Program-made: the position numbers and the translations under genes | The notes under the pieces: generated by a model | Databases searched by the model: none | Seen by the model: only the letters and a program-made list of their open reading frames with translations | What the model was told of the DNA's origin: nothing | IMG/VR virus record: IMGVR_UViG_3300042887_005053 | Location: 1-64,000 of that record | Length of the DNA stretch: 64,000 bases | Reading direction: 5' to 3' (one strand) | In this document: piece after piece, positions 1 to 64,000 of the stretch | Layout of the letters: the number at the start of each line of letters is the position of its first letter | Position numbering within the stretch: position 1 is the stretch's first letter

Positions 1-348
1 CTTGAGAGTATCTAATCTTATGCTATTATTCAAGCTATCTTTTGATTCAGATGAAAGATATTGAGAGTTGTTCACACCTGATGATTCGTTATAAGTTGTA
101 TTGGTATCAATAATAATATTTTTATTCAGATTTGTGCTTGAGTGTTCAGTTGTATCTGATTTTAACATTTTAAGATTTAAAAAACTATCGTGATTAGTTT
201 GACTCATAGTATCTCTTTTTAGCTTTGGAATGTTCAAAGATTTATTAAAGATTTTAGAAAAAATAAATTTCTTAGCTAAAGAATCAACTTGACTAAATGA
301 TGTAAATCCAATTAAAAGAAAAGAAAGTAAAATGATAATATGCTTCAC
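1..348 (-). CDS. Exported protein with Sec signal peptide (3' end runs off the window; not in ORF track)
   Basis: GTG at 348, frame open to position 1: MKHIIILLSFLLIGFTSFS-QVDSLAKK; TAAATATATA 4 nt upstream. Confidence 0.75.
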   Translation of the reverse strand, partial: MKHIIILLSFLLIGFTSFSQVDSLAKKFIFSKIFNKSLNIPKLKRDTMSQTNHDSFLNLKMLKSDTTEHSSTNLNKNIIIDTNTTYNESSGVNNSQYLSSESKDSLNNSIRLDTLK

Positions 349-393
349 AAGGTATATATTTAATTAGAATAAAAAATTCCAATACATAACCTC

Positions 394-963
394 TTACATA
401 ACCCTAAATTGAAGCATTATTCTGTCAAATCCACGCCAAAAAGACTTTTTCATAATCCATCTAAATTCGATATTAGATTTTTGAACAAAACCGTCTTTGA
501 ATTCAATACCTTCACTGATTGATGTAAGACTGCTTTTTAATTGATTAAATGTATTATCATTTGTCAACGAATCAAATAATTCATTTATGAATTTGTTATA
601 GATTTGTCTACCTAATTCTAGATCACCTGATCCATATTCTTTTCGAATCAATTCTAGATCTGATTTTTTACAGACTTTAACAATTGGTTCTGAATAAAGA
701 GTCCAATCATTAACTTGTGATATTTTATATTTTTTAACTTCTCTTTTTCTACCATCTGGTGTTAAGATATCCCACTTATCAAATGTAGAATTAGAAAGTG
801 GTCTAAATTTAGAACTATCGAATCCTAAACTTTTAATTTTCAATAGGTTTGAACCTTGACCAGTCCATATTATTTTTGGCTTTTTGGCATCAGAAGTATA
901 ACCAAATTTTTCACATAGTTCTTTTTCGAATTTTGAACCACTTAAAGCTCTAGTTTGCATCAT
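394..963 (-). CDS. PD-(D/E)xK restriction-endonuclease-like protein
   Basis: GSKFEKEL helix then WDIL...REVKK; directly downstream of a DNA MTase. Confidence 0.55.
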   Translation of the reverse strand: MMQTRALSGSKFEKELCEKFGYTSDAKKPKIIWTGQGSNLLKIKSLGFDSSKFRPLSNSTFDKWDILTPDGRKREVKKYKISQVNDWTLYSEPIVKVCKKSDLELIRKEYGSGDLELGRQIYNKFINELFDSLTNDNTFNQLKSSLTSISEGIEFKDGFVQKSNIEFRWIMKKSFWRGFDRIMLQFRVM

Positions 964-1012
964 AACATATTATTTAATTAGAACTTAAAAAAGTTCTTAA
1001 ATAAATTGTTCT

Positions 1013-1780
1013 TTATATTTGAAAACTGCTAATTAGCTTTTCATCTATTCTACTAATTGCTATATCATAATGTTCTTTAGTTATTTCACTGCCTATATAG
1101 TCTAATCCATTAACAAGACAACTGAGCTGTGTTGTACCTATACCTGTAAACGGATCGTATATTAAACTTCCTTTTGGAAAGTAAATATTGATTAACTGAT
1201 TACACAAATCTTGAGAGTATGATGCTTTCAACTGACAGGTGTAACCATCATTATTTTTAGCTTCAATAAAATTAACATAGTTCTTATAAAACTTTTGACC
1301 AGTTTTTTCGTTAATCTTACTTACTTCTTTATTTGTCTTAAAAGTATGTAGTTCTGATTTTTTCACAAAAATATAAATCAGTTCGGTTGTTCTACTAAGT
1401 TTTGTTGGAGATGTCTGAAATGGAATTGCGTGTGGTTTTTTCCAAGTGATAATATCAGCGACTGTTAAATCTGTTTCATTGTGAACTTTAGCAACTAATA
1501 GTGTTGGTAATATAGGATTTTCTTTAGCATAAGAAATGTTATAACAAATAACACCTCTTTCCTTCATAACTCTACTAAATTCCTTAAATTCATCAGTCCT
1601 TACTTGAAGATAATCATTCTCACTTAATCCATCTAACTCTGAATATCCATTATTATAATAACAATCACTTCTACTACTGTTAATATTATATGGTGGTGAT
1701 GTGATTATACCATCTATAAAATCATTATTCATTTTTCTAAGTGTAGATAAACACTCTTCGTTAAATATTTTATTAATCAT
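1013..1780 (-). CDS. Beta-class N4-C/N6-A DNA methyltransferase
   Basis: ITSPPYN (motif IV) precedes DPFTGIGTT (motif I). Confidence 0.9.
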   Translation of the reverse strand: MINKIFNEECLSTLRKMNNDFIDGIITSPPYNINSSRSDCYYNNGYSELDGLSENDYLQVRTDEFKEFSRVMKERGVICYNISYAKENPILPTLLVAKVHNETDLTVADIITWKKPHAIPFQTSPTKLSRTTELIYIFVKKSELHTFKTNKEVSKINEKTGQKFYKNYVNFIEAKNNDGYTCQLKASYSQDLCNQLINIYFPKGSLIYDPFTGIGTTQLSCLVNGLDYIGSEITKEHYDIAISRIDEKLISSFQI

Positions 1781-1805
1781 ATTTAATTATTTTTTATTTA
1801 TTTTT

Positions 1806-2717
1806 TTAGAGAAACTGACTTCTATATCTTAATAGAGCAAGATCCTTTTGCTTGCATTCTAGTTCAGTATCAAAGTCAAGTCCGAATGTTTCAATTTTTT
1901 CATAGATATAATCAGCATGAGCTGTTACTAATGACTTTTCATCTTCTATTCTTCTAGAAGAACTCATATGTGTTAAGGCTTTTGTATTCCAAGTAGAAAC
2001 TGCTAATTTCAAAGCTTCTTCCATCGTTTGGTCTTGTGGACCAAAGTTAAAATGATGTTGATCAAAAACAATTGGTATATCAATTACTTTATAAACCATA
2101 TCATATAGCATTTTTACTGAATACTGATTTGGTGAATCATCATTCTCAATAGTAAGCCTTTTCTTTAATGAATCTGATAGTAGACTAAAATTATCACAAA
2201 ATCTTTTTGCTGCTAACTCACAAGTTGGTTTAGTAGAGTTAATATGAGTATTAATAGGATAGTAGGTAGACTGCTCTAATCCCATTAGATCCATAATTTG
2301 AGCGTGTCTTTCTAAGTCAACAATTGATTTCTTAACAACTGATTCGTTTTCACTTGCTAAAACTGAGTATGGACCCGGATGCAACGATGCTCTAATGTTA
2401 TTTGATTTGATTTTATCACCAATCTCTTTGAGTAATTTTTCTATAACATTAAAATTTGGTAAATCTTTGAATTCATAAGAAGACATCCAAGGAAAAGAGT
2501 CTGATGATAATCTATAAACAAATATATTATTTTGAATGTTCCAATCTAAGACTCTCAATGTGTCTTTCAAGTTTAGAATAACAAGCTCAGAAACATAAGG
2601 TAAACCTTTTGAATCGAATGTTTTTTTGACCATACCTCTATTGACTTGTATATGGTCTTTCTTTTTCTTACCGATATTACATCCCATAGGAATGCAACAA
2701 TAACCTATATTTCCCAT
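1806..2717 (-). CDS. uvsE: UV-damage endonuclease
   Basis: IGYCCI, YRLSSDSFP, SLHPGPY, LTIENDD, VFDQHH, HADY, ELECKQKD. Confidence 0.92.
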   Translation of the reverse strand: MGNIGYCCIPMGCNIGKKKKDHIQVNRGMVKKTFDSKGLPYVSELVILNLKDTLRVLDWNIQNNIFVYRLSSDSFPWMSSYEFKDLPNFNVIEKLLKEIGDKIKSNNIRASLHPGPYSVLASENESVVKKSIVDLERHAQIMDLMGLEQSTYYPINTHINSTKPTCELAAKRFCDNFSLLSDSLKKRLTIENDDSPNQYSVKMLYDMVYKVIDIPIVFDQHHFNFGPQDQTMEEALKLAVSTWNTKALTHMSSSRRIEDEKSLVTAHADYIYEKIETFGLDFDTELECKQKDLALLRYRSQFL

Positions 2718-2721
2718 TTGA

Positions 2722-2729
2722 CAAAAATA
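2722..2729 (-). promoter_or_regulatory. Early (host sigma) -7 box
   Basis: TATTTTTG 4 nt before uvsE ATG; matches TAnnTTTG. Confidence 0.6.
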
Positions 2730-2807
2730 AGGATACTTTTTAATATATACAAATAATAAGAGGAAATAGTTTAATGTAGCATTTGAGAAGCATTAACACT
2801 CACGAAT

Positions 2808-2817
2808 TTAATATATA
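2808..2817 (+). promoter_or_regulatory. Putative late promoter
   Basis: TTAATATATA 4 nt before ATG 2822. Confidence 0.65.
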
Positions 2818-2821
2818 TGAT

Positions 2822-3376
2822 ATGAACGATCAAAAAATCTACAAGTATTTTGAATATCTCAAAGAGAATATACAAGATACACCAGAATCTTATGTTGAGT
2901 CTGCTTTGAGAAAGCTGCAAAATAGAATAACTAAAATGTTTTCTTATGATGAAGTTGAAGGTGGTGAAGTAAAAAAGTATGGAGAAGTATCTGATTTATC
3001 CAGAAAAGAAAAAGGTGAAATGAGTTTCAGAGACCTTAATTTGAAGTTAGAAAGTTTAGAGCTATCAAAATATTCAAAAGTTTTTGATAATTTGAAATTG
3101 AAATTCAGTGATGAACAGTTTTTGTATGATATGACATTCACAATAGATTTAAAAGACGCTGTGCCAACTGATCAAACAAAAGATTTTTCAGACAAAGATA
3201 TTGAGAATTGTCAGGTAAAATTTAAGAAATATTCAATAGATAACTTTAATTTAGAAGGCCAAATGATTAAAACTGTCAAAATTGCAGATATAAATGAAGA
3301 AACCATGATTAGTCTAAAAATTGAGTTGGATGAAGACACTGGTTCTGGTGGTGAAGAATTTGAAATCGAATATTAA
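2822..3376 (+). CDS. Hypothetical protein with CTS-like N-terminus (start revised from 2783)
   Basis: MNDQKIYKYFEYLKEN; late motif upstream. Confidence 0.7.
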   Translation: MNDQKIYKYFEYLKENIQDTPESYVESALRKLQNRITKMFSYDEVEGGEVKKYGEVSDLSRKEKGEMSFRDLNLKLESLELSKYSKVFDNLKLKFSDEQFLYDMTFTIDLKDAVPTDQTKDFSDKDIENCQVKFKKYSIDNFNLEGQMIKTVKIADINEETMISLKIELDEDTGSGGEEFEIEY

Positions 3377-3379
3377 TTT

Positions 3380-3652
3380 ATGAAATACTTAAAGAAGTTT
3401 AATGAAAATGTTGAAGGTTTAACAAAAGGCGAGATTCGGAAAATAGCAGATCGATTGTTGGACAAATTAGGCACTGCTATACACTTTTATTCTGTTTTAC
3501 CTGAGTCACAAGAAGAGTATAAAATCAAAATTGATAACTGTTTGAAAGAGATTAAAGACTCTGGCATTGATTTTGAAAAGGATGTTGTTAAATCAGTAAG
3601 AGACAGAAAAGATCATATATTTTCAATTTTAGTGAAACACAATTTGATTTAA
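3380..3652 (+). CDS. Hypothetical protein with CTS-like N-terminus
   Basis: MKYLKKFNEN. Confidence 0.7.
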   Translation: MKYLKKFNENVEGLTKGEIRKIADRLLDKLGTAIHFYSVLPESQEEYKIKIDNCLKEIKDSGIDFEKDVVKSVRDRKDHIFSILVKHNLI

Positions 3653-3681
3653 GAGAGAATATATTTCTCAATAAATAAGTT

Positions 3682-4191
3682 ATGCAGTATAACATAGTTA
3701 CTAATTATAAAGTAAATCAAATATTTAAATCAAAGAGTAGATACTTCAGAGTTAGTCTTGGATTATCTTCTACTCAAGAAAGTAATAGTGGAGATCGAGT
3801 CTTTTCTCAAAAAGATGATTTTGCTTTTTTTTACAATAGCCAATATCAAACTACAATTTTTGGACAAGGGAATATTGGTAATATTAAGTTCTACACTGAC
3901 CATTACATAAAAGAAGATAAAATAGCTTTTTATTTTGACAAAGAAGAGTTCATTTTCGACTTTGATGAAAAAATAGTTAATGAAAAAGGAGTAGACTTCT
4001 ACTTAGGTCACTTAATTAAAACTATTGAAACTCAATACGCTGATAGAATAAAAGAAAAAGAAGAAGTTAAAGAAGAACAAAAGAAAGAAGTTGGTGATGC
4101 AACTAAAGTATTTGAAAATCCTGGTAATGTAAAGTATGCTGATTTGAAAGCTTATTTAGATAAGGTAAGAACAGAAAGGCTAAAGACTTAA
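3682..4191 (+). CDS. Hypothetical protein
   Basis: 169-aa ORF in operon orientation. Confidence 0.7.
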   Translation: MQYNIVTNYKVNQIFKSKSRYFRVSLGLSSTQESNSGDRVFSQKDDFAFFYNSQYQTTIFGQGNIGNIKFYTDHYIKEDKIAFYFDKEEFIFDFDEKIVNEKGVDFYLGHLIKTIETQYADRIKEKEEVKEEQKKEVGDATKVFENPGNVKYADLKAYLDKVRTERLKT

Positions 4192-4421
4192 TTATAAAGT
4201 TGTATTGTTAATAGTTGCCAAATATACTTTTGATAAGTTTCATCTAAATCATCAAAGTCTATTTCATAATCTAAGCCACCTACAAATTGGTGTATGTAAA
4301 TTTTATTTCTTTTTCTAAATTCGATTGAGTTAATTACAAAAAATCCAAGATCGATTTCAAGTACTAACTCATTGAGACCGAGACTAACTATTTTGATTAC
4401 ATTTATTATCTCTTTCTTCAT
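4188..4421 (-). CDS. Hypothetical protein
   Basis: 77 aa; CAATATATA 5 nt upstream. Confidence 0.6.
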   Translation of the reverse strand: MKKEIINVIKIVSLGLNELVLEIDLGFFVINSIEFRKRNKIYIHQFVGGLDYEIDFDDLDETYQKYIWQLLTIQLYN

Positions 4422-4465
4422 AAAATTATATATTGAGTTAAAGAATAGAGAGATTATCGAAACAA

Positions 4466-4657
4466 TTAATCTGTCAAAAATTCTAACTTTTCTTCACGAA
4501 TAAGTTGAACAATTTCATTATATCTCATTTCAAGACAATCTAAAGTTGTTAAACCTAATTGTATTCTTAGATCAAAGAGTTGATCAGAAGAAATCTTTAA
4601 GTCAACATTTCTATAGAAAATAGAACCTTCAGATAAATATAAGTTTTTAGATTTCAC
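4466..4657 (-). CDS. Small protein with C-terminal tag
   Basis: Ends IREEKLEFLTD. Confidence 0.6.
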   Translation of the reverse strand: MKSKNLYLSEGSIFYRNVDLKISSDQLFDLRIQLGLTTLDCLEMRYNEIVQLIREEKLEFLTD

Positions 4658-4694
4658 TAATTAATATATATGATAAATTAAAATTAGTTTTTTT

Positions 4695-5954
4695 ATGATT
4701 TCAAAATATCAATCATTCAAATTAGATTCAATTTTAGAATCTTTATTACTTGAAAGTAAATTATATTTTTCAGATAGGCTTTTTTCTTTAATTAGTTCAC
4801 TTCCTTCAAATAAAGTAAAAGACTTATTAATAAATCTTCAGAAATCTGGTAAAGACTTAAATCTTAATCAGAATTACTTTGATTTTTCGGATTCTAAAGA
4901 AGAAGTTACTTTTATTCAAGATAGAAGAGCACAATCTATTTTAGGTGACCAACCAATGAAATTTAAAACTAATTCTAATGCTTCAAGTGCTTATCTTACT
5001 TTCAATAAGAAAAATGATGATACCTATACAAATCAATTAATTTTTGATGATTTGAATTTTGATCCAGAGACTTCGAGTAAACAAATACCAGGTTCAGATG
5101 TTGTCGGAGAAATAGTTGCTGAAACACCATCAAGAAAAACACCTGGTAAAATCTATATTTTATTTAAGTGGAAAAATGGTGATTCGGATGATTTTGTAGT
5201 ATTGAATAAAACAGCTGTTTCAAGTTATGACGATAGAATCGATAGAATTTGGCAATTGACTAAAAATCCAATTAGAATTGGAAGGGCTATTAGGTCTGTT
5301 ATCAATGCAGCTGGTGAAACAGTAACAGATGCTGAGATTGAACAATTTGTTAATGACTATAAGTCTGCTTGGGATATTATGAATGATGCATTTTCTAAGT
5401 TTGATATAGTTAACTCTGATAGTATTGCACATTGGTATTCTAATAATCAGTATGAAGGAGGTGGTCGATCTACTTTAGGAAATTCTTGTATGGCTGAGGT
5501 TGATTCAGATTTTTTTGATATCTATGTAGCTAATACTAGGGTTTGTAGTTTAGTTATTCTTTATGGTGATCAAGGTAAGGTAATTGATGGTAAATTCAAA
5601 GGTACTAAAATTAGAGGAAGAGCTTTACTTTGGAAAACTAATGAAGGTGATATGTTTATGGATAGAATCTATTACAATAACGAATCAGATGTTCAGTTAT
5701 TTAAGAGATTTGCTGAAAAGAATGGTTGGTGGTATAAAAGCTCTCAAGATTCAGATACAGATTTTCAAGCATCAAATGGTTCAAATGCTAAATATCCAAC
5801 TTACACAGTAACATTAGAAGAAGTACACTTTGATAATTATCCTTATGTTGATACAATGTGTTATTTAAATAAATCTACTAGAAAAATCAGTAACAATACA
5901 TCTGATATGAGAGAGGAAATGAGAAGTACCTCTGGATATCTTGACGAGATATAA
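4695..5954 (+). CDS. SCM/GRALLW/MDRIY-family protein, late paralog of 45586-46791
   Basis: LGNSCM, GRALLW, FMDRIY, YPYVDT; TTAATATATA at 4661-4670. Confidence 0.75.
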   Translation: MISKYQSFKLDSILESLLLESKLYFSDRLFSLISSLPSNKVKDLLINLQKSGKDLNLNQNYFDFSDSKEEVTFIQDRRAQSILGDQPMKFKTNSNASSAYLTFNKKNDDTYTNQLIFDDLNFDPETSSKQIPGSDVVGEIVAETPSRKTPGKIYILFKWKNGDSDDFVVLNKTAVSSYDDRIDRIWQLTKNPIRIGRAIRSVINAAGETVTDAEIEQFVNDYKSAWDIMNDAFSKFDIVNSDSIAHWYSNNQYEGGGRSTLGNSCMAEVDSDFFDIYVANTRVCSLVILYGDQGKVIDGKFKGTKIRGRALLWKTNEGDMFMDRIYYNNESDVQLFKRFAEKNGWWYKSSQDSDTDFQASNGSNAKYPTYTVTLEEVHFDNYPYVDTMCYLNKSTRKISNNTSDMREEMRSTSGYLDEI

Positions 5955-6020
5955 TTTTTTTAATAATTTTAAAACTTTTTAATCTACTGTTCCTATACTA
6001 TTAAGTAAGTGACGAAATAG

Positions 6021-6061
6021 TCTGACAATATGTCAGATTTATTTTTTGGCACATCGTTTGA
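6021..6061 (+). promoter_or_regulatory. Palindromic operator plus sigma54-like -24/-12 element upstream of dnaK
   Basis: TCTGACA-ATA-TGTCAGA (6021-6037) and TGGCAC-N5-TTGA (6047-6061). Confidence 0.55.
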
Positions 6062-6088
6062 AATATTAATTGTAAAAAACAATAAATT

Positions 6089-7972
6089 ATGAACAAAAAA
6101 GAGTATGTAATCGGCGTAGATCTTGGTACTACAAATTCATGTCTAGCAGTAATTCAAAGTGGTGAACCCACAGTAATTGCAAACAACGAAGGTAAAAGAA
6201 CTACACCATCAGTAGTTGGATTCACTGAATCTGATAGAAAGATTGGTGATCCTGCAAAAAGACAAGCAGTAACAAATCCTACTAAAACCGTTTATTCTAT
6301 TAAGCGTTTTATTGGTAAAGATTTTAATGTTTGTAAAGATGAGGTTAGGCGTGTTCCTTACTTAGTTGAAAGTACAGGTAATAATGTTCCTGGTGTTAAA
6401 ATCGATGACAAACACTTCACACCACAAGAGATTTCGGCAATGATTCTTCAGAAATTGAAGAAGACTGCTGAAGAGTATCTTGGACAAGAAGTGAAAAAAG
6501 CAGTTATCACCGTTCCGGCTTATTTCGGTGATGCTGAAAGAACTGCTACTATTGAGGCTGGTAAAATTGCTGGTCTTGAAGTAGAAAGAATTATCAACGA
6601 ACCAACTGCCGCGGCTTTGGCATACGGTCTTGATAAAAAGAATACTGACCAAAAAATCATTGTTTATGATTTAGGTGGTGGTACTTTTGATATTTCAGTT
6701 CTAGAAATTGGTGATGGTGTTTTCGAAGTAAAATCTACTGATGGTGATACTCACTTAGGTGGTGACGACTTTGATAATCAAATCATCACTTGGATGGTTG
6801 AAGAATTCAAATCTGAACATTCAATGGATCTATCAAAAGATCCTATGGCTCTTCAGCGTTTGAAAGATGCAGCTGAGAAAGCTAAGATTGAACTTTCAAG
6901 TTCTTCACAGAGTGAAATCAATCTTCCTTACATCACTGCAAAAGACGGAGTACCTCTTCACTTCGTTAAAACTTTAACTAAGGCTAAATTTGAGCAAATG
7001 ATTTCTGGGTTGATTGATAGAACAATCAATTGTTGTAAGTCGGCTCTTAAAAACGCCAAAATCAAAAATGAGCAAATTGACGAGGTAATTCTTGTAGGTG
7101 GTTCAACAAGAGTACCGGCAGTTCAAGAAGCAGTTGAAAAGTTCTTTGGAAAGAAAGCCAATAAATCAGTTAACCCTGATGAAGTAGTTGCCATTGGAGC
7201 AGCTATCCAAGGAGCAGTTTTAGCAGGTGATATTACAGATGTTCTTCTTTTGGATGTAACACCTTTATCACTTGGTATCGAGACCATGGGTAATGTTATG
7301 ACTCGTTTGATTGAGTCTAACACAACTATCCCAACTCGTAAAACTGAGACTTTCTCAACAGCGGCAGATAATCAATCTTCTGTAGAAATTCATGTTCTAC
7401 AAGGTGAAAGACCAATGGCACGAGACAATCGTTCACTTGGTAGATTTCACTTAGATAGTATTATGCCAGCACCAAGAGGTGTACCTCAAATTGAAGTAAC
7501 ACTTGACATTGATGCAAACGGTATTTTGTCTGTTTCAGCAAAAGACAAAGCTACTGGTAAAGAAAACAAAATCCGAATCGAAGGTGGCTCTCAACTTTCA
7601 AAAGAAGAGATTGAAAGAATGAAAGCAGAGGCTGAAGCAAATGCAGAAGCAGATCGTCAAGAAAAGGAAAAAGTTGATAAATTGAATTTGGCTGATTCAT
7701 TGATTTTCCAAACAGAAAAACAAATGAAAGAATTCGATGAAAAAATGACAGAGGAAAATAAAACTGAATTAAATGAAGCTTTAGAACCACTCAAAAAGGC
7801 TTATTCAGAAAAAAACATCGAAGAAATCGAACCAGCAATGGAGAAATTAAACGAGACTTGGTCAAAAATCTCAACTGAACTATATTCAAAGACTTCCGAG
7901 TCTACGAATGAACCTGTAAGTACTGAGGACGGCGGTGCACAGGACGTTCAGTTTGAAGAAGTAAAAGAGTAA
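6089..7972 (+). CDS. dnaK: Hsp70 chaperone
   Basis: [38 protein letters not shown]; full length. Confidence 0.98.
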
Positions 7973-7990
7973 GATTTTTTACTTAAAATC

Positions 7991-8020
7991 AAAACCCTTC
8001 AAGAAATTGAAGGGTTTTTT
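7991..8020. terminator. Bidirectional intrinsic terminator
   Basis: AAAACCCTTCAA-GAAA-TTGAAGGGTTTT between convergent genes. Confidence 0.9.
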
Positions 8021-8319
8021 TATTCCTTTGTTTTTTGTGTACCAAAGTAATAAGAAAATATCATAAGTGTTAGAGTCTTGATTAAATCAAACAAAGAAGT
8101 ATTTTGTTCTGCAGATAACAACTGTATTTTGAAAGCAATTACTTTATCAACAATAAATACACCAACCAGTGCTGCAAATACTAATAAAATAAATCTTACT
8201 AATAAATCTTTTGTCTCACCAGCAAAAAGTTTGTTGACATAGTGAACACTAAACATAATAAAAAATAATGCTGAGAAAACTGCTAACAACATTATAAACT
8301 CATTTGATGAACTAAACAT
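8020..8319 (-). CDS. Small 3-TM membrane protein, possible holin
   Basis: Three hydrophobic segments ending IFSYYFG; TAGATATATA 4 nt upstream. Confidence 0.5.
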   Translation of the reverse strand: MFSSSNEFIMLLAVFSALFFIMFSVHYVNKLFAGETKDLLVRFILLVFAALVGVFIVDKVIAFKIQLLSAEQNTSLFDLIKTLTLMIFSYYFGTQKTKE

Positions 8320-8382
8320 ATGTTATATATCTAATTAATTTTCTCTTTAAAAGAGAGTCATGACCTCATGATATATACTTTT

Positions 8383-8712
8383 ATGTATAAAGTATATCTT
8401 ATTTCGAGTGGTGATGAAAATAAACAATATAAAATTGGATATACAAGAAGACAAGTTGAACAAAGAGTAAAAGAGTTCAAAACAGGTAACTCAAATGATT
8501 TTTCGATAATTGATGTTTTTGAATCTAAATGGGGTACAAAAATAGAAGCTTATTTTCATAGAAAGTATAAATCAAAAAAAATTAACGGTGAGTGGTTCTT
8601 TTTAGATGAAGAAGAAGTAAAAAACTTCAAAGAAGATTGTAAAAAACAACACGATATTTTAGAACTAATAACAACTACTAACACTTGGTATTTAGAAAAG
8701 AATAACTTTTGA
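8383..8712 (+). CDS. GIY-YIG (T5orf172/MUG113-like) nuclease (start revised)
   Basis: VYLI...YKIGYT...RVKEFKTGN...E..FH...GEWF. Confidence 0.8.
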   Translation: MYKVYLISSGDENKQYKIGYTRRQVEQRVKEFKTGNSNDFSIIDVFESKWGTKIEAYFHRKYKSKKINGEWFFLDEEEVKNFKEDCKKQHDILELITTTNTWYLEKNNF

Positions 8713-8755
8713 ACAAAAGATTTTATTTAATATATAAATAAAAAGTATATTTTTT

Positions 8756-9007
8756 ATGAAAGAAAATGCTGTAAGAGAATTTTTATCAAAAGTAGATTGG
8801 AATAAGAATTGGTCATATCATGTTTTAGAAACTGAAATGCAAAAATTTTTAGGCGAAAGACCTTCACTTGATATTAAATATAAGAAAGATGTTATGATTA
8901 ACGAGGATACTCAAGAAACAGTTGAGTTTCAGAAGCTAGTAAGTGTAGGAGTCATTTTTACTGACGATAAAAACCAAATAAAGAAAATCGAATTTTTAGT
9001 AGACTAA
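8756..9007 (+). CDS. Hypothetical protein
   Basis: 83 aa; promoter motif at 8727-8740. Confidence 0.65.
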   Translation: MKENAVREFLSKVDWNKNWSYHVLETEMQKFLGERPSLDIKYKKDVMINEDTQETVEFQKLVSVGVIFTDDKNQIKKIEFLVD

Positions 9008-9039
9008 TTTTAATTTCATAGCAAAATATATACTTTGTT

Positions 9040-9132
9040 ATGAAAGAAAATAATCTAAAATGGGAAATGAGATGGATAACTCGTTTATCGAAAATAATTA
9101 AAATTTTAAGGAAAATTAAATTTATTTTCTAA
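9040..9132 (+). CDS. 30-aa microprotein carrying the tag motif (not in ORF track)
   Basis: MKENNLKWEMRWITRLSKIIKILRKIKFIF; stop overlaps next start (TAATG). Confidence 0.55.
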   Translation: MKENNLKWEMRWITRLSKIIKILRKIKFIF

Positions 9133-9377
9133 TGATAACTCAAGAAATTAATATAACACCTCAAGAACTATCAAATTACATTAACATTTGTGATGAGAAA
9201 AGAGTTTCGATTTATAACCAAAAATACACTAGAGCTGCACAACTAAGAGACTTTCAAAGAGAAATCACAAAAAAGTATCCTTCTTTAGAAGATTTTACTC
9301 TGGAATATTTAAAAAACGAACTTCTTCAAATACAAAGAACACAAAAAATAGATTCAATAATTAATGGCCAAGTTTGA
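9132..9377 (+). CDS. UVR-like helical hairpin protein with C-terminal tag
   Basis: SIYNQKYTRAAQLRDFQREI; ends QRTQKIDSIINGQV. Confidence 0.6.
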   Translation: MITQEINITPQELSNYINICDEKRVSIYNQKYTRAAQLRDFQREITKKYPSLEDFTLEYLKNELLQIQRTQKIDSIINGQV

Positions 9378-9720
9378 TGTTTCAATATTAGAATATTTAG
9401 GAAAAGTTGAAGGAGGTGTTCTTACCTTAGTTTCAATTGTTTATGAATCAAAATATTATGAAGCAACATTTTTTTACAACGAATCAGATATACTACTTAC
9501 AGTATCAGAAGATTTAGAAAAAGAAGTCGGTGACATAAAACTCCATCCTCAATATAAAGAATTACTAAGAGATTTACTAAAAAAAGTAGTTCCTTTTGAT
9601 CAAATGATTGATAGTATTGATCCAGTAAATTTCTCTAGATGGGTTACAGGAGTAATTGAACTACCAAATGACATTGCTGAAAATGTAGATGAGTCAGAAA
9701 TTAAAAAAGACACTAATTAA
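9364..9720 (+). CDS. Hypothetical protein
   Basis: 118-aa coupled ORF. Confidence 0.65.
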   Translation: MAKFDVSILEYLGKVEGGVLTLVSIVYESKYYEATFFYNESDILLTVSEDLEKEVGDIKLHPQYKELLRDLLKKVVPFDQMIDSIDPVNFSRWVTGVIELPNDIAENVDESEIKKDTN

Positions 9721-9727
9721 GTGTCTT

Positions 9728-11065
9728 TTAATCTACAGATTCTTCACTATCAATAAATACAAAATTACTATCATATTTACTTAAAAACTCTCTTGCTGTA
9801 TTCAATTTTGAAGTATTGTCTCTTATCCATTGTTTAGCCATTTCAAATGGTTCACATCTTAAAAGAGCTTTTTCGTAACTCTCTATACTTTTATAAGCAC
9901 TTAGTATTTCTTCTACACTCATCTTCTTTAATTCTTCTGCTTTAATCATATTCATAACAAATGAAAAATTAGAATTATTTTTAATATAACCTAAAGCATA
10001 ATCTTTTCTGGAAATATTAAGGTCTTTGAAGTGTTTATAAGCTTCATTTATTTCTTCAACTTTGTCGTTAATGGATTTTTTGACAATCTTTATTATCTTA
10101 TCGATCCTTTCGTGAGCTTCTTTTTCATCTTCTGGAATTTGTCCTAAGATATCATCAATTTTATCATCTAAAATATATCCAACTATAATATTCTCTCTAT
10201 GAATATCATCTGTTAATAAACCATGTCTTTCCATATACCATGGTGTTTTGATTTTAAAGAAAAAGTCTTTTCCAGATTTATCTTCAGCTTGAACAATAAC
10301 TCCTTCTTTGTCAACTTGTTTAGCAGTTAACTCAATCAAATTATCCAAATCCTTGAAATCATCTTCAAATGGTGCAATACGAATTGTTCCTATTTTATCT
10401 AAATAGTCTTTAATATCTAAATGTTTTCCAGTTTTGTTATCTCTCATTCTCAAAAGAATGAGGTCTTCTTCTAAGTATCTTAAAACGATTCTATTAGCTG
10501 GTGAAACATACTCAAAAATTGCAGTAATGTTATTATTTAAACACCAATCCACAAATTCTTTGATATCATTTCTTTCGCTATAGATTCTATTAATTCCATC
10601 TGCTTGATCATTATCAAATCCCATTTTAGATTTACCTAATACTTTACCGTTTGGTAACTTAATAAATGATGCTATACTACCATCTTCTTTGTTGTTAACA
10701 TATTTGATCTTATAATCTTTAACAATTGAATACATAGAGTCAGTTACTTGATTCAAGTTGAAGAACTTCTCAAGTAATAAAAATCTATTAAATAAAGATC
10801 CGTCTTTATTGAAAACAAAAGTCAATCCTCTCATCTCATAAGCTTTTACTTCTGGTTTGTTTTCTAAAGGTGAAGCAAAATCTTTATGTTGAGCAAGACG
10901 ATAATTGAATACAGAAATATTATATCCATCAATTACATACTTAGATTCATAGAAGGCAGAGTCTTCCTTAGAGCACATCTCAATGCAATCCTCATAAGTA
11001 GGAAGATAGTAAGATGTAATAGAATTAGATTCTTTTAAGTATTGGTTGAATGTGTAGATTTTCAT
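9728..11065 (-). CDS. T4 Rnl1-type RNA ligase with CTS-like N-terminus
   Basis: KFFN, KEDGS (motif I), FEYVSPANRIVLRY, EGVIV, FKIKTPWY; begins MKIYTFNQYLKES. Confidence 0.9.
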   Translation of the reverse strand: MKIYTFNQYLKESNSITSYYLPTYEDCIEMCSKEDSAFYESKYVIDGYNISVFNYRLAQHKDFASPLENKPEVKAYEMRGLTFVFNKDGSLFNRFLLLEKFFNLNQVTDSMYSIVKDYKIKYVNNKEDGSIASFIKLPNGKVLGKSKMGFDNDQADGINRIYSERNDIKEFVDWCLNNNITAIFEYVSPANRIVLRYLEEDLILLRMRDNKTGKHLDIKDYLDKIGTIRIAPFEDDFKDLDNLIELTAKQVDKEGVIVQAEDKSGKDFFFKIKTPWYMERHGLLTDDIHRENIIVGYILDDKIDDILGQIPEDEKEAHERIDKIIKIVKKSINDKVEEINEAYKHFKDLNISRKDYALGYIKNNSNFSFVMNMIKAEELKKMSVEEILSAYKSIESYEKALLRCEPFEMAKQWIRDNTSKLNTAREFLSKYDSNFVFIDSEESVD

Positions 11066-11808
11066 ATTTCTTTTTCAAAAATAGATATGTTAGAAGGACT
11101 AATATTATCTAAGGTATAATATCCTTCCTCATATCTTGGATCTTTAAATAATTTCAAGTTTGTGTTGTTGACTTTAAATATTATCCATTTTGTATTTTTA
11201 TTCCATTTTTTATTTCCTAACTCATAATGATTAATATCTCTTTCTTCTGAGTAATGTAGTTTCATTTGAGGTATTAAATTTTTACAGTCTTGTGCACTTT
11301 TACACAAATAAATTCTATCTATATGTGATGATAGTTTTGATTTGCTTTTTGGAAACAATCCCGATTTTAATATTTTTTTCTCATATTCTTGAATACTTAA
11401 ATGATAAAGTTCACCATCATATTTAGATTCTTCATCGAATTTTGAATCATACTCTATTGTTAGATTTGAAATAATTGATTTTTTTAATTTTATTTCTGAT
11501 TCATCATATTTTTTTAATCTGTTAAAACCATTTGACAATTCCAATAATTGAGAAGATGGAAACCACCCAAATTTGTTTGTCATTAAAGATGATAACATAT
11601 CAAATAAATCATCAATTTTTGAACTGTCTATTGATCTAAAGTTTAAAAATTTTATACTTATAATATCATCTTTTATCTGTCCTTCAACTTCAAATTTTAG
11701 TTTCTTTAATGTATCTAAAGTATATCTTAGTGACCTTTCGCCATCATTAGTTCGTATCAGACCTTCATTAATTGATTGTAAATAGTCTATGAAATTTTTT
11801 ATAAACAT
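11062..11808 (-). CDS. ADP-ribosyltransferase-fold protein resembling the NAD lobe of Tpt1/KptA
   Basis: LYHLS...ILKSGLFP...RIYL...IIFKV...GYYT.DNISP; begins MFIKNFIDYLQSINEG. Confidence 0.6.
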   Translation of the reverse strand: MFIKNFIDYLQSINEGLIRTNDGERSLRYTLDTLKKLKFEVEGQIKDDIISIKFLNFRSIDSSKIDDLFDMLSSLMTNKFGWFPSSQLLELSNGFNRLKKYDESEIKLKKSIISNLTIEYDSKFDEESKYDGELYHLSIQEYEKKILKSGLFPKSKSKLSSHIDRIYLCKSAQDCKNLIPQMKLHYSEERDINHYELGNKKWNKNTKWIIFKVNNTNLKLFKDPRYEEGYYTLDNISPSNISIFEKEI

Positions 11809-11811
11809 GTT

Positions 11812-12504
11812 TTAAACTTTTATAAAATCACACTTGAGTTTTGCTACAATATGATTAGATAGTTTTGATTTGCTAAGATAAGGATTTTCTTTTTCAGCTT
11901 CTCCTTCTTCATAAGTTTTTATGACACAATCTTTACCAAGAGCCCTTTCAATAGAAACATTAACATCTGACGAAAGTAAGTAATTAAATACATCAAATCT
12001 TTTATCATTAGGTTCAGTCAAAATTTCTCTAGCATAAACAACAATTCCTTCTGTTTCATGATACTCTGGATAGACTACTAAGTTTGAGAAGTCTGTATTA
12101 TTATAGTTGAAATACCTGGTCTTCTCAGTTAAGTCTTTTAAGTTTTTAAATTTCCAAGTTTTTCCTTTGATTGTGATATCAGTATTTTGTGTTTCTCTGA
12201 CTTCTATATTGTCGAATTTATCAGTTATTCTATTAATAGCAGTTCTTAACTCAGATTGATACCACTGGTATTCTTTCCAGTCCAAAGTGTGTTTCTTTTC
12301 AAGTGAAATAAATATTCTATCACCAAATTGATAAACATCATTGTCTCTGACTTTTTTCAATAGATCATATACATTTTTATTGAAGTTTTCAAACGCATTA
12401 TCATTGCAGAAAAAATCTTGATTGATCTGAAATTTATAACCAGCATCCTCAAAGTGAATTAAGGCATCTTCAATTTTATCTTTTAATTCTTGATTAAGAA
12501 GCAT
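11812..12504 (-). CDS. Hypothetical protein (start revised from 12543)
   Basis: TTTATATATA 4 nt before ATG 12504; the longer start runs through a terminator. Confidence 0.65.
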   Translation of the reverse strand: MLLNQELKDKIEDALIHFEDAGYKFQINQDFFCNDNAFENFNKNVYDLLKKVRDNDVYQFGDRIFISLEKKHTLDWKEYQWYQSELRTAINRITDKFDNIEVRETQNTDITIKGKTWKFKNLKDLTEKTRYFNYNNTDFSNLVVYPEYHETEGIVVYAREILTEPNDKRFDVFNYLLSSDVNVSIERALGKDCVIKTYEEGEAEKENPYLSKSKLSNHIVAKLKCDFIKV

Positions 12505-12515
12505 AGAGTATATAT

Positions 12516-12541
12516 AAAAAAAGACTCGATAAAATCGAGTC
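12516..12541 (-). terminator. Intrinsic terminator
   Basis: GACTCGAT-AAA-ATCGAGTC with T run on the minus strand. Confidence 0.8.
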
Positions 12542-12542
12542 A

Positions 12543-12842
12543 TTAAAATTTTTCAGATGATTTAGCTTTAGTAGTATCTGGTTTCGATTTGAAAACTGTT
12601 TTATAAACTATAACTGTATCATGTTTATTATCATAAAGTAATTTCAACTTTTTATTTTCGTCTTGAAGTGTTTTGATAGTAGAATCTTTTTGATGTAAAA
12701 TACATTCGGTTGATGGTAATTCTGGTTTATCAGATGATTGAACTTTGAAAAATACTGCTGTAGAGAATAATAGAAATGAAATAAACCCTATTGTTGAGAT
12801 TATCATTAAGGTTTTAGACATTGATTTGTTAGTTTTTGACAT
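12543..12842 (-). CDS. Single-TM coiled-coil protein
   Basis: N-terminal TM helix; TATATTTG early box at 12859-12866. Confidence 0.65.
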   Translation of the reverse strand: MSKTNKSMSKTLMIISTIGFISFLLFSTAVFFKVQSSDKPELPSTECILHQKDSTIKTLQDENKKLKLLYDNKHDTVIVYKTVFKSKPDTTKAKSSEKF

Positions 12843-12893
12843 AGTAGATATATTTTTACAAATATAAAAATAAAAAATTAATAATAAAAATTA

Positions 12894-13361
12894 TTATGAA
12901 ATATCACCATCATCCTCAACAGTGTTAACATTTTTCTCTTCAGGTGACAATAAACCTTTTCCATATCTTAAAATCCTGTCGTTGTATCTCTTGACTACTT
13001 CTTTTGAAATTGGTATTGAATTACCATCTTCGTCAATTCTCACGAATTTAATATTAGTATGAGTTACCGTTTCTTGCTCACCAGTATAAACATTATGTTT
13101 TCTTACTTCAATATAGATTGATACAGAAGTTCTACCAAATGATATGACTTTGCCATATATCTTTAACAGATTACCAACTTTAACAGATTTTTTGAAAACA
13201 AGTTCATCAATTTTGATCGTAACAATTCTTGGTGTATCACAAAGTTGTGCCGCATAAGCTGCAGCGGATTCATCAATAAGTGCCATCATATTACCACCAA
13301 ACATATTACCGTGAACGCCAAGTTCAGATGTCTTACAGATATGTGTAGTTATAAGTTCCAT
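12894..13361 (-). CDS. Hotdog-fold acyl-CoA thioesterase (YciA-like)
   Basis: HGNMFGGNMMALIDESAA, FKKSVKVG, GRTSV, FVRIDEDG. Confidence 0.88.
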   Translation of the reverse strand: MELITTHICKTSELGVHGNMFGGNMMALIDESAAAYAAQLCDTPRIVTIKIDELVFKKSVKVGNLLKIYGKVISFGRTSVSIYIEVRKHNVYTGEQETVTHTNIKFVRIDEDGNSIPISKEVVKRYNDRILRYGKGLLSPEEKNVNTVEDDGDIS

Positions 13362-13368
13362 ATTATGA

Positions 13369-13785
13369 TTAAAGCTTAACAATTTCTAATCCTGACTTTT
13401 CTAAAAAATTAAGTCCATCTGAGTCTTTGTAAAACTCACCATAGACTAATCTTTTTATTCCTGATTGAAGAATAAGTTTACTACAATCTTTACAAGGAGA
13501 ATGTGTAATATAAATAGTAGCATCTTTACAAGAATGTCCATTTTTAGCACACTTTAATATAGCATTTGCTTCGGCGTGTATTACATACCAATGAGTTAGA
13601 TTATCAGAATCTTCACAAACATTATCAAAACCAGTTGGTGATCCATTATGACCATCAGAGATAATCATACCATCCTTAACTATAAGTGAACCTACTTGTT
13701 TTCGAACACAATGTGAAAGTGTAGACCACTCTTTGGCCATTTTCAAATAAACTTGATCGTATCTCAGTTGTTTATTTTTTTCCAT
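13369..13785 (-). CDS. dCMP deaminase
   Basis: HAEANAI and SPCKDC zinc motifs. Confidence 0.93.
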   Translation of the reverse strand: MEKNKQLRYDQVYLKMAKEWSTLSHCVRKQVGSLIVKDGMIISDGHNGSPTGFDNVCEDSDNLTHWYVIHAEANAILKCAKNGHSCKDATIYITHSPCKDCSKLILQSGIKRLVYGEFYKDSDGLNFLEKSGLEIVKL

Positions 13786-13955
13786 ATTTTTTCGAGTTTC
13801 ATCAACCGATCAATTCTGTAGAATTGTTTTTTAAGAATTTCACCAAGTTTTTTTGAATCAAAATCAAAATTTCGATCCTTCAAATTAGAAGGAGTTGAAT
13901 TAATTTTTGACTTTAATTCGCCTAGCTTTGAATTAAATTCGTTGGTATTATCCAT
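13764..13955 (-). CDS. Small protein with C-terminal tag
   Basis: DRLMKLEKIW near the C-terminus. Confidence 0.55.
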   Translation of the reverse strand: MDNTNEFNSKLGELKSKINSTPSNLKDRNFDFDSKKLGEILKKQFYRIDRLMKLEKIWKKINN

Positions 13956-14493
13956 TTGATTTCAGAATATCACCAATAGTTAAATCAACTAAGGTAGACC
14001 TACCGAAAATTAAAACTTCGACTTTTACTTTATTCTTATCCATATCAATCCAATCAACAGTTCCTTTGAACTTAGCAAAAGGTCCAGTTACGATTTCAAC
14101 AGTTTCACCAACGATGAATTGAGTTTCAATAACATTTTTATTACTTTCTTTCTCACCGATCATTCTATCTACTTCACTTTGTTTTAAGATAATTGCTACA
14201 CCTTTATTGTCTCTAAGGATGTTAGTTGCGCCGTTTGTAGATTTAACTAAGTGAGCTACCTTATCGATAGAATTAGTTTGAACAAAAACATATCCAGGAT
14301 AAAGAACTTTTTCTTTTTGAACCTTTTTGCCTTCTTTGATATCAATTGTTAATTGAGTTGGAATTAAAAAGACAACATCTTCACCATACTCTCTTTTCAT
14401 ATCAGACTTTAATCTTTCTGAAACTGATTTTTCTCGATTGTTTTGTACTTTAACTGTGTACCAATTTTTAGCTTTTACTTCTGTTTGAATCAT
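13948..14493 (-). CDS. nusG: Transcription elongation/antitermination factor
   Basis: NGN (WYTVKV...YPGYVFV) plus KOW (GETVEIVTGPFAKFKG...IFGR). Confidence 0.92.
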   Translation of the reverse strand: MIQTEVKAKNWYTVKVQNNREKSVSERLKSDMKREYGEDVVFLIPTQLTIDIKEGKKVQKEKVLYPGYVFVQTNSIDKVAHLVKSTNGATNILRDNKGVAIILKQSEVDRMIGEKESNKNVIETQFIVGETVEIVTGPFAKFKGTVDWIDMDKNKVKVEVLIFGRSTLVDLTIGDILKSNG

Positions 14494-14837
14494 ATTATTT
14501 GATTTATTTTAATATCTCGTATTTTTGATTTAAGTTTATTGAAATCACTAGGATTCCAAACATGTTCTTTCAACTTATTAACATTATCAATCAATTCAGA
14601 TTTGTGAATTGATTTTTTGATTATAGAATTTATTAAATCATTTGTTGTTCCTTTTTTATCATTACTATCTATCATATCAAGCATGATTGAGTCAGCTTCT
14701 TGATTTATTATAAAAATATTTTTTGATGATAAATCTTGAAAAATAATTTTAAGATGATGTGATAAGTACGACAATTCAGTAGAGGTATAAGTACTCCAAA
14801 AAACAATTTCCCAGTTATTTATTTCCTTTTTCACCAT
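14490..14837 (-). CDS. Hypothetical protein with C-terminal tag
   Basis: Ends IRDIKINQII. Confidence 0.7.
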   Translation of the reverse strand: MVKKEINNWEIVFWSTYTSTELSYLSHHLKIIFQDLSSKNIFIINQEADSIMLDMIDSNDKKGTTNDLINSIIKKSIHKSELIDNVNKLKEHVWNPSDFNKLKSKIRDIKINQII

Positions 14838-15225
14838 CTTTAATATACTTTAATTCCTCTTTAACCTCATCAATATTATACTTAATTAGTAGTTCTAGTT
14901 CTTCTTGCTTGATATTAAATTTTAATAATAACGAATTCATTTCTTTCTCTGTAAAAAGAGAATCATCTTTTGACTTTTCACTTTTACTCCAAAACCATTT
15001 GGGATAAGGCTTACTTTCCATAAAGTAATACCAAAGATCCATACCAATCACCTTATCTTGATTTTTGTCATTTAATAATTGTGCTAATTCTGGAAACTTT
15101 TTAGAGAAATACCTATTGAATATAAAAAAGAACTGTTCTTTCTGAGCTTCGGTAACAAACTTCCAGTTGTTTCGTTCTTGAAACATACATTTCGATATAG
15201 CAAGTACATTATTATCTATAATCAT
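14815..15225 (-). CDS. Hypothetical protein, possibly T4 gp62-like clamp-loader small subunit
   Basis: FIFNRYFS...PKWFWSK pattern and size; weak resemblance only. Confidence 0.35.
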   Translation of the reverse strand: MIIDNNVLAISKCMFQERNNWKFVTEAQKEQFFFIFNRYFSKKFPELAQLLNDKNQDKVIGMDLWYYFMESKPYPKWFWSKSEKSKDDSLFTEKEMNSLLLKFNIKQEELELLIKYNIDEVKEELKYIKDGEKGNK

Positions 15226-15731
15226 AAAATTTCATCTATTTTCATATCTCTATATGACTCTAAATCGATAAGTTTAACAAACTCAATAGGAAAAATGGTA
15301 TCATCAAAATCAACTTTTGGAGAAATGACTTTTTCATCAATTTGAATGTAATTACCATCTTCTAGTTCATACTCCATACATCCAGTCTCGTAATTAAATA
15401 CTTTTCTAACTATTGGAGATCTTCTATTCTTAAGCTTTTCAGATATTGAATTTGTTATTTTATCTAATACTCTTTCAAGATTGTCTCCTTGATTGGTTAT
15501 TTTGCTGAGCAGATCATAATAATGCCAACAAAGTTCAAGATAGATAGCAATTTTTAACATTTGTTGATCATCTAACCTAGTTTTTTTGAGTTTAGTCTCA
15601 ATAATTGGATACCATTTAAGGCTAATGGTTTCTTTTTTTGATAAAATCTTTTTCACAAGATCTGATTGACCTTGGATAAACTCTTCAAAAGTAGGTATTG
15701 TGAAAATATATTCAGGTCTTAAAACGTTCAT
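15222..15731 (-). CDS. Hypothetical protein with C-terminal tag
   Basis: Ends YRDMKIDEIL; start uncertain. Confidence 0.65.
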   Translation of the reverse strand: MNVLRPEYIFTIPTFEEFIQGQSDLVKKILSKKETISLKWYPIIETKLKKTRLDDQQMLKIAIYLELCWHYYDLLSKITNQGDNLERVLDKITNSISEKLKNRRSPIVRKVFNYETGCMEYELEDGNYIQIDEKVISPKVDFDDTIFPIEFVKLIDLESYRDMKIDEIL

Positions 15732-16692
15732 AGACTTGTTCCATTTTATCAACAATTTCAGTTGGCATGTAGTCTGTATTCAAGAGAATAAGCTTCATAT
15801 TTTCTTCGATATTATTCTTAATACCATCAATTGAACTCTTTGATAACTTCTTTTTTTCACAAATTAAATCAGCAATATTTTCAGTTAAATCTGGGTCTTG
15901 TAAATTAGGCTCACCAAAGTGCACTAAATACTCATCAAATATAGATTTAGCTCCTTTATCAGCGATACCTCTTTTTTTACCATTCTTAACAATAGACCAG
16001 GCTGACGCAATATTATCAGATGTATCACCAGAAATTAATTTAATAATTAAAGCCTCAACAGAATCAACTTGATGGCAGTCATATTTACTTATGAAGTTAT
16101 TAAGTAGATTAATAAACTCTTGGTTGTCGTTTAGATTAAAGATATCATCATTATCTAATTTATTTATCGAGTTAAAAAATAACTGATAGTTCTTAGGTAA
16201 GAACAGTTTTTGTTTATTGTGCATTTCATTAGTCATTATATTAATCACTAGTGGGTCAATAGAGAATGTAACTAATTGTTTTATATCATAATCGTTACTA
16301 ACAATTATTGTAGAACGATTGGATCTATTGGCTTTTTCGACTAAAAAAGAAATAAAGTCATCACCTTCGACATGAGGTGCTTCCATTATTTTAATTCCTT
16401 TAGATTTAATTGATTCTTTGAATTCACCATAAGCAGAGAAAACAAATTCCCAGTCAATGTCAGAATCTTTTTTTCGGTTGGCTTTATAGTTTTGATTAAG
16501 CTTTTTTCTCCAAGACTTTTCTTTTGAGTCAGAGACAATATAAATATTAGCAAAAGGATACCATTTTTTATAATTAGTAACAGCAGTTTCAAGACTTTTG
16601 TGAAGCGCACCAAATAAGAGGTTGTTTTTATGTAGAGTGAAAACCATACGATTAAGTATGTAATTTCCATCTATCACTAAATCACAAAGCAT
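15712..16692 (-). CDS. 5'-3' exonuclease/flap endonuclease (T4 RNase H-like)
   Basis: VIDGN, SWRK...YKANR, EGDD, SNDYDIKQL, GDTSDNI. Confidence 0.88.
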   Translation of the reverse strand: MLCDLVIDGNYILNRMVFTLHKNNLLFGALHKSLETAVTNYKKWYPFANIYIVSDSKEKSWRKKLNQNYKANRKKDSDIDWEFVFSAYGEFKESIKSKGIKIMEAPHVEGDDFISFLVEKANRSNRSTIIVSNDYDIKQLVTFSIDPLVINIMTNEMHNKQKLFLPKNYQLFFNSINKLDNDDIFNLNDNQEFINLLNNFISKYDCHQVDSVEALIIKLISGDTSDNIASAWSIVKNGKKRGIADKGAKSIFDEYLVHFGEPNLQDPDLTENIADLICEKKKLSKSSIDGIKNNIEENMKLILLNTDYMPTEIVDKMEQVYERFKT

Positions 16693-16714
16693 ATAGTTTG
16701 ATTATTTTTTATTT

Positions 16715-16740
16715 TATATACTCTTAATATTACTTTGTTT
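16715..16740 (-). promoter_or_regulatory. Putative middle promoter
   Basis: AAAC-N18-TATA heading the flap nuclease-nusG-dCMP deaminase operon. Confidence 0.55.
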
Positions 16741-17044
16741 CTAAAATGTGATCTAACTTATTTTCTCTGAGATAAACCTTGTATTTTGATTCTAAAATCA
16801 CTTTCAATTCTTCAGTAAATGAAACTTTTTGCTTTCTGATTTCTTCATAGTATTTCCATCCAAGACAATTAATTAAAGCAATAGTTTGTGCAATTTGGAA
16901 ATCACTATAACCTTCAATAGTTATTTCTTCATCCATTAAAACATAAGTTGATTTCTGATATGAAATCGTGTTATGATTTGTTGTTGTTCCTGCAAAAGGA
17001 TAAGTGATATTAGAGTTAGACGGATTATAAAGTTGATTGGCCAT
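16730..17044 (-). CDS. Hypothetical protein with C-terminal tag
   Basis: Ends LRENKLDHILETK. Confidence 0.7.
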   Translation of the reverse strand: MANQLYNPSNSNITYPFAGTTTNHNTISYQKSTYVLMDEEITIEGYSDFQIAQTIALINCLGWKYYEEIRKQKVSFTEELKVILESKYKVYLRENKLDHILETK

Positions 17045-17084
17045 ATAAAAGTATTTTTTTTTATATGAACAATTATTTGAATGT

Positions 17085-18599
17085 TTAGACTATTCTAATA
17101 TATTTCGGAGAAGTAAATTTATCATTGCTAATAGACATTGCATAATAAAATATACTTTGAATTATATCATTCGCATACATTGGATAATTATACAAAATCT
17201 CTGCAAAAAATAAAGACTGGTACTTTGAAATCATTCTTGATCTATTATAGAATGATTGTTTGTTACCAATAGATTGGCCGAGTTTTCCTATAATTCTATT
17301 TAGTCTTATAATCTCTCTTTTTAACTTTTCATCTGACCAATCTTCTAAGTCATTTTTAGTCAAAATTAAAGGAAGTGATTTTTCATTGATCTGTGCAATT
17401 TTTTCAATCACATGATTAATTCTAGTCAAACCAACCTTTCCGTGTCTAGCAGACTCACCAACTACTTCACCACTAACATCACTTATGGAATCAGGACCTG
17501 AAAATGATCGAATATCCATATATTCTGTTTTATTTTCACTTTCAATCTCACTTATTTGTTTTGCCATTACTCTGACACCAATAGAACCTAATGGATTTTT
17601 TTATGTAATTACTTTTTCAAATTCATATTTAGGAACTGGAGTTACCTTATTCAAAACTAATTTAACATCAGATGTTCTTTCAATTTGTTTTAATTTTTTC
17701 AGTGAAATCCCTCTTAGGATCTTTTGATCAAACAGTGAATCTATTAACTCATTGAACTCCTCAATAGTTTTAGTTTCACTAATTCTTGATAGAACTACAC
17801 TATGTTGTGTAGCCTGAACTGCCCAAATGTCAGATGGTGTCCACTTAGCAATTGGTATACCGGTTGTTTCAGGAAAACTTCTGTATTTATCATTAATTAT
17901 TTTGGTTAGTCCTTCTTTGTAGCCGATTTGGTAATAGATATAACTTTTACGTCTACTTAAAGCATTGTCATCTCTAGATTTATCTTTTGTGTAGATTGGT
18001 CTTATTTCAAATAAGGCATTTGCTGTATTTATAAACGACTTAATCCAAGTAACAGAATAATTTTCAATTATATCTCTGTTGATAACGATAGGTAGTCTGA
18101 CTTGTGAAAGTATTTCTGGCTTAATCTCACTTTCTTCATTAAAAAGTTCATCTAGTGATTCTTGTGTTAGACTTACATCACCTTTTGATTGTCTTAAAGA
18201 CAAAAATAAACATTGAATACATTCTACTAATCTAGTATCTGTGCTGCCAAGTGAACTACCGCCACTACTTCCGAATTCTGATGTTTTTTCAATATCATTT
18301 AATTGATAAGTTTGGCCGTTTGCGCCTTTTATTATCTTTTTATATCTAGGTCCGGATTTGAAAAAAGTCTTTGCTTTATCAGGATCATACTTACCATCAT
18401 CGGTTATATTTGGAACGATTTCATCTGGATTAACGACTTTAGTAAGTTTGTTTGAAACTGTGCCTCTAGGTTTGAATGTAAACTCATCTTCGTCATTCAT
18501 TTTACGAACTAAAACATCACCCCTAAGGTCACCAGACTTTGAGGTTTTTTCTAACTCTGATAAGTCAATATTGGCTTCGTAAAATTTTTTTATTTGCAT
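17085..18599 (-). pseudogene. PD-(D/E)xK-like protein of about 504 codons interrupted by one in-frame TAA at 17601-17603
   Basis: ORFs 17601-18599 and 17085-17567 share a frame, joined by 11 sense codons; KWTPSDIW...GISLKK. Confidence 0.6.
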
Positions 18600-18636
18600 A
18601 TTGTATATATTTATATTTTTATTCTATATTTGTATG

Positions 18637-18975
18637 ATGCTTACTCGAGGTCGTGCTTGGCGAAGACATATTGAAGATAAAAAGGTAATCAAAAGACTAA
18701 AATTAATAGCAATAACTAAGAATTGGTGGTCTTTTGAAGATGCTAATAATGCTTGGCTTAAGGATCCTTGTTGGTATGACTTAATATCAACAAGAAGTGC
18801 GACTTTTTTGAAGAACTCAACTACCGATAAATATTCTACTAGAAGAAAAACAAAATGGGGTAAAAAGGGTAAGAAAAATTGGAATTATTCTTTTTCTCCT
18901 TGGACAAGACACAAAGAAAAACAACGAACACAAAAAGAGGTAAAAAATGAACTTGGATTTTTATTTACCCAATAA
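18637..18975 (+). CDS. Basic Trp/Lys-rich early protein (start revised to 18634/18637)
   Basis: TATATTTG at 18625-18632. Confidence 0.6.
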   Translation: MLTRGRAWRRHIEDKKVIKRLKLIAITKNWWSFEDANNAWLKDPCWYDLISTRSATFLKNSTTDKYSTRRKTKWGKKGKKNWNYSFSPWTRHKEKQRTQKEVKNELGFLFTQ

Positions 18976-19477
18976 CAGTGAGGACTGGATAATAAAAAAT
19001 AATACTATTTATTATCACAGATTAGTTGATATTCCTATCTTAAAAGAAAGAAAAGGAATAGTTTGGGTTGCTCTCGATCGAAGAGTTAGGAAACAAGTAC
19101 TAAGAATAATAAATCATTTAGTAAGTAACAATGTCAAATTTTATCTAACAACTAGATTCAACATTTCACAAAAAGATATCTTCAAAGAAGATTTAGTTAC
19201 TATAATTGAAAACTATATACTTGCTCTCACTGATGAGTTTTTCTTTGATGCGGTATTTGATAGTAAATTTGATTATGTTAAGAATCTAACCGACTTTATG
19301 ACTGATTATGATTGTCATAGATTATTCAAGTCACCATATGAAAAAATCAAGAAAGCTTATTTAAGTGAAAAAACAGACTGGTATACAATGAGAAAATATT
19401 ATTTAATAAAAAAAGAATATATCAGAGACTCAATACGAACGTTAGAAAGAGAGATAAAAATTAGTCTATTTCTTTAA
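18947..19477 (+). CDS. Hypothetical protein with C-terminal tag
   Basis: Ends EREIKISLFL. Confidence 0.7.
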   Translation: MNLDFYLPNNSEDWIIKNNTIYYHRLVDIPILKERKGIVWVALDRRVRKQVLRIINHLVSNNVKFYLTTRFNISQKDIFKEDLVTIIENYILALTDEFFFDAVFDSKFDYVKNLTDFMTDYDCHRLFKSPYEKIKKAYLSEKTDWYTMRKYYLIKKEYIRDSIRTLEREIKISLFL

Positions 19478-19578
19478 TATATACTATTAATTATAGTTCA
19501 GGTGTTGTTGGTAAAGAGTTTGAGAGCTATAATCAAAAAATGAGAATTCTATGGATTCCGAAGGTGATAGTATAATAA

Positions 19579-19794
19579 ATGAAAGAAAAAATTTCAACAT
19601 TTTGTCTGATTATAGCGATGTGGTTAAATCCATTTGGCTTCGACGCAGTTCAACTGATGTTAATCAAGTTAACAGGATCCTTATTGACGTCCAACTTAAT
19701 TTTATATTGCCTCTCGGCACTATTTTTTGGTTTTTATTTTTACTTCTCTGGAACTAATCCACTAAATTTCATATCTGGGAAAACTAAGAAATAA
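19579..19794 (+). CDS. Small membrane protein
   Basis: Two hydrophobic segments around NPFGFD. Confidence 0.6.
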   Translation: MKEKISTFCLIIAMWLNPFGFDAVQLMLIKLTGSLLTSNLILYCLSALFFGFYFYFSGTNPLNFISGKTKK

Positions 19795-20077
19795 TTGAAT
19801 TAATTCTTTCATCTCTTATCTCATCTGAATCTAGAAAATTTTTTTTGAACTCTTTCTCGTAAATCGGTGACCAAATAAACTCTCTTTCAGTTTGTATATA
19901 ATAATAAATCGGTGGAAACATATCTGTTGTTCCTCCTTTTTCGTGTTCTTCTGGTAGTCTAAATTTATAGTAAGATCCTTTTTTCCATTCAACATAATCT
20001 TCACCATAGTTTTTACCTTTTACTGGATAAAGATTAGTATTTTTTTTAAATACAGTTCGTTTACAATATACCTTCAT
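19784..20077 (-). CDS. Small protein with C-terminal tag
   Basis: Ends IRDERINSIIS. Confidence 0.7.
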   Translation of the reverse strand: MKVYCKRTVFKKNTNLYPVKGKNYGEDYVEWKKGSYYKFRLPEEHEKGGTTDMFPPIYYYIQTEREFIWSPIYEKEFKKNFLDSDEIRDERINSIIS

Positions 20078-20333
20078 TTACAATATCTGAAATTTTTTGA
20101 TCTCTGAGTTGAATAGATTGCCAATTTTTGAATTCTTCTTCATGAAACACTTTGTTTGCCAATTCCCAGACATGTTCCATTACTGTGTTTGGATCATTCA
20201 TTCCACCAAATTTACCTTCACAAATGTCTTTTTTTTCAATAGAAGTTAGAATAGAAATTGTTGCCAGTAGTAGTTTACCCTCAACTGAATCTGTGGTAAA
20301 GTACCCAAATTTACTATATTCTTCTTTTATCAT
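20061..20333 (-). CDS. Small protein with C-terminal tag
   Basis: LRDQKISDIV near the C-terminus. Confidence 0.7.
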   Translation of the reverse strand: MIKEEYSKFGYFTTDSVEGKLLLATISILTSIEKKDICEGKFGGMNDPNTVMEHVWELANKVFHEEEFKNWQSIQLRDQKISDIVNEGIL

Positions 20334-20361
20334 AATATCTCATCAATTTTTTTATCACGAT

Positions 20362-22197
20362 TTACTTTAACATTTCAATTTTTCTTAGTTCAGACTCTTT
20401 ACCAAACCAAATATTTAAATATTCTTTTGACACATCATCGGATGTTATTTGAGTCAGTCTTGGATTATTAATAATCTCAGAGTATTCTTCATCAACAAGT
20501 GCAGCCAAACCTTTTTTATACTCGATTTCCCAATCTTTTGTGTTAATACTACTTAACCATTTATTATATTCATCCTGAGTATAAAAAGATATTTTCTTTT
20601 TGGTCTTAATATTTTTAGAGACTACGATTGGAGTTTCAGCCTTAAATACCATTGGACTATCAAATAATTCTGGCCAGTATTTGAAAAGAAAATTAATCAA
20701 CAAACCAACAATTGATGATCCATCGTGATCAGCATCACAGTAAAAAAGAATTCTACCATATCTTAATGTACCAGGTATTACTTTTTGACCTAGTTTTAAG
20801 CCAAGTGCTCCCATTAAGTTTACAACTTCATTATTTTGTATGAGTTTCTGAGTATTGATCTCAGCAGCGTTTATAAACTTTCCTCTAAGTGAGAAAGCAC
20901 CTTGTGTTTGTGGATCACGGTATTTTCTAAATGCAGATGAAGCAGAATCTCCCTCAAATAAACTTAGACTACATCTCCATCTTTCTTTACCTTTAGCATC
21001 AATTAACTTATCAACTTTAATTTTGGCTAAATTCTTATTTAGTTCTCTAGCTAATTTATTTTCATCGGCACTTTTCTTTTGTTGAATCCAGTCTAATACA
21101 GAATTCACAATTTCAGATTTTAGTATAGATTTTATAAGTTTATCGGATACTTGATAAGTGAATCCAAAATCTTTTACTTCAGTAATTAGTTTCTCTTTAG
21201 TTTGAGAAGAAAAGCTTGGATTAACTACAGTTGAATTTAGAAATAAACATATATGATTCTTTAATTCAGATGGTTTAACATCAACTTTATGTTTCTTTTG
21301 AAAGAATTCTCTTAGTTGTGATAATATTTGATTTAAGATGTAATCAACATGACTTCCACCATCATAAGTATCAGTTGAATTGACAAATGATATTTGTTGA
21401 AATCCGTCTTCTGAGTTAGTGATAGCTAAAGACCAAGTTTTGTCTTTGTCACTCTCAAAAAAGAATTCTTCTTTGTAGAATCTAACATAATCCTCAAAAG
21501 ATTTGATATTAATTAATTCGTCATTGAAGTAAACTTTAATATTTGGGTTACAACCAGCTATGTCAATAACTCTTTTTTGAATCATCTTAAAGTGTGACTC
21601 ATCAAGATTTTGTAGTCCAAACTTTTCATAATCAGGACTATAAGTAATCTCGGTAAAATTTTTAGTGGATTTTTTTACTTTAGCAACAGTTCTTTCTCTC
21701 ATATTATTTGAAAAAGTCTGGACAAAAAGATTTTTACCATCACAAGTTTCTACTTTGAATTCTTTTGAATAAATATTAGTCAGAGTACTACCAACTCCGT
21801 TGGTCCCTGCTCCAGTACGACTTTCATCATCATTAAAGTTAGAACCAGCCTTTAGATTTGAGAATATCATTTCTGGAATCCATTCATTGTCTTCTTTGTG
21901 TTTCACAACTGGAATTCCACCATTATCCCAAATAGAAATAATACTATCTTTGACACTAACTTTAATTGTATTTAGTTTACTACCTTCTCTTTTGTATTCA
22001 TCAACTGAATTTGTTACTATCTCATCAAATATTTTCAAGAAACCAGGATTATAAGTGATTTCTTCAAGTTGCATCTTACCACTGTTATATAAAAACTTCT
22101 TAGATGTGTGCGGCTTGATAGATCCAATATACATACCAGGTCTAAGTAGTACGTGAGCTACATCATCTAATTTTTTAAACTTCTTTTCAATTGACAT
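20362..22197 (-). CDS. Type IIA topoisomerase ATPase/TOPRIM subunit (T4 gp39+gp60-like)
   Basis: RPGMYIGS, EIVTNSVDE, GTNGVG, EGDSA, DADHDG, KGL. Confidence 0.95.
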   Translation of the reverse strand: MSIEKKFKKLDDVAHVLLRPGMYIGSIKPHTSKKFLYNSGKMQLEEITYNPGFLKIFDEIVTNSVDEYKREGSKLNTIKVSVKDSIISIWDNGGIPVVKHKEDNEWIPEMIFSNLKAGSNFNDDESRTGAGTNGVGSTLTNIYSKEFKVETCDGKNLFVQTFSNNMRERTVAKVKKSTKNFTEITYSPDYEKFGLQNLDESHFKMIQKRVIDIAGCNPNIKVYFNDELINIKSFEDYVRFYKEEFFFESDKDKTWSLAITNSEDGFQQISFVNSTDTYDGGSHVDYILNQILSQLREFFQKKHKVDVKPSELKNHICLFLNSTVVNPSFSSQTKEKLITEVKDFGFTYQVSDKLIKSILKSEIVNSVLDWIQQKKSADENKLARELNKNLAKIKVDKLIDAKGKERWRCSLSLFEGDSASSAFRKYRDPQTQGAFSLRGKFINAAEINTQKLIQNNEVVNLMGALGLKLGQKVIPGTLRYGRILFYCDADHDGSSIVGLLINFLFKYWPELFDSPMVFKAETPIVVSKNIKTKKKISFYTQDEYNKWLSSINTKDWEIEYKKGLAALVDEEYSEIINNPRLTQITSDDVSKEYLNIWFGKESELRKIEMLK

Positions 22198-22310
22198 TCT
22201 AAACTTAAAATTTTTCTAATATATATTGTCTCACTAAATTTGTTTTTATAAACTTTAGAAACCTAATAGATAAAAACTTATATATTGATTAAAAATAAAA
22301 GTTCATATTG

Positions 22311-23654
22311 ATGTCGTCTACTAAAACAATTACTCAGTTTCTTTCACAAGAATATAAAGAATTTTCACTCTACACGATTGAGAATAGAGCTATTCCTTCA
22401 GTCATTGATGGTTTCAAACCAACTCACAGAAAAGTCATACACGCTTGTAATAATATTTGGAAAAATGGTTCTGAAAAACCACTTAAAGTTTTTCAATTAG
22501 CTGGAAAAGTAGCATCAGATGTTTTTTATCATCACGGAAACGCATCTTTAGAATCATCAATTATTACTATGGCTCAAGGTTTCAAGAATAATATGGCACT
22601 TCTTGAAGAAATCGGTCAGTTTGGTTCACTTAGATCACCTGAACCAGGTGCTGCAAGATATATTGGCACCAAATTAAATAATAACTTTAGATTACTTTAC
22701 AAAGACTTTGAACTTTTAGAACATAAAGAAGAAGAAGGATTTGAAATAGAACCAAAATACTTTCTACCAATTATACCAACTGTCTTAATCAATGGTTCTT
22801 CTGGTATCGCTGTTGGATTTTCTTCAAACATTCTAAACAGAAATCCAAATGAAATAATAATTGCTTGTGAAAACATAATAAAAGGCAAAAAAATATCTGA
22901 TGTTAAGCCTTTTAATAACTTCTTCAAAGGTGAATATATTCAAGATACAGATAATCATAAAAAGTGGTTTATAAGAGGTAAAGTAGAAAAAATTAACACA
23001 TCAACTGTCAAAATTTCTGAATTACCACCATCGATGACTTATGAGAAATACGAAAACATCTTAGATGCTTTAGTTGAGAATAAAACTATAGTAAGTTACG
23101 ATGATAACTGTAAAGATAGTATTGATTACACTATTAAGTTCACTCGAGAATCATTAGCTCAGTTAGATGATGATAAGTTATTCAAAGTTTTGAAGCTTGA
23201 AGAAACAGAAACAGAAATATTCACAACTTTAGATGAAAACGGAAAGTTAAAAATATTTGATAGTAGTAAAGACATAATTGAATACTTTGTTAATTTCAGA
23301 TTAGAATATTATGTTAAAAGAAAAGACTTTTTACTTAACAAGTTAAGACAAGAGTTAAAGGTCTTAGCTAATAGAGGTAGATTTATTAAGTTTATTTTGG
23401 ATAATAAATTAGAAATAAAAAACAGGAAAAAAGCTGAAATCGTTTATGATTGTGAGAAATTAGGATTAGAAAAAATGGATGATTCATTTGATTATCTTTT
23501 AAGAATGCCAATCTGGTCTCTAACACAAGAATTGTTTGATAAGTTAAAAGATGATTATAGATCTAAGAAAGTAGAAGTAGAAGAACTAGAAAAGATTGAA
23601 CCAAAAGATATGTATCTTCAAGATTTAACTGAATTAAAAAAGAAGCTAAAATGA
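22311..23654 (+). CDS. Type IIA topoisomerase breakage-reunion subunit (T4 gp52-like)
   Basis: RAIPSVIDGFKP, YHHG, AARY catalytic Tyr, NGSSGIAVG. Confidence 0.95.
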   Translation: MSSTKTITQFLSQEYKEFSLYTIENRAIPSVIDGFKPTHRKVIHACNNIWKNGSEKPLKVFQLAGKVASDVFYHHGNASLESSIITMAQGFKNNMALLEEIGQFGSLRSPEPGAARYIGTKLNNNFRLLYKDFELLEHKEEEGFEIEPKYFLPIIPTVLINGSSGIAVGFSSNILNRNPNEIIIACENIIKGKKISDVKPFNNFFKGEYIQDTDNHKKWFIRGKVEKINTSTVKISELPPSMTYEKYENILDALVENKTIVSYDDNCKDSIDYTIKFTRESLAQLDDDKLFKVLKLEETETEIFTTLDENGKLKIFDSSKDIIEYFVNFRLEYYVKRKDFLLNKLRQELKVLANRGRFIKFILDNKLEIKNRKKAEIVYDCEKLGLEKMDDSFDYLLRMPIWSLTQELFDKLKDDYRSKKVEVEELEKIEPKDMYLQDLTELKKKLK

Positions 23655-23893
23655 AAGTAATTTGTGTAAGTAATATAAGTTGGGAGAGATTGCCACTTAC
23701 TGTTGGTGACATGTATGATGTAATTGAAAAAGTTAATATACCATTTTCACCCACTAGATATGATGATCAAAGTGGTCCATTTTACAAAATAAAGTGTGAT
23801 AACGGTGAAGAGAAACACATTGATTCTGATAGATTTCGTGAGTTGACTTTAGATGAAAAAAGAGAATTAAAGCTCAAAGAATTAGATATATGA
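23651..23893 (+). CDS. Small protein with C-terminal tag
   Basis: Ends KRELKLKELDI. Confidence 0.7.
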   Translation: MKVICVSNISWERLPLTVGDMYDVIEKVNIPFSPTRYDDQSGPFYKIKCDNGEEKHIDSDRFRELTLDEKRELKLKELDI

Positions 23894-24153
23894 TATATCC
23901 TTCAAGAGTTAAAGGCAAAGAATATCCGCTCAAAAAAGGAGATATTGTTGTTTGTATAACTCTCTATTTTGAAGAGTTTACTTATGGAAAGCAATACAAA
24001 CTTTATAGTGATACTCTTGGGTCGATTCTTCCGATAGAATCTGACTTTGGAAATCTACCTCTTCCTTCATACTACAGTCCAACTGGTTATTACTTTTTAC
24101 CTCTTGAAATTTGGCGTGAACTTAAAATAAATAAAGTCTTAGAAGTTGATTAG
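23890..24153 (+). CDS. Small protein with C-terminal tag
   Basis: Ends WRELKINKVLEVD. Confidence 0.7.
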   Translation: MIYPSRVKGKEYPLKKGDIVVCITLYFEEFTYGKQYKLYSDTLGSILPIESDFGNLPLPSYYSPTGYYFLPLEIWRELKINKVLEVD

Positions 24154-24225
24154 TATCTTATAAAGATTTAACATCTTAAATCAAATAAAATAGGTTATTT
24201 TTTGTATATTCGTAATATATACATT

Positions 24226-24708
24226 ATGAGAACTAGTTTATTATATCGTAGTCAAAATTTTACACAATCAGATATTGAAGATATAGTAAATTTTATTGAT
24301 TCATTAAACGAGTCAACATTAAACACTAGAAAAATTTCATTTCTAACAGTAGAAATACTACAAAATATTATCCATCATTCAGATAGTGATAAAAACGGTG
24401 CTACATACGCTTATTTTGAATTGCTAAAAGAAGATAACACTTATGTAATTAAAAGTGGTAATTTAATAACAAAAGAAAATTCTAAATCTTTAGAAAAAAG
24501 TCTAAAGAATCTAACTTCATTAAGTGAAGAAGACATTAGATCACAGATAAAAGAAAAGCTTTCTGAAGAAGGATTCACCGAAAAAGGAGGAGCTGGAATT
24601 GGTCTTTTGTCAATTCACAAAAGAACTAATAAAGGATTAGATTATACTTTAGAGTACTTTGAAGGTGACTATAATTTCATTCATTTTGAATTGGTTATAT
24701 CATTGTAA
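24226..24708 (+). CDS. SiaB-family GHKL kinase-like protein (start revised)
   Basis: VEILQNIIHH, SGNLI, KGGAGIGLLSI; GTAATATATA 4 nt upstream. Confidence 0.75.
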   Translation: MRTSLLYRSQNFTQSDIEDIVNFIDSLNESTLNTRKISFLTVEILQNIIHHSDSDKNGATYAYFELLKEDNTYVIKSGNLITKENSKSLEKSLKNLTSLSEEDIRSQIKEKLSEEGFTEKGGAGIGLLSIHKRTNKGLDYTLEYFEGDYNFIHFELVISL

Positions 24709-24784
24709 AAATTTTTCAAAAAAATATCTAAATTTTGTAAAAACAGACAGATATTTCTGATATATAACATTAAATTCCTTTATC

Positions 24785-24967
24785 ATGCAATTCTTTTGTT
24801 ATATCTTCGGACATAAGTGGTCTCACTGGAGATTCATTCGTGCAATTGGTAGATATGACGAAAAACTAGATCGTAAATGTTTACGATGTTCTAAAGTTGA
24901 GAATTATGTTGGTTTAACTGAATGGGATAGAACAGGTAAAGTTCCTTTTTTAATTAAATCAAAATGA
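24785..24967 (+). CDS. DUF1660-like small Cys/His protein
   Basis: CYIFGHKW...CLRC. Confidence 0.6.
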   Translation: MQFFCYIFGHKWSHWRFIRAIGRYDEKLDRKCLRCSKVENYVGLTEWDRTGKVPFLIKSK

Positions 24968-25542
24968 TAACCAAAAATACCAAAAGAATAATCATAATAA
25001 ACTTATTGGTTTATTTATTAGTTGAGCTTTCTGTTAAATTCAATATTTATACACTTGGTCTTTGGTTTTTTTATATGATTGGATGGCCGCCAAGTTCTGA
25101 GTTTTTCTTACCATTTCAGTCAGTAAGTTATCAGTTTATACATAGTGGTTTTTATCACTTACTTATGAATATGTTATCTTTATTTTATTTTGGTTCACAA
25201 GTAGAGAAAAAAATTGGTTCAAATAAATTTTTAATATTCTATATAGTATGTGGAATAGTTTCAGAATTTTTTCATTTTCAATTCAGTGACTCACCAATAG
25301 TTGGTGCTTCTGGTTCGATATGGGGTATGTTAATACTTTATTGGTATTTCTATAAAAATGATTTTCTTTCTATAGTTTTTTTTGAAGTAAGAGTAAACAC
25401 ATTATTTACACTTCTTCTTCTTTCTGAAATACTTTCGGTGATATTTATTTTAGATTCTAATGTTTCACACATAGCTCATTTAGGAGGAGCTTTCGCTGGA
25501 TTATGTTTGCTCTTAATAAATAAATTTTTGGTGAAGAATTAA
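24964..25542 (+). CDS. Rhomboid intramembrane serine protease
   Basis: FIHSGFYHLLMNM, GASG, AHLGG. Confidence 0.92.
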   Translation: MITKNTKRIIIINLLVYLLVELSVKFNIYTLGLWFFYMIGWPPSSEFFLPFQSVSYQFIHSGFYHLLMNMLSLFYFGSQVEKKIGSNKFLIFYIVCGIVSEFFHFQFSDSPIVGASGSIWGMLILYWYFYKNDFLSIVFFEVRVNTLFTLLLLSEILSVIFILDSNVSHIAHLGGAFAGLCLLLINKFLVKN

Positions 25543-25572
25543 TTTTTATTATCTTTGTAAAAATTAAATTTC

Positions 25573-25923
25573 ATGACTATTCAAAAATTCGATAAAACTG
25601 AAACTGTATTAAATCACTGCGACCGTCAAATTCACAAAGCAATCGCTGAAGGAAAAAGCTTTGATTTTATAATTGCTGATTTGAAAGACAAATACAAGAA
25701 ATTTCAAAAAGTCAGACAAAACTGTGATTCAGATCAAGTAAGATATAAATATCTTTATACTCTTACTAGAGTCTATAAAAAAAGAATTAAAGACTTATAT
25801 GACGCAAAAGGCTTATCGAGAAGATTTGAAGAATATTCTAACTATTCACAGAAAAAATTATTTAATCTAATACAGTTTAGAGACAAATTATCACCTAAAA
25901 AGTTTAGTGTTACAATCTCCTGA
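25573..25923 (+). CDS. Basic early hypothetical protein
   Basis: TATCTTTG at 25550-25557. Confidence 0.65.
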   Translation: MTIQKFDKTETVLNHCDRQIHKAIAEGKSFDFIIADLKDKYKKFQKVRQNCDSDQVRYKYLYTLTRVYKKRIKDLYDAKGLSRRFEEYSNYSQKKLFNLIQFRDKLSPKKFSVTIS

Positions 25924-26623
25924 TAATGTTTTCAAATAAACTAACATCAAAACCTTGATTTCTGATATTATTCATAGCATCATTTAAGGCATTTCTGTCA
26001 ATGTAATTTGAAAGATTGGCCTCTTTTTCTGCTAAAGTGATGCTTCTTTCATCAATTGATGTCTTAAAGAATTGTAAAGAATCAGATCTTTCTTGAAGTT
26101 CCACTTGAAGTGAATTCAACTGTGACTCTCTATCATTGATGCTCTTTTCTTTGATTTCTAGTTCATTTTGTCTATCACTTAAAGACTTTAATTGATCCTC
26201 TAAATATTGTTCAGTAACAGCAACCTTTCTTAGTTTTGAATCTAGTTCTAATTCCTTTTTGATAACTTCTTCATTAGAAGTATTTTCGACTTTAACTTCT
26301 TTCACTACTTCTTTAACAACCTCCTTAACTACTTCTTGTGTTTTGTTCAAGAACATTGTTTCTATAAAAGGAACAAGTTTTTTTGTAACAATTGCAGGTT
26401 GAGCTACTTTCTGAAGTTTAAGATGTGTATTCAATTCTTCTTTCCAGTCTATAAAGGAAAAATAATCTTGGTTATTATCGATTATTTCTTTTTCAACTTT
26501 AACAGTCTCTCCTTTACTTTTATAAGTAAAGTCTTCGATGATGGTTTTAGCTTTTAGTGTTATAATTTTTTTATCTGATGTGACTAATTGAAAGTCTTTC
26601 AAAACCTTATGTTTTACTGACAT
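25910..26623 (-). CDS. Coiled-coil protein with EVVK repeats
   Basis: EVVKEVVKEVVKEVK; CAATATATA upstream. Confidence 0.7.
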   Translation of the reverse strand: MSVKHKVLKDFQLVTSDKKIITLKAKTIIEDFTYKSKGETVKVEKEIIDNNQDYFSFIDWKEELNTHLKLQKVAQPAIVTKKLVPFIETMFLNKTQEVVKEVVKEVVKEVKVENTSNEEVIKKELELDSKLRKVAVTEQYLEDQLKSLSDRQNELEIKEKSINDRESQLNSLQVELQERSDSLQFFKTSIDERSITLAEKEANLSNYIDRNALNDAMNNIRNQGFDVSLFENIIRRL

Positions 26624-26691
26624 TTGTAAAAAGTTTTTATTTTATATATTGGTTTTTTTTATTTTTGTTTATATTTTCATATCTTTGTTTC

Positions 26692-27159
26692 ATGAATGTC
26701 GCAAACTCACCTGAGATGAATAAATTGTTGAATCTAATTAGATTCAACTGTAACTTCTCTGATTACTGTGATAATAAGTTGATAGATCAGTCACCAGATT
26801 ACTTGATTGAAAAGTATAGTCATTGGATTTCATTTGATCCTGTTACAAGGTTTCCTTATTATACTCCTGATTCTTGTAGTAACTTCATAACGAAATATTA
26901 CAAAAGATGGGGATCTGAAAGAAGTGAGTTAGTCAGAAGAGAGTTACTTTATTTAGAGCAGTCTAAACATCTTAATTTATTAACAATGGTTAGATTATTT
27001 GAAACTTATTTTGGTCCAATTCATAAGATTAGTCCTAATCCTAAGAAAGGTTTACATGTCAACATTGAAAATGAATTTATACCACATGTAATAGAGAAAA
27101 ATAAAAATAATTTGAATGTAATTTTGAGAGACTTACAAATAGAACAACTCATAAAATGA
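26692..27159 (+). CDS. Early protein with C-terminal tag (start revised)
   Basis: TATCTTTG 4 nt upstream; ends LRDLQIEQLIK. Confidence 0.7.
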   Translation: MNVANSPEMNKLLNLIRFNCNFSDYCDNKLIDQSPDYLIEKYSHWISFDPVTRFPYYTPDSCSNFITKYYKRWGSERSELVRRELLYLEQSKHLNLLTMVRLFETYFGPIHKISPNPKKGLHVNIENEFIPHVIEKNKNNLNVILRDLQIEQLIK

Positions 27160-27542
27160 ATAAAGATAGTAAAATAATAGTCTCTGACGAATTTGTAAAA
27201 GCTTATAAGCTTTTTAATGTAATTAAACTTGATTTATCTAATCTATCAAGACAAGAACTACTCTTACTTTTAGTAGTAGCGGTAGATGTTTTCAGTGAAG
27301 AAAACTCAGTAGTAATCGACAATTTTAGACCATTTCAATCTGAAATTAATATTATCTTAGATTTATTATCAGATAAAGACATTGATGATCCAGATTTACT
27401 TAATCTTGCTAATTTAACTAATGAGAAGTATATAGATACCTCTAAAATAGAAGATAGCTTAGGAAACGATCTACCAAAGCCACTGACTAATAATGAAGCT
27501 ATTGAAATGAGGAGAACTATTGGAATTGACAAATTAATTTGA
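27156..27542 (+). CDS. Hypothetical protein with C-terminal tag
   Basis: Ends RRTIGIDKLI. Confidence 0.65.
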   Translation: MNKDSKIIVSDEFVKAYKLFNVIKLDLSNLSRQELLLLLVVAVDVFSEENSVVIDNFRPFQSEINIILDLLSDKDIDDPDLLNLANLTNEKYIDTSKIEDSLGNDLPKPLTNNEAIEMRRTIGIDKLI

Positions 27543-27582
27543 TTAATTTTTTATTATTAATTTTTTTACTTATATTTGTATT

Positions 27583-28764
27583 ATGAAAGAAGAAAGCACT
27601 CAACCAGTAATTGGTGAATTCAAAACAAAAGAAAAATTCGTCGAGTTTATTGGTGTTAAAGGTAATATTAACTTTATATCTAATGAAGCAACAATAGATG
27701 GTAAATACTTGTCTGGTTTAGAACTTGATGGTATAATTTTCAAATTGACTATTTGTGATGAAAACACTGTTAACTTTGAGGAAGTAAACACCTCTAAGAC
27801 AACGGTTGAACAAAGACAAAGGTTACTTGATATAATTTCAGAAAAAACAATATCTCCTATTCGTAAAAGAATGGTTGTATCTGAATTGCCATTTATATCA
27901 GTTCAGAAAATCAAAGATAAAAATATAGATCTTTATCTATCAGTAGACTATCAAAGACCAATTGACAAATTAGCCAGTATTTTCTTTGATGATGAAGATA
28001 CCTCACAAGATAACTTACAAAACATGAATATTAATAAAGAACAAGTCTCTAAAATTGATACATTATTTTCTCTATTTGAAGATGATGATACAACTACTGA
28101 TGTAGAAGTAGAAAAAATTGAAGAAGTTGAAGTTGTAGCAACTGAGCCTATTTACGATTACAATAGACAAATTCAAGAGTCTTTTGCTAAAGTAAAGCAA
28201 GAAAAGATTGATGAACTAGAGTCAAGACTTTCAAACAAAAACAAAGAACTTAAAAGATTCACTCAAGACTTAAATCTATCTACGAAGAAAGTAGAAGAAT
28301 GTAAAGATGAAATCGAACTTTTACAAGACAGATTAGATGATCTAAAACCACAAGCCGATTTTAATGGATATTACTTCAATGTATCTGAAATGCTCAACGA
28401 AAAAGTAATTTTAGAGCCAGAAGTCGAAGAGATCATCAAATCCAAGGTTTCAAAAATCAAAAGTATAAATCTAGAAGCATTTATGAAGTTATTCGAACAA
28501 GGCGAATACAAAATCAAACTAGGTGTATCTCAAGAAGATAATATTGTTGAAGTTGAAGACTATAATAAACTACCAGAGTCCATACTTAAATCACTTTCTG
28601 AAATTAATCTACAATTGGTTGATAATGAACTATCTTTTGTAGGTGAACTAACTTGGGGTGAAATTGTAAATAAAATGGTCAAGCTAGGGTTTGGACAAGA
28701 CTCTAATTTTGATAAAAACTGTGGTTCAAATTCTTATAAAACAAATAATAACGAAATTATATAA
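27583..28764 (+). CDS. Early coiled-coil protein
   Basis: Central heptads; TATATTTG at 27571-27578. Confidence 0.75.
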   Translation: MKEESTQPVIGEFKTKEKFVEFIGVKGNINFISNEATIDGKYLSGLELDGIIFKLTICDENTVNFEEVNTSKTTVEQRQRLLDIISEKTISPIRKRMVVSELPFISVQKIKDKNIDLYLSVDYQRPIDKLASIFFDDEDTSQDNLQNMNINKEQVSKIDTLFSLFEDDDTTTDVEVEKIEEVEVVATEPIYDYNRQIQESFAKVKQEKIDELESRLSNKNKELKRFTQDLNLSTKKVEECKDEIELLQDRLDDLKPQADFNGYYFNVSEMLNEKVILEPEVEEIIKSKVSKIKSINLEAFMKLFEQGEYKIKLGVSQEDNIVEVEDYNKLPESILKSLSEINLQLVDNELSFVGELTWGEIVNKMVKLGFGQDSNFDKNCGSNSYKTNNNEII

Positions 28765-28771
28765 TTAATCT

Positions 28772-29401
28772 ATGGCAAAACTAATACTCACAACAGTAAT
28801 TTTCATCTTCAGTATTATTCTATCAGGGTTAGCAATTTTAATTGATTTGCATCAAATGACTGGTATATCTTTTTCACTTTGGCTAATAATTTTCGGAGTT
28901 TTAGGGTATTCTTATTACAAGTATAAATTCAAGAAAATTAGTTTTTTCAGAATGTTTATCTTTAGAGAGTATTTGAAAGTCAATAATTTCTTTCAAAAGA
29001 TTGATAAATCTGTTACCTATGAAAATAAGGATCAAAAAGTCAACCCAATCGAAGAAAAAGCCATCAAACTCTGGAAGATTTATCTTAAAGACAAAGACAG
29101 TTATCTTTCTTGTTCTATCTCAAAGGGAACTCGTCAAATAGAAAAAGATAATCTTTTGTTATTACTTAGTCCACAAGAATACGATGATTATTTAATGACG
29201 ATCATTGAAGCTGAATATGATAAAAGTCATTTATACGAAGTAGTTATTTCAAGAAGAAATACTAGTGTGGTGATGAGTTCATTTGACAATGAGAATGAGA
29301 AAAGAATGAAAGGTTCTGAAGATGATAAAAGAAATTCAATTCATACTGAACTTGATAGTCTGCTTGAAATAGCGATGAACAAAAAACCTCAGAAAGTCTG
29401 A
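28772..29401 (+). CDS. 2-TM membrane protein
   Basis: Two N-terminal TM helices. Confidence 0.7.
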   Translation: MAKLILTTVIFIFSIILSGLAILIDLHQMTGISFSLWLIIFGVLGYSYYKYKFKKISFFRMFIFREYLKVNNFFQKIDKSVTYENKDQKVNPIEEKAIKLWKIYLKDKDSYLSCSISKGTRQIEKDNLLLLLSPQEYDDYLMTIIEAEYDKSHLYEVVISRRNTSVVMSSFDNENEKRMKGSEDDKRNSIHTELDSLLEIAMNKKPQKV

Positions 29402-29410
29402 GGTTTTTTT
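29381..29410 (+). terminator. Intrinsic terminator
   Basis: AAAAAACCTCAGA-AAG-TCTGAGGTTTTTT. Confidence 0.88.
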
Positions 29411-29442
29411 ATTTATGAGAATATTTTTTTAATATATATTTT

Positions 29443-29688
29443 ATGAACATTAAAAAATTTAATCAATTCTCATTAGTTATGGAATCTGAAACTATTAGTT
29501 TTCTCAAAGGCTTAAAAAAGCCCGAGATAAACAGTGATTTGAATGATCTTTTTAGAAGTAATGACTTCTTGGAAAGAAAAGAGTTAATTGAAGACATCCT
29601 ATTAGAAATAGGTGATATAGTAGATGATGAACAATATCACAAAATTGAAGATGAATTAAATTCAGAATTTTTACAAAAAAATAACTAA
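29443..29688 (+). CDS. Small late protein with CTS-like N-terminus
   Basis: MNIKKFNQFSLVMES; TTAATATATA 4 nt upstream. Confidence 0.7.
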   Translation: MNIKKFNQFSLVMESETISFLKGLKKPEINSDLNDLFRSNDFLERKELIEDILLEIGDIVDDEQYHKIEDELNSEFLQKNN

Positions 29689-29692
29689 ATAT

Positions 29693-30313
29693 ATGATTAC
29701 GCAAGATATTAGAACTAATATTAACAAAATCGATTTCGATTTGAAAAACTTATTTGAAAGTGTTAAGATCGAAGAAAAAACATCTGGTAATCAGTTTTAT
29801 TTTGAAATAATAGCAAATTCAACATTTGTAAATGAATCAAATGAGTGTAAAAGAGCTCAAGTAATCGTGAATATCGACAAAAGAGATTTGTCAAGTAATT
29901 TTATTACTTGGTCTTACAAGTCTAATCCATTGCTTGAATCGTCATATATTGTGGAGAGAGTTTCTAAAATTGATACTATTGCTAATGATATACATAATGT
30001 CATTGTTGAAAAAAGAATGGATAAAGACTATCTAAATTCATTAGAAGTCATACAAGAGACTATAAATGAGTCAACAGTCGAAGTAAAAGAAGAAACATTA
30101 GTAGAAAAACTTCAGAGTGTTCTAAATCAATTTGGAATAGAAACTACTAAAGTTGAAAATGAAATAACTGAAAACTCAAAAACTGTTAGGTTATTTTTAG
30201 AGAAAAGCTTAAAGTTCTCAGAAATGTTTCAAATTGAGAGTTCTTTCAATAGTAAACCAGGAGTTGACTGGACAGTTTTCAAAGAAGGTTTTATTGAGGT
30301 AAAATATCAATAA
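29693..30313 (+). CDS. Hypothetical late protein
   Basis: Several VNES/LLES/INES sites. Confidence 0.7.
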   Translation: MITQDIRTNINKIDFDLKNLFESVKIEEKTSGNQFYFEIIANSTFVNESNECKRAQVIVNIDKRDLSSNFITWSYKSNPLLESSYIVERVSKIDTIANDIHNVIVEKRMDKDYLNSLEVIQETINESTVEVKEETLVEKLQSVLNQFGIETTKVENEITENSKTVRLFLEKSLKFSEMFQIESSFNSKPGVDWTVFKEGFIEVKYQ

Positions 30314-30317
30314 AAAA

Positions 30318-30349
30318 TTTGTTTTTTCGGAATTATTAACTTATATTTG
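30318..30349 (+). promoter_or_regulatory. Early promoter (Bacteroidota -33/-7)
   Basis: TTTG-N20-TATATTTG. Confidence 0.8.
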
Positions 30350-30372
30350 TATCTAATAATAAAAATTATTCT

Positions 30373-31848
30373 ATGATACTAAAGAAAGGCATTCACGAAA
30401 AACTAATGGAATCAATTCAACAAATGTTGATTGACACGAAGGTTAATTTACCGTATTACGGAAATTTCAATCTTTTCATAAACTTCCACGAAAGAAAAGA
30501 CATCGGTACTTGTGCAGTAAACATGACTAGCAAAGGAATGCAGTTCTATTACTCACCAGAATTCTTAAATCGAATTTCACAAAAAGAAGTTAATTTCATA
30601 ACTCTTCACGAAGATTTTCACTTACTTTGGAATCACCCTAAAAGAACTATTACTGGTCAGTACGATCATAAATTGTCTAATATCGCTCAAGACATGATTA
30701 TCAATCACGTCATTTGGGAAGATATTCCTTCCAACTATGTTGAGATTCCTAAAGACGAAAAAGGTCGTAACATGGCGTTATTCGTACCGAAAGAATATAC
30801 TGGTAAACTTATCTTTGAAGAACTTTACGAATGGTTGAGAGACGAAAAAGAAAAGCGTGACAGTCAGAAGAAAGAGTGTCAAAGTTGTAAAGGTACCGGT
30901 AAGAAACAAGATCAAAACGGTCAAGAACAAGATGATAAACAAGACCAAAATGGTCAAGGTCAAGACAAACAGGATCAGAACGGTCAAGGTCAAGATAAAC
31001 AAGATCAGAATGGTCACAATCACGGCGATTCAAATGAGTCTTGTCCAGATTGTCAAGGTTCTGGTAAAGAAAAAGGTCAAGGTGGTTCTGAATACGGACC
31101 TTTCGGTAAAGATCCTAAAAATGGTAAAGGCGAAATCGATACCTATTCTTTAGATCACATTTTAGATAATCTTGACACAAATCAAGGTGAATACTTAGAT
31201 GCTCACTTAGGTGACGAAGTACCAGAAGAAATGAGAGAGTCAATGGTGAAAGATGCTATGGATAGACTACAAGCTCGTGGTTTACAAGCTGGTAACATTG
31301 AACAAACTTTGAACAAACTTCGTAAACAAAGAAAAGATTACCTTCGTGAAATTAAACGTAGTGTTTCAAATATGATTTTTGGTACTGTTAAGCAAAAAAC
31401 TATTACTAAACCTAATCGTCGACAACTTAGTGGACTTAAAGGTAATCGTAAAATTAAGACCGCAATTAATGTGATTTTAGACACCTCTGGTTCAATGGGA
31501 AATACTTTTGAAAAAGTACTATCATATATTTATAGAAGTGATATTGAAGTAAACATGATTCAAGCTGACACACAAGTAAATTGGGTAGAAAAATTTATGA
31601 ATAAGAAAAAGATTGAAAGGATGAAAATTTCTGGTCTTGGTGGTACAGTTTTGAGTCCAGCAGTCGATTTTGTAGCTGATAACTTCAACCAATACAACAC
31701 TTGTATTTTGACTGATGGATATTGTGATAGTCTAGACCTCTCCAAGTTAAAGGGAAAAGTTTTGATTATATCAATTGGAGTCTCAGTACCGATCTCAAAA
31801 TCAAATGGTAAACTCAAACAAATTTGTGTTGATATAAATGATAAATAA
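30373..31848 (+). CDS. HExxH metallopeptidase-like plus vWA protein (DUF2201-like) with inserted CxxCxGxG zinc finger
   Basis: LHEDFH, NIAQDMIIN, DTSGS MIDAS, GGT, TDG. Confidence 0.85.
   Translation: MILKKGIHEKLMESIQQMLIDTKVNLPYYGNFNLFINFHERKDIGTCAVNMTSKGMQFYYSPEFLNRISQKEVNFITLHEDFHLLWNHPKRTITGQYDHKLSNIAQDMIINHVIWEDIPSNYVEIPKDEKGRNMALFVPKEYTGKLIFEELYEWLRDEKEKRDSQKKECQSCKGTGKKQDQNGQEQDDKQDQNGQGQDKQDQNGQGQDKQDQNGHNHGDSNESCPDCQGSGKEKGQGGSEYGPFGKDPKNGKGEIDTYSLDHILDNLDTNQGEYLDAHLGDEVPEEMRESMVKDAMDRLQARGLQAGNIEQTLNKLRKQRKDYLREIKRSVSNMIFGTVKQKTITKPNRRQLSGLKGNRKIKTAINVILDTSGSMGNTFEKVLSYIYRSDIEVNMIQADTQVNWVEKFMNKKKIERMKISGLGGTVLSPAVDFVADNFNQYNTCILTDGYCDSLDLSKLKGKVLIISIGVSVPISKSNGKLKQICVDINDK
30904..31017 (+). 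repeat. In-frame tandem repeat of about 30 nt (KQDQNGQGQD, about 3.7 copies)
   Basis: Degenerate AAACAAGAyCAAAAyGGTCAAGGTCAAGAy units. Confidence 0.9.
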
Positions 31849-31873
31849 AAAAGTCCAGTTTAACTGGACTTTT
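31849..31873. terminator. Bidirectional intrinsic terminator
   Basis: AAAAGTCCAGT-TTA-ACTGGACTTTT. Confidence 0.85.
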
Positions 31874-32846
31874 CCAACATTTTTAGAAATTCATCATAAT
31901 TTTTATTAATTATGAAAATAAAATTATATCCCTGATGTAAACATGATTGCTGTTTACATAGATTTTTCTCCAAGTATAAATTATAATAATATTCAGATTT
32001 AACTTCAACTATCAAATTTAAATCTTCAATATAGAAATCTGGGTGGTATGTCTTATATGAATCACCTAAGAGATACTTAATAGATGATGGTTTGGATACT
32101 TTATTTAATAATTTATTGATTTCACAAAAAACAAGAAAGTCTAATTCATAAGTTCCTTGGTAGCTTAAATTCTTGTATATTTTTGATTTGAGTTGAGACT
32201 TCTGTATTTTATTAAATATTTCTGAGTTTTGAGCAGGAAACTCATGTCCATATTTCAATAAATTAGTTTGTTTAAATTTATCATATATTTCTTTTGACTT
32301 CATACAATTATCCACACCAAATCTATCAATTAGAGTATTCATTCTTTTCGTCTTAGATTCTAATTTAGTTGATGATTTAATTGCCTTATTATGTGTTTCT
32401 GGTAGTATTATGTTGGTTTTAACACCAAACCTCTCTAACATTGTAGTTTCTCTACTATCACAAACCTCTTTTACCTTCGATGGGTTGTCGACTCCGAATT
32501 TTTCTAAAAAATATTTCTTCAGTTCAACAACTTTTTCAGTTGATTGTAGAGGGTATTTCGTACCATATTTTTCTAAATTTGTTGATTCGACTTTATCTTT
32601 AGCACAAAAATTACTACAACAATAATATCCACCGTGTGATATATTTTTATTATATTTTTTATACTGAAGTGTTTTTATTCTACCACAAACATCACACTGA
32701 GCTTCAATTCTTAGTGTAGAATTAAGACCAATATCTTTAATATCAATCATTAAATATTCTTTATTCTCTGTTTGATATCCTAACTTTCTATATCTGTGTG
32801 AATTAAATTGATTTATCTTGATCCTCAATTCCTTCGTTATTATCAT
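31860..32846 (-). CDS. Putative free-standing homing endonuclease: Zn ribbon, five [KR][YF]G repeats, PD-(D/E)xK domain
   Basis: CDVC...CSNFC; LEKYG/LEKFG/LERFG/IDRFG/LLKYG; YHPDF...IVEVKS. Confidence 0.75.
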   Translation of the reverse strand: MIITKELRIKINQFNSHRYRKLGYQTENKEYLMIDIKDIGLNSTLRIEAQCDVCGRIKTLQYKKYNKNISHGGYYCCSNFCAKDKVESTNLEKYGTKYPLQSTEKVVELKKYFLEKFGVDNPSKVKEVCDSRETTMLERFGVKTNIILPETHNKAIKSSTKLESKTKRMNTLIDRFGVDNCMKSKEIYDKFKQTNLLKYGHEFPAQNSEIFNKIQKSQLKSKIYKNLSYQGTYELDFLVFCEINKLLNKVSKPSSIKYLLGDSYKTYHPDFYIEDLNLIVEVKSEYYYNLYLEKNLCKQQSCLHQGYNFIFIINKNYDEFLKMLEKSS

Positions 32847-32964
32847 ATCTTTTTAAAGTTTTTAGTAATTCTTTTTCAACCCAGTCGTTCATTTTGATAC
32901 CGTTTGTCGCACAAAATATTTTTACTTTTTTGTGGAGGTTTTCTGATATTTTAAGTGTTTTCAT
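32803..32964 (-). CDS. 53-aa ribbon-helix-helix DNA-binding protein (not in ORF track)
   Basis: MKTLKISENLHKKVKIFCATNGIKMNDWVEKELLK; TTTATATATA 4 nt upstream. Confidence 0.7.
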   Translation of the reverse strand: MKTLKISENLHKKVKIFCATNGIKMNDWVEKELLKTLKRYDNNEGIEDQDKSI

Positions 32965-33060
32965 ACAGTATATATAAAAGTTTCTTTTTCTACTTTTACA
33001 CTTTCAAATAGATTACAGGTATGAGATGACACAACGATGAAGAAAGAATTTTATTTAGTT

Positions 33061-34251
33061 TTATTTGAAATCTTTATATCTAATAACACTTTCGAACTGA
33101 CCACTCAATATTTTTTCTTGTTCATCTTGTCCTTGATGACAAAGACTTACAAAGTTATCTAATATTTTGTGTGAGTTCTCAACATCTTCTGGATGAAATA
33201 AAACGCCATATCTTTCATTCTTATCATCAGCTATAGCAGCAATCATATTATCAAGCTTACCAACTACTTTATATCCTGATGGACAAGATTCTGGATAATC
33301 ATTAAACGAGAAACTTAATTTCATATTTTTAATGTCTAACCCGTTGAATAACTTACAGTTTGAATATTCGGTTAGGGTTTTGTGATCTAAAGTTAATTTG
33401 TCATTTTCTAAAATTCTAACACCTGCATTCTTACACATTGATTGTAGACCAAAACAAATACCTAAAATTGGGTTCTTAGCGACTCTAATAGCTTGTTTAG
33501 ATAGTTTATCATCAAACTGATTAATTCTGTACTCTGAACCAGTCAAAATAGTTCCTACTACTTTTTTTGTTTCGAAAGCTTTGTTTAATTCAGTTATATC
33601 AGAAACAACAAGATGTTCGATTCCTCTGGTTCTACAATATTTCAGTAGATTTTTTAAGAATCGATTTTTTTGAGGTTCAGTGTTATTTACTATTAGTAAA
33701 ACTTGATTTTGGCTCAGTGGTGTTATTTTTGCACTTTCTACGACTTGATATGAATCAGGATACTTATCCATGAAAGTAAAGTCTTTTCTTGATAATTCAA
33801 AATTAGTATTGAAACTACTAAACACCTTAATCATTGCATCTAACGATTCATCTGATAATCCAAAATGTGTATCTTCATCTGATTTAGAACCAATTCCGTC
33901 ATAAAAGTGAACTTTAACGATATTTGGTGCTTCAATTGTGAATTCATAAATAACACGATCACCGTGAGTCATATCAACATTTAATTTAATCTCATTAGTT
34001 CTGGTATCAGTAATTACATGAATATCAAAAGTCATCAAATCTGGATCACCATCAGCTAAAACATCACCACCAGTCTCATCTGGTGTATTAACGAAATAAG
34101 TAACTCTTAAAATACTGTTTTCTCTTGTGATATCAGATAAAACATAGTCATGTGTACCATAACTAGTATATAGTTGTAAATTTTTAGGAAAGTGATCTCT
34201 AATATCATCTTTCATGTAATCTAAGTTTTCGTTAAATCTTTTAATTCTCAT
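33061..34251 (-). CDS. Unknown N-domain fused to class I glutamine amidotransferase domain
   Basis: ILTGS, LGICFGLQ, FHPE triad; begins MRIKRFNEN. Confidence 0.8.
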   Translation of the reverse strand: MRIKRFNENLDYMKDDIRDHFPKNLQLYTSYGTHDYVLSDITRENSILRVTYFVNTPDETGGDVLADGDPDLMTFDIHVITDTRTNEIKLNVDMTHGDRVIYEFTIEAPNIVKVHFYDGIGSKSDEDTHFGLSDESLDAMIKVFSSFNTNFELSRKDFTFMDKYPDSYQVVESAKITPLSQNQVLLIVNNTEPQKNRFLKNLLKYCRTRGIEHLVVSDITELNKAFETKKVVGTILTGSEYRINQFDDKLSKQAIRVAKNPILGICFGLQSMCKNAGVRILENDKLTLDHKTLTEYSNCKLFNGLDIKNMKLSFSFNDYPESCPSGYKVVGKLDNMIAAIADDKNERYGVLFHPEDVENSHKILDNFVSLCHQGQDEQEKILSGQFESVIRYKDFK

Positions 34252-34252
34252 A

Positions 34253-35056
34253 TTAATACTCAATTCTTTCTACATTCTTTAGTTTCACATCATAATACTC
34301 ATTATCATATTGAACTGTTATGTTGTCAAATTCGTCAATACTAACTGGTTTTAGTGGTTCTTTTGGATCATTATCTGGTAAATCTTCAACAACTGTTGCA
34401 TAAATAATTCCATTATCATCTATACACTTGATTATATCTTCTTGTGTTATGTTATTCACTTTGAAATCTTCAAATAACATAATATATTTAAGTGATGCTT
34501 TCTCAACGATTTTGTGTCTATTTTTAATATTATCAAGTAAAGACTCGATTTCTCTAACAATTTTATTGTGTGTATTGGTTAGTCTACGATTTGATTTCAA
34601 GTTAGTGATGATGAAATTAGTTTCGATATAATATCTACTTCTAAATCCAGCTGAAGCGGCGTACATATCTGATATATTTTGAAGTCTATCACAAAGTTTA
34701 ATAGTTAAGGCATCATCACTCATATAAGTCATTTTGTTGAGTAAATAATTTGCTTTTCCTTGTTTAGTTATTTCACTTTCATCTGATGTTAGTTCTTGTA
34801 CAAGTTTTGCTACTCTACCACCAAACTTAGATTTTATTAGGTCAAATGTCACAAAGTCAACATCTTCTAAAGTATCGTGAAGAATTGCAGCTGTTCCTAA
34901 GGTTGCTCTAGTATCGAATCTTTTGAGAATACTAAATACCTTAACAACATGACCTTCGAAGTATGTAGTTGATGTGAATCTTCTTCTCATACCTTTGTGA
35001 GCATCTTTTGAGAACTTCCAAGCTTTCTGTTCTAAAGGTGTTAAAGTTATTGGCAT
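34253..35056 (-). CDS. RelA/SpoT-type HD hydrolase (small alarmone hydrolase, Mesh1-like) plus C-terminal domain
   Basis: AHKGMRR, H, AAILHDTLED, ELT, IKLCDRLQN; no synthetase domain. Confidence 0.85.
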   Translation of the reverse strand: MPITLTPLEQKAWKFSKDAHKGMRRRFTSTTYFEGHVVKVFSILKRFDTRATLGTAAILHDTLEDVDFVTFDLIKSKFGGRVAKLVQELTSDESEITKQGKANYLLNKMTYMSDDALTIKLCDRLQNISDMYAASAGFRSRYYIETNFIITNLKSNRRLTNTHNKIVREIESLLDNIKNRHKIVEKASLKYIMLFEDFKVNNITQEDIIKCIDDNGIIYATVVEDLPDNDPKEPLKPVSIDEFDNITVQYDNEYYDVKLKNVERIEY

Positions 35057-35060
35057 AGGT

Positions 35061-35161
35061 TATATATTAAATTACTTACTAAGAAAGTTAATAATACTGT
35101 ATCGTAATCATTATTTCAGTTTTATATATAGTGTATATATAAAAAATATAGCTTATTTTTG
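35061..35161. promoter_or_regulatory. Divergent promoter region
   Basis: Minus TTAATATATA 35061-35070; plus TTTATATATA 35121-35130 and early TATTTTTG 35154-35161. Confidence 0.6.
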
Positions 35162-35165
35162 TAGT

Positions 35166-36344
35166 ATGAAAATTAAAGATTATCAAGGTTTTCTTGAAGA
35201 GTTAAGTAATAAAGATATGTATGAAATTATTCCTAATTCAGTTAAAGAATTGAATAACATTTTCAAAAAATCTGGAAAGAAACTTTATGTAGTTGGTGGT
35301 GCAGTCCGTGATTTTCTAACAGGAGAAAAACCAAAAGACTTTGATCTTGCTACAGACGCACTTCCAGATGAAGTGCTAGAAATTCTTGGTCACAAATATA
35401 GAACTAACTTACAGGGTAAGGCTTTTGGTGTGGTAGTTGTTTATACTGAAGATGAACCAGCAGGAATGGAAATTGCAACTTTTAGATCAGATGTTACAAA
35501 AGGTAGAAATCCAGAAGTTAAATTAGGAGTTACAATAGAAGATGATGTCAAAAGAAGAGATCTAACTTATAACTCACTTTTTTATGACTTAGATAAAAAA
35601 GAAATTGTAGATTTAGTTGGTGGTGTTAAAGACTTAGAAGATAAAATAACTAGAATGGTTGGAGATCCGTTGGAAAGAATTGAAGAAGATTCTTTGAGGA
35701 TTTTAAGAGCATTCCGTTTTTCTGCTAGATACGGAACACCTTTGGATGAATCTTTAATTGAATCTATAAAAAAGAGAAAGCAGTTACAGAATGTCGATCC
35801 GGAATCTGGTGAAATGAAAAGAATTTCACAAGAAAGAATTTGGGAAGAAATGAAAAAAGCTTACTATCAAGCTAAGTCTTATGTTCACTACTTGGAATTT
35901 TTTAATTACTTTGACATGTGGGAAGAAGTTTTCCCAGGAGCTATTATTAATAGAGATATTGTAGAATGTCATGAACTTGTTACTTATATAGCTAACTTAT
36001 TCAAATTTGATAATAAGTCAGATTTAGAAAGCAGATTAGTAATAAACTATAAAATTGAAAGTGATATTGCTTCAAAAGTTGTTTTCTTGATAAATCTACT
36101 TGATCTAAGAACTGACAATGCTTTTGACTTATATAAACAAAAAACAAGGTCTAACTGTCAAACATCTACCATAATTGATTGGTTAGATGCTAATAACATT
36201 CATAGAAAAATATTTATAAGATTTATTGATTATGCTCCGAGTGTTTCTGCTGAAGAATTAATGAGTCAAGGCTTCAAAGGTAAAGAACTTGGTCAAAAGA
36301 TTAAAGATTTAGAGATTAAAAAATTCAAAGATTTATTAAGATGA
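35166..36344 (+). CDS. cca: Class II tRNA nucleotidyltransferase (CCA-adding enzyme family)
   Basis: VGGAVRD, DFDLAT, RRDLTYN, EDSLRILRAFRF, ISQERI; begins MKIKDYQGFLEE. Confidence 0.85.
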   Translation: MKIKDYQGFLEELSNKDMYEIIPNSVKELNNIFKKSGKKLYVVGGAVRDFLTGEKPKDFDLATDALPDEVLEILGHKYRTNLQGKAFGVVVVYTEDEPAGMEIATFRSDVTKGRNPEVKLGVTIEDDVKRRDLTYNSLFYDLDKKEIVDLVGGVKDLEDKITRMVGDPLERIEEDSLRILRAFRFSARYGTPLDESLIESIKKRKQLQNVDPESGEMKRISQERIWEEMKKAYYQAKSYVHYLEFFNYFDMWEEVFPGAIINRDIVECHELVTYIANLFKFDNKSDLESRLVINYKIESDIASKVVFLINLLDLRTDNAFDLYKQKTRSNCQTSTIIDWLDANNIHRKIFIRFIDYAPSVSAEELMSQGFKGKELGQKIKDLEIKKFKDLLR

Positions 36345-36601
36345 AAAAATTCACAGAGTCAGTAGACGACTCCGGTACAAGAGATATTGATGGAACTTGG
36401 CTACCAGAAACGCCACATGCTAAGCTTAGAAACAAGTTAGGTACTTTTTGGACTTTATCTCAGTTGATTTCGGATAAACAAAGATTTCAAACACTTATTT
36501 CATCTGATACTGGAAAAGATTTGATTGTTGATACTGCTAATCAGTGTGAGTTGAACAAAGAAAGTATTTTAGAACTAATCAAAATAATCGAAGAATTATG
36601 A
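36341..36601 (+). CDS. Small protein with CTS-like N-terminus
   Basis: MKKFTES; ATGA overlap with cca. Confidence 0.65.
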   Translation: MKKFTESVDDSGTRDIDGTWLPETPHAKLRNKLGTFWTLSQLISDKQRFQTLISSDTGKDLIVDTANQCELNKESILELIKIIEEL

Positions 36602-37338
36602 TTCATAGAGTTGAGTATTTAAAAGATATTTTAGGTAGTAATTATATTGGAATTAATGTACCGATTCAAATTGTGAGTCCATTTCTAGATAGACTTAAAA
36701 ATGTTTTAGGTGATGAATATGATGTTTATGTTAAGAATCAACAAAACAGAGATAATGGTCACTATCATATAACTGTTATCAATGTAATGGATTATAATCG
36801 ACTTTCGAAAGAAATGGGTATAGATAAATTTATTAACTCACTAGAGTCAGTTTTTGATTTTGATTTTGATGATGTTCAGTTTTTAGGACTTGGTAAAGCA
36901 CAAAAACAAGACAATAAATCGTATTTTATTGTAGTTCGTTCTGAAAAGTTACAAGAAGTCAGAAGAAAATATGGATTAAGTGAACAAGATTTTCATGTTA
37001 CTTTAGGTTTCAAGTGGAAAGATGTCTTTGGAGTAAGGAAAAATGAAATTATTAAAGAAAGTGAACCTTTCTTAAAACTTTTAAAAAAGTCATATTATAA
37101 CAATCACGAAACTTTTGATTTTGTGAAAGAAATTGAAAATTTTGAAGGTGATTCTGAGCAAGAAATTGAACCAATAGAAATCAGAGAAACTACTGCTACA
37201 TTTCGTAATGGCAAAAATGACTACATAACAGTTTCTTTGATCGATAATGAATTTAGAATCACTAATAAGTATCAAGATTTTAGTAATAAACCAATTCTAT
37301 CACATACATTAATTTCGAAAAAATTTTTAGATATATAA
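36598..37338 (+). CDS. 2H phosphoesterase
   Basis: Two HxT motifs: YHITV and FHVTLG. Confidence 0.85.
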   Translation: MIHRVEYLKDILGSNYIGINVPIQIVSPFLDRLKNVLGDEYDVYVKNQQNRDNGHYHITVINVMDYNRLSKEMGIDKFINSLESVFDFDFDDVQFLGLGKAQKQDNKSYFIVVRSEKLQEVRRKYGLSEQDFHVTLGFKWKDVFGVRKNEIIKESEPFLKLLKKSYYNNHETFDFVKEIENFEGDSEQEIEPIEIRETTATFRNGKNDYITVSLIDNEFRITNKYQDFSNKPILSHTLISKKFLDI

Positions 37339-37356
37339 GAAAAAAATATTTAATTT

Positions 37357-37650
37357 ATGTTAGGTAAATTTTATAGTCTTGACGAATGTTCAAATAAAGA
37401 CAATGTATTTGAATATTTAGAAGAATTATCAGCTGATAGCAAAATTTCATTTCAAACAGTTGATTATGATGTAATTAAAATTAAAGACTTATCTCTTTCA
37501 GTAAAAGATCAAAAAGAACTTCTAAACTTCTTTGATAAAAATGATGTAATAGAATACGCCGATTACGAGAGTTATTCTTCTGAAGAAGATATTGACGAAG
37601 ACGATGAATACGGTGACTTTGACGATTATGATGAAGATGAAGACTATTAA
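37357..37650 (+). CDS. Protein with very acidic C-terminus
   Basis: D/E-rich tail. Confidence 0.65.
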   Translation: MLGKFYSLDECSNKDNVFEYLEELSADSKISFQTVDYDVIKIKDLSLSVKDQKELLNFFDKNDVIEYADYESYSSEEDIDEDDEYGDFDDYDEDEDY

Positions 37651-37653
37651 TCT

Positions 37654-37980
37654 ATGATAACAATAACAGAACCAGCTAAGGTAAAGCTTGAAGAATTAAT
37701 AAAAGAACAAAATCTTGATACTACTTACTTTTTAAGAGTTGGTGTCAAGGGTGGTGGGTGTGCTGGCTTAAGTTATGTTATGGATTTCGAGAATGAACTC
37801 CAAGAAGGTGATCAAGAGTTTGAAGATAGAGGAATAAAAATAGTTTGTAATAAAAAAAGCTTACTTTACTTAGTTGGAACAGAGTTACAATACTCTGGTG
37901 GATTAAATGGTAAAGGATTTGAATGGCATAACCCACAATCTTCTAGAACTTGTGGATGTGGACAATCTTTTTCAATATAA
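37654..37980 (+). CDS. iscA: A-type Fe-S carrier (HesB/IscA)
   Basis: GGGCAGLSY and CGCGQSF. Confidence 0.92.
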   Translation: MITITEPAKVKLEELIKEQNLDTTYFLRVGVKGGGCAGLSYVMDFENELQEGDQEFEDRGIKIVCNKKSLLYLVGTELQYSGGLNGKGFEWHNPQSSRTCGCGQSFSI

Positions 37981-38195
37981 TGGACTTGAATAATATACCA
38001 ATTTGTATTGGCGGAATCGATTACGAAGTTCATTCCAGTTTTTTTAATAGGTTTAAAGTAGTAGAAGAACGTCTTATCACAGATACTTACTTTATAAAAG
38101 GTGAGGATTCTACTGGATTTTTTTATTTGTCTGTTCATAAAAACTTCTACGACCTAGTAAAAAGAGACTCAAAAATATCTAAAATTTTAGAGTAA
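37980..38195 (+). CDS. Small protein with C-terminal tag (start revised)
   Basis: TAATG overlap with iscA; ends KRDSKISKILE. Confidence 0.7.
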   Translation: MDLNNIPICIGGIDYEVHSSFFNRFKVVEERLITDTYFIKGEDSTGFFYLSVHKNFYDLVKRDSKISKILE

Positions 38196-38198
38196 AAA

Positions 38199-38307
38199 TT
38201 TGTTATTTCAATAATTTTTCTTATATTTGTATTAAGTAATTGAACTGGAAACAGTTAAAGATTACTTAAAATAAATTTGGAATATTGGAAAGTATTCCTT
38301 ATCTTTG
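38199..38307 (+). promoter_or_regulatory. Tandem early promoters enclosing a GNRA hairpin
   Basis: TTTG-N19-TATATTTG (38199-38229) and TTTG-N20-TATCTTTG (38276-38307). Confidence 0.8.
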
Positions 38308-38336
38308 TAAAACAATAACACTAAAACTCTAAAAAT

Positions 38337-38960
38337 ATGGCAGGTAACTTATTTTCAAAGGCAAAACAAAAAGCAGCAACAGCTAAACCAAAAGCTAAAG
38401 ACGAAAAAGTTCGTGTAACTGTTAAAGATCCAGATTTCTTCTCAAAGGTTCAAATTCTTGAGCAATTACAAGAAAACATGAAGCGTGATAAGGCTAAAGC
38501 TGATATGTTGGCTGATGAAATCAAAGAAACCTCTAAATCTGAGTGGGTTCGTTTGTATGAGAAAACTGGTAAGAATCCAGGTTCAATTATGATTGAGGCC
38601 AAGAATGGTTTAGATATCGCACAAACAATGTTCGTACCTTCTGATAAATACATTTCAATCAGTGCTGACAGAGCCGAGTCTCTTATTGATAAGTATGGTG
38701 ATTCAATTGTTGAAGAAAAGACTACCTTTTCATTTGACAACGATATGATTGAGAAGTACGGTGAAGTTATCTCTTCTATGATTGAGTCTTGTGATGAAAT
38801 TGACGAAGATGATAAAGCAAAGATCATCAAAGCCGTGGCAGTATTTTCAATCGCTAAAGGCACTATTGATAAAATGCCAACTTTCGGTTCCGTGACTGAA
38901 ATTATGGAAGAAGTAAAACCAGTTGTAGCACTTAAAAATGTTGAGGTTATCAAAGGATAA
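38337..38960 (+). CDS. Early hypothetical protein
   Basis: 207 aa behind tandem early promoters. Confidence 0.8.
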   Translation: MAGNLFSKAKQKAATAKPKAKDEKVRVTVKDPDFFSKVQILEQLQENMKRDKAKADMLADEIKETSKSEWVRLYEKTGKNPGSIMIEAKNGLDIAQTMFVPSDKYISISADRAESLIDKYGDSIVEEKTTFSFDNDMIEKYGEVISSMIESCDEIDEDDKAKIIKAVAVFSIAKGTIDKMPTFGSVTEIMEEVKPVVALKNVEVIKG

Positions 38961-38980
38961 TCTCCTTTTTTTCTGTAAAA

Positions 38981-39012
38981 TTTGGAAAATTAAAAATCAT
39001 TACTTATATTTG
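38981..39012 (+). promoter_or_regulatory. Early promoter
   Basis: TTTG-N20-TATATTTG, followed by TAAAACAATAA as at 38308. Confidence 0.8.
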
Positions 39013-39040
39013 TAAAACAATAATACTTAAAAAAGAAAAT

Positions 39041-40183
39041 ATGACAAAATTTATTGATCTCTCTCACATTTCTGATTTCAAAACAATGCCAAATGAAATT
39101 CGAGAAAAAATGGAAACACTTACTGATCGTGAGCGTAAGTATTTTATGACTATGTGGCCAAAGTCTGGTGTGATGTATATCACTTCTAAACCTGGTATCG
39201 CTAAGTCAGCGATGGCTCGTGAAATCGCTAGTAAGATGGGTTTCCGTTATCTTGATGTTCGTTTGTCAATGGTAGACGAAACTGATGTTGGTTTGTATCC
39301 TAATGTGTCAAGTATTGACGGTGTTAAATGTCTTGACTTCGTTGTACCTCGTTGGGCAATTGAGGCTAACAAACAACCCACCATCATTCACTTCGAAGAG
39401 TTGAACCGAGCTCAATTACCTGTTCGTAATGCGGCTCTCCAGATTCTACTTGATCGTCAAATCGGTACAGATTTCAAATTCAACGACACAGTTTTGATGA
39501 TGGCCTCTGGTAACCTTGGTGACGAAGATGGTACTGATGTAGAAGAATTCGATAACGCACTTAACAACCGATTGATTCACTTCTCTCATACACTTGGTGT
39601 TGATGAATGGATTAACTCTTTCGCTAAAGAGAACTGTCATAGTACAATCGTTAGTTATATCAGAGCTTATCCTGAGAAACTTTACCAAAATCCAACCGAG
39701 AACACTAAAGCTTTTGCTACACCTCGTTCTTGGGAGTTTTTGAGTAACTTCATCGTCTACAACTTCGGTAAAGATGCTTCTCCAAAGCAGTTCTTACCTT
39801 ACCTACAAGAAGTAGCACACGGATACATTGGAAACGGAGCTCAAAGCTTTATGAAGTATTGTCAAGAAATGATTAATATCAGTATCCAAGATATTATCAA
39901 CAACTATGACAAGATTGAAAAAGAGTTGGATAAATACAACCGAGACAAAAACTCAGAGTTGATCCAATCTTTGAAAGAGTTTGAAGTGTCTAAGTTCACT
40001 GATGATCAAATTCAGAATGTCACTAAGTTCTTGAAGCGTGTTGGTGATGATGAATTGACGGCTTACTTACTACACATTCTCGACTCTGGAGTTGATGTGT
40101 CAAATCCGAAAGTGAAGAAGTTCATGCAGACATTCAAAGATGTCTTAGTAAGAATCAAAGAGATCAATAAGCCTCAAAAGTAA
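39041..40183 (+). CDS. MoxR/dynein-like AAA+ ATPase
   Basis: SKPGIAKS (Walker A variant), IIHFEELNRA (Walker B), ASGN, ALNNR, TPRSW. Confidence 0.88.
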   Translation: MTKFIDLSHISDFKTMPNEIREKMETLTDRERKYFMTMWPKSGVMYITSKPGIAKSAMAREIASKMGFRYLDVRLSMVDETDVGLYPNVSSIDGVKCLDFVVPRWAIEANKQPTIIHFEELNRAQLPVRNAALQILLDRQIGTDFKFNDTVLMMASGNLGDEDGTDVEEFDNALNNRLIHFSHTLGVDEWINSFAKENCHSTIVSYIRAYPEKLYQNPTENTKAFATPRSWEFLSNFIVYNFGKDASPKQFLPYLQEVAHGYIGNGAQSFMKYCQEMINISIQDIINNYDKIEKELDKYNRDKNSELIQSLKEFEVSKFTDDQIQNVTKFLKRVGDDELTAYLLHILDSGVDVSNPKVKKFMQTFKDVLVRIKEINKPQK

Positions 40184-40198
40184 TTTTGAGAAGATTGA

Positions 40199-40226
40199 AC
40201 CCCTCACTTGAGGGGTCTTTCTTTTT
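40199..40226 (+). terminator. Intrinsic terminator
   Basis: ACCCCTC-ACTT-GAGGGGT then T-rich tail. Confidence 0.85.
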
Positions 40227-40230
40227 GATG

Positions 40231-40256
40231 AAACTTTTACTTTCAAAAAAAGTATA
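40231..40256 (+). promoter_or_regulatory. Putative middle promoter
   Basis: AAAC-N18-TATA. Confidence 0.55.
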
Positions 40257-40265
40257 TTAAAAGAA

Positions 40266-40472
40266 ATGGAAATTATTTTCAAAATAAAAAACGATTTAGG
40301 TGAGTTTACTTCAGAACCACTCGAAGTAAATGAAGAACAATACATAAACTTTATAGAAGTGTCTAAGACATTCTATAACGGTACTTATCAGATGAATACC
40401 CCAGATGGTTTTGTTGTTATTCCACCAGACATCTTGTCTAAATCAGTTTTAATAGTAGAAAAAATAAAATGA
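40266..40472 (+). CDS. Hypothetical protein
   Basis: 68 aa. Confidence 0.65.
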   Translation: MEIIFKIKNDLGEFTSEPLEVNEEQYINFIEVSKTFYNGTYQMNTPDGFVVIPPDILSKSVLIVEKIK

Positions 40473-41128
40473 ACGTAAGAAATAAATTTAAGAAATTTGG
40501 TGGTGAATTCATTCCAGATATTATTGAATATCTTAGAGAATGTATTGATAGAGATCCTGATATCACTATTAGTTTAGGCTGTGATTCTGTACAAAGAAGA
40601 AGAAAAACAGTCTACGCAATTACTCTAATGATTTATAATACTGACATCAGAAATGGTGCGCATGTTGTTTTCTTTAGAGAAAATATCTTAAAGGTAAGAG
40701 ATAATTTTGAAAGACTTCACAAAGAAGCTGATTATGTTCATCAAATTGGTGAATTCTTAGAGGAAGAGTTGAGTAAGTTCTATGTCAGAAAAGACCTTTC
40801 TGACTATGAAAGAAAAAGATATAAGTACCATGTTGCCAAGTGTAATGGTGAGTATTCACATGTTTCTCATTTCAATGAAGATGGATTCATAGATAGAAAT
40901 ATTGTAATAACTCAAGCTGATTTATCTATGCCAACTAAACTTGTTGATATTCATGTGGACTTTAATCCATTTGAAGGATCAAAAGATCAAAAAGGAAATG
41001 TTAAAAACAGATCTAACCTGTCTTATAAAGCTTATGTACCATGGCTAAGAGGTATGGGTTTTAGAGTGTGGGCCAAGCCGCTTAGTTATGCAGCTACATC
41101 AGCGGCTGATTTATTATTAAAAGATTAA
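40469..41128 (+). CDS. RNase H-like YkuK (DUF458) family protein
   Basis: LGCDS, DIHVDFN, KPLSYAATSAAD. Confidence 0.75.
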   Translation: MNVRNKFKKFGGEFIPDIIEYLRECIDRDPDITISLGCDSVQRRRKTVYAITLMIYNTDIRNGAHVVFFRENILKVRDNFERLHKEADYVHQIGEFLEEELSKFYVRKDLSDYERKRYKYHVAKCNGEYSHVSHFNEDGFIDRNIVITQADLSMPTKLVDIHVDFNPFEGSKDQKGNVKNRSNLSYKAYVPWLRGMGFRVWAKPLSYAATSAADLLLKD

Positions 41129-41137
41129 AAAAAAGAT

Positions 41138-41719
41138 ATGAAAAAAGTTGAATTAAAAATTATTGGTTTATCATACAGTCAAACACAAGCTGGTTCTTAT
41201 GTTCTAGTTTTAGGTGAAAAAAAAGGCAGTCTAAAACTGCCAATTATCATCAAACATCACGATGCTCAGTTTATCGCAATGAAGATTGAAAAGTTAAAAA
41301 CTCCAAGACCTTTAGTTCATGACTTATTCAAACAGTTTGCTGATAACCTTAATGCTGATCTTCAACAAATTTACATTTCACATGTTTTAGAAGGTATTTT
41401 TTATTGTAGTCTTGTTTTTTCAAACTCAGTTGAAGAGTTCGAAATTGAATGTAGTGTTGGTGATGCTATCTGTTTAGCTCTATCATTCAAGTGTCCTATC
41501 ATGTGTTCAAAAGAAGTTTTGAAGATTTCTGGAATCGAAATGGATGATGAAGGAAATATCACAGATGAACAAGATGAAACAAATCATCAAGAAAGAGATT
41601 ACTCTGGTGGAGTGAGTGTTGAGAATTTAGAACAGATGCTTCAAAAGGCAATTGAAAATGAAGAGTATGAGATTGCATCACAGCTAAGAGATAGGATTGA
41701 AGAACTTAAAAAACAATAA
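41138..41719 (+). CDS. Bifunctional nuclease (DUF151) with C-terminal UVR domain
   Basis: LPIII, PRPLVHDL, GIFY, DAICLAL; AIENEEYEIASQLRD. Confidence 0.88.
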   Translation: MKKVELKIIGLSYSQTQAGSYVLVLGEKKGSLKLPIIIKHHDAQFIAMKIEKLKTPRPLVHDLFKQFADNLNADLQQIYISHVLEGIFYCSLVFSNSVEEFEIECSVGDAICLALSFKCPIMCSKEVLKISGIEMDDEGNITDEQDETNHQERDYSGGVSVENLEQMLQKAIENEEYEIASQLRDRIEELKKQ

Positions 41720-41774
41720 CTTCAACTTTTTTCTTTATTTTACCTATAAAAATTACAAAAAATAATTGAATTAG

Positions 41775-42641
41775 ATGATAAGTTACATGGGTGCCAAAGG
41801 TGGTGCGATGGGTAAATGGATCGAAGATTTTATTCCAAAAGATATAAAAGTATTTTCTGAACCATTCAGTGGTATGTTTAATGTTTATCTAACTATGGAT
41901 TTAGATAAATATACAAATTTAGAAAAAGTAGTTTACAATGATTTTAATGTTTTAAATGCAAACATATTTGCTTGTGCTAGAAAATATAAAGAGTTCTATA
42001 CATTCTTACAGAATCAAGAATGTCAACAAAAAAGAAACGACGGATCACCAACAGATCCGAAATTCAAAAAATGGTTTGATGAATATCAAAAAGATATATT
42101 TGTAAATCAACCAAAATTAGATATGGATAATCCAGATTATGAAAATGGTGTCAAATATTCATATGTATTATCACAGGTTTTTTCTGGGTCTAAGCCAGAA
42201 ACTAGTTCTTTTATAGATTTAAAAGGTAAGTACAACTGTAAGTTTGATTCATTTAGAAAAAAAATGAATGGTTCTAATCATGGCAAGAGTATATTAAATC
42301 ACTTAGATAAAATTACAAATGTTGAGAGTATGGACTTTGAAGATTTAATGTTAAAATATGATAGTCCAGAAACATATTTTTATTTAGATCCACCATACTA
42401 TAATTGTGAAAAATATTACAGTAATCATGAGTTCGGATTAGAAACACATAAGAGATTGGCAGAGTGTATTAAAAAACTGGAAGCAAAATGGTCATTGTCG
42501 TATTACTATTTTCCAGAGTTAGAGAAATGGTTTCCAAGAGATCAATATAATTGGCAAGAAAAAGAGTTTAATAAGATATCAGGCGCTAAGAAAGGTCAAG
42601 AAACTACAAAAGGCACAGAACTTTTGATTATGAATTATTAA
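41775..42641 (+). CDS. Dam-like (D12 class) adenine methyltransferase
   Basis: YMGAK, EPFSG, YND, YLDPPY, ELLIMNY. Confidence 0.9.
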   Translation: MISYMGAKGGAMGKWIEDFIPKDIKVFSEPFSGMFNVYLTMDLDKYTNLEKVVYNDFNVLNANIFACARKYKEFYTFLQNQECQQKRNDGSPTDPKFKKWFDEYQKDIFVNQPKLDMDNPDYENGVKYSYVLSQVFSGSKPETSSFIDLKGKYNCKFDSFRKKMNGSNHGKSILNHLDKITNVESMDFEDLMLKYDSPETYFYLDPPYYNCEKYYSNHEFGLETHKRLAECIKKLEAKWSLSYYYFPELEKWFPRDQYNWQEKEFNKISGAKKGQETTKGTELLIMNY

Positions 42642-42648
42642 TTCAGAA

Positions 42649-42927
42649 ATGAATAAGTCTAAAGTTTGGGTAACAGATAGAGTAAATAATTTTTCTTTCG
42701 AAAAAGGCGATGTTGTTTATTTAGCCAGAAAGAAGATCAATGGATACCCTAAATTTTTAGATTTTGAGACTAGTTATGTAGTTTATGAAGTAGCTGGTGA
42801 TAAAATAGTAATTCACGAATCCTCTAAAGTGGCTAACATAAGAAACAATCATAAAATACATCATAGTTATTTAATAAGTCGGCAAGTTTTAAGAGATGAA
42901 ACTATCAAAGATTTACTCTCAGATTAG
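42649..42927 (+). CDS. Small protein with C-terminal tag
   Basis: Ends LRDETIKDLLSD. Confidence 0.7.
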   Translation: MNKSKVWVTDRVNNFSFEKGDVVYLARKKINGYPKFLDFETSYVVYEVAGDKIVIHESSKVANIRNNHKIHHSYLISRQVLRDETIKDLLSD

Positions 42928-43156
42928 TTGTCTTGTTGGTAGACACGATTGGCAATATTCAAGTACCACAGATCATAAAAAGATTACTTATGATGGTCTT
43001 GAACCTCATGAATTTTCAAGGATTTGTTCAAAATGTTTTAAAAAGCAAAAAAGAAAAATATTTGATTTAGGTCGAAACATGATTTGGATTGACACAAGTG
43101 AATATTCAATTTCAGAATTAAGAAAAATAAACTTAAACAAACTGCTGGAAGATTAG
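42896..43156 (+). CDS. DUF1660-like protein with C-terminal tag
   Basis: CLVGRHDW...CSKC; ends LRKINLNKLLED. Confidence 0.65.
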   Translation: MKLSKIYSQISCLVGRHDWQYSSTTDHKKITYDGLEPHEFSRICSKCFKKQKRKIFDLGRNMIWIDTSEYSISELRKINLNKLLED

Positions 43157-43176
43157 AATTTTATATAAATAGTTAT

Positions 43177-43395
43177 ATGAAATTCAAACCAGGTGATTTA
43201 GTTATTAAAAATACCGGTGGTAATAAGATGAGAATCTTATCACTTGAGAATAACCAAATACAGTGTGGATGGTTCACAGAGAGTTACCACGAGTCTATAT
43301 TTGACGAAAAAGAACTCTTACCATATAGTCAGTATGAAAAGGTCAGAATTACTGCTAAAAGAGACGATTTAATCAACCAAATACTTTTCAAATAA
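43177..43395 (+). CDS. YodC/DUF2158-like protein with C-terminal tag
   Basis: FKPGDLV...GGNKM...CGWF; ends KRDDLINQILFK. Confidence 0.75.
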   Translation: MKFKPGDLVIKNTGGNKMRILSLENNQIQCGWFTESYHESIFDEKELLPYSQYEKVRITAKRDDLINQILFK

Positions 43396-43432
43396 TTTGT
43401 TTTTTTGAAATTTTATCCTTATCTTTGTATTT

Positions 43433-43813
43433 ATGAGAGAAACTACCAAAATAGAAGTGGCGCAGAAGTGTTTTAATTGGTGTAAAAAGAAGTTTGGCAG
43501 TCCAATATCAGAAACATCAAAAAAGGATTATCCAAGTCTTATATTAGTACCAGACAGAAGAAGAAAGAGATTATACGGTGAATATTCACCGTCTGAAATA
43601 AAGATTTTTTTGAATGTTTGTCAAACTAAAAAGGATATTGTGTCAACAATAATACACGAATACACTCATTTTCTACAAATGCCAAAAAGTATTAAACCTT
43701 ATCACAAGATTCAAAAAGATTTTGAATATTCTGACAATCCTTTTGAAAAAGAAGCTGTGTTAGCAGAATCAAAATTTACTAAAAAATGTTTAAAACAAAT
43801 TAAGAAAAAATGA
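43433..43813 (+). CDS. Small HExxH metallopeptidase-like early protein
   Basis: IIHEYTHFLQ...NPFEKEA; TTTG-N20-TATCTTTG upstream. Confidence 0.75.
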   Translation: MRETTKIEVAQKCFNWCKKKFGSPISETSKKDYPSLILVPDRRRKRLYGEYSPSEIKIFLNVCQTKKDIVSTIIHEYTHFLQMPKSIKPYHKIQKDFEYSDNPFEKEAVLAESKFTKKCLKQIKKK

Positions 43814-43822
43814 TAAGATTAA

Positions 43823-43962
43823 AAATCAATCGATAGTGTAAAATTTAGTCCTTAGGTGACTGCCATAAAGCACACACTATACGCCCTGGCAATAGAGCAT
43901 ACATCAAGCTTGTATGAGTAGTGTAGTTGAGGTAAAATGGTTAATCCTCAAAAGATTGATTT
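43823..43962 (+). ncRNA. Candidate structured RNA of unknown class
   Basis: Closing stem AAATCAATC/GATTGATTT enclosing several hairpins; relatively GC-rich intergenic region. Confidence 0.55.
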
Positions 43963-43965
43963 AAT

Positions 43966-43993
43966 ACCGATAGTTTAACTATCGGTTTTTTTT
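43966..43993 (+). terminator. Intrinsic terminator
   Basis: ACCGATAGT-TTA-ACTATCGGT plus T run. Confidence 0.9.
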
Positions 43994-44052
43994 ATTTAAA
44001 AATTTGTTTATTCGGAATTTTATAACTATTTTTGTTATCTAAAATAATATCT

Positions 44053-44913
44053 ATGAAAAATTATAAAGACTACAACAAACAAGAAATCTTTAATGTACTT
44101 GATAACATAACAATTGAAAAGGTGGCTAACCAAGTTATCACTAAATACAGAGATACTGTTATTAACATCACAAATGTATCTAATCGATATGAAGTCTTTG
44201 ACATAGTTAAATATTTGAAAAACAAAATTGAACTGATTGAGAAAAACTTTAATATACAAAAATATTCTTTACATCTAACCAGAGGTAAACAATATCTTCA
44301 ACTTATTTCAGACAAAATAGAAGTTGGTGGTGTTGAATTCTACAAGTCATTCTATATTCTAAATTCAACAGACAAGTCAAGACGACTTAGTTTTAATGTT
44401 GGTCTTTACTCAGAGTCTAAAAACTTTTATATAATTAGTGCAAATAACGCTAGTTTAACTAAAAAACATCTAACAGGAGTAACACAAGCTGCTGAAGAAG
44501 CCTCTGAAGGATTAAATGGTGAAACATTCGATCAACAAATCGAATCACTAAACTCACTTGTTGGTCATAACATATTGTTTTCGAATCTACGAAAAGTAAT
44601 ACTTGGTGACAAAGAAGAGATCCCACAAGTTAATCATAGAAAGTTCGACGCATTCAAAAACTCTATTAGATTCGCTAATTCCGATGGTAGAATTTCACTC
44701 ACTAATGAACAAAGAGAGCAACTCTTAGTTGATTCAGAGAAGTTAACATCTGTTACTCACGACTTTTATATCAGTGCATTTTGGGCTTTTCAAGTTTACT
44801 TGAGTTTGTTCAGAAAACAAGACTCACATGTTATTAAAAATGAATCTGAAAGAATTATGAAGATTACACAATGGGCAGTTCGTAATTCAGTGTTAGAAGA
44901 ACTTGGAATCTAA
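44053..44913 (+). CDS. DUF932-like early protein with C-terminal tag (start revised)
   Basis: ILNSTDKSRRLSFNVGLY; TTTG-N20-TATTTTTG upstream; ends VRNSVLEELGI. Confidence 0.55.
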   Translation: MKNYKDYNKQEIFNVLDNITIEKVANQVITKYRDTVINITNVSNRYEVFDIVKYLKNKIELIEKNFNIQKYSLHLTRGKQYLQLISDKIEVGGVEFYKSFYILNSTDKSRRLSFNVGLYSESKNFYIISANNASLTKKHLTGVTQAAEEASEGLNGETFDQQIESLNSLVGHNILFSNLRKVILGDKEEIPQVNHRKFDAFKNSIRFANSDGRISLTNEQREQLLVDSEKLTSVTHDFYISAFWAFQVYLSLFRKQDSHVIKNESERIMKITQWAVRNSVLEELGI

Positions 44914-44934
44914 AAATTAATAAAAATATTATAG

Positions 44935-45069
44935 ATGTTAAATAAATGTACTGATTACGATAGTATGGGAGACTATAGCAGGTTTACTCAACCAAAGGTT
45001 GTTAAAGGTGGTATTTTCAACCGAATAGTTAAATCAATTAATAATTTTTTCTATGTTAAAAGAAGATAA
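44935..45069 (+). CDS. Possible 44-aa microprotein (not in ORF track)
   Basis: MLNKCTDYDSMGDYSRF...; fills the gap and overlaps the next gene. Confidence 0.4.
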   Translation: MLNKCTDYDSMGDYSRFTQPKVVKGGIFNRIVKSINNFFYVKRR

Positions 45070-45538
45070 CTCTGGATTTATTCTTTTCCCACATCCTAAC
45101 AATCAAATTGTTACTGGAGTAAATGTTGGGAAAACACTAGTTTATTTAGTGGCATTTGAGTCGAACTCAGATGTTCTTTCAAATGTTACAATATCATCAC
45201 CTGGATCATTTCTATGTGATGATATGAATGATAAGCCAGACTTTACTATTGATAGTAGTATTGATCAAATGATTGAGAATCAAGAAAAAATTACTGATTA
45301 TGATAAATTTTATTTTCCTGATATTTCTTCATTAGAAGATTTAAAAAGTAAAAAATCAATTAACTTGGTTAGTGCTATTTGTATTGGTTGGAATAATCTA
45401 ACTTATCAATATAGAGACGATAGACAGTGGTTTGCTTCATTTAGAGATTTAACAAATGAAGGTAGACGACTTTACTATTCAATAAAAAAACTTCACAACA
45501 CAAAAGAAGTAAGAATTTTGACTTTTAATCATATTTAA
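45053..45538 (+). CDS. Hypothetical protein
   Basis: 161 aa. Confidence 0.7.
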   Translation: MLKEDNSGFILFPHPNNQIVTGVNVGKTLVYLVAFESNSDVLSNVTISSPGSFLCDDMNDKPDFTIDSSIDQMIENQEKITDYDKFYFPDISSLEDLKSKKSINLVSAICIGWNNLTYQYRDDRQWFASFRDLTNEGRRLYYSIKKLHNTKEVRILTFNHI

Positions 45539-45585
45539 TTTTTTTATTTAAAATATTTAACTTATATTTGTAAAAATCTAAATTT

Positions 45586-46791
45586 ATGGCATATTCAAGA
45601 AAAACTGGTGATTTATTTATTTCAGAGGAGATCAAGGAAATTTTAGTTCAAATTGAAAAAGAATCAGTAGTGGCAAAAGCTCTTTTGAAGCAAAGACACT
45701 CATTGGATAGCCTTTGTGAAGATTATGTTAATTACATATCAATCTCTGTACAAGATAGATTTCGTATTTCCTATTTAACTCCAGAAAGAATCGAGTCAAT
45801 CCCTGATCAAGAACTTTGGACTTCTTCTAAAAGATTTAATGCAAAAGCTGGTTCAGTCATTAAAAAGATTTTTCCAAATTTCACTGAAAGAGAAATAGAT
45901 AATTTTATAACATTATACAGATCTATTATATCTAAGCCTGACTTCAAATTCAAAGTAGTTAAAGGTGAAGATATTAAAAAGTATTATCATTATTCACAAT
46001 ATTTTGATAATTCTTCATCACTTGGTGCTTCTTGTATGAAGCATGATTCTTGTCAAGATTTTCTAGATATTTACACAGAAAACTCAGATAAAGTTAGTTT
46101 ACTGATAATGGTTAATCCTTCTGATAAAATCTTAGGAAGAGCTTTGCTTTGGAATTTACCAGATATTAAATTGATGGATCGTATATACACAATTGATGAT
46201 AATGATCTTACTTTTCATTTCAAAAAATGGGCACAAGATAATGGATTCTTTTACAAAAAAGAACAAAAATGGAATAACACATTATTCTTTATTCGACCAG
46301 ATGGAAAATCAGTTCAATTGGAATTGTCTGTTGAAATTGAGAATATCAGAAATTTTGAAAGATTCCCTTACTTTGATACCTTCAAATTCTACTCACCATC
46401 GAAAAAACGACTTTATAACTTTATGCCACAATCTGGTTTCGATTATATCTTATCATCACCAGATGGATATAAACAAGAGTCAGATCATTTGGCACAGTGT
46501 TCTAAAAGTAAACTCTTCTATTATAAAGGTGACACTCAATATTTAGATTATCTGAATTCAAGAGTGTTTAGTGGAGACTTACACTTTTCAGATGTAAATG
46601 ATTGTTATATCTATAAAGATGATTGTATTTGGGATGAAGATTTAAGAGATTATATTTTCTCTGACTCAAGTATGAATAATGAAAAGTCTATTCAAAGAAG
46701 AAAAGATTGGTTAGAAAGAAGAAGAAAAGAAAGAGATGAAGAAGAGTCTCGACTAAGAAACTCTTTGTCAGATTATCTTGAATTCAACTGA
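45586..46791 (+). CDS. SCM/GRALLW/MDRIY-family protein, early paralog of 4695-5954
   Basis: LGASCM, GRALLW, LMDRIY, FPYFDT; TATATTTG at 45563-45570. Confidence 0.75.
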   Translation: MAYSRKTGDLFISEEIKEILVQIEKESVVAKALLKQRHSLDSLCEDYVNYISISVQDRFRISYLTPERIESIPDQELWTSSKRFNAKAGSVIKKIFPNFTEREIDNFITLYRSIISKPDFKFKVVKGEDIKKYYHYSQYFDNSSSLGASCMKHDSCQDFLDIYTENSDKVSLLIMVNPSDKILGRALLWNLPDIKLMDRIYTIDDNDLTFHFKKWAQDNGFFYKKEQKWNNTLFFIRPDGKSVQLELSVEIENIRNFERFPYFDTFKFYSPSKKRLYNFMPQSGFDYILSSPDGYKQESDHLAQCSKSKLFYYKGDTQYLDYLNSRVFSGDLHFSDVNDCYIYKDDCIWDEDLRDYIFSDSSMNNEKSIQRRKDWLERRRKERDEEESRLRNSLSDYLEFN

Positions 46792-46826
46792 TAATAAACA
46801 AAAACAAAATCTCTCATATATAGTGT

Positions 46827-47549
46827 ATGAGGGATTTTGTTTTAGATAAGTTAAAAGCATTTGATGATACAGAATTTAAGTTTGATTCGATCAAACATAA
46901 ATATACCTATGAAGGTGAACATTTTATTTCTGTAACTCAATTTATATCTCGTTTTCACAAAAAATTTGATTCTGATTTTTGGTCTCAAAAAAAGGCTGAA
47001 GAAAGAGGAGTTGATCAACAAGAGATTCTAAATGAATGGAAGTCTCTAAATGATAGAGCTAACTTTATTGGTACATCTACACATAATTGGATTGAAAATT
47101 ATTTTAATCGTATTTATCAAGAATTACCCTCTGACTTAGATGTTATCGACAGAATAAATAAGTTCAATAAGGTTTTTGGAACACATCTATTTAAATTGAC
47201 ACCACTTAAATTTGAACAGCGAATATTTTCTAAAAAGTGGAAGATAGCTGGAATGATTGATTCTTTATTTTTATACAAAGACAAACTAATAATTCTAGAC
47301 TGGAAAACCAACAAAAAGTACGATATCAAAAATAATTATGGTGAAAAACTATTAGAACCATTCAATGATTACGATAAGTGTCATTTAAGTGAATATTCGA
47401 TACAATTATCACTTTATTCTTTGATTCTTAAAGAAATAGATTTAGATGTAAAAGCTTGTTACACAGTTTACATAGGTCCTGATGATGTTAATGTTTACAA
47501 GTGTTATGATTTCACTGAGATATTAAATAATTATTTAATATCTCAGTGA
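46827..47549 (+). CDS. PD-(D/E)xK exonuclease (RecB/Cas4-like superfamily)
   Basis: SVTQ, GTSTH, AGMID, ILDWKT, YSIQLSLY. Confidence 0.85.
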   Translation: MRDFVLDKLKAFDDTEFKFDSIKHKYTYEGEHFISVTQFISRFHKKFDSDFWSQKKAEERGVDQQEILNEWKSLNDRANFIGTSTHNWIENYFNRIYQELPSDLDVIDRINKFNKVFGTHLFKLTPLKFEQRIFSKKWKIAGMIDSLFLYKDKLIILDWKTNKKYDIKNNYGEKLLEPFNDYDKCHLSEYSIQLSLYSLILKEIDLDVKACYTVYIGPDDVNVYKCYDFTEILNNYLISQ

Positions 47550-47562
47550 AATTGAGTTAAAT

Positions 47563-50500
47563 TTATACTTTAGTTAAATGATAACTAATCGTTAAGTTAA
47601 AAGAAGCATTTAATCCACTACCAACTGAACTTGGTAGTGTTGGATTTCCATAAGTTATTTGTGAAGAAAACACCTGAGCCGTTCCACTTCTAATTACTGG
47701 ACTTTGGCCTTTCACGAGTGTTGATCTTGGATCATTTGGTGAGAACTCACCAAATCGAACAGCTTTATAAACTCTACTCTGTGTAGAGGTTAACATAAAA
47801 TCTACAATTTGTGGTTTATTACTTACACCATCCCCAATCATTATTTGTTCATTAGTTGAGTAACCAGTTGCTCCAGCTCCAAATACCTCTACTATACACT
47901 CGTCTATAACAACAACTGAATCTATTGGAACATCAATATCAAGACTTACTGGATTATCTCCTAAATTTTGAATTATTGTATCATCTAAATATTTTGTTAC
48001 TATTTTTTTCTCGTTGAACTGATCTAAATTAATTTTGCTAACATCTTTTTTAATTAACGGTTTAGCATTTGTGATAACATAACCAGTATTAGGTGAACCT
48101 TTTATAGGTGTTATTTCTTGTGTTATTGGGACTGATACTCCATCAACATTACAATCAACTGCCAACCACTCAAAACCAAGGAAATTATATTCTTCGACAC
48201 TCTCTACTACTCCTCCAATTTCACTACACTTTTCAATGGTCTCTTCCCATTCATCTTGTGATATAAAGCCAGAATAATCTTCATTCGGATTATAACCAGT
48301 GTTTGTGCCAATTAATAATTTAGCTTCTGATACTTTTGCTTTTGGTTGATATTTTTTGAATTTTGTATTAAATTCAGTTGGTTCACCTTTTGAGCCTTTA
48401 GTTTGAAGTTTCGTAAACTGAAACTCCCAAACTCTTTGTGGTTGTGCAGATAAAGATAAGCTTTGTGTAGATCCACCTTCATATCTTGCGATAAATGTTG
48501 GATTTTCAGCTGTGTAATCCATTCCAGCATATACTCTTTGAAAAGATCTAGATGATGTGTATCCTACATATATCACTGGTGATTTTAGTTTGTTAGGTGT
48601 ACCAAAAGTTATATAACTATCAGAGTGTAGATACATTCTATCATAATAAAGATCGTCATATTTAATTAATATCGGTAATCTCATACTACTATTTTCACCA
48701 AAATAAGAGAAATTTTGTTCCTTATCACCAGTGTTTAACATACCAACACCATTAACTGGTTGTGAGTCAATAGAACTTATACGACCAATCACCATGATAC
48801 TTTGAGTACCGCCTTCTCCATGAACAGATCTAGTTAAATTAACAGTTAAAGCTTTAGCAAAATCACCTTCAGCATTAATTAAGAAATTAGAATCTAATGA
48901 CCAGTCTTGAGAAATACTAGTTCTATCGTTTAATATTACAATTTCTCTCTTACCTAATCTTGTTAGATCTCCGGTTTTTCTAATTGATACATTGTTATAA
49001 GTAGTAAAGTCTCCAGTGACTAATATTCTGTTTTCAAAAATTCCAGTTCCACTTGGAGCTTTAGTTATATCAAAAACATTTCCATTAAATCCATCTCCAA
49101 AATTTTGACTATGTGGAGTATCATAATCACCTTCTAATCTAATTATACGATTATAAGTAACTCCGTTATATTGAGTGAAATTGCCACCGATTATTAAAGT
49201 ATTGTTTAGTGTGTCTTCATAAATAGTATTTACTCTACCATTAAATCCACTTGCTGTAGTGTTTAATGTTCCATCAACATTAAGAACAATAAATTTATCA
49301 CAAGAGATTCCATCAAATGATGTAAAGTCACCACCAACAAATATCTTTGTTTTATCCTCACTTAACTTAATAGTAAATACTTTATTATTGAAACCAGTAC
49401 CAATATTAGTAAGAAAAGTACTATCAATTGCTCCGGTTGAGTTGACTCTAACAATTCTATTTACAGTTGTAAAAGATAAATCATTAGGTGATTGTTTCCA
49501 TCCAGTAAATTCACCAGCTATGATATAATCGTCAGGATCAGGTGAGTTATTCAAAACAACTATTGATCTAACTGGTCCATTCACTCTCATTTCAAATGTG
49601 TTATCTATAGTTCCACTATCATTAGAGTTATTGATTCTTATTAAATAAGGTATATTCTCTTCATCGTACTGTTCAAATAATCCACCAACTAAAATTCTAC
49701 CACTGTTATCTGTAACTACAGTATGAATAATTTGACCAGGTAAATCATTTACATCACTACTAAATGATTCCGATACAAAGTAATCAGAGTAAAAATTAAT
49801 ATTTCTTGTGCCATCGTTAAGTAGCTTTGATAAAAACCCAACACTAAATGTTGTTCCTCCGTTAGCAGTCACACCTGGATACCCACCACCTAAAATTACT
49901 TCACTGTTGAACTCAGTTATTACTGATAGATGATAATCTTCACCTTCATCCCAACCAGTATGTAGTTCAACGCCACCTGGACCTTCATAAATTGGGTATC
50001 CACCTGGTTTATAACCAATAACAGTCCAAAGACCAGATTCCAAGTCAGGTACACATTGATAATTACTACAAACAAAACCGTTAGGACATAAATCATTCTC
50101 TAGTGAACAACCAAGTCCAGATACTAATGCAGAAGTTATAACTTCTCTTATGCAGTACCCATCAACACAAACATATCCAACAGGACACTCATCGTCTGCA
50201 TTACAGCTTAACACTTCATAGTCTTCACCTTCATCCCAACCAGTATGTAGTTCAACACCACCTGGACCTTGATAAATAGGATAACCACCTGGCTTTTGAC
50301 CGATTTCTACCCATAATCCGGATGCTAAGTCAGGTATACACTCACCATCTAAACAATAAAAACCTTCTGGACAACCGCCATCGATTTGACAAGCAAGGCC
50401 TGAACTCAAATTAGAAGTAATAATTTGTAGAACACAGTATCCACCAACACATACATATCCACTTGGACAATCTGAATTAATCTCACATTCTAAAATTGTT

Positions 50501-52275
50501 AGATCATCTTCTCCGTCATCCCAACCAGTATGAAATTGTGTTCCACCTGGTCCTGCGTAGTAAGGCATACCACCTGGTTTTTCACCAATCAATGTCCACA
50601 GACCCGATTGTAAGTCTGGTACACAAAGACCATCTTGACAAATAAATCCATCTGGACAATATCCATCTATTGTGCAACCTAAGCCTGTGTCTAAACCAGA
50701 ATTGATAATTTGTGAAATACAATATCCATCAACACAAATCATACCTGGAGGACATTCAGCAGTCATATCACAAGTGTTACACGGATAATTCATAGCGTTG
50801 TTATTAGAATCACCAATATCCGGAACGGTATTAACTTCAGTTTTTGGACTAACATACAATTGCATGTTGTTAGGACCAATATAAACACCTTGTCCATTAA
50901 TCTTTGATCCGACTTTGGTCCACTCACCAGTAGATAGGTTTGGAATACACTCACCGTTAACACACATAAATCCAATTGGACAATCTGCATCAATATTACA
51001 AGTAGATACTGCGTAGTCTTGATTTAGATAATTAACATCTGAGTTTGTAGGTAGTTCTAAAATATCAAAGCCAGGAGGATTATTTGCACCAGTCGAAATA
51101 CCACCACCGAATGTTTCGTCCCAAACAGAATTGAATTGATCGCGAGCGTTTGGATTATTGAAATCATCACCTAAAACTAAATACATTATCCACTGTCTCC
51201 AAGGAATACTAGAAACTTCAGGCATTGGTGGTTTCCAACCATTCGTATTAAGTATACCAAATCCAGGATATATTGTACTCATAGTCAATGATCTTACGGT
51301 TGGAATACTATATGACGGATTGAAATATTTACTTACTTTAGTAGTGTTTGATTTAGATAAAAGTTTCTTTCCTGTTTCATTTACAATTGAAAAAGAATAA
51401 GTACCAATTAATGATACTCCTAATGTTCTGCTAGCGGTAAATAAATTTTGAGTAAATAAATTCTGTGATCTGAATCTTTCATAACCTTTTTCGGTAATAA
51501 AAGGTGCATAACATTTATTGTTCATCGAAATACCACCAATAAAACTACAAGCAGTCGCACTTAAAGCAGAAGTTGGAACAACTGTTCCATTGTGACCAGT
51601 TATTTTAATTGAAGCATCTATAATTGGTGATATATTAAAGAATCGATCGATTGAACCTTGTCTGAATCTTGATGAGTAGCTTGCAAATATAATTTCTACA
51701 TAACTTCCGGTTGCAGAGCCTTGATGAACTAGTGTCAAACTTGATGTTCCATAAAGACTACTTGAAGTTGCTACAATATTTTCTGTTGAAACATTTAACC
51801 TTGGAGTAGACCACTCTAAAGTGTTTTTACCAGTGTAATTTAAGACTTGATTAGGCCTTGGTTTGACATTTGGTAAGCTATATTTATTATTTACATTTAA
51901 TCCACCACCAACAACTTTGAAATTACCTCTTTTTGTTTCAACTGCAACATCTTGATAATTACTAGTCGATTTAATAGTTTGATTAGTAAAATTTAGATTT
52001 GCCTGTATAGAACCTGTTGGACCTTGAAGACCCTGAAATCCCTGAAATCCTCTTGGTCCTTGAGAACCTGCTAACCCTTGAAATCCCTGAAAACCTCTTG
52101 GTCCTTGTGTTCCATTGGTACCTGGTCGTCCGTCAGGTCCTTGTGGACCTTGTGAACCTTGTGGTCCAGAACTTGATAAAGAGATGTCTTCCAGGTAAAG
52201 CAAATTATTATCCATTTCAGTGGCAGTTAATTTACTGCCTTTTTGGTTTCTAAGTACTAAAGAGTATGTTGGCAT
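47563..52275 (-). CDS. Tail fibre/adhesin: anchor, collagen, Cys-rich repeats, delta-60-type beta-propeller
   Basis: LRNQKGSKLTATEMDNN; Gly-X-Y run; ILVGGxF repeats; TAATATATA upstream. Confidence 0.75.
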   Translation of the reverse strand: MPTYSLVLRNQKGSKLTATEMDNNLLYLEDISLSSSGPQGSQGPQGPDGRPGTNGTQGPRGFQGFQGLAGSQGPRGFQGFQGLQGPTGSIQANLNFTNQTIKSTSNYQDVAVETKRGNFKVVGGGLNVNNKYSLPNVKPRPNQVLNYTGKNTLEWSTPRLNVSTENIVATSSSLYGTSSLTLVHQGSATGSYVEIIFASYSSRFRQGSIDRFFNISPIIDASIKITGHNGTVVPTSALSATACSFIGGISMNNKCYAPFITEKGYERFRSQNLFTQNLFTASRTLGVSLIGTYSFSIVNETGKKLLSKSNTTKVSKYFNPSYSIPTVRSLTMSTIYPGFGILNTNGWKPPMPEVSSIPWRQWIMYLVLGDDFNNPNARDQFNSVWDETFGGGISTGANNPPGFDILELPTNSDVNYLNQDYAVSTCNIDADCPIGFMCVNGECIPNLSTGEWTKVGSKINGQGVYIGPNNMQLYVSPKTEVNTVPDIGDSNNNAMNYPCNTCDMTAECPPGMICVDGYCISQIINSGLDTGLGCTIDGYCPDGFICQDGLCVPDLQSGLWTLIGEKPGGMPYYAGPGGTQFHTGWDDGEDDLTILECEINSDCPSGYVCVGGYCVLQIITSNLSSGLACQIDGGCPEGFYCLDGECIPDLASGLWVEIGQKPGGYPIYQGPGGVELHTGWDEGEDYEVLSCNADDECPVGYVCVDGYCIREVITSALVSGLGCSLENDLCPNGFVCSNYQCVPDLESGLWTVIGYKPGGYPIYEGPGGVELHTGWDEGEDYHLSVITEFNSEVILGGGYPGVTANGGTTFSVGFLSKLLNDGTRNINFYSDYFVSESFSSDVNDLPGQIIHTVVTDNSGRILVGGLFEQYDEENIPYLIRINNSNDSGTIDNTFEMRVNGPVRSIVVLNNSPDPDDYIIAGEFTGWKQSPNDLSFTTVNRIVRVNSTGAIDSTFLTNIGTGFNNKVFTIKLSEDKTKIFVGGDFTSFDGISCDKFIVLNVDGTLNTTASGFNGRVNTIYEDTLNNTLIIGGNFTQYNGVTYNRIIRLEGDYDTPHSQNFGDGFNGNVFDITKAPSGTGIFENRILVTGDFTTYNNVSIRKTGDLTRLGKREIVILNDRTSISQDWSLDSNFLINAEGDFAKALTVNLTRSVHGEGGTQSIMVIGRISSIDSQPVNGVGMLNTGDKEQNFSYFGENSSMRLPILIKYDDLYYDRMYLHSDSYITFGTPNKLKSPVIYVGYTSSRSFQRVYAGMDYTAENPTFIARYEGGSTQSLSLSAQPQRVWEFQFTKLQTKGSKGEPTEFNTKFKKYQPKAKVSEAKLLIGTNTGYNPNEDYSGFISQDEWEETIEKCSEIGGVVESVEEYNFLGFEWLAVDCNVDGVSVPITQEITPIKGSPNTGYVITNAKPLIKKDVSKINLDQFNEKKIVTKYLDDTIIQNLGDNPVSLDIDVPIDSVVVIDECIVEVFGAGATGYSTNEQIMIGDGVSNKPQIVDFMLTSTQSRVYKAVRFGEFSPNDPRSTLVKGQSPVIRSGTAQVFSSQITYGNPTLPSSVGSGLNASFNLTISYHLTKV
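49935..51003 (-). repeat. Repeats of 285 nt (95 aa) containing seven 4-Cys modules
   Basis: HTGWD(E/D)GED-coding block recurs at 49941, 50226 and 50511. Confidence 0.9.
52010..52168 (-). repeat. Collagen-like Gly-X-Y repeat
   Basis: GPQGSQGPQG...GPRGFQGFQG twice. Confidence 0.9.
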
Positions 52276-52290
52276 GTTTCTATATATTAT

Positions 52291-53070
52291 TTATTCAAAG
52301 TAATCATCAATGTAATTAGCGTCTACCGTATCATTTAGTGATGGATTAGAATATATAAATGATTTAACAATCAATATTGCTTGCTTATATTTATCAATTA
52401 ATTTAGTAGAATCATCATCTATTAAAGTAAGCGAATAAGTTGGCGAGAATATCTGCATCCAATAGTCTCCATTAGTAGGTAGAATTTGGTTATCATAGTC
52501 ATAAGTATAAGGTATAAAACACTCATAAATGTTACTGTTGTATCTCACATAATCTTCTTTTGCGAATGGTATAACTTGAGTTGGATCTTCCTCAAATGTT
52601 GGTATAGCGTTTAATACAGAGTCAGGTAGACCACTTGTTACTTCTAAATTAATAATTCTATCTTGATCTTGTTTTTCAACTAGTTTAGGGTCTTTGTATA
52701 AAATATAAGGTTCAATTTGCTCTACTTCTTTAATGTCTCCTAAATAATGATTAGTTGGTGTATCATAGAAACTAAATCCAATTGGATAAAGTTGATTATC
52801 ATCAAATAGTTTCTTTAATTTAATTTGAAAAAGAGAGTTAGTTACTTGTCTTACTTTATCATAGGTTTGTCTCTTAAAATCACTTATACTGAGATATCTT
52901 TTAATATTGATTTTAAATTTAGTGTTCATTACATCTTCAAGTAATGAATACTTACCACTATCTATTAGTTCATCAATATATTCAAAATATTCAAACTTGC
53001 CGTCCTGTCCTTTTTGTGCTATTTGTGATATCTTAATTGAGACTTTATTAAACTCACGTCTGTAACTCAT
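52291..53070 (-). CDS. Late hypothetical protein, likely structural
   Basis: DYVRYNSNIYEC...PT...YW resembles a CBM5/12-like module. Confidence 0.6.
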   Translation of the reverse strand: MSYRREFNKVSIKISQIAQKGQDGKFEYFEYIDELIDSGKYSLLEDVMNTKFKINIKRYLSISDFKRQTYDKVRQVTNSLFQIKLKKLFDDNQLYPIGFSFYDTPTNHYLGDIKEVEQIEPYILYKDPKLVEKQDQDRIINLEVTSGLPDSVLNAIPTFEEDPTQVIPFAKEDYVRYNSNIYECFIPYTYDYDNQILPTNGDYWMQIFSPTYSLTLIDDDSTKLIDKYKQAILIVKSFIYSNPSLNDTVDANYIDDYFE

Positions 53071-54122
53071 TATTGATTTAGTATTTTTTGAATCTCGGCA
53101 ACTTTGTCTTTGTTTTTATCATCTTGAATAAATTCGGCGAATTTTACAACTTGTCCCATTTTACCTTCATCCTGCTTTATTTTTCCAAGAACTTCTTTTG
53201 CCTTTGCTGCATTTTCACCAGGCTCTTCAGCAGGTCCTATTATTTCAGCATAACTCTTTTTAATAGTTGGTTTTCCATCTTTATCTAAAAGCACCACACT
53301 ATCTGGTCTATCTTGATCGTTCAACGAATCAATTGTCTTAACACCAACTATATTTGCTTGATCTTCTGGTTTTTTCTTAGGGTCATAATCAGACTTCTCT
53401 TTGTCTTTTAACAAGTAAATTACAGGTGTTTTTTTATCAAAAAGCTCCTTTAATTTATCATAGTTCATTGAGTCATCTTTTTGACCACTTTTCTTCTTTG
53501 CTTCATCAAATGCCTTTTTTACTTCTTCTTCTGTGAAATTCTTGTCAACATCAATTTGTAAAGACTTTTGTAGATCATCAAAGAATTTATTAGCAACTGC
53601 TTTCTTTGCCTTTAGATCTTTTGCCTTATTAACTTGATCAATATAGTTTTTCTTTGAAAATTTGTAGTTAATATCCTTTTTAAGTATACCTCTTTGTGGG
53701 TCTAAAACACCTACTAGTCCTACCCAATCAGCTGCTTTATTTCCCAGTAATAAAGCTTTAGCTATTTCTTTGATTGCAGCAGATTTATCTTTACCAAATG
53801 CTGATTCAACGTCTTTTCCGATATTTTCAGCAAGTTGTACTAGAGTGTTAATCATATTATCCATAACTCCAATAACTGAAGTTTCATCTTGAAGATTATT
53901 AACTTCTTTTTGTGCAGCATCAATAGCTTGATTGATATTAGACATCAAAACATCTTTTATCGAGTCTGGATCGTCTTCCTTGAACATTTTTTTGAAGTCA
54001 TTGACTAAATCTTTGAATGGTGCAGAAAAAACACCAGCTAATTTTCCTAAAGCGCCTTTAATTATACCACCTATGAATTCTTCGTTAATTTGTTGGTATT
54101 CTTTAAATTTTTGTACATCCAT
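53070..54122 (-). CDS. Helical Lys/Asp-rich late protein with CTS-like N-terminus
   Basis: MDVQKFKEYQQINEE; TAATATATA at 54143-54151. Confidence 0.7.
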   Translation of the reverse strand: MDVQKFKEYQQINEEFIGGIIKGALGKLAGVFSAPFKDLVNDFKKMFKEDDPDSIKDVLMSNINQAIDAAQKEVNNLQDETSVIGVMDNMINTLVQLAENIGKDVESAFGKDKSAAIKEIAKALLLGNKAADWVGLVGVLDPQRGILKKDINYKFSKKNYIDQVNKAKDLKAKKAVANKFFDDLQKSLQIDVDKNFTEEEVKKAFDEAKKKSGQKDDSMNYDKLKELFDKKTPVIYLLKDKEKSDYDPKKKPEDQANIVGVKTIDSLNDQDRPDSVVLLDKDGKPTIKKSYAEIIGPAEEPGENAAKAKEVLGKIKQDEGKMGQVVKFAEFIQDDKNKDKVAEIQKILNQ

Positions 54123-54218
54123 CTTGAAAAATATATTTAATCTATATATTATTTATTGTGGATCAATATTCAAAACAAAAAAGAGAAGTATCAATATAAT
54201 AATTAAAATATTTTTTTT

Positions 54219-54788
54219 ATGACTTGGCAAGAATATTTACCACTAGCTGAAAAAACCTTATCAACACAGTTTAATTGTGATGACTTATTTCATCAAAAAA
54301 TACTTCATTCTGTAATTGGATCTCTAACAGAAGTTGAAGAAATACTTGAAAACTATGTTAACGGAGAATTAATTACAGATGTTAACAAACAAGGTTCAAT
54401 TGCAGAAGAAACGGCTGATATATTTTGGTACATTTCTATTTTATACAGAGAACTTGAAATAACAGATCATCAGTATAATATTGAAAAGAAAAACCCATTT
54501 GAGATTCTTTTAGACTTTACTAAAGTTTCATTAAAATTTTTAGATTTGTTAAAAAAGAAAATCTATTATAACAAAGACATCGATAATTCCTTGATGATTG
54601 ATTTGTCATCTAAAATGTATTGTTTAATGGTAAACTTTTGTTATCAATACAATACAGATATATCAAATATTCTTGATAAGAATATAGATAAATTAAGAGC
54701 AAGATATGGAGATAAGTTTTCTTCCGAAAAAGCAATTAATAGAAACTTAGAAGTTGAAAAACAAATTTTAGAAAATGGAAAATCTTAA
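54219..54788 (+). CDS. MazG-like nucleotide pyrophosphohydrolase
   Basis: EVEE...EETADIFWY; NIDKLRARY. Confidence 0.8.
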   Translation: MTWQEYLPLAEKTLSTQFNCDDLFHQKILHSVIGSLTEVEEILENYVNGELITDVNKQGSIAEETADIFWYISILYRELEITDHQYNIEKKNPFEILLDFTKVSLKFLDLLKKKIYYNKDIDNSLMIDLSSKMYCLMVNFCYQYNTDISNILDKNIDKLRARYGDKFSSEKAINRNLEVEKQILENGKS

Positions 54789-55128
54789 ACATTATTTTAG
54801 AAATATTCAGTTAAGAAACAAAATGCTTACTCCTGATCTTAAAAAACTTCAAGCTCAGTTAGAAATGGCATTTGAGAGTAATATACAAGAAGCTGGTGTA
54901 ATTAATCCTGGGTATTTTTCATATTTTACACCAATTCTTGAGGAGTTCAAAAACGCAAAAGTCATTTCAACCTATCATATTTCAGAAGAACAATTTAGTG
55001 ATTCTTATAGTGGTAAACTTGTTAAAGTACCAGTTGTAGATTTATTTTCAAGTGATAGGTCTTCAAATCATAGAATTTTTGTTTTACCAGCTTCTCTTTT
55101 GAGAACTTTCAACATCGATAATTTGTAA
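54775..55128 (+). CDS. Hypothetical protein with C-terminal tag
   Basis: Ends LRTFNIDNL. Confidence 0.65.
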   Translation: MENLKHYFRNIQLRNKMLTPDLKKLQAQLEMAFESNIQEAGVINPGYFSYFTPILEEFKNAKVISTYHISEEQFSDSYSGKLVKVPVVDLFSSDRSSNHRIFVLPASLLRTFNIDNL

Positions 55129-55157
55129 TATTAGATTATTTGATTTATATTTGTAAT

Positions 55158-55415
55158 ATGAAGAATCTGTCAAATAAAGAGAAAAACAGAAGAAAGTTTC
55201 AAAAGATGTACAAATCACTTGAAAATAAACTTCATGATTCTAATTTAATTTGGTGGAATTCATTATCAATGAAAGCAAGATATTCTTTCTTATTTAAATG
55301 GATTTCTGCTAAGAGTAATATGAAGTTCAAGCATTTTCTTAAAGAGAATCAGTTTAGATATCAACCAAGTATTTCCAACTTTAGAGAAGCATCAATCGAA
55401 CATTTATTAAAATAA
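55158..55415 (+). CDS. Basic early protein with C-terminal tag (start revised)
   Basis: TATATTTG 4 nt upstream; ends FREASIEHLLK. Confidence 0.65.
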   Translation: MKNLSNKEKNRRKFQKMYKSLENKLHDSNLIWWNSLSMKARYSFLFKWISAKSNMKFKHFLKENQFRYQPSISNFREASIEHLLK

Positions 55416-55416
55416 T

Positions 55417-56370
55417 ATGAATATAAAAATTTTTTCTGGTTCCAATTATAAAGATTTAGGTAAGCAAATCAGTGAACATTTAGGTATCGAAATGGGTAGT
55501 CTGAGAATTGATAAATTCAAAGACGGTGAGATACTACCTTGTTTTTTAGAATCAATCAGAGATTTAGACATATTCTTTGTTAACAGTACGGACTCTTCTG
55601 AGTCTATTATGGAGACTCTTTTAGTAACTGATGCCGCAAAAAGAGCTGGTTGTAAATCATTTACCTTGGTCTCACCGTATTCTGGTTATTCAAGGCAGGA
55701 CAAAACAGATCATTTGAGATCTTCAATTGGAAGTAAGCTTTTAGCCGATATACTTGAAAAAGCCGGTGTCTCAAGATTAATAACTATAGACTTACACGCT
55801 AGTGCAATTCAAGGATTTTATAACATACCAGTGATTCACTTAAATGGAAACAAGGTATCGAGTAACTATATTAAATCTCTTAATTTAGATAATCTCTGTA
55901 TAGTTGCACCAGATCAAGGTGCTGTCAAAAGAGCTTCTGATTTTTGCAAAGCTTTTCCAGAGTCTTCTTTTGCTATGATTAATAAAAGAAGGCTTAAACC
56001 AAATGAAATTCATTCAATGGAGCTTGTTGGAGATGTTACTAATAAGAATGTAATAATTGTAGATGATATGGCTGATACTTTAGGTACTATGGTAAAAGCA
56101 TCAGACTTACTTTTATCTAAAGGTGCTACATCTGTAAGATGTGTAGCGACTCACGGAATATTGAGTGGTGAAGCACTAAATAATCTTGAAAACTCACAGA
56201 TAACAGAGTTAGTTGTTTCTGATACTATTAACTCAACTCTTGATAAAGAAGTAGCAATGAGTAATTCTATACACAGAATTAAAGTAATAAGTTGTTCATA
56301 TCTATTAGCTAAATCAATTTCGGCTCTTTATCAAAAGAGGAGTATTCACGAAATAAATGTAATTGAATAA
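55417..56370 (+). CDS. prs: Ribose-phosphate pyrophosphokinase
   Basis: FKDGE, YSRQDK, DLHASAIQGFY, APDQG, VDDMADT. Confidence 0.93.
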   Translation: MNIKIFSGSNYKDLGKQISEHLGIEMGSLRIDKFKDGEILPCFLESIRDLDIFFVNSTDSSESIMETLLVTDAAKRAGCKSFTLVSPYSGYSRQDKTDHLRSSIGSKLLADILEKAGVSRLITIDLHASAIQGFYNIPVIHLNGNKVSSNYIKSLNLDNLCIVAPDQGAVKRASDFCKAFPESSFAMINKRRLKPNEIHSMELVGDVTNKNVIIVDDMADTLGTMVKASDLLLSKGATSVRCVATHGILSGEALNNLENSQITELVVSDTINSTLDKEVAMSNSIHRIKVISCSYLLAKSISALYQKRSIHEINVIE

Positions 56371-56419
56371 TTAAACTTATTATTATAATCAGATATAAAA
56401 TAAAAAATAAATTTTTTTA

Positions 56420-57580
56420 ATGAGCAAACCTTATAAATTAGCACTTTCTCAGATCGTGAAGAACGAAGCACACGTTGTAGAAAGAATGTTAAACACGATT
56501 AAACCCATTATTGATTGTGTTGTTGTAGTTGATACTGGTTCAACTGACGGAACACAAGATGTAATTCGTAAATGGGGAGAAACAAACAATATTGCATGTT
56601 TTGTTTATGATAGACCATTCGATAATTTTGAGAATTCAAGAAATTATGCAATGGAAATGGTAAAAGATAAGTCTGAATATGCTTTTTGGCTTGATGCAGA
56701 TGAAATGCTTGAAATTGACCCTAAGGTTTTTGATAAAAACAAGTTAGACAAAGATCTTTATATGTTCAACACATTCATTGGAAGTATGAAATATACTCGT
56801 AATGAGTGTTGGAAAACTGATAAACCTTTTAGATGGTATGGACCTGTTCATGAATTTATTGTTTGTGATCAACAAAATATCACATCTGGTCTTATGGAAG
56901 GTCTATCTGTAAAAGTATTTATGGATGGTGGTTCTTGGAAAGGAAATATCGCTGATAAATACAAAAAACATTCGGCTATTTTAGAAGATTATATTGACAA
57001 CAAAGACAGAAATGCTCGTTGGGTATTCTATACAGCTCAATCATATCACGATTCTGCTTCACTTCCAGATAATAAAGTTGAAAATGAAGAGAGACTTAGA
57101 AGAGCTTTGAAATACTATAGAGAAAGAGTAGGTCGAAGTGATGGTTATGAAGAAGAAAGATTCTACTCACAGTTTCGTGTTGGAACTATTATGAGAGTAT
57201 TAGAAGAACCTTGGGCTTTAACACATCAAGAGTTGTTAAAAGCTTATACAATGGATCCACTTAGAGCTGAGCCAATTAAAGCTATTGTTGACTATTACTT
57301 GTCAGTAGGTGAATGGAATATGGCATTCTTATACACTAAGTTTGCTAAAGCTAACTTCCATGGTAAAAATCCATATCCTACTAGACTTCTATTTGTTGAT
57401 GAAAGTCTTTACATCTGGAGATTCTTAGAAGTACACGCAGCAGCTTGTTTCTATACTAATAGAAAAGAAGAAGCATCTGCTAACTACAGAGAATTACAAG
57501 ATGTGATCAGAAGAGCACCACAATACTTCACACAAGAAGATATTGCAAAAATCAATTCGAACGCTCAGTTCTTTAAGTAA
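56420..57580 (+). CDS. GT2 glycosyltransferase with TPR-like C-terminus
   Basis: IVKNE, DTGSTDGT, LDADE, GPVHE, FYTAQSY. Confidence 0.88.
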   Translation: MSKPYKLALSQIVKNEAHVVERMLNTIKPIIDCVVVVDTGSTDGTQDVIRKWGETNNIACFVYDRPFDNFENSRNYAMEMVKDKSEYAFWLDADEMLEIDPKVFDKNKLDKDLYMFNTFIGSMKYTRNECWKTDKPFRWYGPVHEFIVCDQQNITSGLMEGLSVKVFMDGGSWKGNIADKYKKHSAILEDYIDNKDRNARWVFYTAQSYHDSASLPDNKVENEERLRRALKYYRERVGRSDGYEEERFYSQFRVGTIMRVLEEPWALTHQELLKAYTMDPLRAEPIKAIVDYYLSVGEWNMAFLYTKFAKANFHGKNPYPTRLLFVDESLYIWRFLEVHAAACFYTNRKEEASANYRELQDVIRRAPQYFTQEDIAKINSNAQFFK

Positions 57581-57612
57581 AAAAAGAGAGATTAATTTCT
57601 CTCTTTTTTTTT
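57579..57612 (+). terminator. Intrinsic terminator
   Basis: AAAAAAGAGAGA...TCTCTCTTTTTT. Confidence 0.75.
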
Positions 57613-57615
57613 ATT

Positions 57616-58173
57616 ATGAAATCAAAACTAATAACTATTATAGGTTCTCCAGCTAGTGGAAAATCCACTCTTGCGTCTGATGTTCATACAGAACTCAAGA
57701 AGTTAGGAAAGAACTCTATTTTCATAACAGAAGCCGCTACAGACTATATTGCTGAGTTTGGTATACCAAACACTCCTGTAGATCAACTTGTAATTTTCTA
57801 TAAACAACTTAATAGAGAAAGAATGTATATAGATTCAAAAGATTACATTGTTTGTGATTCTTCTGGTATACTTAACTACTTCTACTTTAGAACATTATTT
57901 GAGAACAAATTATCTAATAAAGACATAGCAGTAATCAATCACCTACAAAAAGAAATTCTTAAAACGATAAATCAGTGGTCTCATATTTTCTATGTACCAG
58001 CAATGATTGAAAACACTGAAGATAATATCAGATATCATGACAAAGAAGATATTATTAAAATAGACAGGTGGATTAAGTCTTATTTAGAGTTAGAAAATAT
58101 TAATCATACAGATTTATCTAAAATAGATTTGCAAAAGAGGAAAGACTTTATAATTAAAGAGATATTAAAATAA
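57616..58173 (+). CDS. P-loop kinase (NadR/AAA_28-like)
   Basis: GSPASGKST, ITEAA, IVCDS. Confidence 0.75.
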   Translation: MKSKLITIIGSPASGKSTLASDVHTELKKLGKNSIFITEAATDYIAEFGIPNTPVDQLVIFYKQLNRERMYIDSKDYIVCDSSGILNYFYFRTLFENKLSNKDIAVINHLQKEILKTINQWSHIFYVPAMIENTEDNIRYHDKEDIIKIDRWIKSYLELENINHTDLSKIDLQKRKDFIIKEILK

Positions 58174-58201
58174 AAAAGAGACTTTTAAGTCTCTTTTTTT
58201 T
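58172..58201. terminator. Bidirectional intrinsic terminator
   Basis: AAAAAAGAGACTT-TT-AAGTCTCTTTTTT. Confidence 0.85.
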
Positions 58202-58850
58202 ATTTACTTAATAATTTTATCAAGTCTTCAGTAATGATGGAAATCATTTTTCTTCCATCTACTTCAACTAAAGGTATATCTTTCACCCAAGAATACTTAT
58301 CATTACCATCGATTGAAATTCCTTCAATCATTTTTACGATTTTTTCATTGTCTGAGTATTTTGAACAGTAATATTCTTTTAAATCTGTAACAAATTTAAC
58401 TAAGTCAACGCCCTTTTTATAGTTATACTTAACCATTTGAAGTTCGTTGTCTTGTCTTTCAACCATGATGTACCAAATTGATGACTTAGAAACTTTTACA
58501 TTTTCTAAGAAGTTAAACCCTTTAGATGCTTTGACTCCTTTTGGTAGTTTTGCAACTTTACCATAGAATTTAACATCTTCATTTTTAGCTTTATCTGATG
58601 ATTCGTCTTCTTCAGAATCAACTGTTTGGCCACTTGGCATCATGTAATTAGTTGACATAAACTGTTCACCTTTTGACTTCTTATAAGGAAGATTTGGAAC
58701 AGCAGGTCTATCACCTTCAGTTTCAGGTAATGCCGAAGAGTGTGGATCTTCTTGAACTTCTTGTTTTTTAGATCCAGATAATTCAGAGAATTTTTTAAAA
58801 GATGAAATCTTAGTTGATTCTTTTCCTGTTTCTTCGTTCTTTTTAATCAT
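58200..58850 (-). CDS. Late hypothetical protein
   Basis: KISSFKKFSE near the N-terminus; TTAATATATA at 58878-58887. Confidence 0.7.
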   Translation of the reverse strand: MIKKNEETGKESTKISSFKKFSELSGSKKQEVQEDPHSSALPETEGDRPAVPNLPYKKSKGEQFMSTNYMMPSGQTVDSEEDESSDKAKNEDVKFYGKVAKLPKGVKASKGFNFLENVKVSKSSIWYIMVERQDNELQMVKYNYKKGVDLVKFVTDLKEYYCSKYSDNEKIVKMIEGISIDGNDKYSWVKDIPLVEVDGRKMISIITEDLIKLLSK

Positions 58851-58904
58851 TTACCTTTAATAGTTTTTGTTATTACTTATATATTAATAAAATTTAATGG
58901 TTTT

Positions 58905-59159
58905 TTAATTTTTATGTTTATAATAATATTTATCGACCGTGTAATTTTTGAAATTTTTGATAATATTTACATTATCGAATAAAATTGACACCGGTCTCTG
59001 TAATAGCTTGAGAAATGTATTCATTATATCATTATTATATAGGTAAGGAGTTGTAGTAGAATCTAATATTCTTTTTTCATAATCTATGAAATTCGTATCG
59101 TCATCATATCGATGTTTCATATAATGTAACTCTGGTAGGTCTTTTTCTTCGTAATACAT
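58905..59159 (-). CDS. Small protein downstream of the baseplate wedge gene
   Basis: 84 aa, co-oriented. Confidence 0.6.
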   Translation of the reverse strand: MYYEEKDLPELHYMKHRYDDDTNFIDYEKRILDSTTTPYLYNNDIMNTFLKLLQRPVSILFDNVNIIKNFKNYTVDKYYYKHKN

Positions 59160-59166
59160 ATTTCAA

Positions 59167-60885
59167 TTAGATTTGTTGTCTGTTACTTGGATCTATACTA
59201 CTCTTCTTAATTATATTAATTGATCTTAATCCTTTATCTTCGATGTTATCTGAATAATAAACAGTATTTCTATCATACCAACCACCTCTTACAATTGGGA
59301 TTTCACTTGGTTCAAATATAATATCACCTAAAACTGGATCTAAACCTAATTGAGCATTTGGATCATATGTTGAACTTGGTTTGTTGGTTTTTAAGGCTGC
59401 TTTAGAAGCAAACCTATTTCTTTTATTTTGTTCGTTGATCAATTGTTGTCTATGATAATCCTCATTCTTTTTTGATACAAAATTAATATCAACTGAGTGA
59501 ATCTCATAAATAGAAGCTATTTGTGCCACTAAATCACTTTTAGGTACTCTATCTAATCTAGTGAAATTTAGAAAATATTCAGAAACCTTATCGTAGATCT
59601 GAGCATTGACACTATCATCTTGTGCATCAGAATAGGTTATGATAAATACATTCATCACATAATATGATAATGTTGGTGAAGTGATCTGATATCTTTTAGT
59701 CAGTTGTATGTTTCCACCGGTTCTTAAATAAATATCTATCTTACTTTTTTCATAACTATCTAATTCGAAAGCTCTAATATCAATATCAAAATAATTAGCA
59801 TTTTGATTCTTGAAAAGTTTAATGTTCGGAGTTGCAACTATGTAAATAGTACCAAATCTTTCATAAGCATTAACATGAGAAAATACCCCTAATTTCTTAA
59901 TCTGATATGCATATTGTTGAGGTAAACCTAATACGAAATTATTACTTACAATTGGTAAAATATTCTTTGTAAAAGTAGTTGATTCTTTATCTGCACCAAA
60001 GTTTATATCTGTGTAAATTGAAACATCAAATAAATCTGCTATGTCAATCGTATTACCGAATCCATCAAGTGCAGGTTCAATAAATGTCCAATCATTTTGT
60101 GTTCTTCTGAATATAGAACCAGTTGATCCATCACTTACTAAGTAGTTCACTTCGATAACTGAACCAATTCTTGGTATCATACCAAAACCACCATTACCAA
60201 ATATTATATCTATACCACTATTGAAACCAGTTCTAACAACACAAGCTTTCTCATCTGGTAGAAGATCGTATATATGTCTTTTAGTTGACCAGTATTCCCC
60301 ATTTACTAATATTTCATAGTTAAAGTTTTCTACATCTTTGGTGTTTCCTCTGATTGTAACTTGATATGTTTGGTTTTCTTCTCCAGTGCCAGTAAAAAAT
60401 CTTTTTTCCCACTTACCCTGTATTATTGGTAAAAAGAATTGTGAGTTAGGCGTAATTTTGAATGTTGATTTCTCAGCTCCTAAATTTATTGAATACTCTA
60501 AACCATTTGTTTTATTTTTAATCGCTTGTCTATTTGTAAAACTCACTCTACTTCCTGGTACATCCTTAGCTATATCAGCTGATGTTTTGATACTTACCTT
60601 TAATGTTCCAGTAGCGCTAATATTTCGACCAGGTAAATGTCCTGCAAAAATTGCAGCATTTCTAATAATTCTAGAGTTGTTGGCATTTACATCAGATAAG
60701 TCAAATTGTCTAATACTATTCTTCATGTAGAGCATAGACAATTGATACAAATTCTCAAGAACTGACAAGATTTGACCATAAGGTGATGCATTAGAAAAAA
60801 GAATGTTCGCTTTGGAATATTCCTTTTTTAGAAAGTCATCGATTTCAGCTTTTACTTTATCAAAAGTAATCTCAGTTAAATTCAT
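59167..60885 (-). CDS. Baseplate wedge subunit (T4 gp6-like; start revised)
   Basis: ITFDKVKAEIDDFL, SATG, IIQG, IIFGNGGFGMIP, YLVSDG, GADKES. Confidence 0.8.
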   Translation of the reverse strand: MNLTEITFDKVKAEIDDFLKKEYSKANILFSNASPYGQILSVLENLYQLSMLYMKNSIRQFDLSDVNANNSRIIRNAAIFAGHLPGRNISATGTLKVSIKTSADIAKDVPGSRVSFTNRQAIKNKTNGLEYSINLGAEKSTFKITPNSQFFLPIIQGKWEKRFFTGTGEENQTYQVTIRGNTKDVENFNYEILVNGEYWSTKRHIYDLLPDEKACVVRTGFNSGIDIIFGNGGFGMIPRIGSVIEVNYLVSDGSTGSIFRRTQNDWTFIEPALDGFGNTIDIADLFDVSIYTDINFGADKESTTFTKNILPIVSNNFVLGLPQQYAYQIKKLGVFSHVNAYERFGTIYIVATPNIKLFKNQNANYFDIDIRAFELDSYEKSKIDIYLRTGGNIQLTKRYQITSPTLSYYVMNVFIITYSDAQDDSVNAQIYDKVSEYFLNFTRLDRVPKSDLVAQIASIYEIHSVDINFVSKKNEDYHRQQLINEQNKRNRFASKAALKTNKPSSTYDPNAQLGLDPVLGDIIFEPSEIPIVRGGWYDRNTVYYSDNIEDKGLRSINIIKKSSIDPSNRQQI

Positions 60886-60989
60886 GTAATTTGTTATCTT
60901 TGTTTGTTTATATATTAAATATTTAATTTCTTCAATTAAATAACATCTTGTTTTAATATATAAAGAACAATAAAATTTTATAATCAAAA

Positions 60990-61718
60990 ATGGATTTTTC
61001 AGAATTAATAAGTTTATTAAACCAATATGGATTCGGAGGAACAGTAGTTGGAGTAATTCTGATAGTTCTTTGGCTAATAGTTAAATCTAGTTGGTTTTCA
61101 AGTATAATAAGTAAAATCACTGAATATTTATTAGATGTTATTATTAAAAATAAATCTAATAGTCAATCTAAAGTTAAGTCAATAACTGAAGGTGATATTT
61201 TAAATCATGATATCTTTAATTATATTGACTTTTGGATGTACTCAAAGGTTCCAACTTTTCAATTTTCTACCGAATATCGAACTGTAATATTCAGAAGATA
61301 TCTGCAGATATTCTTGAAGAAACACAAAGAAAATCTAAAAATTTATGTTGATAAAAAAGATTTTGAAAAGATGGAAGATTCTGAACTTTGGACTAGTCTT
61401 TTATCACTTATCAATAATATTATTTATGATTATGAAAGAGAGATGGAACAATCTGGTATTCCAAAAGTAGTTATTGAAAAGATGAAAGTTAAAAACAATG
61501 ATACAATTTCACTTACAATAGATCTAATCGAAGGAGTTTGTAATTCACAATTCTATGAAAGTGAAGGAAATCTTTTGAAGATATATTCGATTTTAAATAT
61601 AATGCTTTCTATACTTGAAAATACTATTTCTAACTCTGATACAATTTGTAATTCAATAAATGGTCAACTAAAAGGTATGAAGTTCTATGATGGTGGTCAA
61701 GAATTTACAGAGCCTTAA
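60990..61718 (+). CDS. Single-TM late protein (possibly holin-like)
   Basis: N-terminal TM plus soluble domain; TTAATATATA at 60953-60962. Confidence 0.55.
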   Translation: MDFSELISLLNQYGFGGTVVGVILIVLWLIVKSSWFSSIISKITEYLLDVIIKNKSNSQSKVKSITEGDILNHDIFNYIDFWMYSKVPTFQFSTEYRTVIFRRYLQIFLKKHKENLKIYVDKKDFEKMEDSELWTSLLSLINNIIYDYEREMEQSGIPKVVIEKMKVKNNDTISLTIDLIEGVCNSQFYESEGNLLKIYSILNIMLSILENTISNSDTICNSINGQLKGMKFYDGGQEFTEP

Positions 61719-62254
61719 TTTATCAAATCATAGACCCAATCAGCTTCGAATTCTGGATCTGTTATTTTCAAATCGTACTTATTGAAATTATGAAAGTCTA
61801 ACAAATCAGCTTGTAGTCTTCTATCTATTGAGTCGTTATTATCATTTCTTCTGTTTAGTCTACTTCTTCTTATTTCAATATCTATATCTAAATAGACAAC
61901 AAAACACTTCTTCAAATCATCTTCTGTTAGTTGATTTATTTCAAAAGGAGTCATAATAAATAGTTGATTATTGTCGAAATTCTCTTTTGTTATACCATAG
62001 TGCCAAATTTGATCTTTGATATTGAATGTTTGAAAAACTTTTATTAATCCTTCATTGTTTAATTGATCAAAATTTTGATTATCTATGAAGTTGTAGTCTA
62101 TCCCGTCATTTTCAAGTTGTCGTTTTGGACGAGTTGTAAATTTAGGAGAATATCTTAACTCTTTTTTAATTAAACCTCTTAGCAAAAAGTCTTTGCCTGA
62201 TCCAGACGGACCAACTAAAATTGTTTTTTCTTGTTTAGTATTAGGTGCTTTCAA
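61715..62254 (-). CDS. gmk: Guanylate kinase
   Basis: GPSGSGK, TTRPKR.E.DG.DY.F, YG. Confidence 0.88.
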   Translation of the reverse strand: MKAPNTKQEKTILVGPSGSGKDFLLRGLIKKELRYSPKFTTRPKRQLENDGIDYNFIDNQNFDQLNNEGLIKVFQTFNIKDQIWHYGITKENFDNNQLFIMTPFEINQLTEDDLKKCFVVYLDIDIEIRRSRLNRRNDNNDSIDRRLQADLLDFHNFNKYDLKITDPEFEADWVYDLIN

Positions 62255-62285
62255 CTTTTATTATAAATATAATTTTTATTAAAGT

Positions 62286-64000
62286 TTAATATTCGTTCTC
62301 AAAGATAATTCTTTCACCAGTTGATTTCATCTCTGGTCCTAATTCGATTTCAACTCCGAACTTATGTGTTGAGAATACTGGTTCTTTAAGTGCCCATCCT
62401 TTTAGTTTAGATTCTGGAAATATAAAATCCTTTAATTTCAAGTCTCCAAGAATTACCTGAGTCGCTATTTTAATATAAGGTATTTCATTTGCCTTCGAAA
62501 TAAATGGAACTGTTCGAGAAGAACGAGGGTTCGCCTCTATTACCCATAGATTATTTTCCTTTACAACAAATTGTATATTAATAAGACCTTTAATTCCTAA
62601 ACTAATACTAATCAGTTTAGACCATTCTTTAATTCTATTTAGTATTGTATTATCTAAGTTTTTGGTCGGAAGATAAGAGTATGAATCACCAGAATGAACT
62701 CCTGCTCTGTCAACATGTTCCATTATTCCAATAATATGTATATCATCTCCATCACAAATTAAATCAACTTCAGCTTCGATAGCATTTTCTATAAACTGAT
62801 CAATAATAATCGTATTATTAGGAAAAAATTCAATCAACTCTTCACATTGTGTGAGTAATTCTTCTTGTGTATTTATGATTTTCATTCTTTGTCCACCAAT
62901 TACATAAGACGGTCTTATCAAGACCGGAAATTCAAAGTTAATATTATTGATTTCCTCAATTTTATTTATGACATGATACTTAGGATAAAGTATGTTGTGT
63001 TTATCTAATATCGAATAGAACCTATCTCTATCTTCTGCCATATCAATACCTTCAAAAGAAGTTCCAAGTATATTAACACCTAACTTATCTAATTCACCTG
63101 CTAGTTTCAGTGCAGTCTGTCCACCTAATTGAACTACAACACCGTATGGTTTTTCAAGTCTAACTATGTCTAAAACATGTTCAAGCGTAACTGGCTCAAA
63201 GTATAACTTGTCTGGTAGATTAAAGTCAGTAGATACTGTTTCTGGATTATTGTTAATCATAATTGTTTCCCAACCTGATTCTTTAGCTGAAAGAACTCCA
63301 TGTACACATGCATAATCAAATTCAATACCTTGACCAATTCTGTTTGGTCCAGATCCTAAGAATATTACTTTCTTTTTATTGTTTGTAGAGTGACTTTCAT
63401 TTTGTGAAGTTAATGAAGAAATAGGTCTCTCAAAGGTTGAATAGTAGTAAGGCGTTTGTGCTTTGAATTCAGCTGAACAAGTGTCAATACTTTTATAAAT
63501 TCTGTTGATTTTCCAACTTTGTCTCATAGAATAAATATCCACTTCTGATACACCAGTTATTTTAGAAATTTGTTCATCACTAAATCCGTTTTGTTTAGCA
63601 ACAAGTAGTGACTCTTTATTAATTTTTCTTTTTAATTCAATTTCAATTTTACAAATAAGCTCAATTTGTTCTAACAACCACATATCTATACCAGTAACCT
63701 TTTGTATTGATTCAAGTGAAATACCTTTTTCAATTGCTGATTTTACTTGATAAATTCTCTTTGGTGTTGGGTTAGATAATTCTTCTAAGTTTTTAAAGTC
63801 TATCGAAATTAGTCCACATTTTGATTCTTCAAGACCTTGGATGGCTTTTTGAAGAGCTTCGGTGAGTGATCTACCAATAGCCATTGACTCACCAACACTT
63901 CTCATTTGAAGACCTAATGTTGAATTGGATTTAGGAAATTTCTCAAAATTCCACTTTGGTACTTTTACAACTACATAGTCTAAACTTGGTTCAAACATTG
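62286..64000 (-). CDS. carB: Carbamoyl-phosphate synthase large subunit, C-terminal part (5' end outside the window), lacking the MGS domain
   Basis: FEPSLDYVVVK, DTCSAEF, GSGPNRIGQGIEFDY, GVHSGDS, EANPRSSRT, LGPEMKSTGE then stop. Confidence 0.95.
   Translation of the reverse strand, partial: MFEPSLDYVVVKVPKWNFEKFPKSNSTLGLQMRSVGESMAIGRSLTEALQKAIQGLEESKCGLISIDFKNLEELSNPTPKRIYQVKSAIEKGISLESIQKVTGIDMWLLEQIELICKIEIELKRKINKESLLVAKQNGFSDEQISKITGVSEVDIYSMRQSWKINRIYKSIDTCSAEFKAQTPYYYSTFERPISSLTSQNESHSTNNKKKVIFLGSGPNRIGQGIEFDYACVHGVLSAKESGWETIMINNNPETVSTDFNLPDKLYFEPVTLEHVLDIVRLEKPYGVVVQLGGQTALKLAGELDKLGVNILGTSFEGIDMAEDRDRFYSILDKHNILYPKYHVINKIEEINNINFEFPVLIRPSYVIGGQRMKIINTQEELLTQCEELIEFFPNNTIIIDQFIENAIEAEVDLICDGDDIHIIGIMEHVDRAGVHSGDSYSYLPTKNLDNTILNRIKEWSKLISISLGIKGLINIQFVVKENNLWVIEANPRSSRTVPFISKANEIPYIKIATQVILGDLKLKDFIFPESKLKGWALKEPVFSTHKFGVEIELGPEMKSTGERIIFENEY

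What the first reader, a model, noticed from the sequence alone, without database searches (positions are those of the whole stretch)
33061..37338. Divergent alarmone hydrolase / CCA enzyme / 2H phosphoesterase locus: a candidate tRNA 3'-end rescue module
Seen: a stand-alone RelA/SpoT HD hydrolase is transcribed back-to-back with a CCA-adding enzyme, a small protein and a 2H phosphoesterase. Four of the five genes in the locus carry CTS-like motifs, and cca has both a late motif and an early TAnnTTTG box. Established: toxSAS enzymes such as the anti-phage CapRel pyrophosphorylate the tRNA 3'-CCA, and small alarmone hydrolases can counter toxSAS. 2H enzymes act on 2',3'-cyclic phosphates, and CCA enzymes rebuild trimmed ends. 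Inference: a kit that unblocks, heals and re-extends tRNA 3' ends damaged by host defences, partly pre-loaded in the virion. Alternatives: the hydrolase only removes (p)ppGpp, or the 2H protein is an Acb1-like cyclic-nucleotide degrader.
Basis: partly seen in the sequence, partly recalled or inferred. Interest (0 to 1): 0.83.

Follow-up and report, generated by a model that had tools for sequence, protein, structure and literature searches.

The report
Megaphage tRNA-end enzymes beside alarmone hydrolase
A giant uncultured phage carries a tRNA CCA-adding enzyme and an RNA-end cyclic phosphodiesterase in one operon, next to a ppGpp-type hydrolase; the first two travel together across its relatives, but the hydrolase is linked only in this sub-lineage, so a three-enzyme tRNA rescue kit is plausible but unproven.

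Summary
All five genes are real and intact. On the minus strand lie a Mesh1-like RelA/SpoT hydrolase (HD_4) fused to an 80-aa domain, and a GuaA-type glutamine amidotransferase fusion. On the plus strand lie a class II tRNA nucleotidyltransferase, an 86-aa ORF and a 2H-SAK phosphoesterase, with overlapping stop/start codons.

The window belongs to the >630-kb megaphage clade of LR745206/LR756502. In 10 of 15 related loci cca lies upstream of 2H-SAK on the same strand. The slot between them is an insertion hotspot, and the 86-aa ORF recurs in only two loci.

The hydrolase is not a fixed partner. In LR745206 and LR756502 its homologue lies about 50 and 110 kb away, beside a T4 Rnl1-type RNA ligase. 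Elsewhere it sits by PTH2/CCA/Thg1, RNase P protein or tRNA synthetases, but also by guanylate kinase and adenylosuccinate synthase.

2H-SAK relatives are fused to polynucleotide-kinase and PNKP-phosphatase domains, which supports RNA end healing. One is fused to a Cap15 cyclic-dinucleotide receptor. Ten phage tRNA genes in relatives encode no CCA, so plain tRNA maturation is a sufficient role for cca. CCA-adding versus poly(A) polymerase is unresolved.

A T4-CTS-like N-terminal motif is truly enriched clade-wide, but only two of the five genes clearly carry it at the N-terminus.

Verdict: interpretation partly supported; a new variant of known phage tRNA-repair sets.

The parts
33061..34251 (-). 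396-aa protein (400 aa from the upstream TTG). It joins an unknown ~200-aa N-terminal domain, starting with the CTS-like peptide MRIKRFNENL, to a GuaA-type class I glutamine amidotransferase with GICFGLQ and HPE catalytic motifs. It is co-operonic with the hydrolase.
   Evidence: Pfam GATase 4.8e-14 (aa 202-371). TIGR00888 guaA_Nterm 1.1e-20, below cut-off. The N-terminal domain is a separate 178-aa gene in L004. The HD+GATase pair recurs in L024/L025.
34253..35056 (-). 267-aa small-alarmone-hydrolase-type RelA/SpoT HD domain (about 34610-35023), fused to a conserved 80-aa domain (about 34256-34492).
   Evidence: HD_4 1e-12. Best sequence matches among solved structures are Mesh1 3nqw, 3nr1 and 5vxa, with the H..HD..ED..D..N residues aligned. 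The C-terminal domain is a separate 79-84-aa ORF in about 12 related loci. 313 homologues were found; most are 193-196 aa and stand-alone.
35057..35165 (.). Divergent promoter spacer. It holds TTATATATTAAATT (35060-35073) abutting the HD start, two inverted [G/C]TATATATAAAA copies (35120-35131 minus, 35133-35144 plus), and a Bacteroidota-type -7 box TATTTTTG (35154-35161) 12 nt before the cca ATG.
   Evidence: The spacer is near-invariant against L024/L025 although the flanking proteins are only 72-77% identical.
35166..36344 (+). 392-aa class II tRNA nucleotidyltransferase, probably CCA-adding, with an appended N-terminal helix MKIKDYQGFLEE.
   Evidence: PolyA_pol 2.9e-32. Motifs GGAVRD/DFD, RRD, EDSLR and ERIWEE are invariant in the family. 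AF2 model pLDDT 85, with low confidence (50-61) for residues 1-20. Foldseek: human mitochondrial CCA enzyme 1.2e-15, TM 0.62-0.66; E. coli PAP 4.6e-15, TM 0.55-0.59.
36341..36601 (+). 86-aa ORF with no family hit, translationally coupled on both sides. It occupies a variable insertion slot.
   Evidence: No Pfam, PHROG or NCBIfam hit. Homologues are seen only in L006 and L014. Other loci carry a 319-aa ORF, a T9SS-CTD-like ORF or up to 3.3 kb of other genes in this slot.
36598..37338 (+). 246-aa 2H-SAK phosphoesterase (2H domain about aa 1-150) plus a C-terminal four-strand and helix domain of unknown function (about aa 190-244).
   Evidence: PF22547 3.8e-24. H57-x-T59 and H133-x-T135 are invariant in 29 sequences. 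AF2 pLDDT 90. BFVD best match is a phage SAK 2H protein at 2.3e-7; Acb1 scores only E 0.05-0.07. PDB best match is E. coli LigT at E 0.055.
37357..37650 (+). 97-aa protein with a poly-acidic D/E/Y tail. It follows 2H-SAK in 15 of the 17 related loci checked by BLASTP, plus two more found by tblastn.
9728..11065 (-). 445-aa T4 Rnl1-type RNA ligase elsewhere in the window. In relatives this gene is the neighbour of the stand-alone hydrolase.
   Evidence: RNA_lig_T4_1 2.2e-21 and T4_Rnl1_C 2.2e-4. SAH-Rnl1 neighbourhoods in L019-L023.

Best explanation
The locus is part of a tRNA-centred island of a >600-kb megaphage, probably with a Bacteroidota host.

The conserved working unit is the plus-strand operon: cca, a variable insert, 2H-SAK and an acidic protein.
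- Shown: the nucleotidyltransferase is a complete class II tRNA nucleotidyltransferase.
- Shown: the 2H protein keeps both catalytic HxT motifs and belongs to the 2H clade that is elsewhere fused to RNA ligase, polynucleotide kinase and PNKP phosphatase.
- Shown: ten tRNA genes found in related loci carry no encoded CCA.
- Inferred: cca adds CCA to phage tRNAs and rebuilds trimmed ends.
- Inferred: 2H-SAK opens the 2',3'-cyclic phosphates left by metal-independent host tRNases, so that ends can be re-extended by cca or sealed by the phage Rnl1 ligase at 9728-11065.

The minus-strand Mesh1-like hydrolase is an accessory that moved here in one sub-lineage by fusion to a resident 80-aa gene. It most likely hydrolyses 3'-pyrophosphate esters: (p)ppGpp and (p)ppApp, and possibly pyrophosphorylated tRNA-CCA. 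It could also supply the phosphatase step that a 2H product still needs. Whether the three enzymes act on the same tRNA molecules is not shown.
For: - Domain calls (3, 4, 38) and invariant catalytic residues (29, 40, 79).
- cca lies upstream of 2H on the same strand in L001, 2, 5, 6, 7, 9, 13, 14, 15 and 16 at 44-65% aa identity, and again in L024/25 and L032.
- 2H-SAK fusions: AAA_33 kinase+2H, and 2H+HAD_PNKP. Fungal and giant-virus SAK proteins combine RNA_ligase, PTP-SAK and AAA_33.
- 0 of 10 tRNA genes in relatives encode CCA. tRNA genes sit in the same island in L001, L007 and L015.
- SAH neighbours in other clade members: Rnl1 plus an Rnl2-like ligase; PTH2, CCA, Thg1 and tmRNA; RNase P protein plus an RNA ligase; GlnRS-type synthetase.
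- SAHs, including MESH1 and a phage enzyme, de-pyrophosphorylate tRNA.
Against: - The SAH is 50-110 kb away from cca/2H in LR745206.1 and LR756502.1.
- Other SAH neighbourhoods point to purine metabolism: adenylate kinase, guanylate kinase, NT5C, adenylosuccinate synthase, and here a GuaA-type GATase.
- 2H persists without a nearby cca in L004 and L010-12, and in LR756504.1 it sits by NDK and aldehyde dehydrogenase.
- All the cca-2H loci belong to one clade, so their synteny may be inherited rather than selected.
- These genomes are rich in translation genes, so adjacency has a high background. By my rough estimate, 18-37% of this window lies within 2-5 kb of a tRNA-related gene.
- By analogy with E. 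coli ThpR (from memory), a 2H product would be a 2'-phosphate that still blocks extension, and no dedicated phosphatase or polynucleotide kinase was found among the window ORFs scanned.
Confidence: 0.45

Rival explanations
1. There is no joint pathway. The three enzymes are neighbours by descent in a gene-dense translation/nucleotide island and work independently. On this view cca only matures the phage's many CCA-less tRNAs. The hydrolase only removes (p)ppGpp/(p)ppApp, to block the stringent response and keep purine pools flowing. 2H-SAK serves the Rnl1 ligase pathway or some other substrate.
For: - The SAH is unlinked in the closest complete genomes.
- SAH contexts include Gmk, NT5C, AdSS and ADK, and here a GuaA-type GATase in the same operon.
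- The tRNA genes lack CCA.
- The variable slot between cca and 2H, and the loss of cca in L004 and L010-12, argue against tight coupling.
- A jumbo-phage review treats the HD-alarmone PDEase, 2H and CCA enzymes as separate functions.
Against: - The cca-to-2H order and strand are kept despite repeated insertions between them.
- The SAH has landed next to tRNA-processing genes in at least four different arrangements.
Confidence: 0.33
2. The 2H protein is an Acb1-like counter-defence enzyme that degrades cyclic oligonucleotide immune signals (CBASS or similar), not RNA ends.
For: - One 2H-SAK relative is fused to the Cap15 transmembrane and cyclic-dinucleotide receptor domains (P0509).
- Acb1 clusters and models appear as distant look-alikes (score 0.88; E 0.05-0.07, prob 0.93-0.94).
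- Both families use the same HxT/HxT chemistry.
Against: - The Pfam Acb1 model gives no hit at E<=0.01, while 2H-SAK scores 85.8 bits.
- The nearest structural matches are SAK-type proteins, including multidomain RNA-repair proteins.
- Other fusions are with polynucleotide kinase and PNKP phosphatase domains.
- The gene sits in a tRNA island.
Confidence: 0.12
3. The nucleotidyltransferase is a poly(A) polymerase or an A-adding/CC-adding enzyme rather than a full CCA-adding enzyme.
For: - The best NCBIfam score is the pcnB subfamily (158.9 bits) against 144.2 for CCA tRNA nucleotidyltransferase; both are below cut-off.
- E. coli PAP is nearly as close as CCA enzymes in the PDB sequence and fold searches.
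Against: - The top sequence and fold hits are CCA-adding enzymes, with slightly higher TM (0.62-0.66 against 0.55-0.59).
- The PHROG family is annotated tRNA nucleotidyltransferase.
- The phage tRNAs need CCA.
- The C-terminal motif SAEELMSQGFKGKELG resembles the tail motif of Bacillus-type CCA enzymes (from memory, not tested).
Confidence: 0.1

Closest known systems
Small alarmone hydrolases of the RelA/SpoT homologue family (Mesh1/MESH1, ATfaRel, phage SSU5 PaSpo)
   Same: A hydrolase-only HD_4 domain of about 170 aa with the conserved H, HD, ED and D..N residues. The closest solved sequences are Mesh1. Members are shown to hydrolyse (p)ppGpp and to remove the tRNA 3'-pyrophosphate.
   Different: It is fused to an extra 80-aa domain and is co-operonic with a GATase fusion. 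Its activity and substrate are untested. Most clade relatives are 193-196-aa stand-alone proteins located elsewhere in the genome.
E. coli multifunctional CCA-adding/repair enzyme (nucleotidyltransferase with a C-terminal HD domain having 2',3'-cyclic phosphodiesterase, 2'-nucleotidase and phosphatase activities; from memory: Yakunin et al. 2004)
   Same: It combines CCA addition with the removal of blocking phosphates at the tRNA 3' end. That is the logic proposed here for cca plus 2H plus HD.
   Different: Here the activities would sit on three separate proteins. The HD is of the RelA/SpoT type, not the CCA-enzyme type. The phage enzyme has no HD domain (the PRK10885 match covers only the head, model positions 2-196).
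Swiss Army Knife (SAK) RNA repair proteins and Trl1-type healing modules (kinase plus 2H cyclic phosphodiesterase plus ligase)
   Same: The 2H domain is a member of Pfam 2H-SAK. Relatives are fused to AAA_33 kinase, HAD_PNKP, PTP-SAK and RNA ligase domains.
   Different: Here the 2H domain stands alone with an unrelated C-terminal domain. Its operon partner is a CCA-type nucleotidyltransferase rather than a ligase or kinase.
T4 Pnkp-Rnl1 tRNA anticodon-nick repair
   Same: The window encodes an Rnl1-type ligase. In relatives the hydrolase sits beside that ligase.
   Different: No Pnkp was found among the window ORFs scanned. The end-healing enzymes would be 2H-SAK and possibly the HD hydrolase.
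T4 capsid targeting sequence (MKTYQEFIAE) of internal proteins
   Same: cca starts MKIKDYQGFLEE and the GATase starts MRIKRFNENL. The pattern is enriched about 6-9-fold at the N-termini of clade genes.
   Different: There is no evidence of packaging or cleavage. The motif also occurs on proteins not expected in capsids. The 2H protein, and the hydrolase at its N-terminus, lack it.

Membership tests
Small alarmone hydrolase (RSH hydrolase-only) | HD_4 (RelA/SpoT-type) hydrolase domain without a synthetase domain | tested here: met
   PF13328 1e-12. TIGR00691 and PRK11092 match only the N-terminal hydrolase part. No RelA_SpoT synthetase hit.
Small alarmone hydrolase (RSH hydrolase-only) | Conserved catalytic residues (R..H, HD, ED, D..N) | tested here: met
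   The alignment to Mesh1 3nqw/3nr1 shows hkgmRRR...H, LHDtlEDvD and klcDrlqN aligned.
Small alarmone hydrolase (RSH hydrolase-only) | Single-domain protein of about 180-200 aa | tested here: not met
   267 aa. Residues 189-267 are a second domain that is a separate gene in relatives.
Small alarmone hydrolase (RSH hydrolase-only) | Hydrolysis of (p)ppGpp, (p)ppApp or tRNA 3'-pyrophosphate | not testable with these tools
   Needs an enzyme assay.
Class II CCA-adding enzyme | Pol-beta head with GGxVRD, DxD, RRD, EDxxR and ERxxxE motifs | tested here: met
   PF01743 2.9e-32. The motif residues are invariant in 14 homologues.
Class II CCA-adding enzyme | Head-neck-body-tail fold | tested here: met
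   The AF2 model aligns over about 380-420 columns with human, Planococcus, Thermotoga and Bacillus CCA enzymes, E 1e-15 to 1e-13.
Class II CCA-adding enzyme | Separation from poly(A) polymerase and A-adding enzymes | tested here: inconclusive
   pcnB 158.9 bits against CCA 144.2 bits. PAP 3aqm E 4.6e-15 against CCA 1.2e-15.
2H phosphoesterase, 2H-SAK clade | Two H-x-T/S motifs | tested here: met
   H57-I-T59 and H133-V-T135 are invariant in 29 sequences.
2H phosphoesterase, 2H-SAK clade | Match to PF22547 above the gathering score, and a 2H fold | tested here: met
   85.8 bits against a 27-bit cut-off. BFVD SAK 2H protein 2.3e-7, TM 0.68 on the target. PDB LigT scores only E 0.055.
2H phosphoesterase, 2H-SAK clade | Fusion to RNA ligase, kinase or phosphatase as in SAK proteins proper | tested here: not met
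   Stand-alone 2H domain plus an unknown C-terminal domain. The fusions exist in relatives.
Acb1 anti-CBASS phosphodiesterase | Match to the Acb1 family model | tested here: not met
   No PF23474 hit at E<=0.01. Foldseek to Acb1 models gives E 0.05-0.07.
T4-type capsid targeting sequence | N-terminal ~10-aa peptide like MKTYQEFIAE ending in an L/I-x-E site | tested here: inconclusive
   cca MKIKDYQGFLEE fits. GATase fits partly. HD carries it only internally. 2H does not match, and orf86 did not match my pattern.
T4-type capsid targeting sequence | Protein present in virions and cleaved by the prohead protease | not testable with these tools
   Needs virion proteomics.

The most novel reading that the evidence does not exclude
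In megaphages the Mesh1-like hydrolase is not mainly an alarmone scavenger. It would be an RNA 3'-(pyro)phosphatase that has been recruited repeatedly into tRNA repair sets, together with CCA-adding enzyme, 2H-SAK, Rnl1, RNase P protein, PTH2 and Thg1. These would form a modular counter-defence against toxSAS/CapRel-type tRNA pyrophosphorylation and against 3'-end tRNases. Part of the set (cca and the GATase fusion) would be delivered in the capsid through a T4-like targeting peptide.
Probability: 0.15. Interest if true: 0.75.

Novelty: new variant of a known kind. Interest (0 to 1): 0.45.

Why it matters
If the three enzymes do cooperate, this would be a phage-borne pathway that unblocks, heals and rebuilds tRNA 3' ends. 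It would extend T4-type anticodon repair to the acceptor end. It would also give a natural context for the tRNA de-pyrophosphorylation shown for MESH1, ATfaRel and, in co-expression, phage SSU5 PaSpo. The repeated placement of the hydrolase next to different tRNA-processing genes makes this directly testable with four purified proteins and defined tRNA substrates. If they do not cooperate, the locus is an ordinary piece of the large translation and nucleotide gene complement already described for huge phages.

Tried and rejected
- A profile search of solved structures with the 2H family gave only spurious heat-shock-factor hits.
- Foldseek of the 2H model against the PDB was weak: LigT at E 0.055. 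The PUR-alpha resemblance of the C-terminal domain has prob about 0.1 and was not relied on.
- Atlas searches with the GATase N-terminal domain and the 80-aa domain returned nothing usable.
- The window has no tRNA or tmRNA gene and no Rfam hit.
- The sigma-70 promoter scan was no better than shuffles, as expected for a Bacteroidota-type host. No relevant terminators were found.
- The exact motif GTATATATAAAA is only marginally enriched: 6 found against 2.1 expected.
- SAH neighbourhoods in cultured Vibrio, Burkholderia, Erwinia and Ochrobactrum phages are mostly 'hypothetical' and uninformative.
- Three distant 2H-SAK look-ups fell on contigs too short for context.
- The Burroughs & Aravind 2016 RNA-repair paper that defined SAK is not held in the library, so statements about it rest on memory and on Pfam names.
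- I considered stop-codon recoding. It is not needed here: 94% of the window is covered by standard-code ORFs.

Full report
**What is there**

The window is AT-rich (about 28% GC). It is the first 64 kb of the 204-kb IMG/VR contig IMGVR_UViG_3300042887_005053.

At 33061-37338 there are five intact standard-code ORFs.

Minus strand:
- A 267-aa protein (34253-35056) has a RelA/SpoT-type HD_4 domain (1e-12, aa 12-149).
- One nucleotide after its stop comes a 396-aa protein (33061-34251). Its C-terminal half is a class I, GuaA-like glutamine amidotransferase.

Plus strand, after a 109-bp divergent spacer:
- A 392-aa class II nucleotidyltransferase (PolyA_pol head 2.9e-32; PHROG tRNA nucleotidyltransferase 1.3e-58).
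- An 86-aa ORF with no family hit.
- A 246-aa 2H-SAK phosphoesterase (3.8e-24). Each of these genes overlaps the next by 4 nt.
- The operon continues with a 97-aa acidic protein and an IscA-like protein.

The gene-level observation is therefore correct.

**The individual proteins**

- Hydrolase. By sequence it is closest, among solved structures, to Drosophila and human Mesh1 (5e-12 to 2e-10). Other small alarmone hydrolases follow. The catalytic H, HD, ED and D..N residues are aligned.
- Hydrolase fusion. Residues 189-267 are a second domain. In about a dozen related loci it is a separate 79-84-aa gene starting MKW[IV]xLFEDFK.
- 2H protein. Both HxT motifs are invariant in 29 homologues. The AF2 model (pLDDT 90) shows a 2H domain plus a C-terminal sheet-and-helix domain.
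- 2H structural neighbours. The nearest is a phage 'Swiss Army Knife 2H' protein (2.3e-7). Multidomain giant-virus proteins come next. Acb1 models score only E 0.05-0.07. E. coli LigT is the best PDB match, but weak.
- Nucleotidyltransferase. All class II motifs are invariant. The full head-neck-body-tail model matches CCA-adding enzymes at 1e-15.
- CCA-adding versus poly(A) polymerase. E. coli poly(A) polymerase is almost as close (4.6e-15). NCBIfam scores pcnB slightly above CCA, both below cut-off. The two cannot be separated with these tools.

**Relatives and synteny**

The nearest GenBank records are LR745206.1 (635 kb) and LR756502.1 (642 kb). These are members of the >630-kb megaphage group from freshwater and subsurface samples.

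I fetched 14 IMG/VR loci with the 2H protein, one of which (L003) is the window itself, plus the two GenBank loci. That gives 15 related loci. They share this backbone:

DUF2201/VWA ... 80-aa gene(-) ... cca(+) ... 2H-SAK(+), acidic protein ... p207, (tRNA genes), MoxR-type AAA

- cca lies upstream of 2H on the same strand in ten of the 15 loci (L001, 2, 5, 6, 7, 9, 13, 14, 15, 16). It does so again in L024/25 and in the fragmented-ORF contig L032.
- cca is absent within 10 kb in L004 and L010-12. L008 is cut by the contig end.
- The slot between cca and 2H is highly variable. It holds the 86-aa ORF here and in two other loci. Elsewhere it holds a 319-aa ORF, a T9SS-sorting-domain-like ORF, three small opposite-strand ORFs, or 2-3.5 kb of other genes.
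- The small protein is therefore not a component of any conserved module. The acidic protein that follows 2H recurs in nearly all of these loci.

**The hydrolase is mobile**

- Only the window, L005 (a 680-aa HD+80aa+467aa fusion) and the window's close relatives L024/25 have the HD domain at this locus.
- In LR745206.1 the HD homologue (46% identity) lies at 468 kb, while cca/2H lie at 516-519 kb.
- In LR756502.1 the HD homologue lies at 488 kb, against 597-599 kb for cca/2H.

Yet in those genomes, and in L021-23, the stand-alone 195-aa hydrolase is divergent from an operon ending in a T4 Rnl1-type RNA ligase. In L019 an Rnl2-like ligase also lies 2.5 kb away.

Further neighbourhoods of the hydrolase:
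- In the 484-kb phage LR756508.1 it sits among PTH2, DUF2828/DUF7788, a CCA enzyme, Thg1 and a tmRNA.
- In L037 it abuts an RNase P protein gene, with an RNA ligase 4.7 kb away.
- In L038 a GlnRS-type synthetase is 1.5 kb away.
- Against this, L030, L031, L038 and L039 show adenylosuccinate synthase, guanylate kinase, NT5C and CoaE nearby.
- An adenylate kinase sits between the hydrolase and Rnl1.
- Here the operon partner is a GuaA-type amidotransferase.

The contexts are thus mixed: tRNA processing and purine nucleotide metabolism.

I made a rough background estimate from this window. About 18% of positions lie within 2 kb of a tRNA-related gene, and about 37% within 5 kb. Against that, the tRNA association is suggestive (about 5 of 8 arrangements within about 2 kb). 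I would not call it established.

**Bearing on function**

- 2H-SAK has 1153 representative clusters. Among multidomain members I found AAA_33 kinase+2H, 2H+HAD_PNKP phosphatase, and Cap15-TM+cyclic-dinucleotide-receptor+2H.
- Fungal SAK proteins combine RNA ligase, PTP-SAK and AAA_33.
- Most of this supports RNA end healing. The Cap15 fusion keeps the cyclic-nucleotide alternative alive.
- Ten tRNA genes found in related loci all lack an encoded CCA. The related marine megaphage Mar_Mega_1 has 50 tRNAs. The phage therefore has an ordinary need for CCA addition.
- The window itself carries an Rnl1-type ligase at 9728-11065. I found no Pnkp-like kinase or phosphatase among the ORFs scanned.
- The literature confirms that toxSAS enzymes pyrophosphorylate tRNA-CCA. 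It also confirms that MESH1, ATfaRel and phage SSU5 PaSpo reverse this.
- A comparative review of jumbo phages already lists the HD-alarmone phosphodiesterase, 2H enzymes and CCA-adding enzymes as separate conflict or repair functions.

**Motifs**

- A pattern fitted after seeing the data, [KR].?[FY][NQEKYI][EQSDGK][FYNALS] within the first 14 residues, occurs in 13 of 87 window genes. It occurs in only 1.7% of internal 14-residue windows.
- In independent related loci it occurs in 27 of 268 genes, against 1.5% internally.
- The enrichment is real, though the p-values are inflated by the post-hoc choice of pattern.
- In this locus it is clear for cca. There residues 1-20 are an appended helix of low confidence in the model, and the peptide is conserved across homologues. 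It is also clear for the amidotransferase.
- It is internal in the hydrolase, at the fusion junction. orf86 (MKKFTES) did not match the pattern, and 2H did not match it either.
- Packaging into virions is pure inference.

Two intergenic motif classes exist.
- The first is an extended Bacteroidota-type -7 box, (C/A)TTAT[ACT]TTTGTA. A core TAnnTTTG box occurs within 80 nt upstream of 18 of 87 genes, against about 6.5 expected. cca has one at 35154-35161.
- The second is an AATATATA/TATATATA element, found in 14 of 41 intergenic segments. It sits directly upstream of the hydrolase and, in two inverted copies, upstream of cca.
- The whole spacer is almost invariant in a relative whose proteins are only 72-77% identical. 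Only the 'nn' positions of the box differ.
- The second class precedes tail-fibre and baseplate genes, but also both topoisomerase II subunits. 'Late' is therefore unproven.
- The second class co-occurs weakly with the N-terminal peptide motif (odds ratio 4, one-sided p = 0.03).

**Verdict**

The conserved, probably functional pair is cca with 2H-SAK, together with its acidic follower. This pair sits in a tRNA island. It is best read as tRNA 3'-end maturation and healing, working alongside the phage Rnl1 ligase.

The Mesh1-like hydrolase is a mobile accessory that joined this locus in one sub-lineage. Its repeated appearance next to tRNA-processing genes makes a role on tRNA 3'-(pyro)phosphate ends worth testing. 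A plain alarmone or purine-pool role is about equally consistent with the data.

All three families, and the idea that phage SAHs counter toxSAS, are already known. What is new is this combination, the two fusions, and the neighbourhood pattern.

Noticed in passing
window-wide, e.g. 3380, 4695, 17601(-), 29443, 33061(-), 35166, 53070(-); also loci L001-L016: About 10-15% of genes in this megaphage clade start with a peptide like M-x-[IL]-K-[KR]-[FY]-N/x-E/x-[FL]. This resembles the T4 capsid targeting sequence MKTYQEFIAE and is 6-9-fold enriched over internal positions. Whole paralogous families in L001/L002 start MKHLKRFNEEL.
   Followed up: partly
window intergenic regions, e.g. 27543-27582, 30314-30372, 38196-38336, 38961-39040, 45539-45585; and 2718-2821, 29402-29442, 35057-35075: There are two distinct promoter-like motif classes. 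One is an extended Bacteroidota -7 box, CTTAT[ACT]TTTGTA. The other is a TTAATATATA element, often within 5-15 nt of the ATG, which suggests leaderless or very short leaders. The second class precedes tail-fibre, baseplate and topoisomerase genes.
   Followed up: partly
window 9728-11065 (-): A T4 Rnl1-type RNA ligase (RNA_lig_T4_1 plus T4_Rnl1_C). In relatives the stand-alone hydrolase, an adenylate kinase and a Y4mA_C-domain gene sit beside it. Here two unannotated genes (11062-12543) take that place.
   Followed up: partly
window 37357-37650 (+): A 97-aa protein with a conserved N-terminal 65 aa and a D/E/Y-rich tail. It follows 2H-SAK in nearly all related loci and is a more constant partner of 2H than cca is. 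A possible nucleic-acid mimic or regulator; not investigated.
   Followed up: no
window 36341-36601 and the equivalent slot in L001, L002, L005, L024: The gap between cca and 2H-SAK is an insertion hotspot. It holds an 86-aa ORF, a 319-aa ORF, a 116-aa ORF that looks like a type IX secretion sorting domain by eye (a hint of a Bacteroidota host; not run against Pfam), small HTH ORFs, or several kb of other genes.
   Followed up: partly
window 31860-32846 (-): A DUF7487 / homing-endonuclease-like gene sits between the DUF2201/VWA gene and the amidotransferase. Related endonuclease genes occur at different places in L002, L015, L016 and L024. They may drive the local rearrangements.
   Followed up: no
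window 30373-31848 (+) and 39041-40183 (+): A DUF2201 metallopeptidase/VWA protein and a MoxR-like AAA ATPase flank the whole island in nearly all relatives. They look like a split partner pair around a variable tRNA-related region. Relatives carry tRNA-Met, Leu and Arg genes just before the ATPase.
   Followed up: partly
window 35217-35219 (Met18 of cca): Met18 is nearly invariant. Several database homologues are called from it (374-376 aa), so a shorter isoform lacking the N-terminal peptide is possible. The TAnnTTTG box only 12 nt upstream of the first ATG would place the transcript start very near that ATG.
   Followed up: no
L017 (LR756508.1 78000-96000): A dense tRNA/translation rescue island in a 484-kb phage. 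It holds an R2K ATP-grasp protein, PTH2, the SAH, a split DUF2828/DUF7788 (VWA-like) protein, a CCA enzyme, an unknown 334-aa protein, Thg1, a trypsin-like protease, a CYTH-like ORF and a tmRNA.
   Followed up: partly
L032 (374-kb JGI contig): It has the same synteny (tRNA-synt_1b, DUF2201, PolyA_pol, 2H-SAK, CoaE), but the genes are broken into many short ORFs in the standard code. This suggests stop-codon reassignment in that relative.
   Followed up: no
window 6089-7972 (+), 13369-14493 (-), 55417-56370 (+): A host-like gene complement: an Hsp70-looking ORF by its N-terminal sequence (not scanned; relatives have HSP70 with GrpE and DnaJ), dCMP deaminase and a NusG-like protein. A pooled scan also found PRPP synthetase, rhomboid and UvdE families, which I did not map to individual ORFs (the 55417-56370 assignment for PRPP synthetase is a guess).
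   Followed up: no

What the first reader, a model, noticed from the sequence alone, without database searches (positions are those of the whole stretch)
43823..43993. Structured RNA of about 140 nt with competing helices, directly before a terminator
Seen: closing stem 43823-43831/43954-43962. Hairpins AGTC/GACT (43847-43861), CTG-GCAA-TAG with a GNRA loop (43886-43895), CATACA/TGTATG (43898-43916) and TTGAGG/CCTCAA (43927-43951). ACACTAT (43874-43880) can pair with either ATAGTGT (43833-43839) or GTAGTGT (43918-43924), and TGCCA (43861-43865) can pair with TGGCA (43887-43891). It is one of the longest non-coding gaps here and lies in the 3' region of an early transcript. I cannot match it to a riboswitch, ribozyme or tRNA. 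Inference: a phage sRNA, decoy or conformational switch.
Basis: partly seen in the sequence, partly recalled or inferred. Interest (0 to 1): 0.62.

Follow-up and report, generated by a model that had tools for sequence, protein, structure and literature searches.

The report
New structured small RNA of huge phages
The flagged stretch is a real, conserved, roughly 140-base folded non-coding RNA, present once per genome in a group of very large aquatic phages and matching no described RNA family; what it does is still unknown.

Summary
Window 43823-43962 (+) folds into a four-way junction, followed by an intrinsic terminator at 43966-43993.

I found 19 distinct homologues in huge-phage contigs and metagenomes, one copy per genome. 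56 of 131 alignment columns are invariant.

Compensatory base changes support:
- the closing stem P1, which has at least 7 different sequence versions
- hairpin P2a
- helix P3 (ACACTAT/GTAGTGT)
- hairpin P3b (CATACA/TGTATG)

On the model-fitted alignment, 92.7% of cells are paired and the covariation score is 0.265, against 0.135 for shuffles (0 of 500 reach it).

TGCCA/TGGCA does not hold in relatives. The GNRA loop is not conserved. The competing helix ATAGTGT:ACACTAT stays pairable but shows no compensatory change.

There is no Rfam, tRNA or conserved-ORF match. In one clade the RNA follows a divergent gene. In one genome it is followed only by a convergent gene. It is therefore a stand-alone RNA gene, not a leader or a 3'-UTR device.

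The function is inferred only. Most likely it is a trans-acting RNA that binds a protein or a ligand. No usable expression data exist.

The parts
43396..43427 (+). Bacteroidota-type promoter (TTTG-N-TATCTTTG) of the unit that carries the upstream ORF and the RNA
   Evidence: the pattern occurs 15 times in the window against 6.5 expected, and 0 of 100 shuffles reach 15. This site lies 6 nt before the ORF start.
43433..43813 (+). Upstream 126-aa ORF, weakly metallopeptidase-like (DUF6782). It ends in TGA TAA, 9 nt before P1
   Evidence: The homologue in L010 is separated from the RNA by an inserted 627-aa SPFH-domain gene.
43823..43831 (+). P1, 5' strand (AAAUCAAUC) of the closing stem
   Evidence: Own-partner duplex is -9.6 kcal/mol against a mean of -2.1 for partners from other clades. 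Other clades carry different complementary sequences.
43833..43839 (+). 5' segment AUAGUGU. GUGU 43836-39 is the P2 5' strand, and the whole segment is also complementary to the P3 5' strand
   Evidence: GUGU is invariant in all members.
43847..43861 (+). P2a hairpin AGUC-CUUAGGU-GACU
   Evidence: pair types CG 9 / UA 8 / UG 1 at one pair and UA 16 / CG 1 / UG 1 at another. 100% of cells are paired.
43862..43866 (+). Pseudoknot 5' strand GCCAU, on the 3' side of the internal loop of arm 2
   Evidence: CCA here pairs with UGG in the P4 loop. Most relatives have CGG with CCG instead.
43870..43873 (+). P2 3' strand GCAC
   Evidence: It is invariant, so pairing with GUGU is predicted but cannot be tested by covariation.
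43874..43880 (+). P3 5' strand ACACUAU
   Evidence: Changes at positions 2, 4, 6 and 7 are compensated in 43918-24.
43884..43896 (+).
   Evidence: It is identical in all members except the loop letter (A or U) and clade C, which has CUCUGGCUUAUAGA.
43898..43916 (+). P3b hairpin CAUACA-UCAAGCU-UGUAUG with a conserved 7-nt loop UCANGCU
   Evidence: pair types CG/GC/UA, AU/UA/CG/GC and UA/CG at the three outer pairs. 100% of cells are paired.
43918..43924 (+). P3 3' strand GUAGUGU
43927..43951 (+). P4 hairpin UUGAGG / CCUCAA with a 13-nt loop. Loop bases AUGGU 43937-41 form the pseudoknot 3' strand
   Evidence: The stem is invariant apart from U-A becoming U-G in two members.
43954..43962 (+). 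P1, 3' strand (GAUUGAUUU)
43966..43993 (+). Intrinsic terminator: 9-bp stem ACCGAUAGU/ACUAUCGGU, 3-nt loop, then U8
   Evidence: Every family member has a stem-plus-U-run terminator 5-40 nt after P1, with different sequences.
44003..44034 (+). Separate Bacteroidota-type promoter of the downstream gene
44053..44913 (+). Downstream 286-aa DUF932-like gene. It is a syntenic neighbour of the RNA in the window clade and in clade B, but not elsewhere

Best explanation
Window 43823-43962 encodes a member of a previously undescribed family of small structured RNAs of huge phages. The phages are AT-rich, roughly half a megabase in size, and probably infect Bacteroidota.

The fold: the RNA is read from the + strand and ends at the intrinsic terminator 43966-43993. 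Closing stem P1 holds three arms: P2 with P2a, P3 with P3b, and P4. A Watson-Crick pseudoknot joins the internal loop of arm 2 to the loop of arm 4.

Transcription: in this window it is made as the tail of the transcript that starts at the promoter at 43396-43427. In other family members it has its own upstream region.

Function (inferred): because it works in any genomic context, it most likely acts in trans as a stable, compactly folded RNA. Its invariant loops, junctions and stems would be read by a specific partner, a phage or host protein or possibly a small ligand. It is unlikely to regulate a neighbouring gene.

Shown here: the family, the fold, the strand, the terminator and the independence from context. 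Inferred only: that it accumulates as a discrete RNA, and what it binds.

The confidence of 0.55 is for the whole statement, including the trans-acting reading. For the narrower claim that this is a real, conserved, structured non-coding RNA family, I put it at about 0.93.
For: Family:
- 19 distinct sequences come from IMG/VR huge-phage records and metagenome contigs.
- There is one copy in each of G000, G001 (476 kb), G011, G012 (465 kb), G013, G014, G015 and G016.
- 56 of 131 columns are invariant. Core identity is 67-69% between clades whose adjacent protein is only 46% identical.

Fold:
- 92.7% of cells are paired and 9 pairs change on both sides.
- The covariation score is 0.265 against 0.135 for shuffles (0 of 500 reach it) and at most 0.088 for slid partners.
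- RNAalifold on the unfitted MAFFT alignment recovers P2, P2a, P3b and P4.
- P3, the pseudoknot and P1 are supported by compensatory changes and by own-versus-foreign partner energies.

Strand:
- About 34 G-U cells against 1 C-A cell.
- All terminators lie downstream on the same strand.

Not coding: no frame is open in all members, and the window has at least 2 stops in all six frames.

Context independence:
- Clade B follows a divergently transcribed gene.
- The G001 copy is followed by a terminator and a convergent HU gene.
- Upstream genes differ: 126-aa, 627-aa SPFH, 171-aa and 65-aa.
- The downstream gene has its own promoter.

Not a known family.
Against: - There is no expression evidence. 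The only run found holds two 151-nt contigs and is probably DNA.
- No partner has been identified, and the neighbouring genes give no functional hint.
- The alignment represents only about five clades, so the number of independent compensatory events is modest.
- P2 and P4 never vary and rest on prediction alone.
- P1 is weak in the clade of L010/L031. In clade A2 (L020, L023 and relatives) it is only 4-6 bp and overlaps the core.
- In the window itself no promoter is seen directly upstream, so here the RNA would be a 3' UTR unless it is processed.
- Related near-complete genomes G003 and G004, and the 635-642 kb phages LR745206 and LR756502, lack it. It is therefore dispensable.
Confidence: 0.55

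Rival explanations
1. Self-cleaving ribozyme or RNA-processing module. The conserved junction would be an active site that cuts the transcript and frees the RNA, or the upstream mRNA, from its neighbours.
For: Size, a variable closing stem, a pseudoknot, many invariant junction nucleotides, stems conserved in sequence, and scattered intergenic positions in phage genomes all fit small ribozymes. In four clades it starts 0-20 nt after a stop codon, where processing would be useful.
Against: No match to any ribozyme model in Rfam, even at E up to 10. A terminator follows within 5-40 nt, so cleavage is not needed to make a 3' end. There are no read-end data. Nothing identifies a cleavage site.
Confidence: 0.12
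2. Riboswitch or attenuator. The fold would be an aptamer, and the terminator at 43966-43993 its expression platform controlling the downstream DUF932-like gene. The two helices that compete for ACACTAT would be the switch.
For: The order aptamer-like fold, terminator, gene is kept upstream of the same DUF932-like gene cluster in the window clade and in distant clade B. The 5' segment stays complementary to the P3 5' strand in all members, 5-7 of 7 pairs. In the window, L010 and L031 the 5' segment resembles the terminator's 5' arm.
Against: The downstream gene has its own promoter after the terminator in both clades. In clades A2, C and L010/L031 the downstream genes are unrelated, and in G001 and L036 there is only a convergent gene. 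The likeness to the terminator arm is absent in the window's closest relative L037 and in clade B. No compensatory change supports the alternative helix.
Confidence: 0.1
3. Cis-acting 3'-UTR element that protects the upstream mRNA from 3' exonucleases or sets its decay.
For: In the window and in clades A2 and L010/L031 it lies directly after an ORF, within the same transcription unit.
Against: Clade B and L064 have no upstream ORF on that strand. A plain terminator hairpin already protects 3' ends. An invariant 125-nt core with a pseudoknot is far more than such a role needs. The upstream genes are unrelated to each other.
Confidence: 0.08
4. Not an RNA at all: a DNA-level site (origin, packaging or recombination site), a missed small protein, or chance structure.
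For: The minus strand also folds well, with z = -4.5. A few members have an open minus-strand frame of 47-49 codons.
Against: G-U pairs are common and would be A-C mismatches on the other strand. No frame is open in all members. Compensatory changes occur in five helices. A same-strand terminator follows in every member.
Confidence: 0.03

Closest known systems
Candidate structured RNAs of viruses and phages predicted from IMG/VR (Fremin, Bhatt and Kyrpides 2023, PMC10690425)
   Same: Same data source (IMG/VR intergenic regions) and same kind of evidence (conservation plus covariation). This motif may be among their 10,006 candidates.
   Different: Their lists are not held here, so identity could not be checked. 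The paper's text describes tRNA-like, terminator and gp20/gp32 leader classes, not this fold.
tRNA and tRNA-like modules (for example the tRNA-like domain of bacterial Y RNAs such as YrlA)
   Same: A closing stem with three arms, a 4-bp second stem, a 7-nt loop on the third arm, a 5-6-bp fourth stem, and a loop-loop contact between arm 2 and arm 4 that recalls the D-loop/T-loop contact.
   Different: ARAGORN finds nothing and there is no Rfam tRNA or Y RNA match. It lacks the T-loop consensus, U33, a purine at 37 and a CCA end. The arms are much longer and the core is about 125 nt. No tRNA genes lie nearby.
Riboswitch aptamers with terminator expression platforms
   Same: A compact multi-helix fold with a pseudoknot and invariant junction nucleotides, followed by an intrinsic terminator.
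   Different: No conserved regulated gene. A promoter lies between the terminator and the next gene. There is no conserved antiterminator. No Rfam riboswitch match.
Small self-cleaving ribozymes found in phage genomes (hammerhead, twister, pistol, hatchet, HDV-like)
   Same: Size range, a variable closing stem, a pseudoknot, and scattered intergenic positions.
   Different: No sequence or structure match to any of these models. Cleavage was not tested.
3'-UTR-derived and phage-encoded base-pairing sRNAs of enterobacteria and their phages (for example CpxQ, DicF), and the T4 stable RNAs C and D (recalled from memory)
   Same: Position at the end of an mRNA with a shared terminator. A phage-encoded stable RNA of unknown role.
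   Different: Base-pairing sRNAs have simple structures and a conserved single-stranded seed. Here the whole 125-nt core is conserved and tightly folded. No homology was found.

Membership tests
Any Rfam 15 family (4227 models) | Score at or above the family's gathering threshold | tested here: not met
   no match in the whole window; at E up to 10 there are only terminator-driven chance matches (best 22.4 bits against a threshold of 55); the same for six other family members.
tRNA / tmRNA | Cloverleaf with canonical arm sizes and conserved D- and T-loop nucleotides (ARAGORN) | tested here: not met
   Searches (window; 11 related loci): 0 genes.
Riboswitch (as a kind) | Lies in the 5' leader of a consistent set of regulated genes | tested here: not met
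   the downstream genes are the DUF932-like cluster in two clades, unrelated genes in others, and none (a convergent HU gene) in G001; the downstream gene has its own promoter.
Riboswitch (as a kind) | Conserved, mutually exclusive pairing between aptamer and terminator | tested here: not met
   the likeness between the 5' segment and the terminator arm is seen only in the window, L010 and L031. It is absent in L037 and clade B.
Riboswitch (as a kind) | Binds a ligand, with a structural change | not testable with these tools
   Needs in-line probing or ITC.
Self-cleaving ribozyme (as a kind) | Site-specific self-cleavage | not testable with these tools
   No raw RNA reads are available. Needs an in vitro assay.
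Structured non-coding RNA gene (generic) | Conserved secondary structure supported by compensatory changes beyond controls | tested here: met
   covariation 0.265 against 0.135 for shuffles (0 of 500), and at most 0.088 for slid partners. Searches cover P3, the pseudoknot and P1.
Structured non-coding RNA gene (generic) | No conserved reading frame | tested here: met
Structured non-coding RNA gene (generic) | A discrete transcript is detected | tested here: inconclusive
   one run, contigs only, probably DNA.

The most novel reading that the evidence does not exclude
This is the first member of a new functional class of phage RNA. It could be a ligand-sensing or catalytic RNA. It could also be a tRNA-shaped decoy that huge phages of Bacteroidota make early in infection to occupy a host enzyme or defence protein. 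Its invariant CCCUGGCNAUAGA block, UCANGCU loop and UGAGG/CCUCA stem would form the recognition or active site.
Probability: 0.2. Interest if true: 0.85.

Novelty: new variant of a known kind. Interest (0 to 1): 0.6.

Why it matters
Huge phages carry much unexplained non-coding sequence. RNAs with this much invariant sequence, a multi-way junction and a covarying pseudoknot are usually riboswitches, ribozymes or cores of RNA-protein machines. This family is small and single-copy, and it comes with a clear covariation-supported model. That makes it a ready target for structure probing, ligand and cleavage screens and pull-downs. Presence in some half-megabase phages and absence in close relatives offers a natural comparison for finding its partner.

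Tried and rejected
- Rfam at the gathering threshold and at permissive E-values, on the window and six relatives: nothing apart from terminator look-alikes.
- ARAGORN: nothing.
- BLAST of the core against 50,697 GenBank phage records: no match. A model search of the 642-kb and 635-kb phages that share the neighbouring gene: no match.
- Pattern scan of 185,579 species genomes: four hits, all chance matches in GC-rich or coding DNA, none confirmed by the model. Three metagenome hits (L033, L043, L047) and one viral hit (L062) were likewise chance.
- The weak model hits at window 57270-57364 (16.9 bits, E 0.3) and at G001:201292-201373 (16.6 bits) are taken as chance.
- Terminator/antiterminator design: not conserved.
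- Neighbour annotation with Pfam, PHROGs and the Atlas gave no RNA-related function.
- Sequencing runs: one run, two 151-nt contigs, probably DNA, so nothing on expression.
- Literature search by sequence words: no paper.
- My last viral pattern scan had one N too many and so found nothing. It says nothing about the family.
- MAFFT and the model-fitted alignment both place the P3 3' strand of clade A2 one column off. They also misplace the pseudoknot strand of the window clade. P3, the pseudoknot and P1 were therefore scored on a hand-anchored segmentation in scripts. The register chosen per clade is my choice.
- A phyletic-profile search for a partner protein was considered and dropped. Only two complete genomes carry the RNA and effectively one complete relative lacks it.

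Full report
**What the window is.** The window is the first 64 kb of a 204-kb IMG/VR virus record that CheckV rates 35% complete. The full genome would therefore be roughly half a megabase. It is AT-rich, and GC rises to 0.43 over the element against 0.17-0.30 around it. Genes are preceded by the Bacteroidota promoter pattern TTTG-N17-23-TAnnTTTG, which occurs 15 times against 6.5 expected (0 of 100 shuffles reach 15). The only GenBank phages with DNA similarity nearby are two uncultured phages of 642 and 635 kb, and the similarity covers the downstream gene only.

**The local unit.** The parts lie in this order:
- A promoter at 43396-43427.
- A 126-aa ORF at 43433-43813, weakly metallopeptidase-like.
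- The element at 43823-43962.
- The only terminator-like site of the region: stem 43966-43986 plus a T run.
- A second promoter at 44003-44034, serving a 286-aa DUF932-like gene at 44053-44913.

The non-coding gap 43814-44052 is the fourth largest in the window.

**Checking the observation.** The minimum-free-energy fold of 43815-43995 uses them: P1, GUGU/GCAC, AGUC/GACU, ACACUAU/GUAGUGU, CAUACA/UGUAUG, UUGAGG/CCUCAA and the terminator. Its energy is -43.3 kcal/mol against -31.0 +/- 4.0 for shuffles, giving z = -3.1. The opposite strand folds about as well, so folding energy alone does not identify the strand.

**Relatives.** I found the first homologue in L010, then used protein-anchored loci, BLAST and five sequence patterns drawn from conserved blocks. 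Together these gave 19 distinct sequences. They come from IMG/VR records of 15-476 kb and from metagenome contigs.

A covariance model of the 125-nt core scores the true members at 90-145 bits. It finds exactly one copy in each of eight virus records, including near-complete genomes of 476 and 465 kb. It finds none in these records:
- G003 (483 kb, 98% complete) and G004, both related near-complete genomes
- G002 and G008
- the 642-kb and 635-kb phages LR756502 and LR745206

A pattern scan of one genome for each of 185,579 prokaryote species gave only chance hits. The family is so far confined to huge phages.

**Conservation.** 56 of 131 alignment columns are invariant in 18 sequences. The window's core is 67-69% identical to clade B over its whole length. 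The adjacent protein, by contrast, is 46% identical, and its DNA aligns only in patches. No reading frame is open in all members, and the window has at least two stops in every frame.

**Structure from comparison, tool-based.** On the model-fitted alignment:
- 92.7% of cells form standard pairs.
- 9 of 25 pairs change on both sides.
- The covariation score is 0.265, against 0.135 +/- 0.013 for shuffled partners (0 of 500 reach it).
- Partners slid by 1-3 columns score at most 0.088.

RNAalifold on the plain MAFFT alignment independently returns P2, P2a, P3b and P4.

**Structure, helix by helix**:
- P2a, AGUC/GACU: becomes AGUU/AACU in clade B and AGCU/GGCU in clade C.
- P3b, CAUACA/UGUAUG: becomes GAUACA/UGUAUC, CCUACA/UGUAGG, CUCACA/UGUGAG, CUUACA/UGUAAG and UGUACA/UGUACA.
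- P3, ACACUAU/GUAGUGU: shows C-G, U-A and G-C at position 2, C-G and A-U at position 4, A-U and G-C at position 6, and U-G, C-G and U-A at position 7.
- P2 (GUGU/GCAC) and P4 (UGAGG/CCUCA): never vary, apart from one U-A to U-G change. They are predictions only.

**P1.** The closing stem has a different, self-complementary sequence in almost every lineage:
- window: AAAUCAAUC/GAUUGAUUU
- L025: AAUUAG/CUAAUU
- L026: GUCAUAAGAA/UUCUGAUGAC
- L027: GUCAAAUGA/UCAGUUGAC
- L064: UCGAUUGAA/UUCAAUUGA
- L065: AAUCUUG/CAAGAUU
- L010: AAAAGU/ACUUUU

Own-partner duplexes are -8 to -10 kcal/mol, against about -2 to -4 for partners from other clades. P1 is weak in L031. In clade A2 it is reduced to UUAGUGU/ACACAAA and overlaps the core.

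The bases after P2a pair with the middle of the P4 loop.
- In most members this is (A)CGG(U) with (A)CCG(U).
- In the window it is GCCAU (43862-66) with AUGGU (43937-41), so two adjacent pairs changed on both sides.
- L037 and clade C have the same CC/GG type.
- Own pairings are favourable. Pairings that mix the two types are not: -3.2 against +0.8, and -5.4 against -1.9 kcal/mol.

TGGCA lies inside the invariant block CCCUGGCNAUAGA and does not follow the changes of its proposed partner.

**The competing helix.** ACACUAU is indeed complementary both to GUAGUGU (P3) and to the 5' segment AUAGUGU. The second complementarity persists in all members at 5-7 of 7 pairs. However, each change in ACACUAU is matched by a change in the P3 partner. 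The 5' segment merely tolerates it through G-U wobbles, or loses the pair (G-G in clade B, A-C in L010 and L031). The alternative fold cannot be excluded, but it has no positive evolutionary support.

**Strand and ends.** About 34 cells are G-U pairs, which would be A-C mismatches on the other strand, against one C-A cell. Every member is followed, 5-40 nt after P1, by a stem-loop and U run of unrelated sequence on the same strand. The RNA is therefore read from the + strand and ends at the terminator.

**Context.**
- In the window, L037, clade B and L064 the RNA sits upstream of the same cluster: a DUF932-like gene, then a protein of about 400 aa, then one of about 240 aa. That gene has its own promoter.
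- In clade B and L064 the gene upstream of the RNA is divergent, so the RNA must be transcribed on its own. A conserved TATAAT or TATAAC box lies about 5 nt before P1.
- In L010 a 627-aa SPFH-domain gene lies between the metallopeptidase-like gene and the RNA.
- In G001 the DUF932-like homologue lies near record position 397 kb and the RNA near 444.7 kb, about 47 kb apart. There the RNA follows a 171-aa ORF and is followed by a terminator and a convergent HU gene.
- Clade A2 members L023, L028 and L039 follow a 65-aa ORF and precede unrelated genes.
- No tRNA genes lie nearby.

This scatter argues against a leader or a 3'-UTR function, and for a self-contained RNA gene.

**What it is like.** The fold is a closing stem with three arms and a contact between arm 2 and the loop of arm 4. 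That is a cloverleaf-like plan, but the sizes and conserved nucleotides are not those of tRNA. It matches none of the 4227 Rfam models, even at permissive thresholds, in the window or in six relatives. No paper in the library holds its conserved words. A 2023 survey predicted 10,006 candidate structured RNAs from IMG/VR (PMC10690425). Its lists are not held here, so I cannot say whether this motif is among them.

**Expression.** Expression could not be assessed. One 'aquatic metagenome' run holds two read-length contigs, at 43860-44010 and 44050-44200, and is probably DNA.

**Verdict.** The stretch is a real, new family of structured small RNA of huge phages, with a well-supported secondary structure and pseudoknot.

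The mechanism is inferred. I favour a trans-acting RNA recognised by a specific protein or ligand. That reading rests on three things: the many invariant nucleotides, including whole stems that do not covary, the single copy, and the independence from context. The main alternatives are a ribozyme (about 0.12), a riboswitch or attenuator (about 0.10) and a 3'-UTR stabiliser (about 0.08).

Noticed in passing
window 61955-62285, 4422-4694, 32847-33060: Three other non-coding gaps of 214-331 nt, comparable to or larger than the one studied. They could hold further RNA genes or regulatory regions.
   Followed up: no
window, 15 sites, for example 38199-38229, 38276-38307, 38981-39012, 43396-43427, 44003-44034: The Bacteroidota-type promoter pattern TTTG-N17-23-TAnnTTTG is enriched (15 against 6.5 expected) and sits just before ORF starts. 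This suggests a Bacteroidota host and host-polymerase (early) transcription of this block.
   Followed up: partly
window 41775-42641 (+): D12-class N6-adenine DNA methyltransferase (Pfam E 3.7e-11; PHROG 56).
   Followed up: no
window 44053-44913, 45586-46791, 46827-47549 (+): A DUF932-like protein, a 401-aa protein and a 240-aa protein keep their order in distant huge phages (45-54% identity to G012 and G013). The 401-aa protein has a paralogue that is divergently transcribed on the other side of the RNA in clade B.
   Followed up: partly
L010:1214-3097: A 627-aa SPFH/Band 7 domain protein lies between the metallopeptidase-like gene and the RNA in one relative and is absent at that place in the window. 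This is an insertion or deletion exactly at the RNA's 5' border.
   Followed up: partly
L059:5573-5845 (G001): A phage-encoded HU-type DNA-binding protein (Pfam E 1.4e-33), convergent with the RNA. Two back-to-back terminators lie between them.
   Followed up: no
L025-L029, L038, L040, L044, L064: the 25 nt before P1: A conserved TATAAT or TATAAC box followed by CTTTG, CACCG or TCTTG and then the P1 strand starting GUC. It is neither a canonical TAnnTTTG motif nor a full sigma-70 promoter, and may be a phage-specific promoter.
   Followed up: partly
window 43964-43965: The single sequencing run that holds this stretch reads GA instead of AT in the linker between P1 and the terminator. This is strain variation in an unpaired spacer.
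   Followed up: no
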